A stretch of DNA of 64,000 bases, taken from positions 2,934 to 66,933 of the IMG/VR virus record IMGVR_UViG_3300042334_000377. One strand, written 5' to 3'. The stretch comes from a virus. Its lineage: Duplodnaviria; Caudoviricetes. Below are positions 1 to 64,000 of the stretch, one piece after another. Positions within the stretch are counted from its first letter, which is position 1, and every line of letters starts with the position of its first letter. The notes beneath the pieces are model-generated. The model saw nothing but the letters and a program-made list of their open reading frames with translations. It ran no database searches and was not told the origin of the DNA. A program made the translations under genes and the position numbers.

Positions 1-1
1 T

Positions 2-538
2 TAATTCTATATTATAAAACTCTGATTGATCTGGAATTTGATATACCATAAATAGATCATCTTCATCATCATTCATTTGCTCGTCAATACTTAAGAATAT
101 AGAATTAAAAAACATTGCAACTAACTTATGATCGTTCTCGCTGTTTTTTCTGATTTCTAATAATTTGTATTCTGGTATCTTTATACTACCTCGATTAATA
201 TCGATAGTTCTGCGTATTGCTCCTTTAATTCTTTTAGATAAAAAAGATTTAATTGTACTTTCTTGATTTGTACTGTATTTAATTGTATCCCAATCTATTC
301 TATCAATAGCTTGTATAAGGCCAATTGAGCCGCTTTGTATAAGATCTGTAATATCTAATACTCCACATGCTTGTGTAGTTGTAGAAAACTTTTTAGCAAT
401 GCTATCAACTAACGGTAAAAATAAAACAATCAATTTATCTCTAGAATATAAGCTATAATCTTGCTTAACAGTATCTTTATTGAATTGCTGAATGTCTTCT
501 TTGTACCTTATGTAGTTTTGTATGTTATAACTTTTCAT
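2..538 (-). CDS. Phage-encoded sigma-70 family factor (3' end runs off the window; not in ORF track)
   Basis: Manual translation from ATG at 538: MKSYNIQNYIRYKED...LFLPLVDSIAKKF...DITDLIQSGSIGLIQAIDRID...FLSKRIKGAIRRTIDINRGSIKIPE, matching sigma region 2.1-3.0 (DLIQxGxIGL, IxIP). Confidence 0.85.
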   Translation of the reverse strand, partial: MKSYNIQNYIRYKEDIQQFNKDTVKQDYSLYSRDKLIVLFLPLVDSIAKKFSTTTQACGVLDITDLIQSGSIGLIQAIDRIDWDTIKYSTNQESTIKSFLSKRIKGAIRRTIDINRGSIKIPEYKLLEIRKNSENDHKLVAMFFNSIFLSIDEQMNDDEDDLFMVYQIPDQSEFYNIEL

Positions 539-708
539 TATTGTAAAAATATTTTAAGGGTTTTACCACTATCTTGTACGGCTAATTCTATATTATTGAA
601 ATGGCCAAGTTCTGCATATAATGTTAATAAACGGCCAATAGCCATATCATTCTTTGCATGGTTTATTACTTCTACTCTATTTATTATTGTTTCATCTATT
701 TCTTTCAT
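538..708 (-). CDS. Small hypothetical protein (56 aa)
   Basis: MKEIDETIINRVEVINH...; ATGA and TAATG overlaps with both neighbours. Confidence 0.7.
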   Translation of the reverse strand: MKEIDETIINRVEVINHAKNDMAIGRLLTLYAELGHFNNIELAVQDSGKTLKIFLQ

Positions 709-1325
709 AACGATTGATTTAATAATTCTTTTTCTTTTTTAAGTTCATTACTCATATTGCGATGTATTGTTCTGCTGGTACACCCAAAATGATCGGCTAA
801 TTTTTTAATTGTAATTTTTATATTTAGATCATGTGTGTATAGCATTGCATCATAAATATCAGACTCAGTAACTTTTTTAGTTTTACCAATCATTTGCCCT
901 ACAATAGATAACTTTTCATTTAATGTTAATCCACTGTTGTCCTTAAATATAATCTTGCGAGTTTTATTATAAGGAGGTTCATCAAGGTCTTTTAAAGACA
1001 CATCGTACATCATGCTCTGTAATAATTGTTCACTAACATTAAATGTTATAAAGCCATTTTTTTTATTACATACATGCCTAACTATAGACTCAAACTCGTT
1101 TTGATCTAAAGAAGGATTCAAATACCAAAGTACATACAAATGCCATTTAAGAGATTTGTATGTAGGTATCTTTGCTTTACTTCTAAACAATTCATAACAT
1201 TCAGTAGTGCCCTCTTCATAGAAAGAACCCCACTCATGTTGTTGTGTTGGTTTATCATTAATAGGTCCACGTCTGTATATCACTCTTTTTTTGTTTAAAT
1301 ATTCTAAATTTCTATCATATGACAT
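705..1325 (-). CDS. DNA-binding protein with C-terminal HTH; possibly replication-initiator-like
   Basis: C-terminal ITIKKLADHFGCTSRTIHRN is a classic HTH; start codon lies inside an inverted repeat. Confidence 0.65.
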   Translation of the reverse strand: MSYDRNLEYLNKKRVIYRRGPINDKPTQQHEWGSFYEEGTTECYELFRSKAKIPTYKSLKWHLYVLWYLNPSLDQNEFESIVRHVCNKKNGFITFNVSEQLLQSMMYDVSLKDLDEPPYNKTRKIIFKDNSGLTLNEKLSIVGQMIGKTKKVTESDIYDAMLYTHDLNIKITIKKLADHFGCTSRTIHRNMSNELKKEKELLNQSL

Positions 1326-1365
1326 TAGCTTACTATTTTATTATATTAAGGACCTAACGTCACAT
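1317..1365. promoter_or_regulatory. Inverted-repeat site 1 (12-N25-12), overlapping the start codon of the HTH gene
   Basis: ATATGACATTAG-N25-CTAACGTCACAT. Confidence 0.75.
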
Positions 1366-1377
1366 ATTGCTCTAGCC

Positions 1378-1587
1378 CTAATCCCTTTTTATATTATTCT
1401 TCAAATCATCTATTTGAACTTGCACCTTAGCTGCTTTTAAATATTCCTCTCTGTCTATATATCCAGACTTTAATAGATTTAATCTAACAATTTCCTGTAC
1501 AATATTCTGGCTATCCCACTCTTTTTGCTGGGCTAACATCTTTTGGAATACTAATTCCGCTATTCTTTCACACTCTTCGTTTGTCAT
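1378..1587 (-). CDS. Hypothetical protein, UVR-like coiled C-terminus
   Basis: ORF track; EEYLKAAKVQVQI resembles the UvrB/C motif. Confidence 0.55.
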   Translation of the reverse strand: MTNEECERIAELVFQKMLAQQKEWDSQNIVQEIVRLNLLKSGYIDREEYLKAAKVQVQIDDLKNNIKRD

Positions 1588-1607
1588 AATATTTATTTTA
1601 ATTTTGA

Positions 1608-1653
1608 TACTTTACATATTATAAAGCTTTTACTTTACATATTATAAAGCTTT
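1608..1653. repeat. Perfect 23-bp tandem repeat x2
   Basis: TACTTTACATATTATAAAGCTTT twice, followed by a partial third copy running into the promoter motif. Confidence 0.85.
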
Positions 1654-1657
1654 TGCC

Positions 1658-1700
1658 TTACATTTTTATTATCAATTATTGTTCGTATCAAGACTGTAAG
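1658..1700 (-). promoter_or_regulatory. Early promoter-like motif, copy 1
   Basis: CTTACAGTCTTGATACGAACAATAATTGATAATAAAAATGTAA. Confidence 0.8.
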
Positions 1701-1701
1701 T

Positions 1702-1965
1702 CTACATATTTAGATTACCACGATTAAAATGAACTTCTTTATCCATTTGCTCGTAATATTCTTGCGTGGTAAAATTAGCTTTAATAGCTTCTGCTTTTTT
1801 AAGATTAGCTTTAAGTCTTAAAAACTCAGCCTCAGTATGGTTTCTTTCGCTTAGGCATCGATCACAGTACAAATCATTAGTAGGTTTGCCTACAGTAATA
1901 ATTGTTCTGCATAAATGACAAAGGGTTGCCCCCATGCCATTATTAAATTTGTGGATCGGTTTCAT
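1702..1965 (-). CDS. Small Zn-ribbon protein
   Basis: CHLC...CDRC. Confidence 0.65.
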   Translation of the reverse strand: MKPIHKFNNGMGATLCHLCRTIITVGKPTNDLYCDRCLSERNHTEAEFLRLKANLKKAEAIKANFTTQEYYEQMDKEVHFNRGNLNM

Positions 1966-2215
1966 TTTCTTTTTCTTTTAAAAATTTTTTTGCATCTCCT
2001 ATAGTATATATTCCTTGTGCTGAATTATCTAAAGAAAATATTCTAGTATCATCAGACAATCTACTTGATAATGGATTCAACCATCTACTATATCCTCCTC
2101 TAAAAAATACTTTTTCAAAGAATGAAGTATCTATGTAATCATATAACTCGCCATCTTTATCTACTAACTTACTTAACTCTACCTGCCGTTGAGGTATTCC
2201 AAATGTTGTACTCAT
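1943..2215 (-). CDS. Hypothetical protein
   Basis: ORF track, operon context. Confidence 0.65.
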   Translation of the reverse strand: MSTTFGIPQRQVELSKLVDKDGELYDYIDTSFFEKVFFRGGYSRWLNPLSSRLSDDTRIFSLDNSAQGIYTIGDAKKFLKEKENETDPQI

Positions 2216-2228
2216 ATATTATTTCTTT

Positions 2229-2456
2229 TTAAATTGTTCTAATTAATCTTCTTGCTTCTGCATCAGATAAGGTTGCTCTTAATTTTTGCAGAAATTCTGA
2301 CTTGCCTATTTGTTCTTGTTGCCATTTAGCACCATCTTCAAATATTAATCTATCTCCTATATTTTGAAATTTTCTTTCAACAACTTCTTCAAGTGTTTCA
2401 GGCCCACAATCGCAATACGTAGTATGGCCGCAATAACATTTAGTTTCTTCTTTCAT
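2229..2456 (-). CDS. Hypothetical protein with Cys-rich N-terminus
   Basis: CYCGHTTYCDC; ATGA overlap with upstream gene. Confidence 0.65.
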   Translation of the reverse strand: MKEETKCYCGHTTYCDCGPETLEEVVERKFQNIGDRLIFEDGAKWQQEQIGKSEFLQKLRATLSDAEARRLIRTI

Positions 2457-3130
2457 ATTTCAAATATATTACCATTACTAGTTAATTTTCCAAATTTGCC
2501 ATCAGTTACTACTGATCCGTTACTAAACCATGTATCGTATGCGCTTAGTTTTAACATTCCTGCATTAATAATATCTTTGCAGTTATGTATGTGCCCAAAT
2601 AAATGGTACGCAGGTTGCATCTCTAATACTACATTTAATAAAGACTTATCGCCACAAGGTTCCATATTATTAAGACGATCAAAAGACTTGTCTAAAATGC
2701 CTTTAGGCGGCCCGTGTGTAACAATAATGTCACAAGGTTCGTGTATAGCATTGCGCCAGAATCGATCTAGTTTATTGCGATCTTTCATGAATGCCCATTG
2801 ACCAAACTGAGGCGTATGGGGTGACCCAAATATTTTAATGCCGTCAATATCTATATAGTCATTCTCTAAGTAATGTATGTTGTACCCAGAAAAATCTATT
2901 TTTTTAACTAAGCCTTTTTCAATAGAGGTATCATGATTACCTGCTACATAAATCTTATGCTCAATAGGTAATGATTTGTACCAATGAATAAATTCTTTAA
3001 CTTCAGGCTCATTGTTGTATGGATCTCTAGGATTACTACAATCGCCAGAATGTATTACCATATCAATATCCTTAGGTATAGTTAGTAAGTCGTGATACCC
3101 GTGAGTATCTGAAATGTGCCATATTTTCAT
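2453..3130 (-). CDS. Calcineurin-like metallophosphoesterase
   Basis: SDTHG, HSGD, GNHD, THGPP and GHIH motifs. Confidence 0.92.
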   Translation of the reverse strand: MKIWHISDTHGYHDLLTIPKDIDMVIHSGDCSNPRDPYNNEPEVKEFIHWYKSLPIEHKIYVAGNHDTSIEKGLVKKIDFSGYNIHYLENDYIDIDGIKIFGSPHTPQFGQWAFMKDRNKLDRFWRNAIHEPCDIIVTHGPPKGILDKSFDRLNNMEPCGDKSLLNVVLEMQPAYHLFGHIHNCKDIINAGMLKLSAYDTWFSNGSVVTDGKFGKLTSNGNIFEI

Positions 3131-3342
3131 AATTTATTATCTTGTTCTATTAATTGGAATATATAACTCCATACTTTTATTTCTCTTCTATGTGATGCAA
3201 TCATGTCGTCTACTGTATCAGAATTTATACCCCAATCAAGATATTTAGTCATATCCTCTCGTAATAAGCACTCTAATTTAGATCCAACTTTATTACTCGC
3301 TAAATCGTTTAAATAATCTTTATCAAAAACATCATTTTCCAT
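3127..3342 (-). CDS. Hypothetical protein
   Basis: ORF track, coupled to neighbours. Confidence 0.6.
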   Translation of the reverse strand: MENDVFDKDYLNDLASNKVGSKLECLLREDMTKYLDWGINSDTVDDMIASHRREIKVWSYIFQLIEQDNKL

Positions 3343-3343
3343 A

Positions 3344-3592
3344 TTATCCTAATTTATCAGGGTCTATATTATATTCAGTTAACAATTCGCTTATTTTATC
3401 AAACACTAAATAAACACCATCATGAGCATCCATCTCTTTGCCGTTTGCATGGTCACGATCAAGATCCCATTCACATTTTTTTCTTACGTTATGAGTTAAT
3501 TCCCATAATAAACCAGCCATGTCGGGTGCCATGTTGTGTATAGCAAACTCATAGCTATCGTCTGGTAACTTAAATTTAATTGTCGCTTTCAT
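3344..3592 (-). CDS. Hypothetical protein
   Basis: ORF track, coupled to neighbours. Confidence 0.65.
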   Translation of the reverse strand: MKATIKFKLPDDSYEFAIHNMAPDMAGLLWELTHNVRKKCEWDLDRDHANGKEMDAHDGVYLVFDKISELLTEYNIDPDKLG

Positions 3593-3593
3593 A

Positions 3594-4067
3594 TTAGTTA
3601 GGTCGTGTTCTTATTTCTTCATTACTATTTCGGATTTTTACTTTTTCAGCTTCGTAATAATTCCAGTAAGCAGCTACGCTATCGCCAGGAACTTTGTATT
3701 CATCAGGCATACATTGGGGCATTGGCGTAGAAGCTAAATTTATCATTTTCTTTGGTATATCGCCTAAACATTCTTCACATTTTGTTATAGTTAAATGTTT
3801 TTTACCATAACGTTTAGTATACTCTTCGCCAAGCGCTAGCATATGAAAGTACAACCACGCATAATTATCGGCAGACTCTCGTGCCCATATAGCTGACGGG
3901 TGATTTTTATGAGTTGCTTTATATGGTACATCTGCATTATCGCCATCTAGTACAATATGCGCAGTGCATAATAATTGCGCAGATTCTAAGATCATTTTTA
4001 CAACGTGCTTGTTATACATCATTGTAGCTGCTTTATCAGGGTCTTTGTCTAAATAGAATATATTCAT
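3594..4067 (-). CDS. Pyrimidine-dimer DNA glycosylase-like protein (DenV-related phage family)
   Basis: MNIFYLD...KHVVKMILESAQLL...THKNHPSAIW...PQCMPDEYK...AYWNYY signature. Confidence 0.75.
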   Translation of the reverse strand: MNIFYLDKDPDKAATMMYNKHVVKMILESAQLLCTAHIVLDGDNADVPYKATHKNHPSAIWARESADNYAWLYFHMLALGEEYTKRYGKKHLTITKCEECLGDIPKKMINLASTPMPQCMPDEYKVPGDSVAAYWNYYEAEKVKIRNSNEEIRTRPN

Positions 4068-4261
4068 AGTTTTTGTATTTCATGTTTAATATTATAGTGA
4101 TACTTAGATGCAGTGGCTTTTGTTAATTCATCAACAACTTTCATAGCACACATTTTACTTATAATCCAGCCATGTTTATCATACTCATCATTTAAAGTAT
4201 GCTCTAATCTATGGTAAAAATACCATACTAAATTTAATGCTTCTTCTTTAGGTTCCATAAT
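4064..4261 (-). CDS. Hypothetical protein, paralogous to 10025-10240 (likely start MEPKEEA)
   Basis: Shared pattern PKExAxxL...CA...DE...KxEIxxL. Confidence 0.6.
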   Translation of the reverse strand: MMEPKEEALNLVWYFYHRLEHTLNDEYDKHGWIISKMCAMKVVDELTKATASKYHYNIKHEIQKL

Positions 4262-4842
4262 TAAAAATTGTTTTTTACTGCGTTCCACACTATAGCTTGG
4301 TACTCGTAACCGTTTAAGCCTCGTTGTTTAGCTTTTTCGATTGTTAATAATCTTATTTGATCATAGGCTTTTCTGCTTGGATTAGTTTTTATAGTTTTAC
4401 CAAAGCAAGCGCGCAAATGCCAAACATCAACTGTAATATAATTGTTATCTAATTTTGCAATATTGTTAACAAAGCTAAATGTTTTTAAACTTTTATCAGT
4501 AATAGAGGTTTGCTCTTTACCTAATAAAAAGGCTTTTTCTTTGTTTCGGTTAAACGTACATACTTTAACTTGATCAGGCTCGAGGCCAGCGTGTATAGCA
4601 TCAAGTACCGTTTTGGTATCTTTAATATTTTGTGGCCAACGATTACGTGGTGACAATGCACTAATGATACTCGCAACGGTTTCTAGCTTAGTATTATACC
4701 GCTCAGCAAGATCTTTACATATATAATGCGCTTGCTTATACCATGCAATACCGTTATCAATATCTTTATCGGTTGCTAATGAGAAGTAATTATCTAAATT
4801 TTTATTTACTTCCGCTAATTGTTTAGTTGTTAATTCTTTCAT
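4261..4842 (-). CDS. Conserved phage protein, possibly HhH-GPD glycosylase-like
   Basis: WY...SALSPRNRW...KTFSF...ITVDVWHLRA...QAIVW. Confidence 0.55.
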   Translation of the reverse strand: MKELTTKQLAEVNKNLDNYFSLATDKDIDNGIAWYKQAHYICKDLAERYNTKLETVASIISALSPRNRWPQNIKDTKTVLDAIHAGLEPDQVKVCTFNRNKEKAFLLGKEQTSITDKSLKTFSFVNNIAKLDNNYITVDVWHLRACFGKTIKTNPSRKAYDQIRLLTIEKAKQRGLNGYEYQAIVWNAVKNNF

Positions 4843-4852
4843 ATTTGTTGTT

Positions 4853-4895
4853 TTACATATATATTATCATTCTTTAATCGTATCAAGACTGTAAG
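4853..4895 (-). promoter_or_regulatory. Early promoter-like motif, copy 2
   Basis: CTTACAGTCTTGATACGATTAAAGAATGATAATATATATGTAA. Confidence 0.8.
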
Positions 4896-5019
4896 CAATT
4901 AATTTCTTATTATGCTTGTGTAAGCGGTTGTCTCTGCAATAAGAACAACTACCATTGTTTCTGCAGGATCTATCAAACACTCTTGATTTCCTGTACGCTT
5001 GTTTTACTGTTCTGCTCAT
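4867..5019 (-). CDS. Small basic Cys/His protein (likely start MSRTVK)
   Basis: DRSCRNNGSCSYCRDNRLH; the longer ORF-track start overlaps a tRNA-like gene. Confidence 0.65.
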   Translation of the reverse strand: MSRTVKQAYRKSRVFDRSCRNNGSCSYCRDNRLHKHNKKLIAYSLDTIKE

Positions 5020-5033
5020 AATATTTAATTTAG

Positions 5034-5157
5034 TAGTCAGGACAGGATTCGAACCTGTAAGCTCCCGCACTTCTGCGTTGATCAATTTTTTGTTTAATGT
5101 GAGGATCGCTTAACCTCAGTACAGTTTTTTAGCGTCTACCAATTCCGCCACCTGACT
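5034..5157 (-). tRNA. Leu-type tRNA-like RNA with expanded, non-canonical anticodon region (124 nt)
   Basis: Acceptor AGTCAGG/CCTGACT+A, D arm TGGCGGAATTGGTAGACGC, T arm ACAGG-TTCGAAT-CCTGT; ~70-nt interior with no canonical anticodon arm. Confidence 0.7.
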
Positions 5158-5209
5158 TAGCTTCTATTGACTTTATCAGTGTCAACACTTTACACAGCTT
5201 AGCTATTAG

Positions 5210-5298
5210 GAACTAAAAGGGGAATCGAACCCCTTAACCCGTCGGTTGTGACAATGCCCGGAGACTGAAACAGATCCATTTAGCCCAGCACTTAGTTC
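5210..5298 (-). tRNA. Degenerate tRNA-like RNA (His-like G-1:C73 acceptor; TTGTCAC loop on a poor stem)
   Basis: GAACTAAG/TTTAGTTC acceptor, T arm AGGGG-TTCGATT-CCCCT. Confidence 0.55.
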
Positions 5299-5299
5299 T

Positions 5300-5668
5300 T
5301 TATTAATCCGGGGACCGGTTATTTTCTTTATCCCATATTTCGGTTGCAACCAGCTAGCTAAGCCCGGTATAACTTCACACAACCCCGAGTGATTAACATT
5401 TCGACCGGGGTCACCCCAATCCCATTCACATCCGCTCCCAGGTTAATGCCTGCCCGCTTTATTACCTCGTTAACTTAGGCGCGTTGTTCGTCTCGGATGA
5501 TTTCTTATTCAGCATTACGTACTGTTTCCCACGTTCCAACCTTGGTCTTGCAGGGTTACTGGTTTGTTGATCTTACTATTAACCCTTTTTCTATGTTATC
5601 AACCTAACAGCGAGCATTGGAATTTACACGGCCTCTATACCACTCATGTGAGACAACCGTGTATAGCA
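5300..5668 (-). ncRNA. Putative large structured ncRNA (~370 nt)
   Basis: GC-rich interval with no ORF-track call and at least six complementary helices, including crossing pairings. Confidence 0.65.
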
Positions 5669-5669
5669 A

Positions 5670-5906
5670 TTATACCGTAACAACTTTCTTAAATCTGTAG
5701 AAAGCTAAGATATATTTGTTTAAGAATTTACCTTTAGACGAGGCTTCTCTTAAACCATTCATTACGTGAGTTGGTACATTGAAGTACTCATACTCTCTAC
5801 CGTTTTTAAACAGTACAAATAGTCTTTCGACATTAGGATAGTAAGACACTTCAAAGATAGCGCTACTATCAACCGTTAGTGTTTCCACCAAGTTTACATT
5901 AGTCAT
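5670..5906 (-). CDS. KTSC domain protein
   Basis: VDSSAIFEVSY...LFVLFKNGREYEYFNVP...ASSKGKFLNKYI. Confidence 0.9.
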   Translation of the reverse strand: MTNVNLVETLTVDSSAIFEVSYYPNVERLFVLFKNGREYEYFNVPTHVMNGLREASSKGKFLNKYILAFYRFKKVVTV

Positions 5907-5928
5907 AGTTATTAAATTTAATTGTTAG

Positions 5929-5999
5929 TTGTCTTATAAGGATTCGAACCTAAACTGAATCAGTCAAAGTGATTAGTGCTACCGTTACACCATAAGACA
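5929..5999 (-). tRNA. tRNA-Gln(UUG)
   Basis: Cloverleaf: TGTCTTA/TAAGACA acceptor, AATCA-CTTTGAC-TGATT anticodon arm, TTCGAAT T loop; CCA not encoded. Confidence 0.9.
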
Positions 6000-6004
6000 C
6001 GTGG

Positions 6005-6259
6005 TTAATCTAGCAATACCATATAGGCGTCGCCATTGGCTCGTCTGAACCAATTCATCGCTTTATTAAAGGTTGCATCATACTTATTTAACATAACACA
6101 ACCCATAATATAATCATACATACTTAATTCAGCGGCTGTTAATTCAATACTTTCATGACTAAAAGGGTTCATTACCATTCCGCCATTAGTATATAACATA
6201 CCATTAAACCATTTAGGCAATGGCTGATCTTCTGTTTTATTCTTTCTAAGATCTATCAT
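6005..6259 (-). CDS. Conserved small phage protein
   Basis: NPFS...L...ELSMYDYIMG...WFRRAN..AYMVLLD. Confidence 0.7.
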   Translation of the reverse strand: MIDLRKNKTEDQPLPKWFNGMLYTNGGMVMNPFSHESIELTAAELSMYDYIMGCVMLNKYDATFNKAMNWFRRANGDAYMVLLD

Positions 6260-6666
6260 TATTCTTCAGTATTAGTTATTAATTTACCAAATGATTCTTG
6301 AAATTTATCTAATAATATATCAGATAATTCATCAGTTACAGCGTCAGAATTAAAGTCAATATTTTCTATTTCAATTGTATTGTGGTAGTTAATACTGAAC
6401 TCAGCGCTTGAATAATCATGTATGTCAACATCGCCTCGGTTTATTCTGTTTTCTAGTTCTCTGGTTACACTTTCGCTAAAGTTTTGAAAGTCCATTTCAG
6501 TAATTGGAGTAGCATTTGCATTAGACAAAGCCTCAGCGGTTTCAGTTAATACAGTAGTTCGCAATGAACTTAATAGATTAACAACATCGTCTTTAGAAAA
6601 GATACTTGGATAAGCATCTATAGTTTTTGTAATTTCCTGGTCAAACAGGTTGTTTATTTTATCCAT
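6259..6666 (-). CDS. Acidic hypothetical protein (possible DNA mimic / anti-defence)
   Basis: Strongly D/E-rich, first gene after promoter copy 3. Confidence 0.6.
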   Translation of the reverse strand: MDKINNLFDQEITKTIDAYPSIFSKDDVVNLLSSLRTTVLTETAEALSNANATPITEMDFQNFSESVTRELENRINRGDVDIHDYSSAEFSINYHNTIEIENIDFNSDAVTDELSDILLDKFQESFGKLITNTEE

Positions 6667-6684
6667 TTTATTAAATTTTATTGG

Positions 6685-6727
6685 TTACATTTATATTATC
6701 AATTATTGTTCGTATTCGGACTGTAAG
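6685..6727 (-). promoter_or_regulatory. Early promoter-like motif, copy 3
   Basis: CTTACAGTCCGAATACGAACAATAATTGATAATATAAATGTAA. Confidence 0.8.
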
Positions 6728-6924
6728 ATTCCATTTTCTTCAACAACTTCGCAGAATAAGGTGTATAGTAAACTTTCTATTTGCTGCAATCTATGTAATT
6801 GATGTACGGTTAAAAGCGATCTTTCTATTCTAAAATCCGTATTTAGGTTTTCTTCAATTGTTAATGTTCCTTCAAAGACTGCTAGCTTAATTAAATCTAG
6901 TTCTTTATCGCTTAGTACTTTCAT
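6703..6924 (-). CDS. Hypothetical protein
   Basis: ORF track. Confidence 0.6.
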   Translation of the reverse strand: MKVLSDKELDLIKLAVFEGTLTIEENLNTDFRIERSLLTVHQLHRLQQIESLLYTLFCEVVEENGILQSEYEQ

Positions 6925-7074
6925 ATATTTTTATTTCTAATGCATTGTTAAACACTCGATCGTATGCTTCTGCCATTTTATTATTATCGGCATAGTGTAC
7001 AGTCCTTACTATTTCTCGCATCCACACTTCGAATGCTAATGCTTCTTGATGAGCTAATCTTTCTTTTGTCATAA

Positions 7075-7317
7075 TTAATCTGTTAAAACTATTCTTAATG
7101 ATCCATCTTCGTTTTCGCCAGTAAAATTACCAGTTGATTCATTGTATACTAATACTATATCAAAAGCTTTAGCTACTTTAACGGCTGCAATGCCAATCTC
7201 GCCTTGTAATGTTAATTCGCCGCGTCTAGGATAATACTGTATACTATAGAATACTTCAAACTCTACTTGCTCATTTACATATCTTAATTTTTCTAATAAC
7301 CACATTCTTCTATCCAT
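7075..7317 (-). CDS. Hypothetical protein
   Basis: ORF track; follows promoter copy 4. Confidence 0.65.
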   Translation of the reverse strand: MDRRMWLLEKLRYVNEQVEFEVFYSIQYYPRRGELTLQGEIGIAAVKVAKAFDIVLVYNESTGNFTGENEDGSLRIVLTD

Positions 7318-7337
7318 CTTGTTATATTTTTTATTTG

Positions 7338-7380
7338 TTACATATATATTATCATTTGTTAATCGTATTTTGATTGTAAG
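7338..7380 (-). promoter_or_regulatory. Early promoter-like motif, copy 4
   Basis: CTTACAATCAAAATACGATTAACAAATGATAATATATATGTAA. Confidence 0.8.
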
Positions 7381-7599
7381 CTACTCAACTACTTTAATAA
7401 AGTTACCATCTTTTCCAAACAATAAAGTTAATTCAAACTTATGGTCTAGATATTCTATAATCTCTGATGGGTTGGCAAATTGCATGGCAATAGAGAATTG
7501 ATCAGGTGGTAGGTCTAAACCTTGCTCACGAGCATAAGTGTATAGCAAACTCATATCAAGTTGATTACTATTACGCATTTTAATATACTCTGCTTTCAT
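7381..7599 (-). CDS. Hypothetical protein
   Basis: ORF track, coupled operon. Confidence 0.65.
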   Translation of the reverse strand: MKAEYIKMRNSNQLDMSLLYTYAREQGLDLPPDQFSIAMQFANPSEIIEYLDHKFELTLLFGKDGNFIKVVE

Positions 7600-7790
7600 T
7601 ATTTTTGTTTTAAGGTTAATGCTTTAATCTTTTCGATTGTTTCAGATACAACCATGTCTACATAATCCGCAGTCATCAAAGCATTTTTACCTTGTGCTTC
7701 AACTTCTTTAATATCTTTCTTCCATTCATTTCGAATTGCATTCAATCCTTCGATTACTAAATAACTTTCAAATCCGTTTAATTTTTTCAT
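7599..7790 (-). CDS. Hypothetical protein
   Basis: ORF track, coupled operon. Confidence 0.65.
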   Translation of the reverse strand: MKKLNGFESYLVIEGLNAIRNEWKKDIKEVEAQGKNALMTADYVDMVVSETIEKIKALTLKQK

Positions 7791-7791
7791 A

Positions 7792-8040
7792 CTAATATTT
7801 ATCTTTAATTTCTGTTAATGTTAAGTGATAATGATTCCAATAACCGCTTCTACTGTGAGCTTTCGCTTTTGCACCAAAGGATGATTTCATTTTAGTCTTG
7901 ATTTGTTTATAGTCATTACTATTAAAACTCTTACAAAAGCCATCAATATTCACCGCATTTATACGGTTCGCTTTATTACGTGCTTTCTTTTCTTCAAGAT
8001 ATTGACACGCTTCTTTCATATTATTTGCTATTGTTATCAT
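7792..8040 (-). CDS. Hypothetical protein
   Basis: ORF track, coupled operon. Confidence 0.65.
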   Translation of the reverse strand: MITIANNMKEACQYLEEKKARNKANRINAVNIDGFCKSFNSNDYKQIKTKMKSSFGAKAKAHSRSGYWNHYHLTLTEIKDKY

Positions 8041-8041
8041 A

Positions 8042-8224
8042 TTATTTTATTAAAGTTAAACCTAATTCATTTGCCACATAATTCACATGCTTCGTAGTTG
8101 TTCTTGACCACCAACCCAATACTTTAAGGGTATCGCCATCTCTCCTTGCAACGATTGTAGAGTAACTCCATACGTCATTACCAACCATTCTTAAATTGTC
8201 TTTGTATCTATTGAACTTTCTCAT
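8042..8224 (-). CDS. Conserved small phage protein
   Basis: WSYSTIVA...WSRTTTKHVNY pattern. Confidence 0.7.
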   Translation of the reverse strand: MRKFNRYKDNLRMVGNDVWSYSTIVARRDGDTLKVLGWWSRTTTKHVNYVANELGLTLIK

Positions 8225-8225
8225 A

Positions 8226-8408
8226 TTACTTTTTGATTATGTAAGTTAAACCTTTAAAATTAAACCACTCGCTTGTGCCGTCGGATTCTTTATTAGCATC
8301 GTAGATAAAACCAAAACTTGGTGGTAGATCGCCGATTGAATAAGGTGTGTATAGCAAACCGTTTAATAAGATTTGATTGTACTTTAAGAATTTAATTGAA
8401 TTTGTCAT
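8226..8408 (-). CDS. Hypothetical protein
   Basis: ORF track; follows promoter copy 5. Confidence 0.65.
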   Translation of the reverse strand: MTNSIKFLKYNQILLNGLLYTPYSIGDLPPSFGFIYDANKESDGTSEWFNFKGLTYIIKK

Positions 8409-8424
8409 AGTTAATTTGTTTTAG

Positions 8425-8467
8425 TTACATTTATATTATCAATTTTGAATCGTATTTATATTGTAAA
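8425..8467 (-). promoter_or_regulatory. Early promoter-like motif, copy 5
   Basis: TTTACAATATAAATACGATTCAAAATTGATAATATAAATGTAA. Confidence 0.8.
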
Positions 8468-8474
8468 TACTTTG

Positions 8475-8546
8475 TAGTTAGGGTAGGAATCGAACCTACA
8501 TTGCGGGCGCCTGATCGGCCTGAGTTTACCATTACTCCTCCTAACT
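8475..8546 (-). tRNA. tRNA-like RNA with intact acceptor/D/T arms but irregular anticodon arm
   Basis: AGTTAGG/CCTAACT+A, GAGT-AATGGTAA-ACTC, GTAGG-TTCGATT-CCTAC; interior GGCCGATCAGGCGCCCGCAA. Confidence 0.7.
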
Positions 8547-8553
8547 CCTATTA

Positions 8554-8781
8554 TTAATCTTTATACTTAACATCCGCCATGAATCTTTCAATTACACCGG
8601 CTTCAAAAGCTTCTTGTTCTTTATAGTATTTTGCACGTACTATTCTATCTAATAACCATTCAACAATCACTTCATAATCCGTGTGATGTTTAGTCATACC
8701 GTTTTCTATAGTCGCTTTATAATATGTGTGCTCAGGGAAGTACGGATTTTTGTACTCTATAATTTCATAATCTCCTATCAT
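8554..8781 (-). CDS. Hypothetical protein
   Basis: ORF track. Confidence 0.6.
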   Translation of the reverse strand: MIGDYEIIEYKNPYFPEHTYYKATIENGMTKHHTDYEVIVEWLLDRIVRAKYYKEQEAFEAGVIERFMADVKYKD

Positions 8782-8783
8782 AA

Positions 8784-8951
8784 TTAATCGTTATATATTT
8801 CAAATTCAACATCATCAAAGTCATTAGCGTCCAACACTACTTCTTCACCACAATACATTTCTTCCGCTAATAATCTTGCATCGATTTCATCGTTGGCTTC
8901 AACTTCAATTATCTTACTTAAATACTCGGTTATTTTTACTTTATATATCAT
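8784..8951 (-). CDS. DpnD/PcfM-like small acidic protein (not in ORF track)
   Basis: MIYKVKITEYLVRIIEVEANDEIDARLLAEEMY...VVLDANDFDDVEF. Confidence 0.7.
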   Translation of the reverse strand: MIYKVKITEYLSKIIEVEANDEIDARLLAEEMYCGEEVVLDANDFDDVEFEIYND

Positions 8952-8962
8952 ATTATTATTTG

Positions 8963-9005
8963 TTACATTTATATTATCAATACTTAATCGTATTTAGATT
9001 GTAAA
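8963..9005 (-). promoter_or_regulatory. Early promoter-like motif, copy 6
   Basis: TTTACAATCTAAATACGATTAAGTATTGATAATATAAATGTAA. Confidence 0.8.
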
Positions 9006-9122
9006 TCAATCTTCATCTTCGCCGTCCCAATCGGTAAACTCGCAATGTTCTAAACAATCACCACACAACTCATCATATATATGGTGTCTACCCGCACCAC
9101 AACAATCACTATATTCGTCCAT
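9006..9122 (-). CDS. 38-aa Cys-rich Zn-ribbon microprotein (not in ORF track)
   Basis: MDEYSDCCGAGRHHIYDELCGDCLEHCEFTDWDGEDED. Confidence 0.65.
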   Translation of the reverse strand: MDEYSDCCGAGRHHIYDELCGDCLEHCEFTDWDGEDED

Positions 9123-9126
9123 ACTT

Positions 9127-9435
9127 TTATTTATTTAAATTATTTTTATATTCTCTTTCGTCTCTTAAATTTCTATATTCGAAGTAAGACCATATTGCAG
9201 CGTTAATTCGACCAACTTCACTAGTGCCATCGTGGACTAAGTATGGTTCAACCGCATTGAAATAGTCGGTTAAGTCATAATCAATATCACAATATTGTTC
9301 TTTAAATAACTCTAATTCGTCACCTTGCATAAAGTTTAACCCAACAATCGCATCGTCTTCTTTAACTATTAGTATATAGCGGTCATCGCCATTACACCAC
9401 ACTATTTCTCTACTTTCTATTACTTTATAATCCAT
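9127..9435 (-). CDS. Acidic hypothetical protein
   Basis: ORF track. Confidence 0.6.
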   Translation of the reverse strand: MDYKVIESREIVWCNGDDRYILIVKEDDAIVGLNFMQGDELELFKEQYCDIDYDLTDYFNAVEPYLVHDGTSEVGRINAAIWSYFEYRNLRDEREYKNNLNK

Positions 9436-9583
9436 ATTGTATTTTTTTACTTATTAATATTAGTTTCTTAGGGCCATAGAGGCGTATTTCGCTTGAATTA
9501 AGAACTCTTTTTTTACTTTTAATAATACCACTCTAAAGGCACTTGAATAACGTCTCATATTTACTTGTTTTAGTTTGTTTTTG

Positions 9584-9626
9584 TTACACTTATATTATCA
9601 TTTCACAATCGTATTTTTATTGTAAA
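9584..9626 (-). promoter_or_regulatory. Early promoter-like motif, copy 7
   Basis: TTTACAATAAAAATACGATTGTGAAATGATAATATAAGTGTAA. Confidence 0.8.
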
Positions 9627-9732
9627 GAGGTTGAACTCTATTTGATCGAATTTAAAGAAGTACAGGTATTACAGAGTATCCCTTTGTTTGCAAGCCTTTT
9701 CAACCATTTTACCATCGATTATTGTTATTTTG

Positions 9733-9775
9733 TTACATATATATTATCGTTTTTGATTCGTGTTCATTTTGTAAG
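9733..9775 (-). promoter_or_regulatory. Early promoter-like motif, copy 8
   Basis: CTTACAAAATGAACACGAATCAAAAACGATAATATATATGTAA. Confidence 0.75.
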
Positions 9776-9855
9776 CACTTTTTGAGTGAAAATAGAAAAT
9801 AGTTAACTATAGTGTAGGACGGAGTCTACTCTTTCGACAGTGTTTCAGTGCCAGA

Positions 9856-9898
9856 CTACACATATATTATCAAATTACCGTCGTAATGTTATTGTAAG
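9856..9898 (-). promoter_or_regulatory. Early promoter-like motif, copy 9
   Basis: CTTACAATAACATTACGACGGTAATTTGATAATATATGTGTAG. Confidence 0.75.
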
Positions 9899-9969
9899 GG
9901 GTTTTTAGGTGAATGCTATACGCGTTGCTATACACTTTGTGTAAGGTTCCGATGGAACACTTTGTAAAA

Positions 9970-10018
9970 GTGTGACATTAGCTCATTAAGTTAATAATAT
10001 AGTAGGCTAACGTCGCAC
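9970..10018. promoter_or_regulatory. Inverted-repeat site 2 (12-N25-12)
   Basis: GTGTGACATTAG-N25-CTAACGTCGCAC, extended by AAAA/TTTT. Confidence 0.8.
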
Positions 10019-10024
10019 TTTTTA

Positions 10025-10240
10025 TTATAGGTTTTCTATCTCTTTTTTAACTTCATTCCAATTTATATCCTGACCGTAGCATTCGTATTTACTGCATCCA
10101 TTTTTTTCTTTTAATATCTCATCAATTGCTATTAATGCACATTGTTTGGCTTCATCAGTATCTAAATAGTTTTCAGTTTGATGTGAATATAAATTTACAT
10201 ATCTATAAACTAACTCTTCTGCTTTTTCTTTTGGTGTCAT
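10025..10240 (-). CDS. Hypothetical protein (MTPKEKA type)
   Basis: AKQCALIAIDEIL...WNEVKKEIENL; paralog of 4064-4261. Confidence 0.7.
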   Translation of the reverse strand: MTPKEKAEELVYRYVNLYSHQTENYLDTDEAKQCALIAIDEILKEKNGCSKYECYGQDINWNEVKKEIENL

Positions 10241-10243
10241 ATC

Positions 10244-10456
10244 TTATTTGTTTTTAAATTGTTCGTTGTAATATTGTTTGCCATTTCTTGAATTATAATA
10301 ATACCTATCTATATAAGCATTATCGTAAGCATCAATAATCTGTTGCTTTTCCATTTCTTTGGCTTGTTCAAGAATAGCTCTAATTGCTAATTGATGTCCG
10401 CTTGGAATTAATTGTTCTAATTGCTCTACTGCAAACTCTACTGCTGTTGGTTTCAT
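10244..10456 (-). CDS. Hypothetical protein
   Basis: TAVE...AKEMEKQQIIDAY...QYYN pattern. Confidence 0.7.
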   Translation of the reverse strand: MKPTAVEFAVEQLEQLIPSGHQLAIRAILEQAKEMEKQQIIDAYDNAYIDRYYYNSRNGKQYYNEQFKNK

Positions 10457-10469
10457 AATCTTATTTGTT

Positions 10470-10512
10470 TTACATTATTATTATCATTATTCACTCGTAT
10501 TTAGTTAGTAGA
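10470..10512 (-). promoter_or_regulatory. Early promoter-like motif, copy 10
   Basis: TCTACTAACTAAATACGAGTGAATAATGATAATAATAATGTAA. Confidence 0.75.
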
Positions 10513-10518
10513 AGAGAC

Positions 10519-10869
10519 TTATTCAGCCTCAACTACTTCTAACACTTCAACCGTAGCCAAATGTCTTACATTACTTGGCATATCGGTAGATTGTGACCAA
10601 TATTCTCTTTTAATCCAACAAGGCATAAGATTAAGTTTAGGTAACATCACTTTTAAAACCTCGTCATGATTGTAAGTTATACGTTGATTCTTGTTATTAA
10701 CAAAGGTTATGATTTGATTACGACCTAACCATGACTTTCTTACTACAAAGTTAGCTCTTTCGATTGGTGGATAGATTAAAGCCAAGTCTTCTGGGCTTAA
10801 TTTAGAGATAGCTTCAGCGATTAACTCTTTACTTGATTTTACAACTTCGTTTGTTACTTGATTTTTCAT
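10519..10869 (-). CDS. First gene of the early block, hypothetical
   Basis: ORF track; directly downstream of tandem promoter copies 11 and 12. Confidence 0.7.
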   Translation of the reverse strand: MKNQVTNEVVKSSKELIAEAISKLSPEDLALIYPPIERANFVVRKSWLGRNQIITFVNNKNQRITYNHDEVLKVMLPKLNLMPCWIKREYWSQSTDMPSNVRHLATVEVLEVVEAE

Positions 10870-10898
10870 ATTATTATATTTAATTTGTTATTACTTAG

Positions 10899-10941
10899 TT
10901 ACACTTATATTATCAATTAGACTTCGTATTCTTATTGTAAG
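10899..10941 (-). promoter_or_regulatory. Early promoter-like motif, copy 11
   Basis: CTTACAATAAGAATACGAAGTCTAATTGATAATATAAGTGTAA. Confidence 0.8.
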
Positions 10942-10969
10942 AACTTCTTAACCATTTGGTGCTTGTTGC

Positions 10970-11012
10970 TTACATATATATTATCAAATACCATCCGTAC
11001 TCAGACTGTAGG
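10970..11012 (-). promoter_or_regulatory. Early promoter-like motif, copy 12
   Basis: CCTACAGTCTGAGTACGGATGGTATTTGATAATATATATGTAA. Confidence 0.75.
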
Positions 11013-11372
11013 AAATGCTATACGCAAATGCTATACATTTGCTATACGCTTCGCGTGTTACCACGCTCCACGTATCGGTCTCCATACACATCACGTATCG
11101 ATTCATTATAATAAACACACAGCAATACATTATAACAAACAAACGGCGCTCACAGCAGCTCCAGTGTTCTCCTAGCAATAGCCAGATCATACGCCATGCG
11201 TACCGGAAAAGGCAAAACATTTCGGAAAGAACCAAAAAAGGTCCGGGGGGTGGGTAAAATCAAAGTCGTTTTCTTTCTGGGCGGTGCAGGCCAAAACAGG
11301 GTTGTAACCCCTTTATTATATATTTGTAATAATATTTTTTTCCACAACCACATATATTATTATTATATAAAA
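11013..11372. other. Non-coding divergence region: candidate genome terminus, pac site or origin
   Basis: Lies between divergent early and late blocks; three tandem TGCTATAC(G/A), short direct repeats, G-run GGTCCGGGGGGTGGG. Confidence 0.5.
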
Positions 11373-11421
11373 GTGTGACGTTAGGTAGTTATATTAAATA
11401 AATAGCAGGCTAATGTCGCAC
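11373..11421. promoter_or_regulatory. Inverted-repeat site 3 (12-N25-12)
   Basis: GTGTGACGTTAG-N25-CTAATGTCGCAC. Confidence 0.8.
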
Positions 11422-11475
11422 TGTAAGATTGGTTAACTATGCGTGATTGTATATACTATATTAAACGTTCAGATT

Positions 11476-11751
11476 ATGGAATATACTTTTGGTATACAGT
11501 CACCTTTATTGAAGCAGAAACTATCTCCTATTGCGGCTAAGGCAAAGGCGAATAGAGATTTGGCGTATGCTAAGACGGATGATAGAACGGCAAAGAAGGC
11601 ACATGCACAAAGAATGCATCGTAAGAATCCTGGTAAGAAAGGTATGGACTATGATCATGAAGATGGTAGGTTTGAATCTGTAAAACAGAACAGAGGAAAT
11701 GAGGGTGAGGGTACAAAAAAAGAAAGTGGTAAAAATTATAAAGTAAAATAA
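11476..11751 (+). CDS. Small basic protein, degenerate HNH-like (likely start MEYTFG)
   Basis: DYDHEDGRFESVKQNRG resembles HNH core; SPLLKQ motif. Confidence 0.55.
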   Translation: MEYTFGIQSPLLKQKLSPIAAKAKANRDLAYAKTDDRTAKKAHAQRMHRKNPGKKGMDYDHEDGRFESVKQNRGNEGEGTKKESGKNYKVK

Positions 11752-11752
11752 G

Positions 11753-12214
11753 ATGGCAATAATTCCAGCAGATGAAAAAGTCTTTATGGTAGACAAACGC
11801 ACTAACACAGTTTACGGTGGTAGTGCGGCGTTACAAGCAATGCAACAATGGTACACAATGCAAGATGTAATTGATACAGTAGGAGCGGGCTCGCCTTATA
11901 GAGAATATTATGGAATAATTCGTGTAGTTGGAGCAACACCAACTGTAGTGGAATTTCAAAATACTATTGGCGCTCCATTAACTTTTACAAACACAGCAAC
12001 TGGTGAATATATTATTTCATTTGGTTCAGAAGTTTTTATCTCTACTAAAGTTTTTTCAATTGCAAATAGCGGAGTTGGGGGAGCGGCAAATCTTCAGGTT
12101 ATTGGTGGTGGTCCAGACGCTGGAAAGTTTAGACTTTATACCTATGATATTAGTGGTGCGCTTTCTAATACGCAAAGTAATCCAACTTGTATAAATATTC
12201 GAGTTTATAACTAA
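11753..12214 (+). CDS. Putative virion structural protein
   Basis: Beta-rich, G/T-rich; late block. Confidence 0.55.
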   Translation: MAIIPADEKVFMVDKRTNTVYGGSAALQAMQQWYTMQDVIDTVGAGSPYREYYGIIRVVGATPTVVEFQNTIGAPLTFTNTATGEYIISFGSEVFISTKVFSIANSGVGGAANLQVIGGGPDAGKFRLYTYDISGALSNTQSNPTCINIRVYN

Positions 12215-12227
12215 TAAATAAAAAGAT

Positions 12228-12566
12228 ATGTACGGAAAAGGCATTGGTCCTCAGGGCCTAGGGACAAGCAAGAATAATGGGTATACGATTGGAGAAGCTA
12301 AAGGATGCAAATGTAAAGGTATGTGCCAATGTGGTAAAAGCCCAATGAAGAAGTTAAAGGATCTAAGCGGCGACGGTCAAGTTACCCAAAAAGATGTTTT
12401 AATTGGTAGAGGCGTTTTAGGTTCTCCTGCAAAGCAAATGATTAAAAGAGCAGATGGCTCTACGTCAAAAAGAGGATTGTGGGATAATATAAGAGCTAAT
12501 AAAGGGTCTGGTAAAAAGCCAACTAAGGAAATGTTGAAAGAGGCAAAGAAAATAAAAAACAAGTAA
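12228..12566 (+). CDS. Small basic modular protein with SPxK linkers and EF-hand-like DLSGDGQVT
   Basis: SPMKK and SPAKQ separate three short modules. Confidence 0.65.
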   Translation: MYGKGIGPQGLGTSKNNGYTIGEAKGCKCKGMCQCGKSPMKKLKDLSGDGQVTQKDVLIGRGVLGSPAKQMIKRADGSTSKRGLWDNIRANKGSGKKPTKEMLKEAKKIKNK

Positions 12567-12567
12567 A

Positions 12568-12918
12568 ATGAAACCAACTATACTAAAGCATTTTGCTGGT
12601 AACAACAAGATGGTAAAAGATAATTGCGGATGCGATGATTCTCCAATGAAGCAAACTGCTGCTTGGACCCGCAAAGAAGGTAAAGATCCTAAAGGGGGGT
12701 TGAATGCTAAAGGTGTTGCAAGTTACAGAAGAGAGAACCCTGGATCAAAGCTGCAAACGGCTGTAACAAAAAAACCATCGGAATTGAAAGCGGGTAGTAA
12801 AGACGCTAAAAGACGTAAGTCGTTTTGCGCTAGAATGTCCGGTATGCCAGGCCCTATGAAGAAACCAAATGGAGAACCAACAAGAAAAAAGCTTGCATTA
12901 GACAAGTGGAACTGTTAA
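12568..12918 (+). CDS. Small basic virion-type protein (DUF6321-like)
   Basis: AAWTRKEGK.PKGGLN.KG...RRKSFCARM...W.C, preceded by SPMKQ. Confidence 0.7.
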   Translation: MKPTILKHFAGNNKMVKDNCGCDDSPMKQTAAWTRKEGKDPKGGLNAKGVASYRRENPGSKLQTAVTKKPSELKAGSKDAKRRKSFCARMSGMPGPMKKPNGEPTRKKLALDKWNC

Positions 12919-12929
12919 ACAAATAAACA

Positions 12930-13247
12930 ATGGCAATATTATACAGCTATCCAATAGCATCACCTGCACTTACAGATTTATTATTAGGAACTCATATAGA
13001 TCCTGAGAGACCGCAAGACGGGAATCCTACTAAATCTTTTCACATATCAGATGTGGTAAACTTAGTATCTAACACAACTGTTAGTAATCCAACAGCGACA
13101 GCACTTAGCCTAGCTACATTGAATGCGTTGTATCCAAGTGCAATGATAGGGTTCAAAGTGCAATGTGCAAACCCTGCTGTATTAAAAATATATGAAAAAA
13201 CTAATACTACTGCTTGGGTATCTTATACTATAGCAATAGTAGCATAA
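12930..13247 (+). CDS. Putative virion/fibre-associated protein
   Basis: MAILYSYP N-terminus resembles that of the next gene (MAIGNYYP). Confidence 0.55.
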   Translation: MAILYSYPIASPALTDLLLGTHIDPERPQDGNPTKSFHISDVVNLVSNTTVSNPTATALSLATLNALYPSAMIGFKVQCANPAVLKIYEKTNTTAWVSYTIAIVA

Positions 13248-13256
13248 AACAAATAA

Positions 13257-16200
13257 ATGGCAATAGGTAATTATTATCCAGTAAGCGGTACTGTCGTAGA
13301 TCAGGATTTATTTTTAGGTACAAAAGCGGGTAATAACAATACTGTTAACTATACTGCGCAAACTGTAGCTAATTATTTAAATACGAATTCTAAGATAGCA
13401 ATTGGTGGACAAATATCATTTAGATTTGATATATCCCCTAATATACCTAAAACAATATCTTTCAGCGGCGGTGGTGGAAGCGGAACTCCTTTCGCTAGTA
13501 TAACACAATTAATAGTTTCTGGAATAGATTTATCTAGTACGGATATAACTATTTTCTTAAATTATTTAAACGGTAGTGAAATACTATTAGCGCAGCAAAA
13601 TCAACCAAATTTATTTGGTAACTATAAAATAACCGGTTACACTCAAATTGGTACATCTAACTTCTATACTTTAGATTTACAGTTTATAGGTGGTAACGGA
13701 ACTATTACAGAAAATACATATTATAATATAAGTTCTTTTGTGCTATCAAGTGGTATTGATGTACCTACGTTAAACCAAGTATTAACTGCTGGGAACACAT
13801 CGGTAATAGACGCTAAGGTTGGTAACTTATATTCTTACGATAATTTAAATGTTGACTATGGTATAGTTCAGTTCTATGATGGCGGCGTTTCTTTAAAAGC
13901 AGCAACTACAAATAATTTATTATTTTATAACGATGCAACCGGTTCGGTAAGCTTTAGCAATGGTACATATTTACCCACTCTGAATTTTGCTGGAGTTGGT
14001 AATAACGTTTATACTTTTCAAAATGCAAATGGTACATTAGCATTCTTAAGCGATATACCTTCGCTAAGTGGGTATGTACCTACATCAAGAACTTTAACAA
14101 TAAATGGAACATCTTATGATCTTACAGCAAATAGATCATGGAGTGTTGGGACTGTTACATCAGTTGGATTATCGATGCCTCCCGCATTTAATGTTTCGAG
14201 TAGTCCAGTTACTGGATCAGGAACAATAGCGGTTACAGGGGCCGGTGTCGCAAGTCAATATATAAGAGGGGATGGTACTCTCGCTAATTTTCCAACATCA
14301 ACAGGTGGAGGGGCATCTGTTTCATATTACTTAAATGGTAGTATATCTCAGGGTACAATAGGAGGCGTTGCATATAAGGAAATGAATAGCGTTCCCGTAA
14401 TTGGAGCAGGTACAGATTTCACTATTAATGCAGATGGATATATTGCTCAGTTTATTACAGATGTAGGAGACCCAAATAAATTATTAATACCGGGTGGTAA
14501 TTGGAATTTTGAAACTTACTTTAGTGCTTCATCAGGCGGAGGTTCTCCGCGATTCTATGTTGAATTATATAAGTATGACGGTACTACATTCACACTAATT
14601 GCTTCTAATTCAGCATCGCCAAGATTAATCACAGATGGAACAAATATAGAGGCTTATTTTAGTGCTTTAGCGGTCCCGGCTACTACATTGCTTGTAACAG
14701 ATAGATTAGCGGTTAGATTCTATGTTATTCATAGCGGTAGAACAATTACTATGCATACTGAGAATAGTCACTTATGCCAAGTTATAACAACATTCTCTTC
14801 AGGGTTAACAGCATTAAATGGGTTAACTTCTCAAGTGCAATATTTTGCAGTCGGAACATCAGGTACAGATTTTAATATATCCTCTGCCACTGATACGCAT
14901 ACATTTAATTTACCAACTGCATCGGCAGTAAATAGAGGAGCTTTAAGCTCTGCTGATTGGACTGCGTTTAATTCAAAAGCTTCCGCAAGTGGAACAACAA
15001 ACTACGTTGCTAAATTCACAGGAGCTACTGCTATCGGCAATAGTCAGATATTTGACAATGGAACTAACGTAGGTATTGGTATTGCATTGCCTGAAGCAAA
15101 ATTAGAAGTTGTTGGTTCTTCATCATCAGGATTACAAGAAGTTTTAAGATTAAGAGGCACAGAAGCTGGAGGGGCAGTTCAAGGAGGTCCATACATATCT
15201 CTTAGACCTGTTAATACAGACCCACTGCTTAAGAATTGGGAATTAGCAAGAGTCGCAGCATCTTCTGTCGCTTTCTCTTATGCGTCTAATTTATTATTTT
15301 ATACAAATACAGGGGTAGCTTATACGGATATAACTGAGAAGATGCGTATTAGCTCTTCTGGGAACGTAGGTATTGGCACGACAGCACCAGGCGCAAGACT
15401 TGATGTAAGAGCACAAGGTGCGTTATCTACCGACATAGCTTTTAAAGTTCGAAATAGTACTGATACGGCTGATTTTATAGCTGTTAATGGATTAGGTAAT
15501 GTTGGCATTGGGACTACAGCTTCAACAGAAAAATTAACTGTTTGGAATGATACGGCTGCCTCAATAGGAATACACACAAACAGAGAAATCGCTGGGGACT
15601 TAGCAATTTTAAGATTTAGTACAGTTACAAATGGCGATGCTGATGCAAGAAAAAAAGGAGCTATTTTCTTCAAAGCTAATGGAACTGGAAATGGTAGAGG
15701 AGATTTGCAATTTGCGGTAAATAATGCTGCTGATAGCAGCAATGCTGGAGTTGCAAATGCTGTAATGACATTACAATCTGACGGTAACGTAGGAATAGGA
15801 ACAGCAGCTCCAACTACTAAACTTCAAGTATCTGGAGACGCAAATGGTATTTTATCTCTTGGTCGTTTTGAAAATACAAATGTAGGAAATGCAGTACAAT
15901 CAAGAATCCAAGTAGTTTCCGGAACCGCAACTGCACAAATTCAAATGTTTGGCTCAGGTCATTCGACTACTCCACGTTTATTTAGGCTAAGTGGTTCGAG
16001 CGATGGTGGAGATATGTATTTAGCAACTGGAGGAGTTGATAGACTTGCTATTACCTTAGCTGGTAACGTAGGTATTGGAACAACAGCTCCTGTAGTTAAG
16101 TTAGCAGTGGCTGGAACAACTACAGATACATTAAGGATAGGGCAGACTGAAAACTTAACAGGCAACAAATATATGGTGCTTGGAATGAACGTGGCGAGCC

Positions 16201-17270
16201 AGTATGCACAAATAGAAGCAACTCGTTATGGCGAAGCATACCTGCCAGTTGTAATTAATCCATCAGGTGGAAATGTAGGGATTGGAACGACAACTCCAGT
16301 AGCAAGATTACACGTTGCAGCTCAAGGAGCATTATCTACCGACATAGCTATACGAGTTCGAAATAGTGCAAACACAGCGGATTTATTTAATGTTAATGGA
16401 AATGGGAACGTTGGTATTGGAACGACAACTCCAGCAAGTATTCTGGATGTTCAGAGCACTGCTGCTGCGATAGGTACTACGTTGAAAGTTTCAAACACAA
16501 GCGCATCTGGGGGTAATTACTTACAACTTGATAGAGCAACTAATTCAAGAGTAAACGCTTTAAACTTTAGTACAGCGGGTGTAGAGGATTGGTCATTAGG
16601 TATATTAAGAAATACCGGTAGCGCTACACAAATATTTAGCTTAAGTTATCAGACCGCTGGTAATATAAATTCAACTGGATTTGCAGTAACTAATACCGGC
16701 AACGTAGGTATTGGAACAATTTCACCAAGTGTTAAATTACATACAGTTGGAGATGGTTTATTCTCAAGTAATACAAATACGAATTTAACAATAAATTCAA
16801 ACGGAGGTGTTTCTATATTAACTTTAACAACAGCGGCAGGAGCCCAATCAATATACGGGGGTGTAGGAGGTTTAAATAATATGGACTTCTATACCGCAAG
16901 CGGATTTAGAATGCGTATAGACCCTACAGGTAATGTTGGTATTGGCACGTCAACTCCGCAAGGTAGACTTGATGTAAGAGCTCCAGGAGCATTAACAATT
17001 GATACTGCTTTTAGAGTTAGAAATAGCGCTGACAGTAATAACTTAATAATTATTAACGGAGCAGGTGGAATTGGAGTTGGAACAACATCTCCGCTACCAT
17101 CTGCGGTATTAGATATTAATTCAACAACTCAAGGATTCCTTCCTCCGAGAATGACAAACGCACAAAGATTAGCAATATCATTGCCAGCGGTTGGATTAAT
17201 GGTTTATTGCACAGATGCAACGGAAGGATTATACATATATAAATCAACAGGTTGGACATTCATAATTTAA
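13257..17270 (+). CDS. Long tail fibre protein
   Basis: About ten GNVGIGTTxP beta-repeat modules; C-terminal SAVLDINSTTQGFLPPRMT...GLMVY domain. Confidence 0.85.
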   Translation: MAIGNYYPVSGTVVDQDLFLGTKAGNNNTVNYTAQTVANYLNTNSKIAIGGQISFRFDISPNIPKTISFSGGGGSGTPFASITQLIVSGIDLSSTDITIFLNYLNGSEILLAQQNQPNLFGNYKITGYTQIGTSNFYTLDLQFIGGNGTITENTYYNISSFVLSSGIDVPTLNQVLTAGNTSVIDAKVGNLYSYDNLNVDYGIVQFYDGGVSLKAATTNNLLFYNDATGSVSFSNGTYLPTLNFAGVGNNVYTFQNANGTLAFLSDIPSLSGYVPTSRTLTINGTSYDLTANRSWSVGTVTSVGLSMPPAFNVSSSPVTGSGTIAVTGAGVASQYIRGDGTLANFPTSTGGGASVSYYLNGSISQGTIGGVAYKEMNSVPVIGAGTDFTINADGYIAQFITDVGDPNKLLIPGGNWNFETYFSASSGGGSPRFYVELYKYDGTTFTLIASNSASPRLITDGTNIEAYFSALAVPATTLLVTDRLAVRFYVIHSGRTITMHTENSHLCQVITTFSSGLTALNGLTSQVQYFAVGTSGTDFNISSATDTHTFNLPTASAVNRGALSSADWTAFNSKASASGTTNYVAKFTGATAIGNSQIFDNGTNVGIGIALPEAKLEVVGSSSSGLQEVLRLRGTEAGGAVQGGPYISLRPVNTDPLLKNWELARVAASSVAFSYASNLLFYTNTGVAYTDITEKMRISSSGNVGIGTTAPGARLDVRAQGALSTDIAFKVRNSTDTADFIAVNGLGNVGIGTTASTEKLTVWNDTAASIGIHTNREIAGDLAILRFSTVTNGDADARKKGAIFFKANGTGNGRGDLQFAVNNAADSSNAGVANAVMTLQSDGNVGIGTAAPTTKLQVSGDANGILSLGRFENTNVGNAVQSRIQVVSGTATAQIQMFGSGHSTTPRLFRLSGSSDGGDMYLATGGVDRLAITLAGNVGIGTTAPVVKLAVAGTTTDTLRIGQTENLTGNKYMVLGMNVASQYAQIEATRYGEAYLPVVINPSGGNVGIGTTTPVARLHVAAQGALSTDIAIRVRNSANTADLFNVNGNGNVGIGTTTPASILDVQSTAAAIGTTLKVSNTSASGGNYLQLDRATNSRVNALNFSTAGVEDWSLGILRNTGSATQIFSLSYQTAGNINSTGFAVTNTGNVGIGTISPSVKLHTVGDGLFSSNTNTNLTINSNGGVSILTLTTAAGAQSIYGGVGGLNNMDFYTASGFRMRIDPTGNVGIGTSTPQGRLDVRAPGALTIDTAFRVRNSADSNNLIIINGAGGIGVGTTSPLPSAVLDINSTTQGFLPPRMTNAQRLAISLPAVGLMVYCTDATEGLYIYKSTGWTFII

Positions 17271-17283
17271 AAACAAATAAAAA

Positions 17284-17592
17284 ATGGGACTATTAGTAAG
17301 TGCTACGGCAGAAAAAAAGATTTTAATTCAAGGAACAGAAATTGAATTACCAAGTGTTTATGCTCGTTTAGAGTATGGAGCAAGAGCAAACGGTGTAACA
17401 TTAGAAATTGCAGCTTCTACTTATGAAAGCAAAGATGCTTACGAAAGCGGGGCAAGTATATTATTAACAGATGTGCCAATGTCAAATATAACTGTAGAGT
17501 TAGAAGAAGGACAAATGCAAGATTTATCAAGTGCTGAATTGTATTCTAAAGCAGGATATGAAGAATTAGGTTACTCTGTAGAGGTATTGTAA
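17284..17592 (+). CDS. Putative fibre assembly/associated protein
   Basis: Acidic, immediately after the fibre gene. Confidence 0.5.
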   Translation: MGLLVSATAEKKILIQGTEIELPSVYARLEYGARANGVTLEIAASTYESKDAYESGASILLTDVPMSNITVELEEGQMQDLSSAELYSKAGYEELGYSVEVL

Positions 17593-17774
17593 TGAGTAAA
17601 GAGCAATTAGATATATTATTAAATAAATGGGTAAGTAGGAAACTGTCCGTTTTTATAGTAGCATGCGCTGGATTATTCTCAGGATATTTAACCTCATCTG
17701 ATTGGGTTATTATATCAACTGCATATATAGGCATTCAAGGATTTACGGATATTGTTAATAAAATTAAAAGATAA
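17592..17774 (+). CDS. Putative holin
   Basis: Two TM segments, SRKL motif, basic C-terminus. Confidence 0.65.
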   Translation: MSKEQLDILLNKWVSRKLSVFIVACAGLFSGYLTSSDWVIISTAYIGIQGFTDIVNKIKR

Positions 17775-17974
17775 TGGATCAATGCAGTCTGCGTGTTTAT
17801 GGTTTAAACACATTAACCCTCATAATGAGTCTAACAAATTTGGAAGCAAGCCTAAAAATACTATTATTGATAATATCAATAGTGTATACCTCAATGAAAA
17901 TATTCGATTGGTTAATAATTAAAATAAAAGGAAATAAAAATGCAGATAACAGTAAAGAGACTACACAAGACTGA
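17774..17974 (+). CDS. Small membrane protein (holin/antiholin-like)
   Basis: Two hydrophobic segments; overlaps the DUF5675 gene. Confidence 0.55.
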   Translation: MDQCSLRVYGLNTLTLIMSLTNLEASLKILLLIISIVYTSMKIFDWLIIKIKGNKNADNSKETTQD

Positions 17975-18326
17975 TACATCTACAATAGGGGAACTATCGA
18001 TCGATGGGCTATTCGAATGTTACACATTAGAGGATGTTGAACGCTCAGTAAAGATTAAGAATGAAACAGCAATACCTAAAGGTACTTATAAAGTAATAAT
18101 AAATCAATCTAATAGATTCAAAAGATTATTGCCTTTATTAATTGATGTGCCTGGTTTTGAGGGGGTTCGTATACATAGTGGTAATTCAAACCATGATACA
18201 GAAGGTTGTATACTTGTTGGAAGAACACGCTCTAAAGATTTTATAGGGCAATCAAGAAAAGCATTTGAAAAATTATTTAAAAAAATGCAAGCGGCCAAAA
18301 ATATAACCATAACTATATTATCATAA
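17940..18326 (+). CDS. DUF5675-family protein, probable endolysin (L,D-peptidase-like)
   Basis: TIGEL...CYTLED...TAIPKGTY...VPGFEGVRIHSGN...DTEGCILVG (H...C dyad); located in the lysis cassette. Confidence 0.8.
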   Translation: MQITVKRLHKTDTSTIGELSIDGLFECYTLEDVERSVKIKNETAIPKGTYKVIINQSNRFKRLLPLLIDVPGFEGVRIHSGNSNHDTEGCILVGRTRSKDFIGQSRKAFEKLFKKMQAAKNITITILS

Positions 18327-18814
18327 TGAAAAAGATTATATTATTATTTTTAATCATATTAACATCTTGCGCAAGTAGACAAGTTCAAGTAGATAAATTA
18401 GACGTAAAGAAAGATAGTGTAGCTGAAACAAAAGTTACAGTTACAACTATAGAAAACGAAATAAAAACAGATTCTACAAACATAGTTACAACTATTGATA
18501 GTAGTGAGATTACAATCACCCCGATTGATACATGTAAAGAAATTATAGTAGAAGGCAAAGTTTATAAAAACGTTGTTTTAAAGATAAAAAAAAATAAAGT
18601 TAATACTTTATATACAAATAACAAAACAGAGTCTAATAATAAGCGTATGGACTCCGTAGCGACTGTTAAGGTAAATAAAACAGAAAAGATTTCTGGTAAA
18701 AATAAAACTATAGATAGAAAAGCTAATTACTGGTGGATCCTATGGTTAATTTTATTAATATTAACATTATATCAATTATGGCGAAACAGACTGTCGTTGC
18801 TAAAATTATTGTAA
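18326..18814 (+). CDS. Lipoprotein with C-terminal TM helix (unimolecular spanin-like)
   Basis: Lipobox LTSC at residue 15; C-terminal YWWILWLILLILTLY. Confidence 0.7.
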   Translation: MKKIILLFLIILTSCASRQVQVDKLDVKKDSVAETKVTVTTIENEIKTDSTNIVTTIDSSEITITPIDTCKEIIVEGKVYKNVVLKIKKNKVNTLYTNNKTESNNKRMDSVATVKVNKTEKISGKNKTIDRKANYWWILWLILLILTLYQLWRNRLSLLKLL

Positions 18815-18912
18815 AGGACATATCTAGACCAGGTGTTCATGCAAAAACAAAATCATCTAAAATAAAAACTTCTAAGCTATATAAAAAAGCATATAGAGGC
18901 CAAGGAAAGTAA
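18778..18912 (+). CDS. 44-aa basic peptide (not in ORF track)
   Basis: MAKQTVV...RPGVHAKTKSSK..SKLYKKAYRGQGK. Confidence 0.65.
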   Translation: MAKQTVVAKIIVKDISRPGVHAKTKSSKIKTSKLYKKAYRGQGK

Positions 18913-18966
18913 AAGTCCTAAAAAACAGGTGATATATAAGTTATATCAATTTAATCAAATAAAATT

Positions 18967-20514
18967 ATGTCAGACGCAATAGTCAAAAACTTAAGCTTTG
19001 GAAAAGAAGCGAGTGATAAAGTATTTGCTGGAATAGAAAAATTATCTAGAGCGGTTAGTTCTACTCTAGGAGCCAGTGGTAAATGTGTTTTATTAGAAGA
19101 CGGAAATGGTCGTCCAGTTATTACTAAAGATGGTGTTTCAGTTGCTGATTCAATTATTCTTTTAGATCCTGTTGAAAATATGGGAGCTACACTTTTAAAA
19201 GAAGCAGCTAGAAAAACAGTTAGAGAAGCGGGGGATGGAACTACAACAGCAACAGTATTAGCGCACGCCATTTTAAAGAACGCTTACGCTATTGAGAATC
19301 CTAATGCTAGGAAGATCAAAGAAGGTATTAATAAAGCAGTTGAAAATGTAATAAAGTATCTTGATGATATGTCTATAAAAGTAGACGATAATATGCTAGA
19401 TCAAATTGCTACCATTTCAACTAATAATGATCCTGAGTTAGGTAAGTTAGTGGGAGATGCTTTTAGATCAGTTGGTAACACTGGAATCGTAATGATGGAA
19501 ACATCGGCAGAGCCAGAATGTAGCTTACAAGTTGTTGAAGGAGTTCAATGTTCAATGGGTTTAAAGAATTCACACTTTATTACCAATCAAAAAAATAAAA
19601 CTGCAGAGTTAGATAACCCTTTGGTTTTATTAGTTGAATCTCCAATAGAGAATATAAGACAGATACAATCTGTTTTAGAATACGTTATAAAGAACAATAA
19701 GTCTTTACTTATAGTTGCAGATATGGAGCAAGTTCCATTATCAGCTTTGGCAATGAATAAGTCTAAAGGAAATATAAAAATAAATGTTATTGATGCTCCG
19801 GTTTACGGAGTTAATAGAAAAGAGATATTCGATGATCTTGCTTTATTAACTGGTGCAACTTTAATAAACGAAGATCTTGGTGATGATCTAGATTTAATAC
19901 AGCCAGACGTATTAGGCAGTTGTATTAAAAGTATAACAAACTATGAAGAAACAATTCTTCACGTTGGTGAAACATCAAATGAGATATTAGAGATTATTGA
20001 GGATATTAAAAAGTCTTTAACAGAATCTAATCACAGTCATCAAGTAATAAAATTAGAAAAAAGATTAGCAAGACTAACAGCTAAGATTGCTGTTGTAAAA
20101 GTTGGTGCTAATTCAGAAATAGAATTAAAAGAAAAAGCAGATAGAATAGAAGATGCAATTTGTGCAACTAAAGCGGCTATTAAAGAAGGTATTGTGCCAG
20201 GCGGAGGAATTGCTTTATTGAATGCTTCACATAATATAGATACTTTTTCAGTTGGAGAAGAAATACTATTAGATTCTATTAGAGCACCTTTTAAAACTAT
20301 ATTAGACAATGCGGGTATTGATTATGCTCCGTTGGAAACAATATCGAAAATTGGGTATGGGCTTAATGTTATAACAGGTGAAACTGTAGATATGATTAAA
20401 GCAGGAATTATTGATCCTTTATTGGTGACAAAAAGTGCTTTAAGAAATGCAGCTTCTGTAGCAACTACAATATTGTCAACAGATTGTGTAATTAATAACT
20501 TACGCGTATCATGA
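18967..20514 (+). CDS. groEL: Chaperonin GroEL
   Basis: ITKDGVSVA, AGDGTTTATVLA, GIVPGGG and GIIDP motifs; no GGM tail. Confidence 0.97.
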   Translation: MSDAIVKNLSFGKEASDKVFAGIEKLSRAVSSTLGASGKCVLLEDGNGRPVITKDGVSVADSIILLDPVENMGATLLKEAARKTVREAGDGTTTATVLAHAILKNAYAIENPNARKIKEGINKAVENVIKYLDDMSIKVDDNMLDQIATISTNNDPELGKLVGDAFRSVGNTGIVMMETSAEPECSLQVVEGVQCSMGLKNSHFITNQKNKTAELDNPLVLLVESPIENIRQIQSVLEYVIKNNKSLLIVADMEQVPLSALAMNKSKGNIKINVIDAPVYGVNRKEIFDDLALLTGATLINEDLGDDLDLIQPDVLGSCIKSITNYEETILHVGETSNEILEIIEDIKKSLTESNHSHQVIKLEKRLARLTAKIAVVKVGANSEIELKEKADRIEDAICATKAAIKEGIVPGGGIALLNASHNIDTFSVGEEILLDSIRAPFKTILDNAGIDYAPLETISKIGYGLNVITGETVDMIKAGIIDPLLVTKSALRNAASVATTILSTDCVINNLRVS

Positions 20515-20771
20515 AAGCAATAGGTAGAAATTTAATTATACAAAAGTTAAAAGAAGGTACAACCGTCACAAAAGGCGGTTTGATGCTTTCTGAGAATCAA
20601 AGAGAAGATATTAGATATGTTGAAGCAAGTGTTTTGTCAATAGGAGATGAAGTTGTTGGAGTTAAAGAAAACGATAAGATATTCTTTGATAGACATGCAG
20701 GCCACAAGATAGAAATTGGCAAAGAGATATATCATGTTATAAAATTAGCCGATGTCGTTATTGTTTTATGA
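20511..20771 (+). CDS. groES: Co-chaperonin GroES
   Basis: TKGGLML mobile loop, 86 aa, ATGA-coupled to groEL. Confidence 0.88.
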   Translation: MKAIGRNLIIQKLKEGTTVTKGGLMLSENQREDIRYVEASVLSIGDEVVGVKENDKIFFDRHAGHKIEIGKEIYHVIKLADVVIVL

Positions 20772-21226
20772 AACGATTAGAAGCTGCAGATGTCAAAGAG
20801 CTGGGGTTATTAAAACATTATAGAATAATACGCAGATGGGCATGCAAGAATAACGATTTAACGGATGCTGATTTAGAACTGTTAATCTATTTTGATTGCA
20901 TGGACTTCTTTACAAAACAGGATTATAAAATAGGTACATACGCATATAGTTGGGACAATAAACGCTGGAACAGTTTATTAAAAGAAGGTTGGATAGTGGT
21001 TTGGAGAAATAGAAACCATACAACTCAAAAATACAATATATATAAAGTTTCATTTAAGTGTAAACAACTAATAAATAAAATGTACCGTATAATGCTGGGG
21101 AAAGAAGATATACCAACTGGCCGCAGAAATACAATAATGAAAGGAAAAACATATATGGATACGGTAGCAATAACGGCCATAGAAAATGTAAATAACGATA
21201 AAACAAGAAACAATAATGGATATTAA
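20768..21226 (+). CDS. Conserved protein, possible winged helix
   Basis: LTDADLELLIY...LLKEGWI...YKVSFK pattern. Confidence 0.5.
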   Translation: MKRLEAADVKELGLLKHYRIIRRWACKNNDLTDADLELLIYFDCMDFFTKQDYKIGTYAYSWDNKRWNSLLKEGWIVVWRNRNHTTQKYNIYKVSFKCKQLINKMYRIMLGKEDIPTGRRNTIMKGKTYMDTVAITAIENVNNDKTRNNNGY

Positions 21227-21452
21227 CACACGACCACAATTGCCATATAACGATATTAGCCCTAAAGCTTTCTCAAACCAAGAAGCTATAGTTGGTATGT
21301 ATGGGCAAGCAAATCCAGGAACTTTTACTAGAACTGTTGGAAATACTAATATGGTAAAATCAATGGATATGACAGCCGGTCAAGATATGCCAGTTCCTCC
21401 TCCTATGGGAGTGGACACACCGATAACTCCTAACTACGACTTAAACTATTAA
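21216..21452 (+). CDS. Small hypothetical late protein
   Basis: ORF track. Confidence 0.6.
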   Translation: MDINTRPQLPYNDISPKAFSNQEAIVGMYGQANPGTFTRTVGNTNMVKSMDMTAGQDMPVPPPMGVDTPITPNYDLNY

Positions 21453-21454
21453 TC

Positions 21455-21673
21455 ATGAATTTAAACATCAAAAAACACCCAAACGACATTCACGATAAGA
21501 CTGCTGCTGAGTCAGGGGTAGGAGCAAATGCTCTATGGAATGGTCCTTTTAATACGGACTCTTTGCCAAAAGGTAAAGGTTCAAGCTCTGGAATAACTGG
21601 AATTATATTAAACAACGATAAGCCACAGTATAGTGGGCTACCAATAACTGAAAAAGCTAAAGGTAGATTTTAA
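21455..21673 (+). CDS. Small hypothetical late protein
   Basis: GVGANALWNGP...PKGKGSSSG. Confidence 0.6.
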   Translation: MNLNIKKHPNDIHDKTAAESGVGANALWNGPFNTDSLPKGKGSSSGITGIILNNDKPQYSGLPITEKAKGRF

Positions 21674-21715
21674 TATTATTCCTTTATAATTAAAAACAAA
21701 ACTAAAAACTTTAAA

Positions 21716-21997
21716 ATGAAAAAACCAGTAGCTAAAAAAATTACAGAAAAGAAAACAGGAGAAAAGTATGCTTCTAAAGCAGCAATGATGAAACACGAAA
21801 AAGGTGAATCAAAAGCTGAAATGAAAAAAGAATACGGTAAAGTTAAACCTGCTGCAAAGCAAATGAAAACTCCGGCTAAAATGAATTCGCCAATGCAAAT
21901 GAAATCAGCCGCTTATATGAAGATGGCAGATAAAATGGCACCAGCTAAAATGAAGGCAGCTGATAAAAAAGCTCCTATGAAAATGAAAAAATGTTAG
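21716..21997 (+). CDS. Lys/Met-rich protein with repeated (S/T/A)PxKM motifs
   Basis: PAAKQM, TPAKM, SPMQM, APAKM, APMKM. Confidence 0.7.
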   Translation: MKKPVAKKITEKKTGEKYASKAAMMKHEKGESKAEMKKEYGKVKPAAKQMKTPAKMNSPMQMKSAAYMKMADKMAPAKMKAADKKAPMKMKKC

Positions 21998-22045
21998 TAA
22001 TAACATTCTTTATATATATATAAACAAAAACAAAAAAACAAAAAA

Positions 22046-22318
22046 ATGGCAAAATTTATCCAAATCCCAACTACTGTAGCTGGGTCACCAAACATCTTAT
22101 TTAACGCAGACGTTATTAGCGCGGTTTCTTTCCTTACTGCTACTACATTTGCAGTTTATGCACAATCAAAAGTATTTACATTCACAACTAGTGCTGCTGG
22201 TGCTGCTGGGACTGTAGCTGCAATCTACAAAGCTATCTTAGCTGTAAATGGACCAGTTTTAGTAGACGTTGTAATGCCTACTGGTGTTACTATCGCTGCT
22301 CTACCTGTAGTATCCTAA
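22046..22318 (+). CDS. Small Ala/Val/Thr-rich virion protein
   Basis: Codon style like the MCP gene; followed by a terminator. Confidence 0.6.
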   Translation: MAKFIQIPTTVAGSPNILFNADVISAVSFLTATTFAVYAQSKVFTFTTSAAGAAGTVAAIYKAILAVNGPVLVDVVMPTGVTIAALPVVS

Positions 22319-22332
22319 TTATTTATTTTAAA

Positions 22333-22362
22333 TCCCCTATAGAGTAATTTATAGGGGAATTT
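22333..22362 (+). terminator. Putative intrinsic terminator
   Basis: TCCCCTATA-loop-TATAGGGGA, then AT-rich tail. Confidence 0.65.
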
Positions 22363-22383
22363 AATAATTTAAACCGTATAAGA

Positions 22384-22698
22384 ATGGCATTTAAAATGAC
22401 GGGTCCACCTTACAATATGGACAACACACCTATTTATAGTACGGACATGGATGATAATATTTTAGGCATGGCTCAGAATAATGGAACTATACTTATTAAT
22501 AAAGATATGTCTCCATTAGAATTAAAAAAGAATAAGACAATAGAACACGAAAAAGTTCATATTGATCAAATGAAAAGAGGCGATCTGGATTACACAGACA
22601 CTCACGTAATTTGGAAAGGAAAAAAATACAAAAGATCTTCTATGAAAGAAGGATCTAAAAAGTTACCTTGGGAGATGGAAGCTTATAAAAAGCAGTAA
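22384..22698 (+). CDS. Small zincin metallopeptidase
   Basis: HEKVH (HExxH) plus PWEMEAY third-ligand motif. Confidence 0.75.
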   Translation: MAFKMTGPPYNMDNTPIYSTDMDDNILGMAQNNGTILINKDMSPLELKKNKTIEHEKVHIDQMKRGDLDYTDTHVIWKGKKYKRSSMKEGSKKLPWEMEAYKKQ

Positions 22699-22742
22699 AT
22701 ACACGTAATAATAATATTATATAAATCTAATATTATTTAATT

Positions 22743-23102
22743 ATGAAAAAAGTATTTTTAATCATCGCAATTGCATTATTTAGTTTAAACACTTTTGCTC
22801 AAGAAAAAATTAATCCAAATGATTTAGTTGGATATTGGAGACCAAGCGAAGAAACAACACAACTTTTCTTCTGGAAAGATTTAAGCGGTAATTTGCAAAT
22901 GCAAGAAATTTGCGGATCAACTGGGGATCCATTAGATTTGCTTACGCTAAGAGTTGAAGAAACATATGTGTTTGCTTCTACACTATTTAAAGCTAATTCT
23001 TGGTTAACCAATTGTACTTATACACTTGTTAATAAATCTACATTGAAATGTGTTATTACCGGAAGTGGATCAGGAACAGTATATTATACAAAGATTAAAT
23101 AA
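22743..23102 (+). CDS. Secreted/periplasmic beta-rich protein
   Basis: Signal peptide MKKVFLIIAIALFSLNTFA|Q (Bacteroidota-style Q start), LVGYW lipocalin-like motif. Confidence 0.7.
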   Translation: MKKVFLIIAIALFSLNTFAQEKINPNDLVGYWRPSEETTQLFFWKDLSGNLQMQEICGSTGDPLDLLTLRVEETYVFASTLFKANSWLTNCTYTLVNKSTLKCVITGSGSGTVYYTKIK

Positions 23103-23127
23103 CAATAACAAATAATTTAAAAACAAA

Positions 23128-23670
23128 ATGGCATACACTCAAAAACCAGGTAGAGGTAACAACGCAAAAACAGGTAATGGCTTACCTAGTCCGTTTATGC
23201 AAGAAGATAAATACGGAGCATTTGGTAAAGATTTATCAAAAGGTAATCCTTATGAAAAATGGGATACTAATAACCCAAGCTTTAAAGCTAGAAAGTTTAC
23301 TGAAAAATCAGGAATGCTTGATAGTATTGCAACCGCTAAGAAAGCAATAGAATTTGGCATTGGAAAAAGAGAAGCTGGTAAAATGGGTAATATAGCTGCT
23401 AATGCTGTAAGAGCAAATAGAGGTAATGCTGATTTAAATGTTACTGTTAAAACAGTACCTGGAGGAGAAGAATACAAACAAAAAGTTAAGCCAGAAATTA
23501 ATCCAAGAACTGGTGCAAAAGTAAAAGTAGTTCCTCCTACTAAAATGAAAGTAAGCAAAAAAACTGCTTATGACATTAAAGAAGCTAGCAATCAAAAATT
23601 AAAAGCAAGTGCTAGAAAAAATTACGCGGAGAATGCTCAGGCAGCAATGAAAAACAAAATGAAAAAATAA
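23128..23670 (+). CDS. Basic modular protein with SPFMQ/PPTKM linkers
   Basis: ORF track. Confidence 0.65.
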   Translation: MAYTQKPGRGNNAKTGNGLPSPFMQEDKYGAFGKDLSKGNPYEKWDTNNPSFKARKFTEKSGMLDSIATAKKAIEFGIGKREAGKMGNIAANAVRANRGNADLNVTVKTVPGGEEYKQKVKPEINPRTGAKVKVVPPTKMKVSKKTAYDIKEASNQKLKASARKNYAENAQAAMKNKMKK

Positions 23671-23919
23671 ATGAAAAATCTATCAACAACAGGTTATAAA
23701 AAGAATAGTCCTGATAAAGATAGACCTTATAATGTAATACCTAGCGGGGAAATCACAATGAAAAACGTAGGTTTCCCCGTTTTGGGTATTGATAATGAAG
23801 GCAATTCTAAAATTATGGAGCCAGGTAAAGATTATTCTTTTCCGGGTAATACAGTTTTAGAATTTAAACTCAATACAAAAAACAAAAATAAAATATACAA
23901 TAAAATATTTAAAAAATAA
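23671..23919 (+). CDS. Conserved small virion-type protein
   Basis: GYKKNSPD...IPSGEITMKNV.FPVLGID.....MEPGKDYSFPG..V.E. Confidence 0.7.
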   Translation: MKNLSTTGYKKNSPDKDRPYNVIPSGEITMKNVGFPVLGIDNEGNSKIMEPGKDYSFPGNTVLEFKLNTKNKNKIYNKIFKK

Positions 23920-23921
23920 TT

Positions 23922-24188
23922 ATGGGACAATACGGAAATCAACCAGACTTTGCGACTACTGTAGGAACAGTGGCTAGCTTACCATTAACAGGCATTAAGT
24001 CTGCGGCTATATATATTGGAGCAGTAGTTGATCCATTGCTTAATACTACAATAACAGTAAGGCCAGTTGGGAATACTACAGATGTGACATTCTCAGGGTT
24101 AACTAGTGGCACATTTCTACCAGTTATTGTTTCGGGTATTACATCGGCAACTAACGTTTCTGCTGCAAATATTTTATTAGTATACTAA
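23922..24188 (+). CDS. Small structural (spike-base-like) protein
   Basis: AIYIG...VTFSG..SGTFLPVIV pattern. Confidence 0.6.
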   Translation: MGQYGNQPDFATTVGTVASLPLTGIKSAAIYIGAVVDPLLNTTITVRPVGNTTDVTFSGLTSGTFLPVIVSGITSATNVSAANILLVY

Positions 24189-24189
24189 T

Positions 24190-26037
24190 ATGATAAATAT
24201 AGGGATTGGAGTAAGTTGGGCTAAGTCTTTATATAGCGTGGCTAATAATATTATTGCTAACTTTAGAGCAAGAGTATTATCATATCCAAATAGTATATTT
24301 GAAGCTGGACCTTGCTTAGATGCAACATTGGAAGAATTAAATGCGGTAGGATTATTAGACGATGCTTCACTTATTGTTACACCTAATGCGTACAATGAGG
24401 GAGTATTATATGACGTTATCCCTAATACACCTCTTGGCGATATGGATGTTGTTCGTGCTACAACAGCAACGAGAGTAAATAGTTCGGGATTGATTGAAGT
24501 AGTTCCGAGAAATTTAATTACATATAGTAATGATTTTACAAATGCAGCTTGGATAAAAACAAGTGGTGCGTCAATAACTGCAAATTCGGTTATTGCTCCA
24601 AATGGAACAATGACTGCCGATACTTTAAACGTTGCGGTAGCTACTTATTCGGGAATATATCAAAATCTTGGAAGTTTAAGTGGACAAAATACAATTAGTA
24701 TTTATGCTAAAAAAGGAACAAAAGATTTTTTATATTTTATAAATTTACAAGGAAGTACAACAGCCGTTTGGTTTAATATTAGCAACGGAACATTAGGCAC
24801 GGTTTCAAGTGGTTATACTGCTACAATAACTGACGTTGGTAATAGTTGGTATCGTTGCACTTTAAGTCAATCCGTTAGTGCAACAAGTTACTTTCAATTA
24901 GGTTTAAGCGATTCAGACGGTTCTGTTACTCCTACAAGTACGGGAACAGCTTACATTTGGGGTGCTCAATTAGAAGCTTTTTCAACAGCAACAGAATATT
25001 TCCCTACAACAACACGTTTAAATATACCTCGTATTGATTACACAAACGGAAGTTGTCCGAGTTTATTGGTAGAGCCACAAAGAACAAATTTATATTTTCC
25101 GTCAATTCCCTCTTCATCAGGTGGTGGAACATATACTTTGAACGATGCAATTTCTCCCGACGGAACACAAAACGCATCATCTTTTGTACCAAGTGGATTT
25201 GGTGTTGTTTATTCTAATTCAATAAGTACAACAGTGCAAACTTACACTTTCAGCGTTTATTTAAAAGGAACTGTTAATGGCCAAAAAGTTGGATTAGGCG
25301 ATAATGGAAATATATTAAATAATTTTACAATAACAACGTCTTGGCAAAGATATACTTTCACTTTTACAGGTAGTGTTCAAAATACTCCTTTTTATCTTTT
25401 ATCAGGTAATTATTTTAGTCCCGCTGAAAATAATAAGTTTTATATTTATGGCGCTCAATTAGAAGTAGGCTCATACGCCACTTCACTGATACCGACTCAA
25501 GCATCTTCAGTAACTCGTAACGCTGATGTTATTTCTAAAACAGGAATAAGTAGTTTAATAGATAGTCAACAAGGTGTTTTATTTATGAACATAAAAGCTT
25601 TATCTGATAATTATGACTCACAAAGTAGTTTTATTGGATTAACAAGTGGAACATTCGCAGATACTATACAATTATATTATACTTCAACAAGATTAGGCGG
25701 ATTGTTTAGAAGTAATTTCAATAGTTCAGATGTTTTTGTAATATCATCAACAATTAATACATTTAATAAAGTTGCTTTAAGATGGGTTGGAACTACTTTT
25801 TCAGTTTTTGCAAATGGTGTTTTAATTGGAACTCGAACATTAACTCAATTACCAATAAATAAATTAAACACATTTATAACTAATGATGGTAATGGTGGAA
25901 GCCCTTTTAGCGGTAATATTGATTCTATTCAAATTTACAAAACACCTCTAACAGACGAACAATTAACTTTACTTACAGGAGACTTATACGATAGTTATTC
26001 TGAAATGGCGAATAGTTTAAATTATATCTTAGAATAA
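24190..26037 (+). CDS. Fibre/spike protein with carbohydrate-binding and ConA/LamG-like domains
   Basis: NLITYSNDF...WYRC...WGAQLE...ATSLIPT; C-terminal lectin-like region. Confidence 0.75.
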   Translation: MINIGIGVSWAKSLYSVANNIIANFRARVLSYPNSIFEAGPCLDATLEELNAVGLLDDASLIVTPNAYNEGVLYDVIPNTPLGDMDVVRATTATRVNSSGLIEVVPRNLITYSNDFTNAAWIKTSGASITANSVIAPNGTMTADTLNVAVATYSGIYQNLGSLSGQNTISIYAKKGTKDFLYFINLQGSTTAVWFNISNGTLGTVSSGYTATITDVGNSWYRCTLSQSVSATSYFQLGLSDSDGSVTPTSTGTAYIWGAQLEAFSTATEYFPTTTRLNIPRIDYTNGSCPSLLVEPQRTNLYFPSIPSSSGGGTYTLNDAISPDGTQNASSFVPSGFGVVYSNSISTTVQTYTFSVYLKGTVNGQKVGLGDNGNILNNFTITTSWQRYTFTFTGSVQNTPFYLLSGNYFSPAENNKFYIYGAQLEVGSYATSLIPTQASSVTRNADVISKTGISSLIDSQQGVLFMNIKALSDNYDSQSSFIGLTSGTFADTIQLYYTSTRLGGLFRSNFNSSDVFVISSTINTFNKVALRWVGTTFSVFANGVLIGTRTLTQLPINKLNTFITNDGNGGSPFSGNIDSIQIYKTPLTDEQLTLLTGDLYDSYSEMANSLNYILE

Positions 26038-27746
26038 TGGCACAGACAAGTTTAATAATAGGAGATACAAATTGGGCAGTAAAAGAAGATAGCCTATTGG
26101 GATATAATGTTATTCAAAATAAGTATTTACCAATACCTATAGATACCGTACGTGCTACTACAGCTACACGAGTAAATGAACAAGGGTTAATTGAGATTGT
26201 ACCAAGAAACTTAATTGAATATAGTGAACAACTTGATAATGCAGTTTGGATTAGAACTAATTTAACTGTAACTCCGAACGCGACTACTGCTCCAAACGGA
26301 ACATTAACTGCTGAAAAATTAATTCCAACTGTAACTAACGATTTACATATAACCGAAAGTAGTGTAGTTTCTTTTGTTAGTGGTAGTATATATACTTTTA
26401 GTTTCTATGCAAAAAGAGCTGAAGATAATTTCATTCAAATTACAGCTTCATCTTCTTTGCTATCAACAAGAGCAAATTTTAATTTATTAAATGGTACTTT
26501 AGGATTTGTAGATAGCGGTATAACCGCTACTATTACACCTATTAATAATGATTGGTATAGATGTACCGCTTCTTTTGTTGCGGCTGCTACAGGTAATTTT
26601 AGAATGGTTTTATGTAATATACCAGCTTCAACTTCTGCTCGTTTTGCAACTTTTGCAGGTAATGGAACTTCAGGCGTTTTTGTTTGGGGTTGCCAAGTTG
26701 ATAATGGCTCAGTTGCTACAGAATACTTTCCTACAACTAATAGATTAGATATACCACGTATTGATTATTCAACAGGTACAGCTGCGCTTTTGGTGGAATC
26801 TGGTCGGACAAATTTAGCTACAAATAGTGACGGAAATGTAAGTACATATGGTTCAGCTATAAATGTTACTAATGCATCGAGTTCTTTTAATTCATTCACA
26901 AATGCAATACAATTTCCAAGCACAGGTTTAGCTTTATCTTATAAGTCAGTAGTTACAACAGCACAAACATACGCTATTTCTGTTTTTATAAAAATGGATG
27001 ATAATTCAGTTCCAATACTTTCAGCAAGTCAAACAACAGGGAATTTTTGTTTAGTTATAGCGGGAGCCATTGCTACAAATAATTTAAAAGTTGAAAGTTA
27101 TGGTAACAATGTTTATAGATTAAGTGCAACAGCAACAAGTGGAGCAGTTAATATTAATAATGGTTTAATTAGATACGATACACAAGTATTAAAATCTTTT
27201 AAAATTACAGGAATACAATTAGAAGCTGGCGCTTACCCAACATCGTACATACCTACATTAGCAAGTTCTGTGAGCCGTAATTCTGATTTGATTTCTAAAA
27301 CAGGAGTTAGCGGTTTAGTTGGAACTGAATTTACTATATTTTTTGATGGTTTTGAAAGTATTGGAGGAAGTAGTAGTAGATATATTGTTTTAAAAGGGAG
27401 CGGAGGGCTTTATGCAAATTTAATAATTATTGAACAAACGCCAACAAATTTAATAGCTGCTTTTGTTAATGATAACAGCTCGTCGAGTGTATTTGCTTCT
27501 TATTCCTCTCAATTAACAAGTGGGCAAAGAGTTAAATTTGCTCTAAGATGTAAAAATAACGATTTTGCATTTTATGTAAATGGGCAATTAAGAAATGCCC
27601 AAGCAAGCGGAACAGTGCCTACAACTTCAACTTTATATTTAGGATATTATCCTGACTATGCAGATAATTATAATATAATAAATTCATCCGTAATTTATAA
27701 TTCAGCTTTAACAAATGCAGAAATGGCACAATTAACAACACTATAA
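26037..27746 (+). CDS. Fibre/spike protein, tandem paralog of the previous gene
   Basis: Shared blocks VRATTATRVN..GLIE.VPRNLI.YS and TEYFPTT.RL.IPRIDY. Confidence 0.75.
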   Translation: MAQTSLIIGDTNWAVKEDSLLGYNVIQNKYLPIPIDTVRATTATRVNEQGLIEIVPRNLIEYSEQLDNAVWIRTNLTVTPNATTAPNGTLTAEKLIPTVTNDLHITESSVVSFVSGSIYTFSFYAKRAEDNFIQITASSSLLSTRANFNLLNGTLGFVDSGITATITPINNDWYRCTASFVAAATGNFRMVLCNIPASTSARFATFAGNGTSGVFVWGCQVDNGSVATEYFPTTNRLDIPRIDYSTGTAALLVESGRTNLATNSDGNVSTYGSAINVTNASSSFNSFTNAIQFPSTGLALSYKSVVTTAQTYAISVFIKMDDNSVPILSASQTTGNFCLVIAGAIATNNLKVESYGNNVYRLSATATSGAVNINNGLIRYDTQVLKSFKITGIQLEAGAYPTSYIPTLASSVSRNSDLISKTGVSGLVGTEFTIFFDGFESIGGSSSRYIVLKGSGGLYANLIIIEQTPTNLIAAFVNDNSSSSVFASYSSQLTSGQRVKFALRCKNNDFAFYVNGQLRNAQASGTVPTTSTLYLGYYPDYADNYNIINSSVIYNSALTNAEMAQLTTL

Positions 27747-27747
27747 T

Positions 27748-28119
27748 ATGGAAATTTATAAATTAAACTATGCAGACCCAAATGCTGCAACAGCTGATTT
27801 AATAGCTAAAGGAGTATATGTTGAAATTACAGACTTAAATGGCGAGCCTCAATTAGTTTATGCTAATGGAACTCAAGCTGTAGTAGATATAGGACAAATT
27901 GTAAAAGTACCAGGAGAGTATGACGACCAAGGGAATGTGATTGTTGAACCTATCTATTATGATGGTGTATTCTACGATGTAATGACAACTGAGGTGGTTG
28001 ACTTTGGAACCAATGAAGTGTTCCCTGTTGATTGCGTTCATTCTTTTATGGGTTATGCTCAAAACGCTGATGGACCAGTAGATGAACCATTACAGGTAAT
28101 TATGCCGAAAAACAAGTAA
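27748..28119 (+). CDS. Putative fibre-associated/chaperone protein
   Basis: Acidic, follows the spike genes. Confidence 0.5.
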   Translation: MEIYKLNYADPNAATADLIAKGVYVEITDLNGEPQLVYANGTQAVVDIGQIVKVPGEYDDQGNVIVEPIYYDGVFYDVMTTEVVDFGTNEVFPVDCVHSFMGYAQNADGPVDEPLQVIMPKNK

Positions 28120-28162
28120 TTAAATAAGTATAATAACAATAAACAATTAAATTAAATAAAAA

Positions 28163-28417
28163 ATGGAAGTAGTAAAACAGATTACAAAAGAACAATTAGA
28201 AAAAATTACAACGCAACAAAAAGATCTTCAAGCGTTATTAACTAACATTGGATTATTAGAATCCCAAAAGCATAGATTCTTACATCAAATTGCAGAGGTT
28301 AATAAAACAATCGAAGACTTTAAAACTGAATTGCAAGAAGAATATGGACCAATCAATATTAGTTTAGAGGATGGTTCTTATACTGAGATTGAAGAAGAAG
28401 TTAAAGAAACTGAATAA
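28163..28417 (+). CDS. Coiled-coil protein
   Basis: Heptads, EEYGPINISLEDGSY end. Confidence 0.65.
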   Translation: MEVVKQITKEQLEKITTQQKDLQALLTNIGLLESQKHRFLHQIAEVNKTIEDFKTELQEEYGPINISLEDGSYTEIEEEVKETE

Positions 28418-28644
28418 TGAATTCAGTAATTAGAAAAATAAGTATAGGCGTTGATTATAAAAATGAAGCAATGCATTATTCTGTAGGCCAGCAGGTTTAC
28501 GGAGGACATGAGATTGCATGCATTTTAGTAGATGAGCAAGATTCATCGTATAATGTTTATATAAAGAAAGAAGACGAAGTAATGCCATGGAAGAAGTTTA
28601 ATCATAACATGGCAGTATCTGTAGAATACGATTTAGAATACTAA
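28417..28644 (+). CDS. Conserved hypothetical protein
   Basis: IRKISIG.DYKN.AMHYSVGQ.VYGGH. Confidence 0.7.
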   Translation: MNSVIRKISIGVDYKNEAMHYSVGQQVYGGHEIACILVDEQDSSYNVYIKKEDEVMPWKKFNHNMAVSVEYDLEY

Positions 28645-29249
28645 TGCAAAGTGTATTTAACTTTATTGTAAAGCCCGTCGGTGATAGGTACAATAACAAA
28701 GTTAAAGTAGACGACAAAGAACTAATACTAAATACAAAAATAGAAAGTTTTAAATCAGTGAATAAATTAGCGGAGGTAGTTTCTACACCGCTAGCTTATT
28801 CTACTAATATTAAAAAAGGAGATTTAGTAGTAATACATCACAATGTATTTAGAAGGTTCTACGATATTAGAGGAAATCAAAAAGACAGCCGTTCATATTT
28901 TATGAATGATTTGTATTTTTGTGATCTAGATCAAATCTACTTGTATAAAAATGAAGGTAAATGGGAAACATTTGGAGACAGATGCTTTATTAAACCATTA
29001 AAAAATATAGATTATTTAAAGCTCGATAAAGAGCAAAGGCTTATTGGTATACTAAAATACGGAAATGAGTCCTTAAACAAGCTTAAAATCAATCCTGGTG
29101 ACCTGGTTGGATATACTCCAGATGGTGAATGGGAATTTATAATTGATGGTGAGCGGTTATATTGTATGAAATCTAATGATATTGTAATTAAATATGAATA
29201 TAAAGGAAACGAAGAGGAATACAACCCAGGTTGGGTACATAGTATATAG
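28644..29249 (+). CDS. GroES-like-fold protein (two repeats)
   Basis: FIVKP...IKKGDLVVIHH and CFIKP...INPGDLVGY...IDGERLY. Confidence 0.55.
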   Translation: MQSVFNFIVKPVGDRYNNKVKVDDKELILNTKIESFKSVNKLAEVVSTPLAYSTNIKKGDLVVIHHNVFRRFYDIRGNQKDSRSYFMNDLYFCDLDQIYLYKNEGKWETFGDRCFIKPLKNIDYLKLDKEQRLIGILKYGNESLNKLKINPGDLVGYTPDGEWEFIIDGERLYCMKSNDIVIKYEYKGNEEEYNPGWVHSI

Positions 29250-29793
29250 GCATATAAGACACGATAAAAACGAACCCTTTTATATCGGGATAGGTTCTGA
29301 AAGAAGAAGCAAAGATACAGGCGTTCGTAGAAGTATTATGTGGAATAATATAATTGCTAAATCATCTTATGACATAGAAATTCTTTTTGAAAATTTAACT
29401 TGGGATCAAGCATGTTTAAAAGAAAAAGAATTTATTGCTATTTACGGCCGCAAAGATAAAAAAACGGGTAGTTTATGTAATATGACTGACGGAGGCGACG
29501 GCGCTCCTGGCCAAATTCATTCGGAAGAAACAAAAATAAAAAGAGCTCTAGCAATAACAGGAGAAAAGCATGGAATGTATGGTAAAACACATACTGATAT
29601 ATTGAAAGCAAAATGGTCTAAAGAAAGAAGTAGAGAAAAACATTTTCTTGCAAGGAAAGTGCTTAATACCGAAACAAATAAAATATTTAATTGTGTAAAA
29701 GACGCTTCTGAATTTTATTCTATTAATTATAGTACTTTATGTAGTTGGTTAAATAAATCAAGACCTAACAAAAGTAATTTTATTTATATTTAA
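29194..29793 (+). mobile_element. Free-standing GIY-YIG homing endonuclease with NUMOD3-like region
   Basis: YIVYRH...FYIGIG...R...E...NMTDGGDG, HSEETK, GMYGKTH. Confidence 0.85.
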
Positions 29794-29797
29794 TTTT

Positions 29798-30073
29798 ATG
29801 GAAATAAAAAAAGCAAAACAAGCAATTATACAGGCGGGTAAAGAAGCAGTTGATGAATTAATTAAAGTGGCTAAGTCTCCAATATTAATGGGTAATGAAG
29901 ATGATCCAGAACCTGAAAAATTGAAGAATGCTGCTGCCACAAAAAAGCTGGCTATATTTGATGCTTTTGAAATCCTTAGTAGGATTGAAGAGGAAGAAAG
30001 AATGTTAGAAGATAGCGAAAAAGAACCAACGGCAAAAACGTTTAAAGGTTTCGCAGAAGGGAGATCCAAATAA
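29798..30073 (+). CDS. Putative terminase small subunit
   Basis: Helical 91 aa, coupled to terL. Confidence 0.6.
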   Translation: MEIKKAKQAIIQAGKEAVDELIKVAKSPILMGNEDDPEPEKLKNAAATKKLAIFDAFEILSRIEEEERMLEDSEKEPTAKTFKGFAEGRSK

Positions 30074-32292
30074 TGTACGAAAATACTTTATTCAAGGTTT
30101 TACCTGATTATATCAAGTCAAGTGTTTTAAAGAAAGAGAATAGGCTTAAAACATGGAAGTACGGCTATAATAAACAACACGATATAGTTGTTATAAGTAA
30201 GACCGGAAAGATTGGCGAAATATACGAGATTCAAAATCTAAAGATTGCTTTACCTCTAATAGAGGATTCATACCAAAGAAGCCCGAAAAAAGAATTACAA
30301 TATTGGGAGCAATTAGAAGTACCTAAGGAGTTAATTAAAATAAAGAATGTATTCGATTGGAATAAATATCCGGATGCATTTAAAGAGAAGTGGTACGATT
30401 ACATTGACAATGAATTCAGATACAGAGACGAAGGTTTCTCATTTTATAGTAATGGAACTCCTACATATATAACAGGTACACATTACATGTACCTACAATG
30501 GAGTAAAATAGATGTTGGTGCCCCAGACTTTAGAGAATCAAATAGATTGTTCTTTATATTTTGGGAAGCTTGCAAAGCGGATTACAGATGTTACGGAATG
30601 TCTTATTTAAAGAATAGACGTTCTGGATTTTCATTTATGTCTTCCGCAGAACTAGTTAACCAAGCTACTATGTCAAGTGACTCAAGATTTGGTATACTAT
30701 CTAAATCAGGTAGCGATGCTAAAACGATGTTCACTGATAAGGTTGTACCAATATCAATTAACTACCCGTTCTTCTTTAAACCTATCCAAGATGGTATGGA
30801 TAGACCTAAAACAGAGTTAGCATATAGAGTGCCAGCTTCTAAGTTTACAAGAAAGAAATTAGATAATAATGAAAACCCTGAAGAACTTGATGGTCTTGAT
30901 ACAACAATTGACTGGAAGAATACAGGAGATAACTCTTATGATGGGGAAAAGCTAAAGCTTTTAGTTCATGATGAAAGTGGTAAATGGCTTAAACCTGATA
31001 ACATATTAAATAACTGGAGGGTTACTAAAACTTGTTTAAGATTAGGTAGTCGTATTATCGGTAAGTGTATGATGGGTTCGACATCAAATGCTTTAGATAA
31101 AGGAGGAGAGAATTTTAAGAAACTTTATTACAACTCAGATGTTACGAAAAGAAACGCCAATGGACAGACTAGCTCAGGATTATATAGTTTGTTCATACCT
31201 ATGGAATGGTCCTACGAGGGATTCATTGATACTTATGGCTTACCTGTCTTCCACACTCCAGAAAAACCAATCAAAGGAATCGACGGAAACGAAATTGAAA
31301 TAGGTGTTATTGAGCACTGGCAGAATGAAGTTGATGGTTTAAAGTCAGATTCAGATGGTCTAAATGAATACTACCGACAGTTTCCAAGAACAGAACAACA
31401 CGCATTTAGAGATGAAACAAAACAATCGTTGTTTAATCTTACAAAAATATACGAGCAAATTGATTATAATGCAGACCTACGTTACTCTGGTGTTTTAACA
31501 CGAGGGAACTTCCAATGGGATAACGGCATACTAGATACAAGAGTAAGCTTTTATCCAAATAAAGACGGTAGGTTCATAATCTCTTGGGTACCACCTAAAC
31601 ATATGCAAAACCGCGTAATAATAAAGGATGGGTACAAATATCCTGGTAATGAGCACTGTGGCGCATTTGGATGTGATAGTTACGATATATCCGGGACAGT
31701 TGACAATAGAGGATCGAATGGATCTCTTCATGGGTTAACAAAGTTTTCAATGGAAGACGTACCAGCAAACCATTTCTTTTTAGAATATATTGCAAGACCT
31801 CAGACAGCTGAAATATTCTTTGAAGAAGTTTTAATGGCTTGTGTATTTTACGGTATGCCAATACTTGCAGAGAATAACAAAGCAAGACTATTATATCATT
31901 TCAAAAGAAGAGGCTATAGAGGATTCTCAATGAATAGACCTGATAAAGTATGGAATAAGTTATCTCCAGCTGAAAAAGAAATTGGAGGTATACCAAACTC
32001 AGGACAAGATATTATACAAGCCCACGCAGCAGCAATTGAAACTTACATAGAAAATTATGTAGGAGATTTAGGGGATTCATATGGAGATATGTATTTCCAA
32101 AAAACATTAGAAGATTGGGCAAGGTTCAACATAAACGATAGAACAAAGCATGATGCTTCGATAAGTTCTGGGTTAGCTATAATGGCATGTAATAAACACA
32201 TGTATACGCCAACTAGCAATTTCCAAAAGGATAAGACTCCTTTAAACTTTAAAAGATATAATAATGAAGGTTATAGTTCAAAAATAATATAA
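30073..32292 (+). CDS. terL: Terminase large subunit
   Basis: KNRRSGFS Walker A, LLVHDESGK Walker B, GCDSYD nuclease, HDASI. Confidence 0.92.
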   Translation: MYENTLFKVLPDYIKSSVLKKENRLKTWKYGYNKQHDIVVISKTGKIGEIYEIQNLKIALPLIEDSYQRSPKKELQYWEQLEVPKELIKIKNVFDWNKYPDAFKEKWYDYIDNEFRYRDEGFSFYSNGTPTYITGTHYMYLQWSKIDVGAPDFRESNRLFFIFWEACKADYRCYGMSYLKNRRSGFSFMSSAELVNQATMSSDSRFGILSKSGSDAKTMFTDKVVPISINYPFFFKPIQDGMDRPKTELAYRVPASKFTRKKLDNNENPEELDGLDTTIDWKNTGDNSYDGEKLKLLVHDESGKWLKPDNILNNWRVTKTCLRLGSRIIGKCMMGSTSNALDKGGENFKKLYYNSDVTKRNANGQTSSGLYSLFIPMEWSYEGFIDTYGLPVFHTPEKPIKGIDGNEIEIGVIEHWQNEVDGLKSDSDGLNEYYRQFPRTEQHAFRDETKQSLFNLTKIYEQIDYNADLRYSGVLTRGNFQWDNGILDTRVSFYPNKDGRFIISWVPPKHMQNRVIIKDGYKYPGNEHCGAFGCDSYDISGTVDNRGSNGSLHGLTKFSMEDVPANHFFLEYIARPQTAEIFFEEVLMACVFYGMPILAENNKARLLYHFKRRGYRGFSMNRPDKVWNKLSPAEKEIGGIPNSGQDIIQAHAAAIETYIENYVGDLGDSYGDMYFQKTLEDWARFNINDRTKHDASISSGLAIMACNKHMYTPTSNFQKDKTPLNFKRYNNEGYSSKII

Positions 32293-32295
32293 TAG

Positions 32296-34704
32296 ATGAT
32301 TTATACAAACACTAATAGTTCTTTCCCTACCCAAGTAGTATCAGATGAAGAAAAGCAAAGTCTTGAATATGGAATTCTAGTTGCTAGGGCTATTGAAAAC
32401 GAATGGTTTCGTGGAGATAGAGTTGGAGCTGGAACCGGTAATAGATGGGGATCAAACTGGCAAAACTTTCACAATTTACGTTTATATGCAAGAGGTGAAC
32501 AATCTGTACAAAAATACAAAGATGAATTGTCTGTTAATGGCGACTTATCGTATCTTAATTTAGATTGGAAACCTATTCCTATTATACCTAAGTTCGTAGA
32601 CATCGTTGTTAATGGTATATCTAATAAGAACTATGAGATCAAAGCTTATGCCGAAGATCCAGAAGCTGTTCAAGCTAAAACAAAATATGCTGAAGGTATT
32701 ATAAGAGATATGATGGCAAAAGACTTATTAGATAGCATCCAATCTAAATTGGGTGTTAATCTATATAATAGTCCAAACCCTAAAGACTTACCTGAAACAA
32801 AAGAAGAATTAGAAATTAAATTGCAATTAGATTACAAACAAGCGATTGAAATTGCAGAAGAAGAAGTAATAAACCAGATATTAGATCGTAATAGATATAC
32901 TCTAATCAATAGAAGACTTAATTATGATTTAACTGTATTAGGTATTGCAGCGGCTAAAACAAACTGGAATGAAGCCAATGGTGTTGTTCTTGAGTATGTT
33001 GACCCCGCTAACCTTGTTTATTCTTATACAGAGGATCCAAACTTCGAAGATATATATTATGTAGGAGAGGTTAAGTCAGTAGCATTAGAGGAGCTTAAAA
33101 AAGAATTCCCGTATTTAACAGATGATGAATTAAGAGAAATAGAAAAATACCCGGGGAATGCTAATTATACTCGCGACTATTATGGAACTGATGCAAATGA
33201 TAATACTGTTCAAGTATTATATTTTGAATATAAAACATATTCTAATCAGGTGTTTAAAATTAAACAAACCGAAAATGGATTAGAAAAAGCGCTTGAAAAA
33301 CCGGATACATTTAATCCGCCAGCCAATGACAATTTTGAAAGAATATCAAGATCAATCGAGGTATTGTATTCAGGCGCAAAAATATTAGGATTTAACAAAA
33401 TGCTTAAGTGGGAACTAGCTGAGAATATGACTAGACCACTTGCGGATACTACAAGAGTAGAGATGAATTATACTATCTGTGCTCCTAGAATGTATAAAGG
33501 AAGAATTGAATCATTAGTAAGCCGTATAACAGGGTTTGCGGATATGATCCAATTAACACATTTGAAACTACAACAAGTACTATCAAGAATGGTGCCTGAT
33601 GGAGTATTCGTCGATGTTGATGGATTAGCGGAAGTTGATTTAGGGAACGGTACAAACTATAATGCTGCAGAGGCATTAAATATGTATTTCCAAACAGGTA
33701 GTATTGTTGGTAGATCAATGTCACAAGATGGAGGCCAAAATCCAGGTAAAGTGCCAATCCAGGAATTACAAACATCGTCAGGTAATGCTAAGATAAGTTC
33801 TTTAATCAGTACTTACCAATATTACTTACAAATGATACGTGATGTAACCGGGTTAAACGAAGCAAGAGATGGTAGTACGCCAGACAGAGATGCTTTAGTT
33901 GGGTTACAGAAAATGGCAGCAGCAAGTTCAAACACTGCAACACGTCACATATTACAATCAAGTTTATTCTTAACGTTAAGATTATGTGAGAATATTGCTT
34001 TAAGAATTAAAGATTCATTAGGATTCCCATTAACTCGTAAAGCACTTATTGAAAGTATATCGGTTTCAAATGTAGAAACATTAAAAGAGATAGAGAATTT
34101 AAACTTGCATGATTTTGGTATCTTCTTAGAATTAGAACCTGAAGAAGAAGATAAAGCACAATTTGAACAAAACATTCAGATTGCTTTACAATCAGGGGGA
34201 ATTGATTTAGAAGATGTAATTGATCTAAGACAAATTAAGAATTTAAAACTAGCTAATCAATCTTTAAAATATAAGAGAAAGAAAAAGTTAGAAAGAGATC
34301 AAGCAAATCAACAAGCAAATATTGCGGCGCAAGGTCAAGCAAATGCGCAAGCGTCAGAAGCAGCAGCATTAGCCGAAGTACAAAAGCAACAAGCTTTAGC
34401 GCAAACTGAGATTCAAATATTACAATCTAAATCTCAATTTGAAATACAAAGAATGCAACAAGAATTAATGCTTGAGAAACAAAGAATGGCAGTGAAGTTT
34501 GATTACGACATGCAACTTGCCCAGATGCAATTAGGTGTTGCTCAACAAAAACAAGCTCAAGCAGAAGATCGTAAAGATCAAAGAACAAAGATACAAGCCA
34601 CACAACAATCAGAATTAATAGACCAAAGAAAAAATAATTCATTGCCAAAAGACTTTGAAGGAAGTGAAGATGGATTCGATCTATCACAGTTTGGTCCACA
34701 ATAA
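32296..34704 (+). CDS. Portal protein
   Basis: 802 aa after TerL; IPKFVDIV, TGLNEARDG motifs, Q-rich coiled C-terminus. Confidence 0.88.
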   Translation: MIYTNTNSSFPTQVVSDEEKQSLEYGILVARAIENEWFRGDRVGAGTGNRWGSNWQNFHNLRLYARGEQSVQKYKDELSVNGDLSYLNLDWKPIPIIPKFVDIVVNGISNKNYEIKAYAEDPEAVQAKTKYAEGIIRDMMAKDLLDSIQSKLGVNLYNSPNPKDLPETKEELEIKLQLDYKQAIEIAEEEVINQILDRNRYTLINRRLNYDLTVLGIAAAKTNWNEANGVVLEYVDPANLVYSYTEDPNFEDIYYVGEVKSVALEELKKEFPYLTDDELREIEKYPGNANYTRDYYGTDANDNTVQVLYFEYKTYSNQVFKIKQTENGLEKALEKPDTFNPPANDNFERISRSIEVLYSGAKILGFNKMLKWELAENMTRPLADTTRVEMNYTICAPRMYKGRIESLVSRITGFADMIQLTHLKLQQVLSRMVPDGVFVDVDGLAEVDLGNGTNYNAAEALNMYFQTGSIVGRSMSQDGGQNPGKVPIQELQTSSGNAKISSLISTYQYYLQMIRDVTGLNEARDGSTPDRDALVGLQKMAAASSNTATRHILQSSLFLTLRLCENIALRIKDSLGFPLTRKALIESISVSNVETLKEIENLNLHDFGIFLELEPEEEDKAQFEQNIQIALQSGGIDLEDVIDLRQIKNLKLANQSLKYKRKKKLERDQANQQANIAAQGQANAQASEAAALAEVQKQQALAQTEIQILQSKSQFEIQRMQQELMLEKQRMAVKFDYDMQLAQMQLGVAQQKQAQAEDRKDQRTKIQATQQSELIDQRKNNSLPKDFEGSEDGFDLSQFGPQ

Positions 34705-34736
34705 GAATACATTAACCAATTTTATATTATCATATT

Positions 34737-35924
34737 ATGTCAGAACAAGTAAAACAAGAGGGGGAATTCAAATTACAAAAAAAGAGATCTCCCATGAAAA
34801 AGTTAGTTAATTCTAATGAAATTTCAAAAGTAGACTTAAGAACAAATAAAACACCAGAAGATGCCGTTCAAATCGAAAACACAGATGAAAGCATGTTGGG
34901 CACAAAACAACCCGAATTGGGATTGCAAGAAGTGGAGCAAGGAAACGAAGAACATCAAACAGTTACCGTTCAAGCTACAGCCCAAGAAGAAGTAACAACA
35001 GTAATACAAGAGATTACTCAAGAAGAAGTTGATACTACAACCGCAACACTCGTTGAAGAGGCAAACAAAGCTATTGAGGTACAAGAAAATACAGGTAAGC
35101 CATTACCAGAAAATATTAATAAGCTTGTTGCTTTCATGGAAGAAACAGGCGGAACAGTTGAAGACTATGTAAGATTAAGCTACGACTATTCTACTATTGA
35201 CAGTGAGGCTTTACTAAAAGAATATTATAAAAAATCAAGACCACATTTAGATTCCGAAGAGATTCAATTTTTAATGGAAGATGAATTTAGTTATGATGAA
35301 GATTTAGATGATGAGCGAGACATCAGAAAAAAGAAACTCGCGTTTAAAGAAGAAGTTGCAAAAGCCAAAAACTTTTTGGAAGACCTTAAAGGAAAATATT
35401 ACGACGAGATCAAGTTGAAACCGAGCGTATCTAAGGAACAACAAAAGGCAATGGACTTTTTTAACCGATATAATGAAGAACAGGCAAACGCAGAAGCACT
35501 GCATTCAAAGTTCAAGAATGAGACTAAAGGTTTTTTCTCACAAGAATTCAAAGGTTTTGATTTCAAATTAGGAGAGAAAAATTTTAGATATGGAGTTCAG
35601 AACACAGAAGCAGTGGCTGATAAACAGTCAAACATAAACAACCTAATCAAGAAGTTCTTGAATGATAAAGGTGAAATTGTTGACATGAAAGGTTATCATA
35701 AAGCTATGTATGCTGCCGAGAATGCGGATACTATTGCAAATCATTTTTACGAGCAAGGCAAAGCTGATGCTGTAAAAGACATTGTTGCAAAATCCAATAA
35801 CATAACCAATACGCCAAGAGTATCTCCGGCTAATACTGGTTTTATAAATGGGTTCAAAGTTAAAGCTATAAACGGCATTGATTCTTCTAAATTAAGAATA
35901 CAAACAAAAAAATTTAACAATTAA
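34737..35924 (+). CDS. Scaffolding-like protein
   Basis: Very acidic N-terminus, coiled; between portal and MCP. Confidence 0.65.
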   Translation: MSEQVKQEGEFKLQKKRSPMKKLVNSNEISKVDLRTNKTPEDAVQIENTDESMLGTKQPELGLQEVEQGNEEHQTVTVQATAQEEVTTVIQEITQEEVDTTTATLVEEANKAIEVQENTGKPLPENINKLVAFMEETGGTVEDYVRLSYDYSTIDSEALLKEYYKKSRPHLDSEEIQFLMEDEFSYDEDLDDERDIRKKKLAFKEEVAKAKNFLEDLKGKYYDEIKLKPSVSKEQQKAMDFFNRYNEEQANAEALHSKFKNETKGFFSQEFKGFDFKLGEKNFRYGVQNTEAVADKQSNINNLIKKFLNDKGEIVDMKGYHKAMYAAENADTIANHFYEQGKADAVKDIVAKSNNITNTPRVSPANTGFINGFKVKAINGIDSSKLRIQTKKFNN

Positions 35925-35936
35925 AACTAAAAAACT

Positions 35937-37403
35937 ATGGCTAATGTAACTCCACAGTTTGGGACAATTAAACCGTCTCAAAAACAACAAGCGCTAGAGA
36001 CCAATTACTTAAACTTTACAAACGGAAGTGGTAATGATTTCGCGCAACAATATTTACCAGAAATCTACGAAGCAGAAGTAGAGCGTTACGGAAACAGAAC
36101 ATTATCTGGATTCTTACGTATGGTAGGTGCTGAAATGCCTATGTCTTCTGATCAGGTAGTTTGGTCTGAACAAAATAGATTACACATTGCTTACAGAGAT
36201 GTAACATGTGCTTCAGCTACAACTTTAACTTTTTTAACTGGTAATACTGGTGCTAACTTTGTAAACAACGTTATCTCTGTAGGACAAACTTTAGTAGTTA
36301 TGAGTCCTTCTACTGGAAGAGAACTTAAAGTTTATGTTACAGCTTCTACAGCAGATGCTGCTACTGGAACTGGCGGCGCTATTAGCCCTGCGGTTATTAC
36401 TGTTAAACCTTACACTCAGTTAGATTTAACTACTGGAGCAGGTAACACTGTAAACTTTACTGGAGCAACAGATCTTAAAATCTTTGTTTACGGTTCTGAA
36501 TTCAAAAAAGGTACTACAGATGCTTCTTTAAACTCTGTAACTCCTTCTTTCACTCAATACAGTAACTCTCCAATTATCATCAAAGAGAAATACCAAATTT
36601 CTGGTTCTGACACTGCTCAGATTGGATGGGTTGAAGTTGCTACTGAAGATGGAGCTAGCGGATTCTTATGGTATTTGAAAGCTGAATCTGAAACAAGATT
36701 ACGTTTTGAAGATTACTTAGAAATGTCTGTTATTGAAGGTGAATTAGTTTCTGGTGGTTCTACTTTATTAAGTGGTAACAACATCAAAGGAACTGAAGGT
36801 CTTTTTGCTGCAGTTAGAACTAGAGGTAACATTGTAAATAACTTTACTGCTGCTGCTGGTTTATCTGACTTTGATTCAATCTTGAAAAACTTAGATACTC
36901 AAGGAGCTATTGAAGAAAACATGTTCTTCTTAAACAGAGCTACTTCTCTTGACTTCGATGATATGTTGGCTTCTTTATCTTCTGGTGCTGCTGGAGGTGT
37001 TGCTTACGGTTTATTCGAAAACTCTGAGCAAATGGCATTGAACTTAGGATTCTCTGGATTCAGAAGAGGTTCTTACGATTTCTACAAAACTGACTGGAAA
37101 TACTTAAATGATGCATCTACTCGTGGAGGTATGAATACTACATCTATCGATGGTATCCTTATTCCTGCTGGAACATCTACTGTATACGATCAACAATTAG
37201 GTACTAACATCCGTAGACCTTTCTTACACGTTCGTTACAGAGCTAGTCAAGCTGATGACAGAAGAATGAAAAACTGGATCACTGGATCTGTTGGAGGTGC
37301 TTACACTTCTGATCTTGATGCAATGCAAGTACACTTCTTGTCTGAAAGATGTTTAGTTACACAAGCAGCTAACAATTTCGTATTGTTTACTTCTTCAAAC
37401 TAA
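35937..37403 (+). CDS. Major capsid protein
   Basis: 488 aa, strong codon bias, position, followed by terminator. Confidence 0.88.
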   Translation: MANVTPQFGTIKPSQKQQALETNYLNFTNGSGNDFAQQYLPEIYEAEVERYGNRTLSGFLRMVGAEMPMSSDQVVWSEQNRLHIAYRDVTCASATTLTFLTGNTGANFVNNVISVGQTLVVMSPSTGRELKVYVTASTADAATGTGGAISPAVITVKPYTQLDLTTGAGNTVNFTGATDLKIFVYGSEFKKGTTDASLNSVTPSFTQYSNSPIIIKEKYQISGSDTAQIGWVEVATEDGASGFLWYLKAESETRLRFEDYLEMSVIEGELVSGGSTLLSGNNIKGTEGLFAAVRTRGNIVNNFTAAAGLSDFDSILKNLDTQGAIEENMFFLNRATSLDFDDMLASLSSGAAGGVAYGLFENSEQMALNLGFSGFRRGSYDFYKTDWKYLNDASTRGGMNTTSIDGILIPAGTSTVYDQQLGTNIRRPFLHVRYRASQADDRRMKNWITGSVGGAYTSDLDAMQVHFLSERCLVTQAANNFVLFTSSN

Positions 37404-37408
37404 TATGT

Positions 37409-37454
37409 GGTGATATTACCCCTGTTGAATTTACGGGGGTAATTATTACCTTTT
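37409..37454 (+). terminator. Intrinsic terminator after MCP
   Basis: GGTGATATTACCCCTGT...ACGGGGGTAATTATTACC-TTTT. Confidence 0.8.
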
Positions 37455-37482
37455 AAAACAAATTATTAAATTATATTATATT

Positions 37483-38364
37483 ATGGCAATAGCAAAAAAA
37501 CAAACAGCACCAAGCAGTGCAAAATCACAAGTTACAGTACAAGACGTTGATATGGTTAATGAAATAGAAGTTAACGAACCTACACTGGTAATTGATGAAA
37601 AAAAATACGCAAAAAAAGATTCTGTACCGACCTGGGAAATAAAAGATAGAACTTACTTGTTAGCGGATAATAATTCTCCTATAACATATACATTACAAGG
37701 TAAGCATACTCTTAGATACCCATTATTGTGGTTTGACAAAAAAACAGGTCAACAAGAAGAAATAAGATATGCGACAAATCAAAATTCGCCATTAGTTAGC
37801 GAACAAAAAGGTCAAGTAACATTAGGGCACATTATCTTTGAGGAAGGTGTTTTAAATGTTCCAAAAGAAAAGCAAAACTTACAAAAGCTATTATCTTTAT
37901 ATCACCCTGGATTAGGAAATAAATATACAGAATTTGATCCTACAATGGAAGCTGAAGATGATTTAGATTATTTAGAGATGGAAGTTGAAGCAATGAATAT
38001 GGCCTTTGAAATGGACATCGATGCTGCAGAAGCAATTGTTCGTGTGGAAGTTGGATCTAGAGTTAATAAAATGAGTTCTAAAGAAATAAAAAGAGACTTA
38101 TTATTATTCGCTAGAAAGAATCCTTCTTTGTTCATTGAGTTAGCAAACGATGAAAATGTTCATCTTAGAAATTTAGCTATTAGAGCTACAGAATCAAATA
38201 TAATAAAACTATCACATGATCAAAGAACATTTATGTGGGGAGAGAATGATAGAAAATTGATAACTGTACCATTTGATGAAAATCCATACTCAGCGATGGC
38301 TGCATTCTTTAAAACTGATGAAGGTATTCAAGTCTTCCAGTCGATAGAGAAAAAATTAAAATAA
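37483..38364 (+). CDS. Conserved head-module protein
   Basis: ORF track, position after MCP. Confidence 0.7.
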   Translation: MAIAKKQTAPSSAKSQVTVQDVDMVNEIEVNEPTLVIDEKKYAKKDSVPTWEIKDRTYLLADNNSPITYTLQGKHTLRYPLLWFDKKTGQQEEIRYATNQNSPLVSEQKGQVTLGHIIFEEGVLNVPKEKQNLQKLLSLYHPGLGNKYTEFDPTMEAEDDLDYLEMEVEAMNMAFEMDIDAAEAIVRVEVGSRVNKMSSKEIKRDLLLFARKNPSLFIELANDENVHLRNLAIRATESNIIKLSHDQRTFMWGENDRKLITVPFDENPYSAMAAFFKTDEGIQVFQSIEKKLK

Positions 38365-38382
38365 TACGTAATACTAATATAT

Positions 38383-38406
38383 AGGCGGTGGCTAAGGTTA
38401 CCGCCT
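38383..38406 (+). other. GC-rich hairpin (5'-UTR stem or weak terminator)
   Basis: AGGCGGTGGC-TAAG-GTTACCGCCT. Confidence 0.55.
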
Positions 38407-38429
38407 TAATATTATAATAAAAATAACAG

Positions 38430-39155
38430 ATGGCAATAAGTGTAGATACGGTTTATAGAACCGTTTTATTAATCATAAATAAGGAGCAAAGAGGTTATAT
38501 AACTCCTGATGAATTTAATAAAACAGCAACTCAAGTACAGCTTGAAATATTTAACGATTACTTTGACAGTTTAAATCAACAAATCCGTGTGCCGGATAAT
38601 GATACAGAGTATGCTGATCGTGTAAAAAATTTACAACAAAAAATTGCAATCTTCCAAACAGACGGGGCGTGTGCTCCTATAGCAGGTGGATTTAATATAC
38701 CAGCAGTAAATGACTTTTATAAGTTAGGTACTGTAATATATAATGATGACAAAGAAGTTCAATACGTTCAACCAAATGAACTATTAGAGCTTAACCTATC
38801 GCCAATTACTAAACCTACAAAGTATTGGCCAGTATATACCTTTAAAGATTTTATAATCAAGGTATACCCAACAACGATAACTTCTGGAATTACTTGTACT
38901 TATGTTAGAAAGCCCGCTGATCCAAGATGGGGTTTTACAACTTCTGCACCTAACTATCAATATGTATATAATTCTACACAATATAACGCAATCTCAAACC
39001 CTACTGGATCTCAGAATTTTGAGTTGCATCCAATAGAACAAACTAATTTAATAACTAGAATATTACTTTATTCAGGTATAGTTATTAAAGATCCACAAAT
39101 TGTACAAATCGCTGCGCAACAAGTGCAAGCAGAAAGTATTAATTCAAAAAGCTAA
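38430..39155 (+). CDS. Head-tail adaptor / ring protein
   Basis: NKEQRGYITPDEFN...YVRKPADP; position. Confidence 0.65.
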   Translation: MAISVDTVYRTVLLIINKEQRGYITPDEFNKTATQVQLEIFNDYFDSLNQQIRVPDNDTEYADRVKNLQQKIAIFQTDGACAPIAGGFNIPAVNDFYKLGTVIYNDDKEVQYVQPNELLELNLSPITKPTKYWPVYTFKDFIIKVYPTTITSGITCTYVRKPADPRWGFTTSAPNYQYVYNSTQYNAISNPTGSQNFELHPIEQTNLITRILLYSGIVIKDPQIVQIAAQQVQAESINSKS

Positions 39156-39161
39156 TAAAAG

Positions 39162-40406
39162 ATGCCGACACCAAATGACGGTTTAATTACCGAAACAAAC
39201 AGACAATACTACGAAGGAGCACAGGGGTTTATTGCTAGTGGTACCGAAAGAGTTTTTATTACAACATTTAATACAGATTTGATATTTGGCAGCTACGATC
39301 CAAATAATACTAACTATGCTTTAAACAACTTTAAAGTATATCAAAGCCCATACGGAACCCCAGGAACATTTAATGAAATAATTACCGCATATACGGTAGC
39401 GAATAATGTAATAACACTTCCTACTAATCCAGCAGCTGGTACTTATATTGTTGTACAATTAAAAGTTTTAACTGGTGGAAATTACGGAGATCCAAATGAT
39501 CCTGCAACATTAGCTTATGGTAACACCGTAGAGGACAATTATGGAGGTTATGCCTACATATCTTTAAATGATGTTATTAATAATTTTATGGTTGCTTACG
39601 TGGGTCCTGGTAAGCTAATAACGGATGTTAAAAGAACAGATGTTATATTTCATGCTAAGAGGGGATTGCAAGAATTCAGTTATGATACTTTAAAGAGTGT
39701 TAAGTCTGTAGAGTGGAATATACCTCACAGTTTAAGTTTACCAATACCGCAAGATTATGTTAACTATGTAAAATGTTCGTGGGTTGATAGACATGGTATT
39801 AAACACATTATTTATCCTACTACATTAACAAGCAACCCAACTCAACCAAATGTTCAAGATTCTTTAGGTAATCCAGTTCAGGATAACTTTGGTAATAACA
39901 TTGACGGAGTATCATTAACTGATGAGCGTTGGGGACATAATAATATAGATTTTATATTAAACGATATTGTTTGGAATGGCGACGCATTTGCTTATGATGA
40001 TTATGGTTATGGCTATGGCTATGGCTATGGTGGTACATATGGCAGAAGATACGGGGGAGATCCACAATATATGAACTTTAACGGAACATTCACTATAAAC
40101 GAAAGAGAAAATAAATTTTCATTTAGTAGTGATCTTGTTGGAGCTTTAATAATATTAGAATATATATCTGATGGATTAGCTTATGACATGGATACTAAGG
40201 TTCCTAAGATGGCAGAAGAAGCTATGTACCTACACATATTACATAGTATATTAAGTGTACGCTCAAGTTCTCCTGAATACTTAGTTCAAAGATTTAAAAG
40301 AGAAAGATTTGCAGCATTAAGAAATGCTAAGATAAGATTATCAAATATCAAGTTAGAAGAGATTACTCAAGTAATGAGAGGTAAGTCTAAATGGATTAAA
40401 CACTAA
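39162..40406 (+). CDS. Tail ring / tubular protein A-like
   Basis: PQDYVNYVK, ILEYISDG; contains a YG repeat. Confidence 0.65.
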   Translation: MPTPNDGLITETNRQYYEGAQGFIASGTERVFITTFNTDLIFGSYDPNNTNYALNNFKVYQSPYGTPGTFNEIITAYTVANNVITLPTNPAAGTYIVVQLKVLTGGNYGDPNDPATLAYGNTVEDNYGGYAYISLNDVINNFMVAYVGPGKLITDVKRTDVIFHAKRGLQEFSYDTLKSVKSVEWNIPHSLSLPIPQDYVNYVKCSWVDRHGIKHIIYPTTLTSNPTQPNVQDSLGNPVQDNFGNNIDGVSLTDERWGHNNIDFILNDIVWNGDAFAYDDYGYGYGYGYGGTYGRRYGGDPQYMNFNGTFTINERENKFSFSSDLVGALIILEYISDGLAYDMDTKVPKMAEEAMYLHILHSILSVRSSSPEYLVQRFKRERFAALRNAKIRLSNIKLEEITQVMRGKSKWIKH

Positions 40407-40410
40407 ATAA

Positions 40411-43400
40411 ATGGCAGAAGTAAAAAATAGTTTCCTACAATCTAAAATGAATAAAGACCTAGATGATAGGCTTATTCCTAATGGAGAATATAGAAACGCT
40501 TTAAACATATCAGTAGGTAAGGCAGAAGACAAAGATGTCGGAGCCCTAGAAGCTGTGCTTGGTAATGATTTAGTAGTCAGTACTGACAATAGTAATTTAG
40601 TATGTATTGGCCAAGTTGCTGATAATCAAAACAATAGAGTATTCCAATTCTGGACAGATTATACGGATACAAATAATACGTTGATTCCTCCTACATCAGG
40701 TGATATGCGTATAACCGTTTATGATGCTAGTTCTCTTGAATTAAGAACATTAGTCTCTGGTCCATTTTTAAATTTTGCTACAAATAGTCAATATAGAATA
40801 TTAGGAGCAAATATTTTAGAAGATTTATTATTTTGGACTGATAATAGAAATCAACCTAGAAAAATAAATATAACAAGCGCGTTTTCTGATTCGTCTTATT
40901 ATACAGATGAGGTACAAATATCTGTTGCAAAGTATTATCCTGTATCACCAATAAGCGTTTATTTAGATATACCTGTTACTACAATAAGTGTCTCTACTAA
41001 TCCTACTAGTCAATCGGTATCTTTTACGGTTTCTTTAGCGGATGCTGCTAAATTAAATATTGGTATGCAGTTGATAACTACTGCGTCTTCACCTGCATTG
41101 GGATTAAATGATTATGCGGTAATAACAAATTTAGATAAAGCAACTGGTGTAGTTATTGTTTCCGTTCCTTCTACAACCACTATTCCATCAGTTTCGGTAT
41201 TGCGTTTCTATGGAACATCAATGACTGATAAAGCAGATGAGGCTAATTGGCCAGGGGACCCAAACTATTTAAAAGATAAATATATAAGATTTAGTTATAG
41301 ATATAGATTTGATGATGGTGAGTATTCTTTAATGGCTCCTTTCACGCAAATATTATTTGTACCAAACCAAAACGGTTATTTTCTAAATGGAGATGAGGAT
41401 GCTGCTTATAGAAGTACGATCGTATCTTGGATGGAGAACTATATAAATAATATAGAATTATTTATAGAATTACCGGATGCAGCAGACAATATGGAAAATT
41501 CATATAAGATAAAAAGCATCGACATTTTATATAAAGAATCCGATGCCTTATCTATAAAAGTATTAGAAACTGTAAGCACTAATGAAATAATACTAGAAGC
41601 AGGATCTACAAATAACTATGTATATACATACAGATCTCAAAAACCATATAAAACATTACCAGAATCTCAAACAGTAAGAGTATATGATAAAGTTCCTGTT
41701 AGAGCAAAAGCTCAGGAGGTTGTTGGTAACAGAGTAATATATGGAAACTTTATTAATAAGAGCACTCCGCCTGCAAGTATAAATTATAATTTAGCCGTAA
41801 CTAAAAAGAATAGTTCTTTTACCAGTTGGGCAGAATACCCTAATCATACATTAAAACAAAATAGAAACTATCAAGCCGGTATAGTACTAGCTGACAAGTT
41901 TGGACGTCAATCTGCTGTTATATTATCATCAAATGATGTTGGTCAAGCTGGTTCCGGTTATGACTTAGTTGGTTCAACTATATATTCTCAATATTATGCT
42001 CAAAGTTCTAGCTTAAATGTTAAAGAATGGAGAGGTAATACTTTAGCAATGATTATTAATTCACCTATAGTATCTTCTATAAATGAAGGAGCTGGAACTC
42101 CTGGATTGTATGCTATCGTTTCAGGAAGTATACTTGGAAGCAGTGATGGTTTTCAAATTACAGCGGGCGTTGTTTCTGCAAACTCATATACATTAACCTT
42201 AACAGGAGGGACAGCGCAAAAAAACATACCTAGTATCGGAAATTATTTAAGAGGTAAATATACTGATTATGTAAAAATTACAAATGTTCAAGCTTTCCCG
42301 TTTACAACACCGCCTACCCCCCCAACGCCACTGCCTAATCCGCCTTCTGGGCAATATAGAATAACAACGGATGGTGAAATAAATGCTATTTATAATTATA
42401 ATAGTGCCAATATACCAGATATTAAGTATTCTTATAGTTTAAACCAATTAGGTTGGTATTCTTATAAAATAGTTGTAAGACAACAGCAGCAGGAATATTA
42501 TAATGCTTATCTACCTGGAATACTTAATGGATACCCTATGTTTCAAACAACAAGTGCAGGTAACCCAACAATATTCCCATTAAATGAAGAAAATAAAACT
42601 GCGCATACTGTTTTATTAAATGATAATATAAATAAAATACCTAGAGACTTAGCGGAAGTTGGTCCAGACCAAAAACAATATAGAAGTAGTGTTGAAATAT
42701 TTGGTAGAGTAGAAAATTTATTAAGTGCTGTAGCTCCTTACTATGCTACAAATAAGCAATATTACCCAGCTAAAAAAGCGGATGTGGTATCTACTATCGC
42801 ATCGTCTTCAGACTTAAATTTTTTACCTACAAATTCGCCGGACAATGTGAACGGAACTGCTTCCAATAATTTTTATCAACTAAGCACTACTCCAATCATT
42901 GCAAGAATATCAACGGTAAATAAAATAGGTGTTATAGCTAGCGATCAACCAACCGCTACTCCACCGCTTGCAATAGATACAATGAACCCTTTCTTAAGCG
43001 TTTATGAAACATCCCCGGTTGTATCATTACTTGATATATTTTGGGAAACGTCTTCTTCTGGATTAATATCAGATTTAAATGCTGATGTTTTAACAGGAAG
43101 TGATATTGCAGTAGGATTTGACAATTTAGTGTTTGATCATAACGAATTTCAAGAAGTTAGCGGTGCTGGAGATCCAGAAGATTATGGAGAACAAACATCT
43201 CCATATATAACAGGATATTTTTCACCAGTTAATAGCCTAGGTGTTGCTATAAATGTAGACAGTATGTCAATGACCGTTGCCGATTTAACAGGAGCAAACA
43301 GAAGTAGCGATTTCGAATTAATAAGAATAACTTCAGGTATACACACCGGCGAATTTACTATTAAAATAAAAACACCATTTGTTTATTTAATAGATGCTAC

Positions 43401-44478
43401 TATAAAAGAAAATTATATATTTACTTTTAATATTATAGATAGTACTAATGGTAACACAACTTTAACAGCCATTAATCAATTAAATAATTCTTACCCAGTA
43501 ATATCTTATCCAACTTATCAGGATCCAATAGAGGTATTTAATATTGATGATTTGATAGCTGGACCTATCTTATCATGTGCTGGAATTAATGGAGCTCCAA
43601 ATGTTGCTGGAAATCCTTCATTTAATACTCAACAACAACAATGGTCTATGACTAGCTCAACACCCGGATTCTCAACTTACTTTAGTATAGATCAAGTTAC
43701 TGGTGTTATTAGCTTAATAGATATAACAGTTCCAATTGACGTTAGCTTTAATGCAACAATTAGGCTTACGGACGCATATAATTTCACTACAGGTACTCCT
43801 GGTGCAGGTTCATTATATTCTGAAAGAAATATAGTTTTTTATGCTCCTCTTGTTAATAATTATTGTGCTGATTGGGATAGTGATGTTCTTACTAATGCTA
43901 ATATTCCGCCGGAAGAAGAAAACATTGTTATTGGGCAATTAAATTTTTGGAAATTAATGCAACCAGGAGAGACTATAGACGATGTTAATAGTTCAGTACG
44001 CGTAACCGGGTACACTGCTATTGGAGGTGCTTTTTACGCAACAGATATAGGCGATGGAAATTTTGCTTTTACTAGTGGTAGTTTCTACGGAACTTTTGGC
44101 TTTACAGTGAATCAAGGATCAAATACAAATCCCGTTGACACTTTACAAATAAGCGGTAGCATTAGAACCTCTTCAGGAAGAACAATACCAATAGATATAC
44201 AAGATCAATATACAGTGTCTAGTAGCAGAAGTTCAAGTAATAATTCATGTACAATTTACATTCCGGCTGTTAACAAAAACTGGAGATTAGTAAATGACAA
44301 TGCTACTACAAGCATTAGATGGCAAGCTCTTTTATCAAGCGGCGGAACAATAATAGGTGGTATATTAGCACCTGGCAATACCGTAAGTAGCGCTTTCTAT
44401 GGAGGTACTTACACTTGTATAAAAGAAAACTCATTAACTTATGGCTCTGGAGGTACTCCAACGTACTCTGCTTGCTAG
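40411..44478 (+). CDS. Tail stabilisation/muzzle protein, N-terminal part with Ig-like insertions
   Basis: KMNKDLDDRL.PNGEYRNALN, LLFWTDNRNQPRKIN. Confidence 0.75.
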   Translation: MAEVKNSFLQSKMNKDLDDRLIPNGEYRNALNISVGKAEDKDVGALEAVLGNDLVVSTDNSNLVCIGQVADNQNNRVFQFWTDYTDTNNTLIPPTSGDMRITVYDASSLELRTLVSGPFLNFATNSQYRILGANILEDLLFWTDNRNQPRKINITSAFSDSSYYTDEVQISVAKYYPVSPISVYLDIPVTTISVSTNPTSQSVSFTVSLADAAKLNIGMQLITTASSPALGLNDYAVITNLDKATGVVIVSVPSTTTIPSVSVLRFYGTSMTDKADEANWPGDPNYLKDKYIRFSYRYRFDDGEYSLMAPFTQILFVPNQNGYFLNGDEDAAYRSTIVSWMENYINNIELFIELPDAADNMENSYKIKSIDILYKESDALSIKVLETVSTNEIILEAGSTNNYVYTYRSQKPYKTLPESQTVRVYDKVPVRAKAQEVVGNRVIYGNFINKSTPPASINYNLAVTKKNSSFTSWAEYPNHTLKQNRNYQAGIVLADKFGRQSAVILSSNDVGQAGSGYDLVGSTIYSQYYAQSSSLNVKEWRGNTLAMIINSPIVSSINEGAGTPGLYAIVSGSILGSSDGFQITAGVVSANSYTLTLTGGTAQKNIPSIGNYLRGKYTDYVKITNVQAFPFTTPPTPPTPLPNPPSGQYRITTDGEINAIYNYNSANIPDIKYSYSLNQLGWYSYKIVVRQQQQEYYNAYLPGILNGYPMFQTTSAGNPTIFPLNEENKTAHTVLLNDNINKIPRDLAEVGPDQKQYRSSVEIFGRVENLLSAVAPYYATNKQYYPAKKADVVSTIASSSDLNFLPTNSPDNVNGTASNNFYQLSTTPIIARISTVNKIGVIASDQPTATPPLAIDTMNPFLSVYETSPVVSLLDIFWETSSSGLISDLNADVLTGSDIAVGFDNLVFDHNEFQEVSGAGDPEDYGEQTSPYITGYFSPVNSLGVAINVDSMSMTVADLTGANRSSDFELIRITSGIHTGEFTIKIKTPFVYLIDATIKENYIFTFNIIDSTNGNTTLTAINQLNNSYPVISYPTYQDPIEVFNIDDLIAGPILSCAGINGAPNVAGNPSFNTQQQQWSMTSSTPGFSTYFSIDQVTGVISLIDITVPIDVSFNATIRLTDAYNFTTGTPGAGSLYSERNIVFYAPLVNNYCADWDSDVLTNANIPPEEENIVIGQLNFWKLMQPGETIDDVNSSVRVTGYTAIGGAFYATDIGDGNFAFTSGSFYGTFGFTVNQGSNTNPVDTLQISGSIRTSSGRTIPIDIQDQYTVSSSRSSSNNSCTIYIPAVNKNWRLVNDNATTSIRWQALLSSGGTIIGGILAPGNTVSSAFYGGTYTCIKENSLTYGSGGTPTYSAC

Positions 44479-44510
44479 TAATAATACAAAAAAACAAGTA
44501 ATTATTAAAT

Positions 44511-46109
44511 ATGTCAGCTACTATAGAAATAAAATATTATAATTCTTTTTGGTTAAAGAAAATGGCTACTATCACTGCTGTTAGTGCTGTCAATCCTAAT
44601 TCTCCAACACCAGCTCCAAATACGGCAGCTTCTGTTGGAGCATCAACTATTGGACAAAGTACTTTAACTATAACGAATGCTGCAGCGGCTAGCGTTGGAA
44701 TAGGACAATCTATAAGTTATACTATATCAAGTGTTATATATACTTACACTATAATATTAAAGACTTTAAGTGGTGCAAATACAATATTAACGCTATCAAG
44801 CCCTATAACCGGAGCAAATGTGCCGGGTGGTACTATATTAACATTCGGTGAGATAGATAATAATGCGTGGTTACCTAGTCGTTATGAGTCTACACCAGAT
44901 AGAGATTGGTATATAGAAGAATCAAGGATTAGAGGTGGCTATGAAAACACATCGGTTGATTTAGGTGTTAAAGCTTACATAGTAGAAGATTCCCCTCAAA
45001 GAGAAAAGTTGCCAAGTACTTTAATATATTCTGGTGTATTTAATTCAAGAACAGGTGTTAATAATACCAATCAGTTCTCTGTAGCTGATGATATTACAAG
45101 AACAGTTGATCCTGCGCAAGGTAGTATACAAAAGCTTTATGCAGAAGATACCAACTTAATAATATTCCAAGAATTAAAAGTAAGTAGAGCTTTAATAGAT
45201 AAAGATGCAATATACTCTGCTGAAGGGCAGCCAATGACAACATCTGGATCTATGGTTATAGGCCAAGTTCAATCTTATGCTGGTAATTATGGAATAGGAT
45301 CTCATCCTGAAAGCTTTGCGGTATATGGATATAGAAAATACTTTGTTGACAATTATCAAAATGTAGTATTACGTTTATCTCAGGATGGTATAACCGAAAT
45401 ATCAGCTTATGGAATGCTTGATTATTTTAGAGACCAACTTTCAAATACTAGTTTGGTTAATGGGTCCATTTATGGAATGTGGGACATGCACAATAAACAA
45501 TACGTATTATCAATACAACCAACATCCGGTGAAAGCAATACTTTATCATTTGATGAAGATTCTAATGGATGGACAAGTTTCTTTAGTTTTATTCCTAACG
45601 GAGGATTAAGTTTAAGAAATAACTTTTATACAGTATATTCTGGTAAAATATGGAAACATTATATTACTTCTGTACCAAAAGCTACTTTTTATGATACCAA
45701 CTATGAATCAAATGTTACTATAGTATTTAATCCATATGTATCGGTTTCTAAATCTTTCCTAACCATAAATTATGAAGGGACACAAAACTGGCGTTTATCT
45801 AGTCTTGAAACGGAAACGGATACTTCGGTTATAATAAAAGAATATTACTTCCCTTCAACATTAGCGGGGTTAGAAGATCAACTGTTTGAAAATAAATTTA
45901 AGAAAAAAGAAAATAAATACTTTGCTAATATTTTAAATATAAGTGCGGTACAAGAAGGTGAAATTCAATGGGGCCAGTCAATATCTGGTATTAAAGGGTT
46001 TTATGCAACTGCAACTTTTGCATGTTTAAATGGAAGCGTGGATTCTATTACAAATCAGAAAGCAGAATTATATGCAGTGTCTGCAGAATACGTAGAATCA
46101 TCATATTAA
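44511..46109 (+). CDS. Tail stabilisation protein, C-terminal part
   Basis: GSIQKL, YGIGSHPESFA, LRLSQDGITEIS, GWTSFFSF. Confidence 0.75.
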   Translation: MSATIEIKYYNSFWLKKMATITAVSAVNPNSPTPAPNTAASVGASTIGQSTLTITNAAAASVGIGQSISYTISSVIYTYTIILKTLSGANTILTLSSPITGANVPGGTILTFGEIDNNAWLPSRYESTPDRDWYIEESRIRGGYENTSVDLGVKAYIVEDSPQREKLPSTLIYSGVFNSRTGVNNTNQFSVADDITRTVDPAQGSIQKLYAEDTNLIIFQELKVSRALIDKDAIYSAEGQPMTTSGSMVIGQVQSYAGNYGIGSHPESFAVYGYRKYFVDNYQNVVLRLSQDGITEISAYGMLDYFRDQLSNTSLVNGSIYGMWDMHNKQYVLSIQPTSGESNTLSFDEDSNGWTSFFSFIPNGGLSLRNNFYTVYSGKIWKHYITSVPKATFYDTNYESNVTIVFNPYVSVSKSFLTINYEGTQNWRLSSLETETDTSVIIKEYYFPSTLAGLEDQLFENKFKKKENKYFANILNISAVQEGEIQWGQSISGIKGFYATATFACLNGSVDSITNQKAELYAVSAEYVESSY

Positions 46110-46119
46110 ATTAAATAAA

Positions 46120-46590
46120 ATGGAAAATAAACTTGAAACTAAAAAAGAATATAGATTAATAAGTAAAGAGTTTATTGACAAAGTTGAAATGTTAGAAAAT
46201 GCAATGCTTGCAAGTGACGATCCAAGAATTGCAAAAGGTAATACCGATATGTTTCCATTAAAACATTCTTTCTCTGAAGGAGTATACATAAGGGAAATGT
46301 TTATGCCGGAAGGTGGATTAGTTATTGGTAAACTTTATAAAATATCACATACTTGGTTTTTATTAAGTGGTGAATTGGAAGTAGCAACAGATGAAGGAAT
46401 AAATTACTATATTGCTCCTTGTTATGTTAATGCTCCAGAAGGAACAAAAAGAGTGCTTAGGGCTATTACAGATATTGTATTTGTAAATGTGTACCCTAAT
46501 CCTGATAATATAACAGATATAGACACATTGGAGGATATGCTAACATGCTCCTCCTATGCAAAATACGAACAATACAAACTTTTAAAATAA
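46120..46590 (+). CDS. Cupin-fold protein
   Basis: LKHSFSEGVYIREMFMPEG...H..FLLSG...APEGTKR. Confidence 0.75.
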   Translation: MENKLETKKEYRLISKEFIDKVEMLENAMLASDDPRIAKGNTDMFPLKHSFSEGVYIREMFMPEGGLVIGKLYKISHTWFLLSGELEVATDEGINYYIAPCYVNAPEGTKRVLRAITDIVFVNVYPNPDNITDIDTLEDMLTCSSYAKYEQYKLLK

Positions 46591-46596
46591 TAGCCT

Positions 46597-47322
46597 ATGT
46601 CAATGGTAGTAGCCGGATGTATTTCAGCTGGCGCAAGTATAATTGGAGGAATAATTGGAATGGGATCTGCTGATCGAGCAGCTGCCGCCGCCGCCGCCGA
46701 AAGAAGAAGGCTGCAAGGCCAATTAGACAGTTTAGAAAGAAGCAGACAAGCGATTGTTAATCCTTATGAAACAACTAGAGATGTTAGCGGACTTGCTAAA
46801 AATTTATCTGGTATGATAAGCAATCCTTATGCTAATTTAGGAGTGGCTACTCAAGCGTCAAAATTTGAAGCTGAGCAAGCTGATATGTCATTAGCTAATA
46901 CTTTAGATACTTTAAAAGAAACAGGATCAAGCGCAGGTGGAGCAACTGCTTTAGCGCAAGCTGCATTAAAAAGCAAGCAAGGTATTTCAGCTAATCTTGA
47001 ACAACAAGAGGCTGCTAATGAAAAATTAAGAGCTCAAGGTGAAGCGGATATGCAAAGAATGAAAATGGCTGAAGAACAAAGAATTCAAGGTGTTCAGATT
47101 GGTGAAGCTCAAAGAGTTCAAGGAGCAGAAGCAGCCGGTAAACAATTTATGTTTGGAGCAAGAGAAGGTAGAGAGCAGCAAAAGATTGATAGAGTTGCTG
47201 GCCAGTTAAGCGGAGCACAAGCTCAAGAAGGGCAAGCTAACGCAAATTATACATCGGCATTAACCGGTATGTTAGGTGGAATCTCTTCAATAGCAAGTTC
47301 TTATATAACTAATAAAAAATAA
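46597..47322 (+). CDS. Putative ejection (internal virion) protein 1
   Basis: A/G/Q-rich, hydrophobic Gly-rich ends, position. Confidence 0.7.
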   Translation: MSMVVAGCISAGASIIGGIIGMGSADRAAAAAAAERRRLQGQLDSLERSRQAIVNPYETTRDVSGLAKNLSGMISNPYANLGVATQASKFEAEQADMSLANTLDTLKETGSSAGGATALAQAALKSKQGISANLEQQEAANEKLRAQGEADMQRMKMAEEQRIQGVQIGEAQRVQGAEAAGKQFMFGAREGREQQKIDRVAGQLSGAQAQEGQANANYTSALTGMLGGISSIASSYITNKK

Positions 47323-47344
47323 GACAAATAAATAAATATAATAT

Positions 47345-48808
47345 ATGGGAGCTTATTCAAATCCAGAAACATTCATAGACACACAATCAGCACAATCTTA
47401 CCAAAGACTACAAGATACTATATCTGGATCATTTGCAAGAATAGCCGACGCTTATGGTGCAAAACAAAAGGAAATAAAAAGTAGATTAGAAGAAAATGCT
47501 AAAATTCTAAAAGCCAACGATATGAAGGCTCAAGAATATGCGTTTTCATTATATACTGATTTATCAAAATCTGGTCAATCAGACCCTACTGTTGATTGGG
47601 CAAAAACTTATGAACCATTAATCAATGAAGCTGTAAAGATTAGATCAGGAATGTTAAATGGGACATTAGAAGACAAACAAGGTGCGATGAAAAGATTGGG
47701 CCAAATACAAGGATCAGTTGATAACGTTACAAGTAGTTTAGCAACATTATCTGCTGCAGGAACAGGATATTTAAATAATATAGCTAAGGGTTATGGAGTG
47801 CAAGGTGGAGCTGCTTCAAGTAATGATCCTAAAATTACAAGTGCAATGGATGTACTTACGCAAAGAATTCCAGGAACAAAAGAAGTTGTTTTTAAAGATA
47901 ATGATCCAACTAAATTAATATGGGTAGTAAAAGATAAAGAAGGTAACTTATTGCATGAGTTTGATGCAGATCAATTAAAAAAGATTTCTCAAGGTAATGG
48001 CCTTATTAGAACTGTGCCAAATCAAGTTGCAGAATTTGATAAATTAAAATCTACAAACCCAAGCATATTTGAAACTACACCTATTAAGCCTGGAGAGAAA
48101 GGTGATCCGATCCCGACGGGCAAAGTTAATCCTGATTTTTTAGTTAAGGATGCAAGTGGGAAGACTGTAGTTGAGGTTAATGAGATAGTAGATGCTGGAG
48201 GATTATCAATTAAAACTTTTAGTCAAAAAGTAAATATAGAAGCAATTAAAGCCGATGTTAATTTTCAAGCCACTTTGGCCGCTCAGGCAGATGGATTATT
48301 AAAAGCTAATCCTTCTTCTGCAATTGATTTCTATAACGATGTTATGAGTAATCCTCAGGGAAGATGGAAGGGAACTGGAATGGCATTTGACCCAAATAGA
48401 CCATTAGATGAAGAAGGAAAAAAGAAGTTTATTGAGGATTATAAAGAATATTATATTAATACTCAAATAATGCCAACTCAAACAATACAAAAGCCAGATA
48501 GCAACGATGTAACCCTAATAGAGAAACCAGCTAGGCCTACAAAAGCTAAAATGGGTGGTGCAGGCGTAAAAACAACAGCCGCAGAAAAAAGTCAAAAAGC
48601 GCTTAATGATCGTATTGCAGAATTAATCAATACCGGAGAAGGGGGGGTATCAAAAGGAGGATATACTCTTATGAAGATAAATGGAAGATGGGGAGTATAT
48701 GACAAAGATGGTTTACCAAAACCAGGAACGGAGGGTATAACAAATCCAACTACATTGTCAACATTTATAGGGGGTACATTAAAGAAAAAAGCAAAATTAA
48801 AAGGATAA
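47345..48808 (+). CDS. Putative ejection protein 2
   Basis: Helical, position. Confidence 0.6.
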   Translation: MGAYSNPETFIDTQSAQSYQRLQDTISGSFARIADAYGAKQKEIKSRLEENAKILKANDMKAQEYAFSLYTDLSKSGQSDPTVDWAKTYEPLINEAVKIRSGMLNGTLEDKQGAMKRLGQIQGSVDNVTSSLATLSAAGTGYLNNIAKGYGVQGGAASSNDPKITSAMDVLTQRIPGTKEVVFKDNDPTKLIWVVKDKEGNLLHEFDADQLKKISQGNGLIRTVPNQVAEFDKLKSTNPSIFETTPIKPGEKGDPIPTGKVNPDFLVKDASGKTVVEVNEIVDAGGLSIKTFSQKVNIEAIKADVNFQATLAAQADGLLKANPSSAIDFYNDVMSNPQGRWKGTGMAFDPNRPLDEEGKKKFIEDYKEYYINTQIMPTQTIQKPDSNDVTLIEKPARPTKAKMGGAGVKTTAAEKSQKALNDRIAELINTGEGGVSKGGYTLMKINGRWGVYDKDGLPKPGTEGITNPTTLSTFIGGTLKKKAKLKG

Positions 48809-48824
48809 TTAAATTATAATATTT

Positions 48825-51800
48825 ATGGAAGAATACATCAATGATGCCGGTGATTTATATACAATTGAAGAAATAAATCAAGTAGCAGAAGAAAATAATA
48901 CAACTTTTGAAGATATTATTAAAAAGAATAAATTATCTCCAAATAAGAAAAAAGAAACGGTAACTGAGGAAGTAAAAGTTGAAGAGCCGGGAAAGCCAAA
49001 AACTGTTGTAAAAAAGGATGCAGTTGCAACAGCAAAAAGTACGGCATCCAAATCGGCGAAACCTTCTTCGGTATCACCCGTTAACCCATTTGGTAAACCT
49101 AAAACAATTGATTTACTTGGATTAGAAAAGTTTAAGAAAGCACCCGCTCCTGTAAGTGTTAAAAAGCCAGCGCGAAATTTACAGAATATATCGGATTATC
49201 AAGAAAAGATGAAAAAAGAAGAGGAAGGTAGTTTTTCAAATTACCTTAAAAATTCTTTTGACGCAGGAATTTCCGCTGTAACAGAATCTTTATATAGAGT
49301 GCCTGAATATGCTTATGATATATCTGCAACTATAATGAATCCTATTGGGCGTGCAATTGAGGATGTAACGGGCATTGATGTTGGAGAAGATACCTCTTCT
49401 GAAAAAATTATGAAAGCATGGGGTATTAGGAATGTACCCGCTGATATTCTTGCAAAAAGAGTAAAAGAATCAAATAAAATTATACAGGATTATAATACTA
49501 AAGCAGGAGGCGACCCATTAACAGCAATAGAAAAAGGTAATTATTTAGGAGCAGCTAAGATGGTTGCGGGCGGAACTACACAATCTGTTCCAATGATGGC
49601 GGCTGCAATGTTAAGTGGTGGAAGCCCTCAAGCTCTTGCCGGTATCGCTACTTCAACAGCGGTGTCCAAAGCTCAGCAATTAAAAATTGAGCAGCCAGAG
49701 ATGGACGTTCAAACAAGAACAACAAATGCTGCCGTATCCGGTTTATTAGAAGGTTACCTAGGAAATATGTTTACAGGAGCGTCTGGAGCTGTGATAAAAA
49801 AAATAATCACCGATAAAGGAGTAAAAGCAGGATCTAAAATTGTTTCCAATGGATTAATAAGCTCCCTTGAAAAAGCAATTGAAAAAAACCCTATGATAGG
49901 AGTTTTAGGAGAGGTTGCTGAAGAGAGTAGTGTTGAATTTGGTAATCAATTAAATGATATAAATTCTGGTATTAGAAAAGAATTAGATACTAGATCAATT
50001 ATCAATGCTGGTATCGTTGCAACCGGAATGGCTGGAACAAACACTGTTCCTATATACGCAGCGAAAGGTTATATGAAAGCAAAAGATTATAGCCAAGTAA
50101 AAGCTGTTAATAAGGAAATTAACAATTTAAGTGCTCAATTATCTAATCCATATATAAGCGACACTGATAAACAAATAATTTCATCCCGAGTTACAAGGCT
50201 TGTAGATGAAAATAAAGCTATTGTAGGTGCTAATCTAGAAAAAATAGATGCTTTACCTAATAATATAAAAAGTGAAATAGTTACTATAAATACTGATTTA
50301 GATGATTTAAAAAGTAAGTATTTAGATATTATTGATAATCCTGAATTGCCTGTTGATGTACAACAAGCAATGACTAAAGAACTAGAATTACAAGCAAAAG
50401 ACTTACAAAGTAGAAAATCAAGTATAATTGAAGGTAATTATGTTTACGAAGACTTTAGAAGATTACCACAACCTGAGCAAGACAGAATTAAAGTATTGGC
50501 TAATGAAACATTAGTTGCTAATGCAGAGTTAAATAATGATCCAAAGACTAGCTTTAATGATGATGAAATAAATAGAGAAGCAATCAATGTTTATAATGCT
50601 GAACTACGTGCTGCTGATTTTGTTGCGGATGTAGAAAAAACTAAAGCTGCTACAAAAGCAATTGGGCTGAGTGAGGATATTGATATGCCAACTTTAAACA
50701 CTGCAAATGATGTAATAACTTATTTGTCAGATAATACAGATCTTGACCCAGATACTATAGAAAACGTAGCTGACTCTTATGGTGCATTTATACCATTGGC
50801 AAATGGCAAAGAAGCATTGATTATAAATAAAGAAGCCGCTGACATGGATCAAGTAGTCACCACTGGTCAGCATGAATTCCTTCATAAACTTATATATAAA
50901 GCAGTAAAGGACAACCCAGAATTACAGAAAAAAATAGGGACAGATTTATATAATCACATTGAAAATTATATAGGTACGGAAGAATTCAATAATACTGAAT
51001 TTAAAAATAGATATGATACTTATAAAACTGATTTTGAAAATACTAAATTAGAATTAGATAATAAAGTAGCAAAAGCAAAAAGTTATTTTGAAAGTGGAGC
51101 TATATCTCAAGAAAGATATACCCAAGCTGTATCCGATGCTGAATCAGCTATATTTAAGGCTGAAGGTAAATATTTAGAAGAAACTTTACCATTATTATCT
51201 GAATCATTAACTAAAGGAGATGTTAAATACAATGAAACATTCTTTACTAAGATTGGTGATATATTACGTAGAATATTCCAAAAATATGGATTAAGTAAAG
51301 TAAAATTTAATACAGGTAAAGATGTATTTGATTTCGTAAGAGATTATAATAAGAGTTTTGAGAAAGGACAATTTACAAAAGCATTCAAGGCATTAGCAAA
51401 AGAAGGAGCTTATAAAGGATCTATTGCAAAAGGCAATGCTCCAGTTAGGGCTGCTGTTAAACCTGAAGTAAAGAAAAGTCAGGGATTATCACAAGTTGAA
51501 ACTTTAAAGAATCAACTAAAAGAAATACAAGATAATGAATTTGATTATGATCCTGATGATTTTGATCAACAAGTTGCTAATTTACAAGGTAAAATTAAAA
51601 AGGCAATTGAAAAGGAAAAAACCACTCCTACTGTTGAAACTAAAAAAGAGAAAGAAATCTCTGAAGAAGACGATGTAAAAGAAATTATAAAAAACGAAAG
51701 AGGTTCCGTATCTTCTGATAGAGTTCAACAAATATATAATGAAAAAGGATTAAATGGAGCAGCTGAAATTATAAAACTATTTAAACCAATTACAAATAGA

Positions 51801-54800
51801 ATAGTTGATAAGCGTAGAGATGCCCCAGGATTTGACAAAGAATTATTAACTGATGAAATAGAAACAGGTGTTGGCGGAATTTTAGATTTAATAAAAAAAT
51901 ATAATGCAAAAGCAGGTATTCCATTAGCCGCTTATATTAATAAGTATTTACCCGTTAGAGCAATTGCTACTTCAAGAAGAATATTAGACCAACAGTTTAA
52001 AAAAGATGTAACTGAAGAGAAAGGCTTAATGGCTGAAGAAACAGTTATAGAGACAAAAGAAAAGCCAAAATATAAGAATGTATTAGAATCAAAAGTTTTT
52101 GAGCCAGAGACGCTTAAAACAATCAATGATAAGATATTAACCGTTGTTAGAACTCTAAAATCAAAGATTGATGAGCCAATATCATTAAATAGAACAGTTA
52201 CACCTATAATTGCTGAGATTAGAGATGAAATTGGTAAGCTTGTTGATATTGATGTTAAGACAGCAATGGGCGGCAAAAAAGATAATCAACTTAAAAATTG
52301 GTTATTAAAGAATAAAAGATATATTCTTGAGAACATGACTACGACCTGGTTAATGGGTAAAGATGGTCAAGGAGGAATGCCTATTGCTATTCAAAAACAA
52401 ATTGATGGTAGATTTGTAAATTATCCTGAATGGGTTGGCAAAAAAATAGACCGAGAAAAAACTTCAACTGATAATGCCGGTAGAACTTCTGGAGCGGAAT
52501 TAGTTAGAAGATTGCCTAATGTAGTAAATAACATTTCTGATGCAGACTACCTTGCACAAGTTTTAGCCGCAGATGGGAATCCATTAAGAGGTAGGAAAGA
52601 ATCTTTAGCAAAAGCTATTGCTGAAGAAACATCGTTTGATATTATCAATGACGATTTATCAAAAGAAGGGGTAATATACGATGCCCTAGAAACCAACCAA
52701 AAAAGATTAGGTGTTGAGCAATTAGACAATATTGCTGTTGAGGTAAACAAACAAATAGAAAGAGGTAATGTTAAATTCTCTAAAAAGCTAATTAAAGGAT
52801 TTGAAATATCTAAAGACAAATTAGGTAAAGATATACTTAATGCAAAAACAATTGAAGAAGAAGTTAATGCAATTAACAATTGGATTGCAAGCGACGGTAG
52901 ATCTTTAAGAACATTAGCTTGGGAAGTTGGTAAAGGATTAAAACAATTTACAACTAACAGAGGATTATTTGAAAATATAGTTTTACCTATAATTAAAACC
53001 TACTCTAAGTTTGAAGGTATAATAGGTACTGACTCTTATAGAATAGGTACCGCTCAAAAAGGTGAATCAATTTATTTTGGTGATACTAAAGTTCCTTTAT
53101 GGGCGGACACAACCGCTATAAAAAACAATTGGAAAGGTTTTGTAAATACTATTGATAATGAAGCTATTAAAGCAACAAATAATTTAATTGATATAGTTAA
53201 GTATTTTAAAGATAACGATTATACTAATGAAGATTTTGAATCATACCTTGCCTTATTAAGATGGGATCAAAGAAGTTTAATTAGAAAAGTATCTAAAGCA
53301 GGATTAGCTGTAATGGATATGAAAAAATACCAAAGATCTCACTTAGAACATAATGTTCCAGTACAAAATATAGTAGAGAAAACAATTGAATTTTTTGATG
53401 GCAAAGTAACAGAAAAAGAATTAAGAGATTTCATTGGAGAAGCTCAAGTTAATCTTGTGCCAGATGAATTAAATAAATATTTGCCCGCTTATAAAGAAGG
53501 TGAGAATAGAATGCATGCTCCTGAAGTTGTATTGTACTTACAAGACTTAATGGATAAGGGGCAAACTATATTAAATTTAGAAAGCGAGTATGGATCAAAA
53601 GCAAACTTTAATGCTCTTGTTAAATTAGCAAAATCCGGTGTCAATTCTAAAGAGTCTTTACAAAACATATATAATAATGATGCGGTAACAAAATCTTTAA
53701 TTTCATTTTCTAAACCGGCAAAAGGTATTTCTGTTTTTGATTTTGATGATACTGTTGGTATAACTAAAAGTAATGTGCTATACACAATGCCGGATGGGAC
53801 AAAAGGTAAATTAAATGCTGAAGAGTTTGCAAAAGACGGCGCAAGACTATTGGAAGAAGGCGCTCAATTTGATTTTTCTGAATTTAGTAAGGTTACTAAT
53901 GGTAAGCCAGGCCCTATGGTTGAAAAAATGAAGAAAATGATTGGTAAGTTTGGCCCAGATAATTTCTTTATACTTACTGCAAGACCTGCGAATTCAGCTG
54001 GTCCTATTCATGGATTTTTATCTTCAATAGGTATAGACATACCATTAGAAAATATAACTGGATTAGGTAATAGTACAGCTCAAGCAAAAGCTGATTGGAT
54101 GACAGCGAAAGCAACGGAAGGTTATAACGACTTTTATTTTGCTGATGATGCAATTCAAAATGTAACAGCGGTTAAAGATGCATTAGATGTTCTTGACGTT
54201 AAATCAAAAATACAACAAGCAAGAATTAAATTTAGTAAAACTATATCTCCAGAATTCAATAAGATAATTGAAGAGAATACTGGCATGGAAGACTATAAAG
54301 TGTTCTCAGATATTGTTGCTAGAAGAAGAGGGGTAGATAAAAATAAATTTGATATTTATGTTCCGCCATCTGCTGCTGACTTTGAATTATTATTGTATAA
54401 ATTTATAGGTAAAGGTAAACGCGGGGAGGAGCAAAAGCAATTCTTTAATGATGCTTTATTAAAACCATATGCAAATGGTAATGACTTAATGGATGCGGCT
54501 AGGCAATCAATTAAGAATGACTATAAAGCATTGACAGATCAATTCCCCAATATTAGGAAGAAAATAGAAAAGCTAACTCCAGATGGAGACTTTACATATG
54601 ATCAAGCAATACGTGTTGCAATGTGGACAGAAGAAGGTGTTGAGATACCTGGTATATCACAAAGAGACCAAAAGAAATTAACTGAGCTTGTAAATAATGA
54701 TCCAGAATTAAATACTTTTAAAGATGGATTAATTGTTACAGGTAGACAAGGTAAAGGTTGGGTTGCTCCTACTGAATTTTGGGATGCAAGTACGATTATA

Positions 54801-56456
54801 TCTGACTTACATAACTTAACAGAAGGAGAAGGTAGAAAGAAATTCCTTGCTGAATTTATTGACAATACCCAAGAAATGTTTGGTAAATGGGAGAACGGTA
54901 AACTTGTTGGTCCTAATATGAACAAAGTAGAAGCGGTATACGGAACAAATGTAAGAGAGGCAATCGAAGATGTATTATACAGAATGACAACTGGTAAAAA
55001 CAGAAGTCAAGGTAGCGACAAAGAAACATCTGCATGGAGTAATTGGATAAATGGTTCTACAGGAACTATTATGTTCTTGAATACAAGATCTGCTGCATTA
55101 CAATTAATTGGAGCAGTCAATTTCTTAAACTTAAGAGATAACAATCCAATTGCAGCTGGTAAAGCATTTGCTAATCAAAAACAATATTGGGAAGATTTTG
55201 CTCTTATATGGAATTCTGATAAGATGAAAGAAAGACGTGGCGGTTTAAAAGAAGATGTTGCGGCTGCTGAAATTGCTAATGCTGCTGCCGGTAGTAAAAA
55301 TAAAGTCAATGCTGTTATATCATACTTATTAAAAATAGGTTACACACCCACACAATTAGCGGATAGTTTTGCTATCGCTTCAGGTGGATCACCGTTTTAC
55401 AGGAATAGAATTAAAAGCTATTTAAAAGAAGGTTTAACTCAAGAAGAGGCAGAGGACGCAGCATGGAGTGACTTTACTAAAGTATCTGATGAAACACAAC
55501 AGTCAGGTGACCCAAGAGATATATCAAAACAACAAGCAAGTCCTGCAGGGAGATTATTATTAACATTCCAAAACACGGCAATGCAACAATCTCGTATTGT
55601 TAAGAAGTCTTTCTTAGATCTTAAAAACGGTAGGGGTGATGCTAAAACACATATTGCAAAAATAACTTATTACTTAGCAATACAGAATATAATGTTCGCG
55701 GTATTACAACAAGGATTGTTTGCAGTATTATTTAGCGGAGACGATAAAGAAGATGAAGAGGCTAAAAAGAAGAAAGCGAAAGATACAGAAAAGAAATTGT
55801 ATGATATTGCTGATGGAGTATTAGATACAATATTAAGAGGTACAGGATTTTTGGGGGGTATTACAGCTACATTGAAAAATGTTTACATGAAATACTTAGA
55901 GGAGGAGCCTAAAGACTTTAAAGCAGACTATGCTAAAGTTGTATTAGAAGGCGCTAATATATCACCTCCAATCGGATCTAAACTTAGAAAACTATATTCA
56001 GGATTCCAGCAAACTAAATTCGAAAGAGATCTTATAAAAGAAAGAGGATGGGGAGTAACACAAGATGGTAGAGTTCACTTAGGACCTTTATATGGAGTAA
56101 CTGGAAAACTTGTTGAAGCGACTACAAACTTACCAGCGGATCGTTTAGTTAATAAGATTGAAAATGTATCACAAGCATTTAATTCAAAAAATACAGCTTT
56201 ACAAAGAGTATTAGTAGGAATTGGATTTAATCCTTATAGCGTTGGAATTGAAGAATCAGAAGCTGATCAGGAAATAAGAACTAAAGCCAAAGAAGTAAGA
56301 GCTGAAGAAGGCAAAATTAAATCTAGAGAAACAAGGTTACGTACTAAAGATTCAATTAGAGCTTTACCTATTGAAGAAAGAATAAAATTAAAACGCGAAG
56401 CTGCTTTAAAAAGAAGAGAAGAAAAGCTAAAAAAGCGTAAAAGAAAAATGGGTTGA
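48825..56456 (+). CDS. Giant ejection polyprotein: zincin, sigma-region-2-like and HAD domains
   Basis: HEFLH at aa 683; sigma-like aa ~980-1053; HAD DFDDT/ILTAR/FADD at aa ~1630-1800; last gene of the virion block. Confidence 0.75.
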   Translation: MEEYINDAGDLYTIEEINQVAEENNTTFEDIIKKNKLSPNKKKETVTEEVKVEEPGKPKTVVKKDAVATAKSTASKSAKPSSVSPVNPFGKPKTIDLLGLEKFKKAPAPVSVKKPARNLQNISDYQEKMKKEEEGSFSNYLKNSFDAGISAVTESLYRVPEYAYDISATIMNPIGRAIEDVTGIDVGEDTSSEKIMKAWGIRNVPADILAKRVKESNKIIQDYNTKAGGDPLTAIEKGNYLGAAKMVAGGTTQSVPMMAAAMLSGGSPQALAGIATSTAVSKAQQLKIEQPEMDVQTRTTNAAVSGLLEGYLGNMFTGASGAVIKKIITDKGVKAGSKIVSNGLISSLEKAIEKNPMIGVLGEVAEESSVEFGNQLNDINSGIRKELDTRSIINAGIVATGMAGTNTVPIYAAKGYMKAKDYSQVKAVNKEINNLSAQLSNPYISDTDKQIISSRVTRLVDENKAIVGANLEKIDALPNNIKSEIVTINTDLDDLKSKYLDIIDNPELPVDVQQAMTKELELQAKDLQSRKSSIIEGNYVYEDFRRLPQPEQDRIKVLANETLVANAELNNDPKTSFNDDEINREAINVYNAELRAADFVADVEKTKAATKAIGLSEDIDMPTLNTANDVITYLSDNTDLDPDTIENVADSYGAFIPLANGKEALIINKEAADMDQVVTTGQHEFLHKLIYKAVKDNPELQKKIGTDLYNHIENYIGTEEFNNTEFKNRYDTYKTDFENTKLELDNKVAKAKSYFESGAISQERYTQAVSDAESAIFKAEGKYLEETLPLLSESLTKGDVKYNETFFTKIGDILRRIFQKYGLSKVKFNTGKDVFDFVRDYNKSFEKGQFTKAFKALAKEGAYKGSIAKGNAPVRAAVKPEVKKSQGLSQVETLKNQLKEIQDNEFDYDPDDFDQQVANLQGKIKKAIEKEKTTPTVETKKEKEISEEDDVKEIIKNERGSVSSDRVQQIYNEKGLNGAAEIIKLFKPITNRIVDKRRDAPGFDKELLTDEIETGVGGILDLIKKYNAKAGIPLAAYINKYLPVRAIATSRRILDQQFKKDVTEEKGLMAEETVIETKEKPKYKNVLESKVFEPETLKTINDKILTVVRTLKSKIDEPISLNRTVTPIIAEIRDEIGKLVDIDVKTAMGGKKDNQLKNWLLKNKRYILENMTTTWLMGKDGQGGMPIAIQKQIDGRFVNYPEWVGKKIDREKTSTDNAGRTSGAELVRRLPNVVNNISDADYLAQVLAADGNPLRGRKESLAKAIAEETSFDIINDDLSKEGVIYDALETNQKRLGVEQLDNIAVEVNKQIERGNVKFSKKLIKGFEISKDKLGKDILNAKTIEEEVNAINNWIASDGRSLRTLAWEVGKGLKQFTTNRGLFENIVLPIIKTYSKFEGIIGTDSYRIGTAQKGESIYFGDTKVPLWADTTAIKNNWKGFVNTIDNEAIKATNNLIDIVKYFKDNDYTNEDFESYLALLRWDQRSLIRKVSKAGLAVMDMKKYQRSHLEHNVPVQNIVEKTIEFFDGKVTEKELRDFIGEAQVNLVPDELNKYLPAYKEGENRMHAPEVVLYLQDLMDKGQTILNLESEYGSKANFNALVKLAKSGVNSKESLQNIYNNDAVTKSLISFSKPAKGISVFDFDDTVGITKSNVLYTMPDGTKGKLNAEEFAKDGARLLEEGAQFDFSEFSKVTNGKPGPMVEKMKKMIGKFGPDNFFILTARPANSAGPIHGFLSSIGIDIPLENITGLGNSTAQAKADWMTAKATEGYNDFYFADDAIQNVTAVKDALDVLDVKSKIQQARIKFSKTISPEFNKIIEENTGMEDYKVFSDIVARRRGVDKNKFDIYVPPSAADFELLLYKFIGKGKRGEEQKQFFNDALLKPYANGNDLMDAARQSIKNDYKALTDQFPNIRKKIEKLTPDGDFTYDQAIRVAMWTEEGVEIPGISQRDQKKLTELVNNDPELNTFKDGLIVTGRQGKGWVAPTEFWDASTIISDLHNLTEGEGRKKFLAEFIDNTQEMFGKWENGKLVGPNMNKVEAVYGTNVREAIEDVLYRMTTGKNRSQGSDKETSAWSNWINGSTGTIMFLNTRSAALQLIGAVNFLNLRDNNPIAAGKAFANQKQYWEDFALIWNSDKMKERRGGLKEDVAAAEIANAAAGSKNKVNAVISYLLKIGYTPTQLADSFAIASGGSPFYRNRIKSYLKEGLTQEEAEDAAWSDFTKVSDETQQSGDPRDISKQQASPAGRLLLTFQNTAMQQSRIVKKSFLDLKNGRGDAKTHIAKITYYLAIQNIMFAVLQQGLFAVLFSGDDKEDEEAKKKKAKDTEKKLYDIADGVLDTILRGTGFLGGITATLKNVYMKYLEEEPKDFKADYAKVVLEGANISPPIGSKLRKLYSGFQQTKFERDLIKERGWGVTQDGRVHLGPLYGVTGKLVEATTNLPADRLVNKIENVSQAFNSKNTALQRVLVGIGFNPYSVGIEESEADQEIRTKAKEVRAEEGKIKSRETRLRTKDSIRALPIEERIKLKREAALKRREEKLKKRKRKMG

Positions 56457-56490
56457 TAATAAAATAGGCACCATACCTAATAATCCATTA

Positions 56491-56527
56491 AAGAGAAAGG
56501 GACACTAATTATAGTGCCCCTTTTCTT
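56491..56527. terminator. Bidirectional intrinsic terminator between convergent blocks
   Basis: AAGAGAAAGGGACACTA-ATTA-TAGTGCCCCTTTTCTT. Confidence 0.8.
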
Positions 56528-56533
56528 ATTTAA

Positions 56534-56758
56534 TTAAATTTCTAATTTTGGTTCGTCTTCAAGTTTTTCTTCAAGACTTTCTTTTGCGCGGTCTGTTAAA
56601 GTTTGTATTGCTTCTTCATAACCTGGCATAAGTTTCACAGCTTCTAATGTACCTGCTGCTAAAGTAGTTAAATGTTGTTGTTCATTCATAACTTGTTGGA
56701 TAATTCTTACAACAGCATCCAATTTGTTTTTCATTTCAACTAAAGTTTGTTCTTTCAT
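56534..56758 (-). CDS. Hypothetical protein
   Basis: ORF track. Confidence 0.65.
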   Translation of the reverse strand: MKEQTLVEMKNKLDAVVRIIQQVMNEQQHLTTLAAGTLEAVKLMPGYEEAIQTLTDRAKESLEEKLEDEPKLEI

Positions 56759-56762
56759 TTGA

Positions 56763-58631
56763 TTAAGTTATTTCGCAACCAGCTGGACCACAGGCAACTG
56801 ATTCGCTAAAGTTAGTATTATCTTGAATTTCAATTACTTTTGATAGATCAACATCTTTTAATGTTGCCATCATTTGATCGTACATTTCCTTTGTACAATC
56901 TTCAAATGGTGTTTGTTTATATGTACCTCCGTGATACGGTAAAACAGATAATCCATTATAGTAATCTTTGTTTGCCCACATCCATTCACCAATAATCTTC
57001 CACTCATCATCTCTTACCGAAACAGTACACGAAACGTTGTGTGTATTATTACCTTTGTTGTGACCTTGCTTAACCCAATCCTTAGATACAAGCTTAACTC
57101 TTTCTAATAGATCTAATGTAGACTCATGTCTTGTTATGGCGCCATTTGGAGCCTTCTGAGGCACAGATATGACTGACTGTAATGTTGGATTAAAATATTC
57201 ATCTTCAATCAATTCTGGATGATTTATTGCAAGATAAGAATAGATTGCTTCATTCTTGCCTAAGCGCATGCGACGTATGTAATAATCATTATGCCAAGCA
57301 TGAATACCACTGCTAGTACCCAACACCAAAGAAGTAGTTCCAGCGGGCTTGACGGCCGTCGTTCTAGCTGCCCTGTTGATGTTAAGGGCGGCAGAAATGA
57401 CATTATTTGTATCTTTAACCACTTGAGCAGCTTCTTCATAGTTTAAATTTAAATTAGATTCTGATGCAATACCTGTCATTGATACACCAAGTAATGCGTC
57501 TTTTTCTGTATTCTTTCTCCATATATCTCGCAGATAATGGAAGTCTGAATACGATGCCTGCAATGTTCCTAAGAATGATGCTGCTGATGCTCTTGCATTA
57601 AAGTCCTCTTGACTTTCAATATTAGCCATATTAATTTCAGTTAAATTACAAAACTGATAAGGACGTAAAGCAATCTCACAACAAGGATTAGTACCCCAAT
57701 CTTTATCATTAGTAAGGTAAATGCCTGGCTCACCCGATCCAGAAGCCTCAATACGTTCCCAAACTTTGTCAAATGTTTTCTTGTCAATTTTATGTCTTAA
57801 AAGTACTACTGAATTATTTGCTCTACCTCTTTGAGGATTTTCTTCCCACCAGTTACCAGCTTTACAGTTTAACATTGCATTGCTATCAAGATCAAACAAT
57901 GAAATCATTGCAGCCCGTCTGATACCACCTGCTAAAACAGCGTCGGCAATATGGCATTGAATATCATGGCATTCAATATCTGTTAGCTTAGATCTATCCT
58001 CTTTGCTTCTTAATATAGCTTCCACTTTAACTAATGCAATTCTTAATGGTTCTGGTCCTGGTGCTTTACCGCCGGCTGTTACAAGCAATGCCCCCTTCTG
58101 TCTTATATCAGATAGATCAAACTCGATATGCGAAGTTAATCCTCCTGTGTATGACTTGAAGAGGGTTTTGATTGCGTCTGCCCATCCGATAATACTGTCT
58201 TGAACAACATACCTTTTCTTACGATCATAATTAGGTTTTCTAATCTCAGGTAATTTGTCAATCTGATGTTGCTGGACCGAATAGCCAACTCCAGTACCTC
58301 CAAGCAATAAAAACATAGTCTCAGAAAAACTATGGATACTATCAACAGGTAAGAAAGCGCAGTTATAAATGCGAGCGTTATTAAGCTCAATAGCTTTACC
58401 ACCAAACTGTAAGCTTCGCATCGAAGGTAAAACTTTTTTAGTGAATACAAAATTTTCATATATTGATTCAATTGGTTCTTTCATTGTAGGAAACTTAGCA
58501 ACGTGCATCTCCATATTCCTTGTTACTAATTCATGCCAGGTTTCACGCCTTTCCTTGTTTGGCAAATATTTAGCATATTTAGTGTACACTGTTATGTCAC
58601 TTAAAATCTGCTTATCTAATGTTAAACTCAT
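56763..58631 (-). CDS. nrdJ: Class II (B12-dependent, monomeric type) ribonucleotide reductase
   Basis: PSMRSL, YNCAF, GTNPCCEI, CNLTE, KPAGTTS, C-terminal CGPAGCEI; no nrdB in window. Confidence 0.9.
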   Translation of the reverse strand: MSLTLDKQILSDITVYTKYAKYLPNKERRETWHELVTRNMEMHVAKFPTMKEPIESIYENFVFTKKVLPSMRSLQFGGKAIELNNARIYNCAFLPVDSIHSFSETMFLLLGGTGVGYSVQQHQIDKLPEIRKPNYDRKKRYVVQDSIIGWADAIKTLFKSYTGGLTSHIEFDLSDIRQKGALLVTAGGKAPGPEPLRIALVKVEAILRSKEDRSKLTDIECHDIQCHIADAVLAGGIRRAAMISLFDLDSNAMLNCKAGNWWEENPQRGRANNSVVLLRHKIDKKTFDKVWERIEASGSGEPGIYLTNDKDWGTNPCCEIALRPYQFCNLTEINMANIESQEDFNARASAASFLGTLQASYSDFHYLRDIWRKNTEKDALLGVSMTGIASESNLNLNYEEAAQVVKDTNNVISAALNINRAARTTAVKPAGTTSLVLGTSSGIHAWHNDYYIRRMRLGKNEAIYSYLAINHPELIEDEYFNPTLQSVISVPQKAPNGAITRHESTLDLLERVKLVSKDWVKQGHNKGNNTHNVSCTVSVRDDEWKIIGEWMWANKDYYNGLSVLPYHGGTYKQTPFEDCTKEMYDQMMATLKDVDLSKVIEIQDNTNFSESVACGPAGCEIT

Positions 58632-58647
58632 ATTTGGTTTTTAATTA

Positions 58648-58830
58648 TTAATTATCTATTTCTAATGCAATATCTACAAATGGTAAGTACAAAACATGTG
58701 TGTTAAAATCCTTTTCCTCGTAAGTTCTAAACCCAAATAATATTCCTGGATAAAGCCCTATTGTAATACTCCAATATTTTTCATTTGGTTCTTCTGGTAC
58801 TTCTACTAACTTTGGTTTCTTTTTTGTCAT
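58648..58830 (-). CDS. Hypothetical protein
   Basis: GLYPGILFGFRTY...HVLYLPF. Confidence 0.65.
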   Translation of the reverse strand: MTKKKPKLVEVPEEPNEKYWSITIGLYPGILFGFRTYEEKDFNTHVLYLPFVDIALEIDN

Positions 58831-59272
58831 TTGTTTTGGTTTTTAAAATTAATTCAACAGTTTTTAAGCACTCAGCTTGATTTTGTGGTTTATATAGTGT
58901 CCTATTGTCACATGCTAAAGTCATCCAGTATTTAAACATTTTCCAGCGCAATGGGAAAGCATCATTTGCTCTACCTTTAGTTTCAATTATAAAACTATCA
59001 CCAACAAAGTCTGGAGTGTACTTTAAATTCAATACTTTTTTATTACCTCTGTTTATAAAATTACCTTTACTATTAGCTTGTCTTTCTATACAATCATTTA
59101 AGAATGTAAATGACGGTAGTAATTCAAATGTGTGCTTTTCATATTCAGCAGGTATGTTAGCATCTTTCAATGCTTTATACATGTATCTTTCTAATCCAGA
59201 TTTAAAGGTGATACCATCATATGATACCACCTTAGAAGTTACTGGTCCTTTTTTTCTGCTAATTTTCCTCAT
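58781..59272 (-). CDS. PD-(D/E)xK endonuclease, T7 endonuclease I-like resolvase
   Basis: FKSGLE...YTPDF...IIETKG. Confidence 0.85.
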   Translation of the reverse strand: MRKISRKKGPVTSKVVSYDGITFKSGLERYMYKALKDANIPAEYEKHTFELLPSFTFLNDCIERQANSKGNFINRGNKKVLNLKYTPDFVGDSFIIETKGRANDAFPLRWKMFKYWMTLACDNRTLYKPQNQAECLKTVELILKTKTNDKKETKVSRSTRRTK

Positions 59273-59330
59273 TTGTGAGTTATTGGTCTTTTTTTTCCGT
59301 TAATTTGCAGTTGTTGGTCTTTTTTTTCCA

Positions 59331-59780
59331 TTAGTCGTTGTCTTGTGGATGCAACAAATCAAAATGGCTTCTAGTTGTATTTGAAACATACCTTGCTTGA
59401 GAATTGTAATCAGGTTCATCTATTGTAAAAGTAAAATGATCACCACGACCAAGCTTCTGCCCCGAAGATTTTTTCTGCTTCAGTTTCTTCTCTTTTTTTT
59501 TAGGTATGAATACAAACTCATCTATAATATCGATTTCATTTAATTCATTAATCAAAGCTTTTTCTTCGCGTAGATCAGATATTTCTTCTTTTAAACGTTG
59601 AAGATACAATGTAGCATCCATTAATTCTTCTTGTAAATGATTAAGCCAAACAAATACGTCTGATCTATCATCTCGCATAGTCTTTCCGTATTTAGCAAAG
59701 CCTACATCAGATCTGTCTACAAATTTATTTACTACTGATTGTACAACTGGATCTCTAAATTCAATTTCTTGTTTTCTCAT
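59331..59780 (-). CDS. All-alpha NTP pyrophosphohydrolase-like protein
   Basis: GFAKYG...WLNHLQEELMDATLY. Confidence 0.6.
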   Translation of the reverse strand: MRKQEIEFRDPVVQSVVNKFVDRSDVGFAKYGKTMRDDRSDVFVWLNHLQEELMDATLYLQRLKEEISDLREEKALINELNEIDIIDEFVFIPKKKEKKLKQKKSSGQKLGRGDHFTFTIDEPDYNSQARYVSNTTRSHFDLLHPQDND

Positions 59781-59781
59781 A

Positions 59782-60633
59782 TTATAGTGTATTTGTTACG
59801 TCGTATTTTGATTTTGTAATTAGAGCTGGTCTTTCTTTAACAAAAGTTCCGTTGATCATTGATCCTTGTCTTGATTTAATTACATCATAAGCTGATGTAA
59901 CGCAGTCTTCAATTTTTAATCCTTCTAATGCGGCAAGATTAGTTAATACAACTACAGCATCTCCAATTGCATCAATAAATTCTTCGCGATTATTTTTTAA
60001 TATAGCTCTGGCAAGTTCACCAGTTTCTTCTTGAAGCTTTATAAACTGTGTTTTAGAATCTCCATTTCTATATATGCCCCGTTCATCAGCCCATTGTCTA
60101 ATAAGATCATACACATTAGGATTTTCAACTTTTACTTCTTCAGGTTGATTATAATGTTCCATAGCCATTGATTTTTTACCTAATGATTGAGCAAACTCAT
60201 CTAATGCTTTGTTATAAACATAGGATCTTGCTGGATTGAACATTGAGGTGCTAGCATTATTAATTATCCAATCAGATAATTCTTGGGTTAAAACATATTT
60301 GCCAAACCCAGTTTCTATTTTAATACCTAAATTATCCAATAAATTGCCTTTAAGCTTATTAAGTGGGCATGGGAATGTGGTTGTTTGTTCTGTAACATTT
60401 AATTTCATTTTATTTGATTTTTTTTGAGTTAAATTCTTATATGATTGCCGATCTAGTTTGTAGCCGTAGATAGATTGAAGTTCTAGTTCCCGTTCAGATA
60501 CATAATCTATATCGTCACTGGTTTCTAAAACTTCATATTCATCTTCTTTGTAACCTTGCTGGCTTGTAACCCTATTATTAAGATTACGTGTAACTCCGAT
60601 CTTTTTACCAAAAATGTGATAGATATAATACAT
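59782..60633 (-). CDS. Fusion: GIY-YIG-like N-terminus and MazG-like pyrophosphatase C-terminus
   Basis: YYIYH...KIGVT...R...E; KLQEETGELA...DAIGD..VVL. Confidence 0.8.
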   Translation of the reverse strand: MYYIYHIFGKKIGVTRNLNNRVTSQQGYKEDEYEVLETSDDIDYVSERELELQSIYGYKLDRQSYKNLTQKKSNKMKLNVTEQTTTFPCPLNKLKGNLLDNLGIKIETGFGKYVLTQELSDWIINNASTSMFNPARSYVYNKALDEFAQSLGKKSMAMEHYNQPEEVKVENPNVYDLIRQWADERGIYRNGDSKTQFIKLQEETGELARAILKNNREEFIDAIGDAVVVLTNLAALEGLKIEDCVTSAYDVIKSRQGSMINGTFVKERPALITKSKYDVTNTL

Positions 60634-60641
60634 AATTTAGA

Positions 60642-61409
60642 TTAAATGGCCACTTTTGCTGAAATTACTGGACCGTGTTTATAATTTATTAAGGTTAATG
60701 CTCCGTTTTTGTAAAAGTACTGTGGCGACTGAAAAGTTTCCTGATCAAGATATTTGTGTATAGCATCGTGTTGATTATTGTAAACGTGGGCATCTACGAT
60801 TTGTATGTCAATGAAGTTAGCTTGTAAAGCGACTTTGTCAGCAACATACAAAAGTATTTTTGAAAACAAAGCTACATCATAAGGTATGCCTAAGAACATA
60901 TCGCCAGATCTTTGTACAACAAACATATTAAGATCTAATCCATCAACGAAAAATTGAAAATACAAATAACAAGGAGGCAATGCCATTTGATTTGTTTGAG
61001 CCGGATTCCATAAACTTATAATGTGTCTACGGCTGTCTGGATCCTCAATTAAGTCATCAATAAGCATTTGCATCTGATCTATATTTTGATCGTTAAAATT
61101 GCGCATTTGATGCCCATATACAGGACCAAGATCGCCATTCTCATCTGCCCAAGCATCCCATATCTTTACATTAGCATCTCGGAATCTTTGTACATTGGTT
61201 TCGCCATTCATAAACCATTCGAATTCTGTATCGAAAGTTTTTTGAAACATTTTTCTACCAGTTAATAAAGGGAAACCTTCTTTAAGATCTATTCTTAAGT
61301 TAGCATTAAAAATAGAATTGCAGCCCACCCCAGTACGGTCATTACGCTTAACCCCGCTAGCAAGACACTTATATAGTAATTCTTTGTATTGTGATTCATA
61401 CTTTGTCAT
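60642..61409 (-). CDS. Thymidylate synthase-family enzyme, possibly dCMP (hydroxy)methylase
   Basis: DRTG, LGPVYG, DSRR, LPPC, QRSGDMFLGIPYD (D in place of the canonical N), DAHVY. Confidence 0.85.
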   Translation of the reverse strand: MTKYESQYKELLYKCLASGVKRNDRTGVGCNSIFNANLRIDLKEGFPLLTGRKMFQKTFDTEFEWFMNGETNVQRFRDANVKIWDAWADENGDLGPVYGHQMRNFNDQNIDQMQMLIDDLIEDPDSRRHIISLWNPAQTNQMALPPCYLYFQFFVDGLDLNMFVVQRSGDMFLGIPYDVALFSKILLYVADKVALQANFIDIQIVDAHVYNNQHDAIHKYLDQETFQSPQYFYKNGALTLINYKHGPVISAKVAI

Positions 61410-61410
61410 A

Positions 61411-61749
61411 TTAAAATAATTGTTTATCGTTTGATTGTTGTTTTACTTTTACTACTTTCTTTTTATCTTCCAGCATTGGATTGATCTTTATATCTGTATT
61501 GTATTTGTTATAATAATAAAGATAGAATAAATACATTTGCTTCCATATATCAACTTTCTTATAAGTCTTAGGGCTTTTGTTTTCTTTACCGTTCATTACA
61601 ATACAGACATACCATTCTAAAGTATTAAATGCTTTTGGTGATATATTGATTCCGTTATTAATACACCAACGTCTAGCAGCTTCTTCAGCTTCACTTGCTG
61701 CATAAAAACCCATATCAATTTTACTTTTATTATTAAATCCACTGCCCAT
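61411..61749 (-). CDS. Hypothetical protein
   Basis: ORF track. Confidence 0.65.
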   Translation of the reverse strand: MGSGFNNKSKIDMGFYAASEAEEAARRWCINNGINISPKAFNTLEWYVCIVMNGKENKSPKTYKKVDIWKQMYLFYLYYYNKYNTDIKINPMLEDKKKVVKVKQQSNDKQLF

Positions 61750-61949
61750 TACTTTTCTTCAATTAATTTTAATCCATAAGATTTATCTTTTATTCTCAAA
61801 GTATGGCAATCATATTCAGGTATATTACGCATCATACCTGGCTGAGTAAAACCTATATCTTTATATTCCTCACCATAAATTTTAAATTTTGGCCATGGTG
61901 GGGTTTCTATAAGTTCATATTCCTTTCCGTTAAATACTAATTTATCCAT
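61749..61949 (-). CDS. Hypothetical protein
   Basis: ORF track. Confidence 0.55.
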   Translation of the reverse strand: MDKLVFNGKEYELIETPPWPKFKIYGEEYKDIGFTQPGMMRNIPEYDCHTLRIKDKSYGLKLIEEK

Positions 61950-61966
61950 ATTATTTGTTTTTATTA

Positions 61967-62287
61967 TTAAGGTCTATATCCGTTATAGCCCATTAAATGT
62001 AATTGAGTTTCCATTAAATGCGCCCTTATTGGGTTTTCAAAACACATTAATACTTCCCAGTCGTCAATAATTTTTCCTAAATGTTTATGCTTAGACATAC
62101 GAGAATGAATATCGTTACTCATGCCAACATAGTGTTCTTCTGGTATATAATATACTGCATATCCTGGATATTCATTTGCTCTTTTTTCTCTATAAGCTTT
62201 TGAATAATCTTTATGTCTTTGTTTTTGTTTTTCAGTATATTCGTTTTTATATTGATTTCTTTTCATATATATATCTATTTTTCCCAA
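61967..62287 (-). CDS. Small GIY-YIG-like endonuclease
   Basis: AVYY...HYVGMS...RM..H...E...GYNG. Confidence 0.7.
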   Translation of the reverse strand: MGKIDIYMKRNQYKNEYTEKQKQRHKDYSKAYREKRANEYPGYAVYYIPEEHYVGMSNDIHSRMSKHKHLGKIIDDWEVLMCFENPIRAHLMETQLHLMGYNGYRP

Positions 62288-63984
62288 GGCATCAAATCGT
62301 TATTAATATTAACAGGTTCGTGAGGTATAAAACAACCGGAAGCTGGATCCCATTTGAAATGACATTCAGCACCATTCTCTCCAAGATTCTGAAACTTACA
62401 TTTAAGCACTTTTACTTTAACGGTTTTATCTTCATAGTTTCTATGAACTAATAATCCGTGATAGGAAGCATCGTACCATTCACCACCACCTTTTATGTTA
62501 TACATAGTAGGCTCTTCAATATTACCCTTAGCATCTTTATACATTTTTGTAGGGTGGGCAACAACCATTACCAGTACATCGTACTTTTTAGCAAAGATTT
62601 CAATCTTACTTAGATATTCTAATGTATAAACATTAACATCACCTGAAGCATCGTTGTCTCTTACTTTGTTGAATGGATCAATAACTAAGCATTTAATACC
62701 TTTACGTTTAACTAGCTCAGCTCCTTTTCTAAGTACTGAATCTAAAGTATAACGTTCCATATCAATAAAGAAGTAATTGTCGTTAACATGATCGGCAACT
62801 TGATTCCATTTGTCACTATTAATATCAGCAACAGTAGGCATACCTTGCCAAGTTTTGCGCATTAACTTGTGAGCATGTAAATATGTAGGAGTATTCTCAG
62901 GTGATGCATATGCAGTCTTCCAACCGTACTTTTCATTATAACCAATAATCATTTGATCTACAAAGTCAGATTTTCCCGAACTAGGGATACCAGTAACAGT
63001 AATAAACTGGCCAGTATACGTAGAAAAAATACTGTCAAAATTATCCAGGCCAACTTGAAACCCAGGTTTGAAACCGTTTCTAACAAAATCGGTAACCTCA
63101 TCTTCAATGTCTCTAAACGTTGTAACATTTTCAAGTGGAACTGGCTTAGCCCTTGAAATTCTTTGGGATAATGCTTCTTTTCCATATTTTAATAAGTATT
63201 CATTTGCGTCTTTACATTCTTCAAACGATGCTAAGTAACAAATTTCAGATCCTAACCTTCTTACCAGCTCAGCCTGTAAAGCTTGCCCGGCAGAGTCGGA
63301 ATCAACAGCAATAATAATTCTATCTTTATCATCAAAATAGTCAATACAATTGTCAAGATATTCCAAGTTATTTGTACCCAATGTAGCACCGTTAGGCACA
63401 GATATTGCATTAGTAATTCCGGCTTCATGTAACGCAAGCACGTCCATTTCGCCTTCAACAATAACACAATATTCAAAACCTACAATGCTGTTAATATTAT
63501 AGAATACTTTTTCAGCACCTTTATAAAGTTTAAAGTTTTTGCGTCCGTCTCTATATTTTACATTTGTAAGTTGATCACCAACATAATAATTAAAGTTGAT
63601 TACATTTTCTGTTTTACCAGTTTGAGGCATGAACTCCTGGCCTTCAGTAACACTAAGCTCGTTTAATGTTTGTTCTGAAATACCTCGTGTTGCAAACCAT
63701 TCAACAACTTTTGAACTAGGAGGAGTGTGTATAGCAACGTCAGGTTTAACGTATACTTTTTCACTTTTGCCTTTGCGTTGGTATGTATGTAGTTGAAAAG
63801 TTTTATTACAGTTATGGCAAGTACCTATACCTCGTTCCCAATCGTAAGAAGCACATTTTGCTTTCTCATTCTGAGGTTTTCTATCTGGCGAGCATATTGG
63901 ACAAATGCCTTGAGACTTACCTTCTTCAAGCTTGTATTGATTGAATTGGTCAATCAAAAAACCATTTATCTCTATTGTTTGCAT
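62275..63984 (-). CDS. Primase-helicase (T7 gp4/Twinkle-like)
   Basis: CPIC...CHNC Zn finger, TOPRIM EGEMD/DSD, GIPSSGKS Walker A, VIDP, VAHP. Confidence 0.95.
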   Translation of the reverse strand: MQTIEINGFLIDQFNQYKLEEGKSQGICPICSPDRKPQNEKAKCASYDWERGIGTCHNCNKTFQLHTYQRKGKSEKVYVKPDVAIHTPPSSKVVEWFATRGISEQTLNELSVTEGQEFMPQTGKTENVINFNYYVGDQLTNVKYRDGRKNFKLYKGAEKVFYNINSIVGFEYCVIVEGEMDVLALHEAGITNAISVPNGATLGTNNLEYLDNCIDYFDDKDRIIIAVDSDSAGQALQAELVRRLGSEICYLASFEECKDANEYLLKYGKEALSQRISRAKPVPLENVTTFRDIEDEVTDFVRNGFKPGFQVGLDNFDSIFSTYTGQFITVTGIPSSGKSDFVDQMIIGYNEKYGWKTAYASPENTPTYLHAHKLMRKTWQGMPTVADINSDKWNQVADHVNDNYFFIDMERYTLDSVLRKGAELVKRKGIKCLVIDPFNKVRDNDASGDVNVYTLEYLSKIEIFAKKYDVLVMVVAHPTKMYKDAKGNIEEPTMYNIKGGGEWYDASYHGLLVHRNYEDKTVKVKVLKCKFQNLGENGAECHFKWDPASGCFIPHEPVNINNDLMPWEK

Positions 63985-64000
63985 TTATTAAATTTAATTT

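Follow-up and report, generated by a model that had tools for sequence, protein, structure and literature searches.

RNase P RNA is a universal ribozyme, and its S-domain is regarded as a conserved reader of the tRNA elbow. Small RNAs of phage tRNA clusters include rnaC and rnaD (species 1 and 2) of phage T4, which are stable RNAs released by tRNA-type processing and are of unknown function; GOLLD and ROOL, also of unknown function, are far larger single RNAs borne by phages near tRNA genes. According to PMC3664808, the S-domain of RNase P docks the tRNA elbow via a double T-loop module of AG..A and UG..A pentads, and modules of this kind are small elbow-docking RNAs with one class outside RNase P. 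Phage ncRNA arrays that depend on a reverse transcriptase, and in which units of one ~150-nt type are repeated, gained and lost, are described in a report on the UG27 system (bioRxiv 10.64898/2026.09.22.753630). A 2023 catalogue lists 10,006 candidate viral structured RNAs (PMC10690425), among which the module described below may be listed under a serial name. Phrase searches of the literature returned no paper on phage-encoded or viral RNase P RNA, and wider searches, at the level of listings and abstracts, gave no relevant work.

The stretch of DNA analysed here (the window, 64,000 nt) comprises bases 2934-66933 of a 66,933-nt IMG/VR virus record with a CheckV completeness of 100%. Its minus strand carries, at 5300-5668, a non-coding region that includes an 89-nt RNA termed module X (Table 1). 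By comparison of sequences, X is an RNA module of wide distribution among phages, so far uncatalogued and linked to RNase P. In seven RNase P-like RNAs, attached to a recognisable catalytic domain with CR-I, a P15 region and, in most, CR-V, X fills the slot of the S-domain (J11/12-J12/13) between the P7 strands; it differs from that domain in having a pseudoknot instead of P8, P9, P13 and P14, and in that most copies are free-standing, with no catalytic domain detected in the genomes checked. Compared by sequence only with the double T-loop modules of PMC3664808, X shares the UG..A pentad, whereas the AG..A pentad is not consistently present and X is mostly not located in an mRNA leader. Like rnaC and rnaD, X is a small RNA of tRNA clusters, but the T4-related phages mogra and PM2 carry it at other cluster positions than those two genes; X as a relative of rnaC or rnaD was rejected by a search of T4 68500-74500 with the X covariance model (R1, filters off), in which the best match scored 8.1 bits (E 1.8). 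The initial annotation had likened the region to GOLLD and ROOL: the analogy of setting holds, but neither model matches the window, and both RNAs are of another size class. Modules of the window are all unlike one another, in contrast to the repeated units described for UG27, and no match to a reverse transcriptase (RVT_1, PF00078) was found in the whole genome.

Locus and module mosaic

The genome is AT-rich, and every gene around 3000-8500 is on the minus strand. GC content reaches 0.45-0.49 over 5200-5600 against ~0.28-0.37 in the flanks, and only three ORFs of at least 30 aa (58, 36 and 38 aa) overlap 5300-5668, so that the GC-rich, ORF-poor stretch of the initial annotation is real. Its placement in a phage tRNA region, adjoining a tRNA-like element, is likewise supported, and the upstream ORF is a KTSC gene as proposed. 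ARAGORN called two tRNAs in the window, both outside 5300-5668, and no tmRNA. The covariance-model search suggested with that annotation was run, and the region proved to be without a known RNA family: no Rfam 15 family matched 5300-5668 at gathering score, none at E ≤ 10 in a search of 4850-6050, and none covering it at E ≤ 0.5 in a search of the whole window, the match near it being a 17-nt T arm only (5218-5234). A scan for promoters and terminators gave nothing above shuffle expectation. RNA-library evidence consisted of contigs from four runs containing parts of the stretch; these libraries may contain DNA, and the contigs give sequence variants rather than transcript ends, strand or level.

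Table 1. Features of the locus and of module X (window coordinates).
Feature	Position	Strand	Description
tRNA-Gln	5929..5999	-	upstream of the KTSC gene; Rfam and ARAGORN
KTSC-domain gene	5670..5906	-	upstream of the array; Pfam PF13619, 58.6 bits
Module A	5625..5668	-	hairpin directly after the KTSC stop codon; contains pair 1
Module X	5534..5622	-	89-nt pseudoknotted RNA; covariance model R1 94.3 bits, E ~1e-20
X P1 5' strand	5617..5622	-	pairs with 5534-5539
X P1a 5' strand	5608..5610	-	CUG; 3-bp helix with CAG at 5559-5561
X P2 5' strand	5598..5603	-	pairs with 5566-5571
X pseudoknot 5' strand	5580..5585	-	GGGUUA in the P2 loop; pairs with UAACCC at 5553-5558
Module B	5503..5533	-	small hairpin with conserved GGAAACAG loop and 3' tail
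Module C	5432..5502	-	~70-nt domain closed by its own stem
Module D	5401..5431	-	stable 8-bp hairpin with 3-nt loop
Module F	5302..5400	-	multi-helix domain of ~100 nt; in most relatives
tRNA-like domain	5209..5300	-	acceptor-like stem and T arm; just outside the flagged stretch; the 'tRNA mimic' of the initial annotation
tRNA gene with 68-nt insert	5034..5157	-	downstream of the array; Rfam tRNA model 35.3 bits, at the E-value threshold

Related loci were collected by a search with the KTSC protein, which yielded 12 loci, 10 of them at 82-96% identity (L-numbers are locus labels of this analysis). Downstream of the KTSC gene these relatives align with the window in blocks only, with modules present, absent or reordered; contigs from RNA libraries include relatives that skip 5422-5506 or 5400-5504 and one with an extra hairpin inserted at 5549/5550; and several module closing stems covary among the relatives. 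The region is therefore described as an array of autonomous modules. A single RNA class of ~370 nt, as first proposed, is not supported, the region being a mosaic of at least six self-closed modules that varies among relatives whose KTSC proteins are 82-96% identical.

Module A is identical to the window at 43 of 44 nt in L109 and at 25 nt in L105; L113 has ACACAA/UUGUGU where the window has ACACGG/CCGUGU, a compensatory change, and the fold z-score is -1.67. Among relatives of the KTSC locus, module X occupies this site in the window only. Module B recurs in L105 and L109, in the latter placed after module C, and its stem covaries across the three sequences. Among the relatives, module C is present in L109 and L111 only, where the closing stem reads CAUUUG/CAAAUG (CAUCCG/CGGAUG in the window), and is skipped in one RNA-library contig (run X1). 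Module D (-11.8 kcal/mol, z -1.81) was also found in L105, L111, L050 and Flavobacterium phage immuto, lying between two tRNA genes in the last. For module F, RNAalifold (n=7) predicted 23 pairs, 6 of them changed on both sides, and the module is missing from L113. Folding z-scores of single modules are not decisive.

All six complementary pairs proposed initially (numbered 1 to 6) exist on the minus strand, each made up of 6-8 base pairs if G-U is counted, and the comparative data support structured non-coding RNA on that strand. Pair 1 (5657-5663/5625-5631) is a local hairpin kept in relatives with compensatory change; pair 2 (5617-5622/5534-5539) is the closing stem P1 of X and pair 4 (5580-5586/5552-5558) its pseudoknot, both with comparative support. 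Pairs 3, 5 and 6 bridge separate modules, and because these modules occur without each other or reordered in close relatives, neither the three pairs nor the pseudoknot proposed from the crossing of pairs 2 and 3 is supported; the true pseudoknot is pair 4, within X. Helices P2 and P1a of X were absent from the original pair list. The fold of the whole of 5200-5680 (minus strand) gave z +0.41, with 65 of 100 shuffles folding at least as well, and since the region folds no better than shuffles, the single-RNA picture has no more than chance behind it. The structural signal is comparative and resides in the separate modules.

The tRNA-like element at the 3' end of the array is kept in 9 of the 10 close relatives, being only 61 nt long and devoid of an anticodon arm in L109 and L111. 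It received no ARAGORN call and, apart from the T arm, no Rfam tRNA or tmRNA call; its fold z-score is -1.88. An acceptor-like stem of 7-8 bp, the T arm and a CUGG...CCGACGGG stretch recalling the tRNA-like domain of tmRNA were seen in the window and in L105-L114. Release of a 3' end at this downstream element, as the initial annotation had envisaged, is a plausible candidate processing route. The tRNA gene beyond it, which ARAGORN did not call, has a Leu-type D arm, and its insert stands where the anticodon and variable region should be; RNA-library contigs carry many different inserts between the conserved ends, and odd tRNAs resembling it come after X in L003, L036, L082 and others. A further non-coding block with several shared motifs, ~250-300 nt long and beginning near ...TAAACATTGA..., is conserved downstream of X or of the tRNA-like element in Flavobacterium-type phage contigs (L010, L047, L105, L111); an Rfam search at E ≤ 5 gave no match for the copy in L047.

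Known classes were considered for the region. A divergent tmRNA was prompted by the tRNA-like 3' element, by the series of small pseudoknots and by what could be a tag frame in module C. It was rejected on three grounds: neither ARAGORN nor the Rfam tmRNA models gave a match, the window shares no conserved reading frame with L109 and L111, and the 3' element contains both strands of the acceptor stem. For lack of Rfam support, the region was also rejected as a group I intron, as a known riboswitch and as a known small ribozyme.

Structure and distribution of module X

From 5' to 3', X consists of P1, a junction, P1a, an internal loop, the P2 hairpin with a conserved loop, the 3' strand of the pseudoknot, a conserved tail of GAAAGAC type (CAAGAC in the window) and the 3' strand of P1; an optional hairpin is possible between the pseudoknot and the tail. 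The alignment on which this layout is based comprised 38 of 39 anchored copies (the window and 37 others); L077 was excluded on account of a spurious 3' anchor. The closing stem P1, of 6-14 bp, forms in a fixed register from largely unrelated sequences in 35 of the 38 copies and in a shifted register in the remaining three (L051, L063, L075). In P1a, three of the four variants whose 3' strand is GAG carry CUC as the 5' strand, and the same change is found in Escherichia phage mogra; in P2, both sides are changed in five of five variable pairs. The pseudoknot forms between a GGGUUN consensus of the P2 loop and NAACCC further downstream; at the sixth pair, 23 copies have UA, 10 have AU, 4 have CG and 1 has another combination, with further compensations to AGGUUN/NAACCU (L121, L137) and GGGAUU/AAUCCC (L149). 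Compensatory changes are present in all four helices of X. Pairing was kept in 93.1% of the cells of P2 and the pseudoknot against 78.5% in shuffles (0 of 500 reached the observed value), and dropped to 57-61% when the partners were slid by one column. The thermodynamic fold of X alone is unremarkable (z -0.49).

Two pentads of T-loop form, UGUUA and UANUA, are found in X; the former is invariant in 38 of 38 copies, although it is part of the search pattern, and the latter is nearly invariant. An AG..A pentad is present in the 5' junction of some subtypes only.

Two phages, Pectobacterium phage PM2 (T4-like) and Flavobacterium phage immuto, gave blastn matches to part of X, in each case at an unannotated site with a CDS on one side and a tRNA gene on the other. 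When IMG/VR was scanned with a pattern, 102 stretches were obtained; among 105 matches (these loci together with the window, PM2 and immuto), 61 had the 3' half too, and 42 of those were distinct true copies. R1 gave 59 matches in 71 sources, with one copy per locus, and the copy in the window is the sole one in the 66,933-nt genome. Many invariant columns of the first alignment were fixed by the search patterns themselves, and for this reason a second, less constrained scan was anchored on the loop motif only and scored with R1; it gave 76 new loci, and R1 found 30 matches in 81 sources, including 25 new, more divergent copies. In total, ~65 distinct copies were obtained from IMG/VR phage contigs. 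With the enterobacterial variant as the blastn query, X was also found in 53 records of cultured phages, namely Klebsiella (including RaK2 and K64-1), Proteus, Pectobacterium, Erwinia, Escherichia, Rhizobium and Pseudomonas phages, and the site is unannotated in nearly all of them. No match was found in 5,426 complete E. coli genomes, the sole cellular set scanned, and copies of X at eight other loci had no Rfam 15 match at E ≤ 5.

The genomic setting was surveyed with ARAGORN at 45 loci. A tRNA lies within 2 kb of X at 25 of them, always on the strand of X; at 13 it is ≤150 nt downstream and at 7 ≤150 nt upstream, the spacing typically being 18-23 nt. No tRNA was called within 2 kb at the other 20 loci, some of which are on short contigs, and odd tRNAs are missed by the program. 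In phage mogra (host K-12 MG1655), X occupies the 101-nt gap between tRNA-Met and tRNA-Arg. ORFs upstream of 72 distinct copies of X were sought and 50 were found, of which only that of the window is KTSC-like. Conversely, the 12 KTSC-linked loci, which include the 10 close relatives, gave no R1 match within their 2.5-kb flanks; L110 is on the same contig as L028, and the L110 relative therefore does carry X, outside the 2.5-kb flank. The KTSC protein travels with the locus and not with X, and the RNP of KTSC protein and RNA suggested initially is not supported for X. A small lipoprotein-like ORF (N-terminal signal and Cys) was observed just upstream of X in L002, L053, L082 and L207, which are Flavobacterium-type phages, and is annotated 'YcfL' in phage immuto.

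Several variants of X were recorded. An apparently circularly permuted copy is located at L130 10753-10871 (minus strand; R1 32 bits), with the 3' half first (loop motif, pseudoknot strand, tail), followed by P1 with a short loop and then the GCUGUUAGG half. A subtype in L023, L030, L078 and L077 is distinguished by a conserved 5' junction of greater length and by additional P2 helices; it lies ~30 nt upstream of a small ORF and after a U/A-rich tract in the first three, and in L077 the first ORF is ~300 nt downstream. This subtype may be a cis-acting variant. A divergent subgroup (L222, L175/L224, L180, L230) is marked by CUG for CAG in P1a and by a conserved 3' tail of another sequence, ...AUACCCAUUAAGAUCG...; in L222, X directly follows a tRNA 3' end.

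X within RNase P-like RNAs

Seven phage contigs (L051, L063, L075, L104, L121, L137, L149) carry X embedded in an RNase P-like RNA of ~275 nt, flanked by CR-I-like sequence and, in most, by CR-V-like sequence. Rfam RNase P models align over their full length to four of the seven at 28.7-54 bits (E 1e-8 to 1e-18): L075 matched RF00373 (54 bits), and L051, L063 and L137 matched RF00010 (41.9, 53.3 and 32.3 bits, respectively), all below the gathering scores of 100 and 84 (RF00010, RF00373). The RNAs of L121 and L149, which lie on phage contigs bearing terminal repeats (321 and 362 kb), had no significant Rfam match and are similar by eye and in alignment A3 only; that of L104 is cut by the contig end. 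In the Rfam alignments, CR-I (GAGGAAAGUC-type), P5, the GGAGCAAG/P15 region and CR-V (ACAGAACCCNGCUUA-type) are placed correctly. The S-domain positions are left unaligned, and the insert found there, between the P7 strands, is X closed by P1. With filters off, R1 gave 0 matches at E ≤ 10 in E. coli rnpB, the only canonical RNA compared. X is read as a non-canonical S-domain replacement in phage RNase P-like RNAs because it fills the S-domain insert and is unlike the E. coli S-domain. Embedded copies number only 7 distinct ones, and free-standing copies, of about 90-150 nt, are far more numerous.

An RNase P catalytic domain was sought in the whole genome of the window and in the PM2 and immuto genomes with RF00010, RF00373 and RF02357 and with a model of the 3' half of the phage catalytic domain (R2). 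None was found in any of the three genomes by either approach, absences that are not absolute because the search prefilter missed the RNA of L051. The best R2 match in the genome of the window (18.9 bits, E 0.08) is far from X; on E. coli rnpB, R2 was positioned correctly but scored weakly (16.2 bits, E 0.27). A split RNase P with its catalytic domain elsewhere in the genome was rejected, as the three Rfam models and R2 detected none, and the window locus as a complete RNase P RNA was rejected in that no CR-I/CR-V P4 catalytic domain was detected.

One of the seven contigs was observed to carry a GOLLD RNA as well (L051 2630-3102, plus strand; 190 bits, above the gathering score), so that a 12-kb stretch of it holds the GOLLD RNA, 29 tRNA genes and the X-bearing RNase P-like RNA.

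Interpretation and alternative explanations

We lean, by somewhat better than even expectation, towards a combined reading in which the region is a module array, the X family serves as a stand-in for the S-domain, and free-standing X is an excised tRNA-docking RNA. On this reading, 5300-5668 (minus strand) would be part of a co-oriented array of small, separately folding modules running from the KTSC gene to the tRNA-like element. Modules A, B, C, D and F would be lineage-specific structured RNAs, independently gained and lost, and X would be the widely conserved member, belonging to a large phage-specific family defined by P1, P1a, P2 and a pseudoknot from loop to 3' strand, which some phages appear to build into an RNase P-like RNA at the S-domain position. 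Free-standing X would be released from a polycistronic transcript of the tRNA region by processing of neighbouring tRNAs or tRNA-like elements and would then act, in trans or in cis, as a tRNA-docking RNA in the maturation or use of phage tRNAs, with its UGUUA and UANUA pentads as candidate T-loops. The structural and family part of this reading, which covers how X folds, how widely it is distributed among phages, where it lies in tRNA arrays and the fact that it fills the S-domain slot of RNase P-like RNAs, is shown by the data and is much firmer than the functional part; tRNA binding by X is suggested by its position in the RNase P-like RNAs. A more specific proposal, less likely than not, is that X represents a new class of free-standing, trans-acting tRNA-docking RNA, a portable 'specificity domain' that may be fused to a minimal RNase P catalytic domain or expressed alone from tRNA arrays. 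Its role would be either to redirect the RNase P of the host or to act on tRNAs, by capturing them, chaperoning them or shielding them, for instance from host nucleases that target tRNA.

Other explanations were weighed against the same data. That the region is one pseudoknotted ncRNA of ~370 nt, of a new class and acting as an RNP with the KTSC protein, would agree with the existence of the six complementary pairs and with the KTSC gene directly upstream, a position kept in the 10 close relatives; this is nevertheless very improbable, as it is contradicted by the presence, absence and reordering of modules among those relatives, by long-range pairs 3, 5 and 6, which link modules occurring separately, by the positive z-score of the whole-region fold, and by KTSC adjoining X in the window only (1 of 50 upstream ORFs). 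Free-standing copies might instead be decaying leftovers of phage RNase P RNA genes with no function of their own, a view to which the occurrence of X inside RNase P-like RNAs and the lack of a catalytic domain match in the genome of the window lend themselves. However, such copies far outnumber the seven embedded ones, maintain their own closing stem by compensatory changes, have a highly conserved core and are spread over unrelated phage groups with Flavobacterium, Enterobacterales, Pseudomonas and Rhizobium hosts, and decay is accordingly judged quite improbable. Among the alternatives, a cis-acting role of X, as a riboswitch-like or T-box-like sensor or as a processing or stability signal of its own transcript, is given the most weight while still being unlikely. 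Conserved junctions and a pseudoknot are typical of ligand-binding RNAs, and the subtype with an extended 5' part in L023, L030 and L078 (more loosely, L077) lies 30-300 nt upstream of an ORF and after a U/A-rich tract; yet many copies have tRNA genes on both sides at ~20 nt and no ORF to regulate, the downstream genes are unrelated, and the embedded position in RNase P-like RNAs points to docking or a structural role instead.

The compactness of X, its pseudoknot, its many invariant junction nucleotides and its location between tRNAs would also suit a small self-cleaving ribozyme that cuts tRNA-array transcripts, but X matches no Rfam ribozyme family, and its place in the S-domain slot would mean cutting the RNase P-like RNAs themselves; we assign very little probability to this. 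Least credible, to the point of being nearly negligible, is that the array is a set of reverse-transcriptase templates: the phage ncRNA arrays with gained and lost units in the UG27 report (bioRxiv 10.64898/2026.09.22.753630) are a precedent for such an organisation, but the UG27-type reading is contradicted by the lack of any RVT_1 match in the whole genome, and the units here all differ rather than repeating one ~150-nt type.

Should the proposal of a portable 'specificity domain' be true, the X-bearing RNAs would also be RNase P ribozymes encoded by phages, the first to be described, and their S-domain would be non-canonical. Exchange of the S-domain for an unrelated 90-nt pseudoknot, together with the stand-alone spread of the latter, would show modular evolution of a ribozyme domain, and phage tRNA biology would gain a further small RNA. 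X lies unannotated in well-known cultured phages and could therefore be tested directly; a phage growing on E. coli K-12 MG1655, T4-like and T5-like phages, and Klebsiella jumbo phages (RaK2/K64-1 group) are among them. For annotators, the X model would address a recurrent 'empty' gap in phage tRNA clusters.

Follow-up and report, generated by a model that had tools for sequence, protein, structure and literature searches.

A predicted sigma70 domain-2-like fold within a giant protein encoded at the virion locus of a phage

Position and features of the giant gene

The window, i.e. the whole stretch of 64,000 nucleotides that was analysed, comes from an uncultured marine phage and carries a giant open reading frame that closes the virion module and follows the gene of a muzzle protein homologue on the same strand (Table 1). 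The muzzle homologue was recognised by PF25729 (crAss_MUZ_C) with an E-value of 2.3e-9 and 38 bits (cut-off 27). Crassviruses encode virion cargo and a virion RNA polymerase (RNAP) at this position of the genome. It is the gene position that suggests packaging of the giant protein into the virion and its injection; proteomic evidence for packaging was not found in literature searches. Homologues of the giant protein make up at least 1169 clusters, mostly of 2000–3300 aa, across which a module of two adjacent domains, here called D1 and D2, is found inside giant proteins. A cultured relative was not found among 50,697 phage records by tblastn and megablast. The 2543-aa protein was assigned to no family by Pfam, PHROGs or NCBIfam and did not match any PDB chain by sequence, gp66 of phage phi14:2 included.

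Table 1 Features of the giant gene and of related loci in the window
Feature	Coordinates	Strand	Basis or remark
Free sigma70-family factor, N-terminal 179 aa of 255	2..538	-	Remainder lies before the window
Early motif TTACA-N6-ATACGA-N8-TGATAATATA-N2-TGTAA, 11 copies	1658..11011	-	Pattern search
Crassvirus tail muzzle protein homologue	44511..46109	+	Three genes upstream of the giant ORF; PF25729, phrog_14478
Giant ORF P0001, 2543 aa	48825..56456	+	Final gene of the plus-strand structural block, late operon
HEFLH (HExxH) motif, aa 683-687	50871..50885	+	H, E and H near-invariant family-wide
Acidic low-complexity linker before D1, aa 882-959	51468..51701	+	Net charge -6 over aa 882-958
D1, sigma70-family domain-2-like fold (regions 1.2 + 2.1-2.4, predicted), aa ~960-1056	51702..51992	+	AF2, VIA, ESM Atlas, hhalign
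Peptide of the original prediction, aa 982-1047 (66 residues)	51768..51965	+	Exact string match
Charged D1/D2 linker, aa 1057-1092	51993..52100	+	pLDDT 37-56 in model residues 111-140
D2, fold without known match, aa ~1093-1316	52101..52772	+	59-sequence alignment; AF2
DFDDT, HAD-motif-I-like, aa 1639-1643	53739..53753	+	Motif only; differs from crAss DFDxD
Conserved C-terminal region, aa 1960-2440	54702..56144	+	35-sequence alignment, mean column identity 65%

Outside the module, the HEFLH region was not matched by a peptidase HMM of Pfam. The DFDDT motif, which had been ascribed to a HAD domain, does resemble HAD motif I, but a HAD family was not found by Pfam in aa 1621-1858. The C-terminal region is conserved to a similar degree as D2 (65% vs 68% mean column identity) and had neither PDB nor PHROG matches. 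In the acidic linker that precedes D1, both occupancy and conservation are low among the homologues, and the first residues of the AF2 model have low pLDDT. The original prediction had seen no catalytic motif of an RNAP and, indeed, the crAss-type DFDxD is absent from all frames open for more than 150 codons. The only matches to D[FYLIVM]DxD were DLDPD and DYDPD, which both belong to acidic linker stretches of the giant protein, and DFDDT has T at position 5, unlike DFDxD.

Fold of D1 and of its neighbour D2

The peptide with which the domain had been proposed is present in the giant protein as an exact match. The range given for it, 51760-51985 or aa ~980-1053, covers the peptide but is out of frame by 2, with stops when read from 51760. 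Sequence profiles did not detect a sigma factor in D1: PF04542 gave no HMMER match at E ≤ 10 in the whole giant protein, in aa 961-1080 or in aa 882-1316, matched none of 30 members of the D1 family and found only the free sigma in a six-frame search of the genome. NCBIfam models did not match D1 either, and a profile search of the PDB returned eight weak matches, none of them a sigma factor. One profile match came from the D1 type of one relative, which aligned to positions 28-96 of Sigma70_ECF with an E-value of 0.057 and 13.7 bits, below the cut-off of 21.1.

Structure prediction gave a different picture. In an AF2 model based on a 65-sequence alignment (pLDDT 77.4 for the whole model), D1 corresponds to model residues 21-117 with pLDDT of about 78-88. 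This model was compared by VIA-align with 48,161 PDB representatives without preselection by Foldseek, and among the best 50 rows at least 27 were sigma-factor entries; in a second look among the top chains of Foldseek, sigma chains filled 48 of 50 rows. The best match of this second look was E. coli sigma70 (6ca0_F, Z 8.9, rmsd 2.8, 90 residues aligned), in which D1 model residues 22-116 align with sigma70 110-447. The sigma entries of the search without preselection include SigB of S. aureus (8x6g_H, Z 8.0, rmsd 2.6, 86 aligned), pro-sigmaK (8vjl_B, Z 7.5), chain 7d7d_F of the T4 late-transcription complex (Z 7.3, rmsd 3.1, 90 aligned) and 1sig (Z 6.5, rmsd 2.3). The predicted D1 thus has the helix topology of the sigma2 domain (PF04542) in common with 6ca0_F, 8x6g_H and 8vjl_B (about 90 residues, Z 7.5-8.9, rmsd 2.6-3.3), and the sigma-chain alignments span about 90 of its about 97 residues. 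Z-scores of 6.5-8.9 are in the range for which the tool warns of helical bundles, and since unrelated rows also reached 6.3-6.5, the case for the fold rests on the enrichment of sigma chains and not on a gap in score. Foldseek E-values against sigma chains were 0.28 or worse.

Two further comparisons point in the same direction. Of the 30 clusters nearest to D1 in the language-model space of the ESM Atlas, 12 belong to the Sigma70_r2 set (score 0.96). The proposed likeness of D1 to the sigma factor of the phage itself held in hhalign, which aligned aa 983-1049 with sigma residues 37-113 in the proposed region-2 register (score 22.3, P 0.014, with a probability of only 3.1%). In this register, the conserved D1 positions lie on a DLIQEG-like helix and the helix of regions 2.3/2.4, as in the sigma2 domain, where the DxIxxG-like helix and the L-x-x-aromatic helix have the same register. 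The sigma-like helix pattern was present in every D1 type examined, even at 14-24% identity, and divergent types look more sigma/ECF-like, e.g. KFDPSKNxSLYGYIN and KWDGRGSLYGFINGRIAKRILDAL. In the 11 D1 types compared, the hydrophobic core, D1010, L1034 and an aromatic residue at 1037 were all kept and position 1045 (R1045) was mostly basic (9 of 11), and the positions common to all types are mostly buried hydrophobics. The equivalents of the sigma70 tryptophan dyad W433/W434, whose numbering was transferred via hhalign, are not conserved and are replaced by K/Y, A/Q, G/R or S/R. D1 was retained in all 29 relatives aligned from 80 loci. The proposal of a sigma region-2-like domain is supported by the predicted fold, the ESM Atlas and hhalign, but stays below significance in HMMER. 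According to the model, D1 has the fold of sigma70-family domain 2, above chance at the level of the fold, and it is best read as a diverged homologue of that domain, covering regions 1.2 and 2.1-2.4.

D2 always adjoins D1 and is highly conserved, with 35 invariant columns in the 59-sequence alignment, including DID, NMTTT, AGxTxG and RRxP. Its AF2 model is of good quality (pLDDT 86, pTM 0.83), but the best Z in a VIA search was 4.1, with no sigma row, Foldseek found nothing at E ≤ 0.001 in the PDB and BFVD, and sequence searches gave no match to known families. Pfam models for Sigma70_r3 and r4 did not match at E ≤ 10 anywhere in the 2543 aa, and a sigma4-like or known DNA-binding fold was not found in D2, the domain behind D1 that was modelled. 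With no sigma3 or sigma4 detected in D2, the D1-D2 module does not appear to be a whole sigma. Of a sigma factor, D1 seems to represent domain 2 only, embedded in a 2543-aa protein in which no sigma3/sigma4 was detected behind it.

Free sigma, early promoters and the variability of D1

The gene at the start of the window had been read as a free sigma, and this was verified by PF04542 (E 8.9e-6, 25.9 bits, cut-off 24) and, with the full 255 aa, by TIGR02937 (53.7 bits, cut-off 42.9). It is a true, complete sigma70-family factor, separate from the giant protein, and its gene lies downstream of a copy of the early motif on the same strand. The motif is strongly non-random. Eleven of the 12 early copies listed before were matched at ≤3 mismatches, with 0 expected, all on the minus strand (1658, 4853, 6685, 7338, 8425, 8963, 9584, 9733, 9856, 10899 and 10970), but the copy at 10470, which has diverged further, escaped this threshold. 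One more copy lies outside the window, at 320-361 of the genome (minus strand). The description of the motif as non-host proved weaker than stated, because a sigma70-type extended -10 (TGnTAATAT) is part of the motif and, according to a preprint, both host RNAP and the E. coli sigma70 holoenzyme transcribe the tripartite promoters of the crAss-like phage phi14:2, which have sigma70-like -35/-10 blocks (bioRxiv 10.1101/2020.03.07.982082).

D1 is the fastest-evolving, cassette-like part of the module and its least conserved folded part, with a highly variable surface. Between relatives in which D2 keeps 57-72% identity, D1 is only 14-24% identical, and in some pairs D2 is 80-90% identical with D1 down to 18%. 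D2, on the other hand, is about as conserved as the early motif. Contrary to the expectation that D1 and motif change together, they do not co-vary: the motif core ATACGA-N8-(T/C)GATAATATA recurs in five of five records of related phages in which D1 shares no more than 16-24% identity with that of the window, and one record (G001) combines a free sigma 97% identical to that of the window with a D1 of 19% identity. An early-promoter core and a free sigma that are nearly unchanged across very different D1 types argue against D1 as a specific motif reader, and D1 probably does not read the 43-bp early motif in a sequence-specific manner.

Known systems and possible roles of the module

A phage factor that consists essentially of a sigma2-like domain and works with host core RNAP is known from T4, i.e. 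gp55, which we take to be chain 7d7d_F among the matches of D1. The likeness is one of fold, and unlike the giant protein gp55 is free, small and made during infection. D1 also differs from the sigma2 domain in that it is missed by the Pfam and NCBIfam models and changes much faster than the domain next to it. By gene order the closest counterparts are the virion RNAPs gp66 of phi14:2 and that of N4, likewise giant proteins whose gene closes the virion block, here behind that of the muzzle homologue, and the proposed logic, delivery of transcription machinery with the DNA, would be the same. Unlike gp66, however, the giant protein has no DFDxD motif and no sequence match to the gp66 structure, and what it would bring into the cell is not a polymerase but a domain that docks on host RNAP or sets its specificity. 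Early transcription should then be rifampicin-sensitive, whereas the gp66-dependent early transcription of phi14:2 is described as rifampicin-resistant in the preprint (bioRxiv 10.1101/2020.03.07.982082). Polyvalent proteins are also multi-domain giants with HExxH which, according to Iyer et al. 2017 (PMC5512222), may release effector domains codelivered with DNA; the same paper names T4 Alt as an injected modifier of host RNAP, and the word “sigma” occurs 0 times in its main text. Peptidase, HAD, LPD and other polyvalent-protein families were not detected in the giant protein by Pfam or PHROGs. Literature searches revealed no paper on a sigma-domain-2-like domain in a giant phage protein.

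We favour, with a probability of roughly 0.38, that D1 is a homologue of sigma domain 2 with which an ejected giant protein engages host RNAP. The protein would be packaged in the virion and ejected with the DNA, D1 would dock on host core RNAP at its beta' clamp helices and capture or redirect the enzyme at the moment of entry, and D2 would carry the conserved activity of the module. Docking, and any effect on transcription, we infer. A complex of D1 with residues 150-420 of RPOC_FLAJ1, a flavobacterial beta' clamp as stand-in for the host, was predicted with a score of 0.41 (runs 0.40-0.43; rated “weak support”), against 0.00 for the best of three controls, with a partner pLDDT of at least 74 and agreement between runs in at least 89% of contacts. 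The predicted clamp-helix contact scored above its controls, but the value lies in the range up to 0.60, where 7 of 80 solved complexes reach the mark, as do both passing mismatched pairs (2 of 110), and the pass may reflect sigma/beta' structures that the model has memorised. Cassette-like swapping of D1 is odd for a domain that grips the nearly invariant beta' clamp helices.

The original prediction, whose observation was confirmed and whose interpretation was partly supported, went further. A zincin would release D1-D2, which would be injected as the first promoter-specificity factor, with D1 melting the TGnTAATAT -10-like element and D2 reading the upstream blocks, and host core RNAP would be brought to 13 motif promoters and bootstrap the free sigma, which would then drive later genes. 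The predicted fold of D1 would suit such a role, as would, in our reading, T-12, A-11 and T-7 of the extended -10. Since the free sigma gene lies behind a motif copy, a sigma that reads the motif would need a primer. Further points in favour are the lack of an RNAP motif at the locus that encodes the virion RNAP in crassviruses, the existence of sigma2-only phage factors such as that in the T4 late complex, the match between D2 and the motif in degree of conservation, and the apparent absence from the motif of the Bacteroidota TTTG/TAnnTTTG pattern. We nevertheless consider this unlikely: the motif core and, in G001, the free sigma stay nearly the same while D1 changes, D1 conserves mostly buried hydrophobics and not the W433/W434 equivalents, D2 has no sigma4-like or known DNA-binding fold that could be found, the tripartite sigma70-like promoters of phi14:2 are read by host RNAP, and packaging is deduced from gene position.

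The rapid, cassette-like evolution of D1 would fit a host-specific arms race between proteins better than the reading of an invariant DNA motif, and D1, an isolated sigma2 fold without sigma4, could be a sigma mimic that forms no holoenzyme, either a decoy on the clamp helices that shuts off the host or a PhyR-like titrator of a host anti-sigma or another sigma-binding protein. Sigma-like domains acting as mimics are known, PhyR being an example, in which a sigma-derived domain serves as a binding mimic in a protein that is not a sigma factor. Unlike D1, PhyR is a response regulator of cells with both sigma2 and sigma4 retained, and the likeness is one of sigma fold. The weak pass of the complex does not separate a decoy from a functional sigma, and we consider mimicry quite improbable. 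Less improbable, if still on the unlikely side, is a D1 that has no role in transcription. It would be a bundle of helices that acts as spacer or packing domain within a giant internal or ejection protein, and the likeness to sigma2 would be convergence or the functionless relic of an ancient capture. Such a domain would have no HMMER-level similarity to sigma, Z-scores in the helical-bundle range, conservation of core hydrophobics only and the lowest conservation among the folded parts of the module, all of which is true of D1. It would not account for the share of sigma chains that align over most of the domain, 48 of 50 rows in the second look and at least 27 of 50 in the unbiased search, for the independent appearance of the Sigma70_r2 set among language-model neighbours, for the correct region-2 register in hhalign, for a helix pattern that outlasts 14-24% identity or for the retention of D1 in every aligned relative.

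For the wider group, we think it doubtful that widespread marine crassvirus relatives of ~65 kb have replaced an injected virion RNAP by a protease-released module of a D1 sigma2 and a D2 of new fold. At the 13 motif promoters this module would make host core RNAP the first transcriptase of the phage, by which expression of the conventional sigma would start. If true, this injected, sigma-like module would be the first virion-delivered sigma factor. As for the docking reading preferred here, this phage, without a polymerase of its own, depends on host RNAP, and with what looks like a domain-2 core rather than a whole sigma in its giant protein, it may grip the transcription enzyme of its host at entry.

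Genomic setting of the giant protein gene

The window is nearly the whole phage genome, comprising positions 2934-66933 of the 66,933-bp record (G000). The first 30 nt of G000 were found again 318 nt before its end, and this recurrence, compared over 30 nt, suggests a terminal direct repeat of ~318 bp or a circular assembly. The virion genes occupy the plus strand between 11.4 and 56.5 kb, in a block which ends with the gene of the giant protein (Table). The minus strand carries small early-type genes, replication genes and the gene of a complete sigma70-family factor, cut at the window start and called the free sigma here. The free sigma is genuine, as had been proposed: it scored 25.9 bits with PF04542 (cut-off 24) and 53.7 bits with TIGR02937 (cut-off 42.9), and it was the sole match in a six-frame HMMER search of the genome for PF04542. 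The host is probably a member of the Bacteroidota, or marine Flavobacteriia. Inspection of the plus strand intergenic regions by eye for late promoters revealed AT-rich TATA-like strings but no convincing common motif. Two metatranscriptome runs each contained a fraction of 0.06 of the words in a sequencing-run search; these matches are to contigs, which cannot show transcript starts and are therefore not evidence of expression or habitat.

Features of the genome and of the giant protein (window coordinates unless marked G000)
Feature	Position	Strand	Remarks
Early-motif copy before the window	G000 320-361	-	2.6 kb before window start; downstream of the free sigma gene
Early-motif copy with distant ORF	1658-1699	-	~330 nt upstream of next ORF start (1325)
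RNR, MazG, primase-helicase		-	replication genes
Large terminase	virion block	+	phrog_6681, E 3.5e-170
Portal	virion block	+	phrog_6547, E 1.1e-154
Virion structural protein	virion block	+	phrog_13704
Tail proteins	virion block	+
Crassvirus muzzle homologue	44511-46109	+	PF25729 (muzzle C-terminal domain), E 2.3e-9, above cut-off
156-aa ORF	46120-46590	+	between muzzle homologue and giant gene; short tail fibre families, phrog_12032, E 2e-25
Giant protein ORF	48825-56456	+	2543 aa; three genes past muzzle homologue; last in block
D2	52101-52772	+	aa ~1093-1316
ERGNVKFSK string	52758-52784	+	end of D2; nearly invariant (R, G, N, K, S)
HAD-like region	53685-54400	+	by motif order alone: DFDDT, ILTARP, FYFADD
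C-terminal region of giant protein	54702-56144	+	~480 residues
Recurrence of G000 1-30	63683-63712		G000 66616-66645

The reported absence of an RNA polymerase catalytic motif was confirmed, since the crAss-type DFDxD was not found in any frame of the genome open for more than 150 codons; given this and the negative search of PDB sequences, a hidden crAss-type polymerase was considered and rejected. In this the phage differs from the crAss-like phage phi14:2, for which gp66-dependent early transcription is described. The DFDDT string had been assigned to a HAD domain, and the expected motif order is indeed present, but no Pfam HAD family matched at E ≤ 10.

Predicted folds of the conserved segment

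The conserved segment of the giant protein consists of two domains: D1 (aa ~960-1056), in which the original prediction had seen a sigma region 2-like pattern, and D2, which follows after a charged linker modelled with low confidence. The peptide quoted for D1 was found as an exact match at aa 982-1047 (nt 51768-51965), its stated coordinates being out of frame by 2 nt. Homologues of the giant protein were found in at least 1169 clusters (90% identity) at E ≤ 1e-3, with 438 representatives at 50% identity and 80 viral-contig loci. Sequence searches gave little: the whole giant protein and its pieces yielded nothing for D1 or the giant protein in Pfam, PHROGs and NCBIfam, and PDB sequences, searched with phmmer and with profiles, gave nothing either; the D1 profile found no sigma factor there. 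PF04542 (HMMER) matched neither the giant protein or its pieces at E ≤ 10 nor any of 30 members of the D1 family; one D1 relative matched Sigma70_ECF with an E of 0.057. Tblastn and megablast against GenBank phages gave no match to the giant protein and no cultured relative of its phage. Alignment of the D1 family with the free sigma family by hhalign placed giant-protein aa 983-1049 on sigma residues 37-113 and thereby recovered the register of regions 2.1-2.4 that had been drawn before, with weak statistics (P 0.014, probability 3.1%). In the ESM Atlas, 12 of the 30 nearest clusters of D1 belonged to the Sigma70_r2 set (score 0.96), and divergent D1 types appeared even more sigma/ECF-like by eye.

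The structural evidence on both domains comes from predicted models throughout. An AlphaFold2 model of aa 940-1316, built from 65 sequences, had a pLDDT of 77.4 (~78-88 in the D1 part) and was compared all-against-all by VIA-align with 48,161 PDB representatives. Sigma-factor entries made up at least 27 of the best 50 rows, all over model residues ~21-119 (aa ~960-1058), and included SigB (8x6g_H; Z 8.0, rmsd 2.6, 86 aligned), pro-sigmaK (Z 7.5), a chain of the T4 late-transcription complex (Z 7.3), sigma32 and RpoS region 1.2/2 (both Z 7.1) and 1sig (Z 6.5, rmsd 2.3). A second look at the top 990 chains of Foldseek placed sigma chains in 48 of the best 50 rows; the best was E. coli sigma70 (6ca0_F; Z 8.9, rmsd 2.8, 90 aligned), covered over residues 110-447, i.e. 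regions 1.2 and 2. Since unrelated helical proteins reach Z 6.3-6.5, the case for sigma lies in enrichment and coverage and not in a score gap. Foldseek against PDB gave no match at E ≤ 0.001 for the two-domain model, and among the 48 weak rows listed, 11 represented chains from sigma-containing entries (E 0.28-1.2). On the evidence of the predicted models and the sequence comparisons together, it is quite probable that D1 has a sigma2 fold and is homologous to sigma factors.

Conservation within the segment is highest in D2, where an alignment of 59 sequences shows 35 invariant columns, among them DID, NMTTT, AGxTxG and RRxP. Modelled alone, it reached a pLDDT of 86 and a pTM of 0.83, and this confident model matched no solved structure in the VIA search (best Z 4.1) and nothing in PDB or BFVD by Foldseek (E ≤ 0.001); the D2 profile found nothing among PDB sequences and the best ESM Atlas score was 0.76. 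D2 is a candidate for a new fold, and its invariant polar residues resemble those of enzymes. Because it matches nothing, the idea that D1 and D2 together form a complete sigma factor (sigma2-sigma3-sigma4) was rejected, and the module is better described as sigma2 plus an unknown domain; Pfam families of sigma3 and sigma4 were absent from the whole giant protein, with predicted structures covering aa 940-1316. An R-S-E ADP-ribosyltransferase was also considered for D2 (invariants of the R...TTT...RE type; analogy to the injected RNA polymerase modifier Alt of T4) and discarded, as helices predominate in the model, beside three short strands, and the fold-list matches included no ADP-ribosyltransferase. 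A search for stand-alone D1-D2 proteins of 209-667 aa gave 47 at E ≤ 1e-5, 22 of them on contigs below 3 kb and 6 on contigs of unrecorded size; those whose sequences were inspected resemble fragments of giant proteins. Elsewhere in the giant protein, the C-terminal region is conserved to about the same degree as D2 (65% versus 68% mean column identity), with ~90 invariant columns and a hydrophobic stretch, and matched nothing in PDB or PHROG.

Early motif and variability of D1

The 43-bp motif of the candidate early promoters, TTACA-N6-ATACGA-N8-TGATAATATA-N2-TGTAA, was found in 11 copies in the window at ≤3 mismatches, all on the minus strand, with 0 expected. It is therefore strongly non-random, as predicted, but the copy claimed at 10470 has diverged beyond this limit. 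The additional copy before the window faces the replication genes across the record ends. Copies lie 10-30 nt before a start codon, except the one at 1658-1699, and the gap behind it (1325-1699) might contain an ORF that escaped annotation or a small RNA. In our reading of the motif, its part TG-n-TAATAT is an extended -10 of sigma70 type (T-12, A-11 and T-7); the remaining blocks are not at the canonical -35 distance. The premise of a non-host promoter is softer than had been claimed: according to a study of phi14:2 (bioRxiv 10.1101/2020.03.07.982082), that phage has tripartite promoters whose -35/-10 blocks are sigma70-like; these promoters are sensitive to rifampicin, and E. coli sigma70 holoenzyme transcribes them in vitro, whereas the gp66-dependent early transcripts have no common motif.

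The core ATACGA-N8-(T/C)GATAATATA was present in all five related phage records, with 15, 12, 1, 8 and 4 matches at ≤2 mismatches (0-2 in reversed-pattern controls); the record with a single match is 79% complete. The free sigma was also found in all five (54-97% identical), and D2 was 57-68% identical to that of the window. D1 and motif had been expected to co-occur across phages, but the core is kept in these records despite a D1 identity of 16-24%, and in one of them, G001, the motif is unchanged and the free sigma 97% identical with a D1 of only 19% identity. The comparison speaks against a specific pairing of D1 with the motif. Within the motif, two related records (G004 and G005, those of loci L080 and L075) read CGATAATATA, where the window, G001 and G002 mostly have TGATAATATA; the C of the former is also seen in a few copies of G002 and one of the window. 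This near-systematic change affects the 'TG' of the extended -10-like element.

Over 2080 sequence pairs, mean identity was 44% for D1 and 65% for D2, and about nine discrete D1 sequence types were seen in the alignment of the 80 loci. In some pairs D1 identity falls to 18% at a D2 identity of 80-90%, so that D1 behaves like a cassette that can be exchanged. Across 11 D1 types mainly the hydrophobic core is kept, plus E1006, D1010, K1025, L1034, an aromatic residue at 1037 and R1045, positions which were mapped to sigma70 numbering via the weak hhalign alignment. The conserved positions would suffice for the fold and perhaps for a minimal docking or melting surface; a domain that determines recognition of an invariant 43-bp motif would be expected to show a different pattern.

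Possible delivery, docking and role

The giant protein is inferred to be delivered with the particle, because its gene closes the virion block and follows the muzzle homologue, and because of its size, its multi-domain build, a nearly invariant HExxH and conserved K-F-S-K-like strings. The latter occur at the D2 border and, in the family consensus, again after the HAD-like region, which is consistent with the earlier idea of cleavage sites at domain borders. D1, with its alignment, was modelled together with Flavobacterium johnsoniae beta' (residues 150-420), a stand-in for the host protein; the predicted complex scored 0.41 in three concordant runs (three controls, 0.00) and was graded as weak support. 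In the calibration, a pass at ≤0.60 was seen for 7 of 80 solved complexes, and the only two passes among 110 mismatched pairs were also in this range. The score may derive in part from solved sigma/beta' complexes that the prediction model had memorised, and it nudges the docking reading without settling it.

The most likely mechanism, at a probability of roughly 0.38, is that the giant protein is packaged and ejected, that D1 would then dock on host core RNA polymerase at entry, and that D2 would be the conserved effector. The full model of the original prediction, in which D1 is an injected sigma that directs host core polymerase to the early motif, draws on the position of the free sigma gene behind a motif copy: should the free sigma be the reader of the motif, its expression would first have to be primed. 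We nevertheless regard this model as improbable, since the motif of G001 is unchanged beside so different a D1 and a nearly identical free sigma, and since the premise of a non-host promoter is weakened by the extended -10 of sigma70 type and by the phi14:2 promoters read by holoenzyme. That D1 has no role in transcription is unlikely, though less so than the injected sigma, and least credible is D1 as a decoy or competitor of sigma.

Full-text literature searches gave no description of a sigma factor packaged in or injected from the virion, nor of polyvalent proteins or crassvirus cargo containing a sigma domain; phrase matches concerned sigma-like domains of PhyR and reovirus sigma proteins. 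A survey of polyvalent proteins (PMC5512222) does not use the word 'sigma' in its main text. We regard the finding as a sigma2 domain that stands in a new context. D2 deserves study by itself, being strongly conserved and confidently modelled without a known fold.

Phages take over host transcription by injecting a polymerase (N4, crAss-like and phiKZ-like phages), by injecting a modifier of RNA polymerase (T4 Alt) or by making sigma or anti-sigma factors after entry. If true, a sigma-derived polymerase-docking domain carried by the virion would add a fourth way and would explain how the programme starts in a crassvirus relative that has no polymerase. Since the module is abundant, any function it has would apply to a large group of uncultured marine phages.

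What the first reader, a model, noticed from the sequence alone, without database searches (positions are those of the whole stretch)
60642..61409. Thymidylate synthase homologue carries the dCMP-specificity Asp: possible cytosine-modified genome
Seen: QRSGDMFLGIPYD (Asp codon at 60876-60878) where ThyA has QRSxDxxLGxPFN, and PPCY instead of PPCH. Established: E. coli N177D and L. casei N229D switch TS toward dCMP methylation, and T4 dCMP hydroxymethylase has Asp at this site. Inference: makes 5-methyl- or 5-hydroxymethyl-dCMP, with NrdJ and the neighbouring pyrophosphatases completing an anti-restriction pathway that would be mis-annotated as thyA.
Basis: partly seen in the sequence, partly recalled or inferred. 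Interest (0 to 1): 0.75.

Follow-up and report, generated by a model that had tools for sequence, protein, structure and literature searches.

The report
Phage ThyA-like predicted dCMP methylase
This phage gene looks like ordinary thymidylate synthase but carries the published active-site signature of enzymes that methylate dCMP, so the phage probably makes 5-methylcytosine nucleotides for its DNA, a trick already known from other phages.

Summary
ORF 60642-61409 (-) is a 255-aa thymidylate-synthase-family protein. Asp178 (codon 60876-60878) stands where E. coli ThyA has Asn177, and Tyr148 where it has His147. Every other catalytic residue I checked, Leu143, Asp169 and the C-terminal VAI are kept.

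Published work (MetaGPA, eLife 2021; a 2024 bioRxiv preprint; NAR 2026) ties position 177 to cytosine modification, 143 to methyl versus hydroxymethyl, and 169 to 5-hydroxylation; the role of 147 is only proposed. By those rules the enzyme should turn dCMP into 5-methyl-dCMP, not 5-hydroxymethyl-dCMP.

The signature is fixed in 120 of 120 nearest homologues and in 80 of 80 related viral loci. A MazG-type pyrophosphatase lies on the same strand just downstream in all 80. A conserved protein of unknown function accompanies them in 69.

The 66.9-kb phage record shows no DNA polymerase, dCMP deaminase, DHFR, ThyX or cytosine DNA methyltransferase, and I saw no kinase, so later steps would need host enzymes. 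This differs from phage Xp12.

No activity and no modified base in virion DNA has been shown. The kind is known, and this scan has already noted it on other DNA: a new member, of moderate interest.

The parts
60642..61409 (-). ThyA-family enzyme (255 aa), predicted dCMP C5-methyltransferase (5-methyl-dCMP synthase)
   Evidence: PF00303 E 2.9e-74; best solved relatives are ThyA, 6auj E 9.9e-59; key-residue table.
60876..60878 (-). Asp178 codon (GAT), aligned with E. coli ThyA Asn177, the pyrimidine-specificity position
   Evidence: Asp in 120 of 120 homologues and 80 of 80 loci.
60966..60971 (-). Cys147-Tyr148 codons: catalytic Cys (E. coli C146) followed by Tyr in place of His147
   Evidence: Residue numbers, alignment; codon coordinates are my own arithmetic. 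LPPCY in 120 of 120. Among 106 representatives, Tyr147 occurs only with Asp177 (11 of 11).
59782..60633 (-). Two-domain protein (283 aa): N-terminal possibly GIY-YIG-like domain plus C-terminal MazG-type nucleoside triphosphate pyrophosphohydrolase; start lies 8 nt after the TS stop
   Evidence: PF03819 27.8 bits against cut-off 22, PF01503. Model pLDDT 85.8. Present on the same strand downstream of the TS gene in 80 of 80 loci, within 40 nt in 75 of 78 complete ORFs. N-terminal domain present in 74 of 80.
59869..60135 (-). MazG fold proper (residues about 167-255 of the fusion)
   Evidence: VIA-align Z 10.2 to 1yvw and 1vmg; the 14 best chains are nearly all named MazG, PRA-PH or related pyrophosphatases (rank 14 is an unnamed predicted protein), including cyanophage S-2L MazG (Z 8.4) and the mouse RS21-C6 protein, whose other entries are titled dCTPase (Z 8.6). 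Coordinates are my own arithmetic from the residue range.
59331..59780 (-). Conserved 149-aa protein of unknown function; the conserved core is the first ~75 residues, a predicted two-helix hairpin with invariant W45, H48, E51, E52, D55
   Evidence: Found in 69 of 80 loci. Of 68 recovered ORFs, 54 lie right after MazG, 11 right before the TS gene, 3 elsewhere (sorted by hand from the printed coordinates). Alignment A1; model; no family or fold match.
61411..61749 (-). 112-aa protein of unknown function directly upstream of the TS gene (1 nt gap), same strand
   Evidence: relatives in 51 of 80 loci; no Pfam or PHROG match.
56763..58631 (-). Ribonucleotide reductase, probably class II (NrdJ-like): general dNTP supply, loosely linked
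   Evidence: phrog_367 E 1.2e-128. PF02867 E 4e-9; PF21995 at 23.5 bits is below its cut-off of 27. Present in 39 of 80 loci.

Best explanation
The gene encodes a thymidylate-synthase-fold enzyme re-tuned from dUMP to dCMP. It should use methylene-tetrahydrofolate to make 5-methyl-dCMP (deoxycytidylate C5-methyltransferase), as the phage Xp12 enzyme does.

The MazG-type pyrophosphatase 8 nt downstream most likely hydrolyses dCTP to dCMP. That would lower the canonical dCTP pool and feed the methylase. Host kinases would then raise 5-methyl-dCMP to the triphosphate, and the host replicase would put it into phage DNA, because the phage shows neither a kinase nor a DNA polymerase. The expected result is phage DNA in which much or all cytosine is 5-methylcytosine.

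Shown here: fold and family, the residue signature, its fixation across the clade, and the gene linkage. Inferred: substrate, product, MazG specificity, the host-dependent steps, and the presence of 5mC in virions.
For: (1) Family: PF00303 E 2.9e-74; the nearest solved structures are ThyA.

(2) Signature against E. coli ThyA: R21, E58, W80, W83, Y94, R126, R127, L143, C146, Q165, R166, S167, D169, G173, H207, Y209 and the C-terminal Ile are kept. N177 is Asp and H147 is Tyr.

(3) Published rules. N177D switches ThyA to dCMP and gives 5mdCMP, and positions 177 and 147 are the two residues most associated with cytosine-modified virome contigs (eLife 2021, PMC8670742, section 11 read). A hydrophobic L143 goes with methyl, L143D/E with hydroxymethyl, and D169N with 5-hydroxy-dCMP (NAR 2026, PMC13326640, passages). 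Five of seven metagenomic TS homologues predicted from the residue at 177, and the Xp12 enzyme, made 5mdC in vivo (bioRxiv 10.1101/2024.12.05.627091, passages). My alignment reproduces these marks in reference enzymes: T4 gp42 D143/D177; SP8 dUMP hydroxymethylase D143/N177; RB69 gp48 E143/N169/D177; Xp12 and PaMx74 D177/P147.

(4) Purifying selection: L143, Y147, D169, D177 and a C-terminal [VI]A[VI] in 80 of 80 loci at 58-97% identity; D177, Y147 and the C-terminus in 120 of 120 homologues.

(5) Among 106 representative homologues, Tyr147 (11 of 11) and Pro147 (6 of 6) occur only with Asp177.

(6) Linkage: MazG downstream on the same strand in 80 of 80 loci. This holds in unrelated small phages with other terminases. 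PRA-PH-type pyrophosphatases are enriched in cytosine-modified contigs (50 against 179, p 1.3e-49; MetaGPA supplementary table 2).

(7) This is the only PF00303 match in the phage record.
Against: No enzyme assay and no base analysis exists for this clade. I could not see whether a Tyr147-type enzyme was among those tested: bioRxiv supplements are closed and figures are not held.

Two of the seven tested homologues made no 5mdC.

The clade is separate from the validated Xp12/PaMx74 clade on the tree. It lacks Xp12's companions: dCMP-family deaminase, DHFR and DNA polymerase I.

No kinase for 5-methyl-dCMP was seen. The published E. coli assay co-expressed T4 dNMP kinase, so host kinases may not suffice.

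Pfam's MazG model itself is not enriched in modified contigs (5 against 226), and MazG specificity cannot be read from sequence. The structural neighbours include the mouse dCTPase, which was solved with 5-methyl-dCMP bound.

Restriction-site statistics do not decide. GATC and CCGG are not avoided, but CATG is (0.58 of expectation), although NlaIII is blocked on 5mC DNA.

Xp12 has Gln, not Leu, at the column aligned with 143, so the 143 rule is not absolute.
Confidence: 0.6

Rival explanations
1. Thymidylate bypass. The enzyme does make 5-methyl-dCMP, but the product (or its triphosphate) is deaminated by a host dCMP/dCTP-family deaminase to dTMP/dTTP. The cassette would then mainly turn the dCTP pool into thymidine nucleotides for an AT-rich (33% G+C) genome, and virion DNA would hold little or no 5mC.
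For: The 2024 preprint proposes that deamination of 5mdCTP supplies dTTP in 5mC phages. The phage has no other ThyA or ThyX, so it needs a thymidylate source. No phage kinase for 5mdCMP was seen. The genome is 33% G+C.
Against: No deaminase is encoded, whereas phages using this route carry one next to the TS gene. In those phages the bypass accompanies full 5mC substitution rather than replacing it. A plain ThyA would make dTMP more directly. The host ThyA can supply dTMP.
Confidence: 0.12
2. It acts on dCMP but gives another C5 product: 5-hydroxymethyl-dCMP (as T4 gp42), 5-hydroxy-dCMP (as RB69 gp48), or a precursor for further hypermodification.
For: Asp177 is shared with T4 gp42 and RB69 gp48. 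Tyr147 is untested in anything I could read. The adjacent conserved 149-aa and 112-aa proteins have no known function and could be tailoring factors.
Against: Leu143 and Asp169 are kept, whereas hydroxymethylases have Asp143 and 5-hydroxylases have Asn169 with Glu143. The ThyA C-terminus and Tyr94 are kept. On the tree the clade sits inside the ThyA-like radiation, far from the gp42, gp48 and SP8 long branches. No glycosyltransferase, carbamoyltransferase or other transferase was found by Pfam or PHROGs in the genome.
Confidence: 0.1
3. It is still an ordinary thymidylate synthase (dUMP to dTMP) in which Asp at 177 and Tyr at 147 are tolerated.
For: Overall it is close to ThyA (about 40-45% identity to bacterial and phage ThyA). 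It passes TIGR03284's cut-off, 212.5 against 108.35 bits. It is the phage's only TS homologue.
Against: Asn177 is the dUMP-specifying residue, and Asn-to-Asp switches preference to dCMP. The Asp-plus-Tyr pair is fixed in all 200 relatives examined. Tyr147 never occurs with Asn177 in 106 representatives. The best NCBIfam equivalog models fall below their cut-offs, e.g. NF002497 at 255.6 against 327 bits.
Confidence: 0.1

Closest known systems
Xanthomonas phage Xp12 (MT664984) and Pseudomonas phage PaMx74 TS homologues: dCMP methyltransferase / 5-methyl-dCMP synthase of phages said to replace C fully with 5mC
   Same: ThyA fold; Asp at position 177; His147 replaced; Asp169, Tyr94 and the catalytic Cys and Arg residues kept. 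Annotated 'thymidylate synthase'. Xp12 enzyme shown to give 5mdC in vivo (passages).
   Different: Separate clade on the tree. Pro, not Tyr, at 147. Xp12 and PaMx74 lack the ThyA C-terminal residue in my alignment, and Xp12 has Gln at 143. Xp12's gene sits between a HAD hydrolase and a dCMP deaminase plus DHFR, near DNA polymerase I. Here the partners are a MazG fusion and an unknown 149-aa protein, and the genome shows no deaminase, DHFR or polymerase. No relative of the MazG fusion was found in Xp12 or PaMx74 (that search had no positive control).
Metagenomic Asp177 thymidylate-synthase homologues of cytosine-modified viromes (MetaGPA: eLife 2021, PMC8670742; bioRxiv 10.1101/2024.12.05.627091)
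   Same: The same two diagnostic positions (177 and 147), and co-occurrence with PRA-PH/MazG-type pyrophosphohydrolases. Five of seven such enzymes made 5mdC.
   Different: The published sets were picked for a neighbouring dCMP-family deaminase, which this phage lacks. I could not see their sequences or which residue they carry at 147: figures are not held, bioRxiv supplements are closed, and the window's motifs were absent from the eLife supplements.
[quoted passage not shown]
   Same: One Asn-to-Asp change in an otherwise complete ThyA active site, which is what this natural protein looks like.
   Different: Those are laboratory mutants with His147 kept. This is a natural, conserved lineage with the extra His147Tyr change.
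Phage T4 gp42 dCMP hydroxymethylase, with the gp56 dCTPase as pathway analogue (the gp56 role is recalled, not tested here)
   Same: TS fold and Asp at 177. The logic of pairing a dCTP-removing pyrophosphatase with a dCMP-modifying enzyme.
   Different: gp42 has Asp143, Thr147 and no ThyA-type C-terminus, and sits on a very long branch. Its product is hydroxymethyl. T4 also encodes its own kinase and polymerase.
Cyanophage S-2L MazG (PDB 7ody)
   Same: The MazG domain here matches it structurally (Z 8.4, 93 residues aligned). From recall, not from a call: in S-2L the MazG clears a canonical dNTP for a base-replacement pathway.
   Different: Different base (purine pathway). About 16% identity in the alignment. 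Specificity here is unknown.

Membership tests
Thymidylate synthase superfamily (Pfam PF00303, ThyA fold) | Significant full-length match to the family profile | tested here: met
   E 2.9e-74, 250 bits, profile positions 2-265 of 266; phrog_160 E 9.5e-84.
Thymidylate synthase superfamily (Pfam PF00303, ThyA fold) | Catalytic Cys (E. coli C146) and the phosphate-binding arginines R21, R126, R127, R166 | tested here: met
   All present in the alignment with E. coli ThyA.
Canonical thymidylate synthase ThyA (dUMP to dTMP) | Asn at position 177, which specifies uracil | tested here: not met
   Asp178 aligns with N177.
Canonical thymidylate synthase ThyA (dUMP to dTMP) | Score above the curated equivalog cut-offs of NCBIfam | tested here: inconclusive
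   NF002497 255.6 against 327 and NF002496 223.2 against 325 bits (below). TIGR03284 212.5 against 108.35 bits (above).
dCMP C5-methyltransferase / 5-methyl-dCMP synthase (Xp12 type) | Asp at position 177 | tested here: met
   conserved in 200 of 200 relatives.
dCMP C5-methyltransferase / 5-methyl-dCMP synthase (Xp12 type) | Hydrophobic residue at 143 and Asp at 169 (published marks of a methyl product) | tested here: met
   Leu and Asp; 80 of 80 loci.
dCMP C5-methyltransferase / 5-methyl-dCMP synthase (Xp12 type) | Falls in one clade with the validated Xp12 and PaMx74 enzymes | tested here: not met
   The query lies in an Asp177-only group of 18 rows (SH-aLRT 85). Xp12 and PaMx74 lie on the other side of a branch with support 99 (quick tree).
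dCMP C5-methyltransferase / 5-methyl-dCMP synthase (Xp12 type) | Companion dCMP-family deaminase and DHFR next to the gene | tested here: not met
   Present in Xp12. No PF00383 or PF00186 match in six frames of this record.
dCMP C5-methyltransferase / 5-methyl-dCMP synthase (Xp12 type) | Makes 5-methyl-dCMP from dCMP; 5mC in virion DNA | not testable with these tools
   Needs an enzyme assay or LC-MS.
dCMP hydroxymethylase (T4 gp42 type) | Acidic residue at position 143 | tested here: not met
   Leu here; Asp in T4 gp42 and in the SP8 enzyme.
5-hydroxy-dCMP synthase (RB69 gp48 type) | Asn at position 169 | tested here: not met
   Asp here; Asn in RB69 gp48; rule.
MazG / all-alpha NTP pyrophosphohydrolase (neighbour 59782-60633) | Profile match above cut-off and the MazG helical fold | tested here: met
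   PF03819 27.8 against 22 bits; 28 of 28 aligned relatives match; VIA Z 10.2.
MazG / all-alpha NTP pyrophosphohydrolase (neighbour 59782-60633) | dCTP as preferred substrate | not testable with these tools
   Inferred from gene linkage only.
GIY-YIG nuclease superfamily (N-terminal domain of the MazG fusion) | Profile match and the catalytic Tyr / Arg / Glu set | tested here: inconclusive
   MUG113 in 12 of 28 and T5orf172 in 10 of 28 relatives, best E 0.0012-0.0023, all below cut-offs. Invariant Y5, R21, Y28, E49. No PDB sequence match. The fold lists were filled by the MazG domain.

The most novel reading that the evidence does not exclude
The TS(Asp177/Tyr147) gene, the fusion of a GIY-YIG-like domain with MazG, and the conserved 149-aa protein could form a compact, mobile 'cytosine replacement cassette'. 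It would work without any phage polymerase, kinase, deaminase or DHFR, and would be traded among phages that replicate with host enzymes. The N-terminal domain of the fusion might be a nuclease that attacks cytosine-containing DNA. That would link host-DNA breakdown, dCTP removal and dCMP methylation in one operon.
Probability: 0.12. Interest if true: 0.6.

Novelty: new member of a known kind. Interest (0 to 1): 0.35.

Why it matters
If the prediction holds, a large group of uncultured phages carries 5-methylcytosine DNA made before replication. Their genomes are about 60-67 kb, and their closest cultured relatives by terminase infect Flavobacterium and Cellulophaga. The gene responsible is labelled 'thymidylate synthase' in public annotation.

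That would affect three things: how these phages meet restriction and modification-dependent defences, how their DNA behaves in methylation-sensitive library preparation, and how 'thyA' is counted as an auxiliary metabolic gene in viromes.

The minimal context (no phage polymerase, kinase, deaminase or DHFR detected) would show that two or three genes are enough to impose the modification through host enzymes.

The principle is already published and this scan has met it repeatedly, so the gain is in range and annotation, not in concept.

Tried and rejected
1. Second pyrophosphatase. The 149-aa neighbour resembles a MazG helix by eye (EELMD), but hhalign against the MazG alignment gave probability 0.3. 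A PDB profile search gave one hit at E 0.37. Foldseek found nothing at E <= 0.001. The ESM Atlas gave only unnamed viral clusters. Pfam over 24 members showed no consistent family. There was no link to the DUF6378 protein that takes its place in locus L069. I leave it as unknown.

2. Walker-A kinase idea. GFAKYGKT in the 149-aa protein fits G-x4-GK[ST], but the Lys is Thr or Val in relatives. Rejected.

3. Restriction-site avoidance as a proxy for modification. This genome keeps GATC (204 observed, 194 expected) and CCGG (64, 74). In 50,000 of the 60,850 bases of the nearest named relative, which has no TS gene (MW202828), both counts are 0 (156 and 22 expected). But the hosts are unknown. CATG (0.58) and CTAG (0.65) are low here although NlaIII and BfaI are blocked on Xp12 DNA. 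GATATC is absent (0 against 16.4 expected). EcoRV cuts 5hmC T4gt DNA, and Xp12 has no EcoRV site. Equivocal.

4. Bisulfite-library runs holding this DNA: none was listed.

5. N-terminal domain of the MazG fusion: a PDB profile search found nothing meaningful, and both fold lists were filled by the MazG domain.

6. Search for the MazG fusion in Xp12, T4, SP8, RB69 and PaMx74: nothing at E <= 0.01, without a positive control.

7. The window's own motifs in the MetaGPA supplements: not found.

8. Literature searches for this clade or a MazG-TS-5mC cassette found the general papers only.
Full report
OBSERVATION. The window is phage DNA with 33% G+C. ORF 60642..61409 on the minus strand encodes 255 aa. 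It contains QRSGDMFLGIPYD, with Asp178 encoded by GAT at 60876-60878, and LPPCY at residues 144-148. It is a full-length thymidylate-synthase-family protein: PF00303 E 2.9e-74 and phrog_160 E 9.5e-84. Its best solved relatives are ThyA: 6auj at E 9.9e-59 and E. coli 2tsc at 2.6e-57. In those alignments lgipyd lies opposite lglpfn, and ppcy opposite apch.

ANATOMY OF THE ENZYME. I aligned the protein with E. coli ThyA, fetched from NC_000913. I added six reference enzymes taken from named phage records: RB69 Td, Xp12 and PaMx74 TS homologues, SP8 dUMP hydroxymethylase, T4 gp42 and RB69 gp48. At 21 key positions the window protein keeps R21, E58, W80, W83, Y94, R126, R127, L143, C146, Q165, R166, S167, D169, G173, H207, Y209 and the C-terminal Ile. 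It differs at N177 (Asp), H147 (Tyr), E82 (Ala) and C168 (Gly). The two hydroxymethylases have Asp at 143 and no ThyA-type C-terminus. The 5-hydroxy-dCMP synthase RB69 gp48 has Glu143 and Asn169. Xp12 and PaMx74 have Asp177 with Pro147.

WHAT THE LITERATURE SAYS ABOUT THESE POSITIONS. Section 11 of the MetaGPA paper (eLife 2021, PMC8670742; read in full) makes two relevant statements. First, Asn177-to-Asp switches ThyA from dUMP to dCMP and gives 5mdCMP. Second, among 433 virome TS sequences, positions 177 and 147 are the two residues that best separate cytosine-modified from unmodified contigs. Its supplementary table 2 ranks Thymidylat_synt first (109 against 303, p 2.9e-116). It lists PRA-PH as enriched (50 against 179) but Pfam MazG as not (5 against 226).

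Passages of a 2024 preprint (10.1101/2024.12.05.627091) report an in vivo test. Five of seven metagenomic TS homologues predicted from position 177, plus the Xp12 enzyme, produced 5mdC in E. coli when co-expressed with T4 dNMP kinase. The preprint proposes that a neighbouring deaminase makes dTTP from 5mdCTP.

Passages of NAR 2026 (PMC13326640) add two rules: a bulky hydrophobic residue at 143 correlates with methyl and Asp/Glu with hydroxymethyl, and Asn169 marks 5-hydroxy-dCMP synthases.

By these rules the window enzyme should take dCMP and give 5-methyl-dCMP. I did not see figures or the preprint's supplements. I therefore do not know which residue the published 'modified' enzymes carry at 147, or whether a Tyr147 enzyme was tested.

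IS THE SIGNATURE SELECTED? The 120 best hits of the word-indexed search (75-98% identity, many on 60-67-kb contigs) all have the Asp, all have LPPCY, and all end in a ThyA-like V-A-[IV] C-terminus. A scan of IMG/VR gave 80 loci at 58-97% identity. All 80 have Leu143, Tyr147, Asp169, Asp177 and a C-terminal [VI]A[VI].

In the exhaustive search of 50%-identity representatives I aligned the 106 of the best 150 that were 230-345 aa long; the other 44 I dropped as fragments or fusions. Of those 106, 73 have Asn177 and 30 have Asp177. Tyr147 (11 of 11) and Pro147 (6 of 6) occur only with Asp177. His147 occurs with Asn in 72 and with Asp in 12.

I built a quick maximum-likelihood tree of 121 rows: the 106 representatives, 7 close relatives, the query and 7 references. 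It was rooted on the three long-branched hydroxymethylase and hydroxylase rows. The query falls in an Asp177-only group of 18 rows (SH-aLRT 85). The group lies inside the ThyA-like radiation, apart from Xp12 and PaMx74. Strongly supported branches force at least four changes of the Asp state. The tree is a short search with an LG+G4 model. The deep order is weak, and the outgroup rows are long branches.

GENOMIC CONTEXT. The record is a 66,933-base IMG/VR virus contig whose ends overlap by about 318 bases with at least one mismatch. It is therefore a complete, circularly closing assembly of about 66.6 kb. Several features mark it as a phage: a crAss-type muzzle domain, terminase phrog_6681, portal phrog_6547 and a 2543-aa ORF without matches. 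It also encodes GroEL/GroES, a primase-helicase, ERF, a PDDEXK nuclease, endonuclease VII and a sigma-like factor. Its terminase is 65% identical to that of an uncultured podovirus (MW202828). It is about 45% identical to that of Flavobacterium elemo phages, and Cellulophaga phages also match. Neither MW202828 nor elemoA has a PF00303 match.

The TS gene lies in a tight minus-strand operon. The order is primase-helicase, three small ORFs, TS, then (8 nt on) a 283-aa MazG fusion, then (1 nt on) a 149-aa ORF, a DUF1064 nuclease and a ribonucleotide reductase.

Six-frame searches of the record found no second TS and no ThyX. They also found no dCMP-family deaminase, DHFR, family A or B DNA polymerase, or C5 DNA methyltransferase. 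Pfam and PHROG scans of the ORFs showed no kinase. Several large ORFs have no match at all, so absence is 'not detected', not proven.

THE PARTNERS. A MazG homologue lies downstream on the same strand in 80 of 80 loci. It starts within 40 nt of the TS stop in 75 of the 78 loci where the ORF is complete; the other three have inserts of 333-611 nt. In 74 of 80 it has the same two-domain form, and six have the MazG domain alone.

An AlphaFold model built on 28 sequences (pLDDT 85.8) has a C-terminal domain (residues 167-255) that matches MazG/PRA-PH structures. The best are 1yvw and 1vmg at Z 10.2. Cyanophage S-2L MazG scores 8.4, and mouse RS21-C6, solved in other entries as dCTPase, scores 8.6.

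The N-terminal domain (residues 1-153, pLDDT above 90 in most blocks) has a strand-strand-helix-strand-helix start. It gives weak, recurrent MUG113 and T5orf172 matches (12 and 10 of 28 members). Its invariant residues include Y5, K11, G13, T15, R21, Y28 and E49. That suggests a GIY-YIG-like domain but does not establish one.

The 149-aa protein is present in 69 of 80 loci. Of the 68 ORFs recovered, 54 lie right after MazG, 11 right before the TS gene and 3 elsewhere; I sorted these by hand from the coordinates printed, because the script's own classes were too strict. Its conserved core is a two-helix hairpin, and every attempt to name it failed.

In the most distant loci the TS-MazG pair sits in quite different small phages. 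These have Terminase_3, ERF, RusA, NinG and DnaB-like helicases, and again show no deaminase, DHFR, kinase or polymerase within 6 kb. This rests on 5 loci and 61 ORFs, with the TS and MazG ORFs themselves left out of the scan. Xp12 differs: there the gene is flanked by a HAD hydrolase, a dCMP deaminase and DHFR, near DNA polymerase I.

MECHANISM PROPOSED. MazG hydrolyses dCTP to dCMP (inferred). The TS homologue methylates dCMP with methylene-THF and releases DHF (inferred from the residues). Host kinases and the host replicase complete the route (inferred from the absences). The outcome is 5mC in phage DNA (inferred).

The weak links are three. There is no phage kinase, although the published E. 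coli assay added one. The MazG specificity is unknown. There are no base-composition data. I put the whole chain at 0.6. Substrate dCMP alone is more likely than that, and full replacement of C in virions less likely.

INDIRECT TEST. Palindrome statistics show no avoidance of GATC, CCGG, GGCC or GCGC. The TS-less relative MW202828 has none of 156 expected GATC and none of 22 expected CCGG in the 50 kb examined. That fits protection by modification, but the hosts are unknown. CATG and CTAG are depleted here although their enzymes are blocked on 5mC DNA. GATATC is absent (0 against 16.4 expected). The enzyme data come from Flodman et al. 2020, PMC7653180, supplementary tables S1 and S3. I count this test as equivocal.

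COMPARISON AND NOVELTY. Functionally the gene should work like the Xp12 dCMP methyltransferase. By descent it is a separate Asp177/Tyr147 lineage of ThyA, and it has a different, smaller set of partners. The principle, the diagnostic residues and the metagenomic spread are published. Earlier notes of this scan describe the same kind on other genomes, two of them with look-alike sequence; none concerns this genome. I class it as a new member of a known kind.

Three features are particular here: the absence of phage polymerase, kinase, deaminase and DHFR; the conserved fusion of MazG with an N-terminal domain; and the third conserved gene of unknown function.

VERDICT. Interest is 0.35.

Noticed in passing
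window 59782-60633 (-), residues 1-153: The MazG pyrophosphatase carries a conserved N-terminal domain, present in 74 of 80 related loci. It has weak GIY-YIG-superfamily (MUG113/T5orf172) matches and invariant Y5, R21, Y28, E49. Its role is unknown; a nuclease is possible.
   Followed up: partly
whole record (G000, 66,933 bases; window = 2934-66933): The record's ends overlap by about 318 bases (not perfectly identical), so the genome closes at about 66.6 kb. No family A or B DNA polymerase was detected, although a primase-helicase, ERF, a PDDEXK nuclease and endonuclease VII are encoded.
   Followed up: partly
window 48825-56456 (+): A 2543-aa ORF after the tail and muzzle genes has no Pfam or PHROG match. 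A 1355-aa ORF (40411-44478) and a 532-aa ORF with a crAss muzzle C-terminal domain (44511-46109) precede it.
   Followed up: no
window 18967-20771 (+) and 28644-29249 (+): The phage encodes a GroEL-type chaperonin (515 aa) followed by a Cpn10 co-chaperonin (86 aa), and a further 201-aa protein matching a PHROG named co-chaperonin GroES.
   Followed up: no
whole genome: GATATC is entirely absent (0 found, 16.4 expected from a Markov model). CATG (0.58) and CTAG (0.65) are depleted, while GATC and CCGG are at expectation. The TS-less relative MW202828 has no GATC (156 expected) and no CCGG (22 expected) in 50 kb.
   Followed up: partly
window 1-538 (-), continuing to genome 2704-3471: A 255-aa protein with sigma-70 region 2 and region 4 matches, so the phage may bring its own sigma-like factor. 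The window holds only part of the gene.
   Followed up: no
window 3594-4067 (-) and 2453-3130 (-): A pyrimidine-dimer DNA glycosylase-like protein (PF03013; phrog_624) and a calcineurin-like metallophosphoesterase sit in the early small-gene region.
   Followed up: no
window 29194-29793 (+) and 61967-62287 (-): A NUMOD3 homing-endonuclease-like ORF lies just before the terminase gene. A small ORF with a weak GIY-YIG match lies beside the primase-helicase and is present in only 11 of 80 related loci, which suggests a mobile insert.
   Followed up: no
loci L067, L069, L084, L085, L064 (IMG/VR): The same TS(Asp177/Tyr147)-MazG pair occurs in unrelated small phages with Terminase_3, ERF, RusA, NinG and DnaB-like genes. 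This suggests that the pair moves between phage lineages as a unit.
   Followed up: partly
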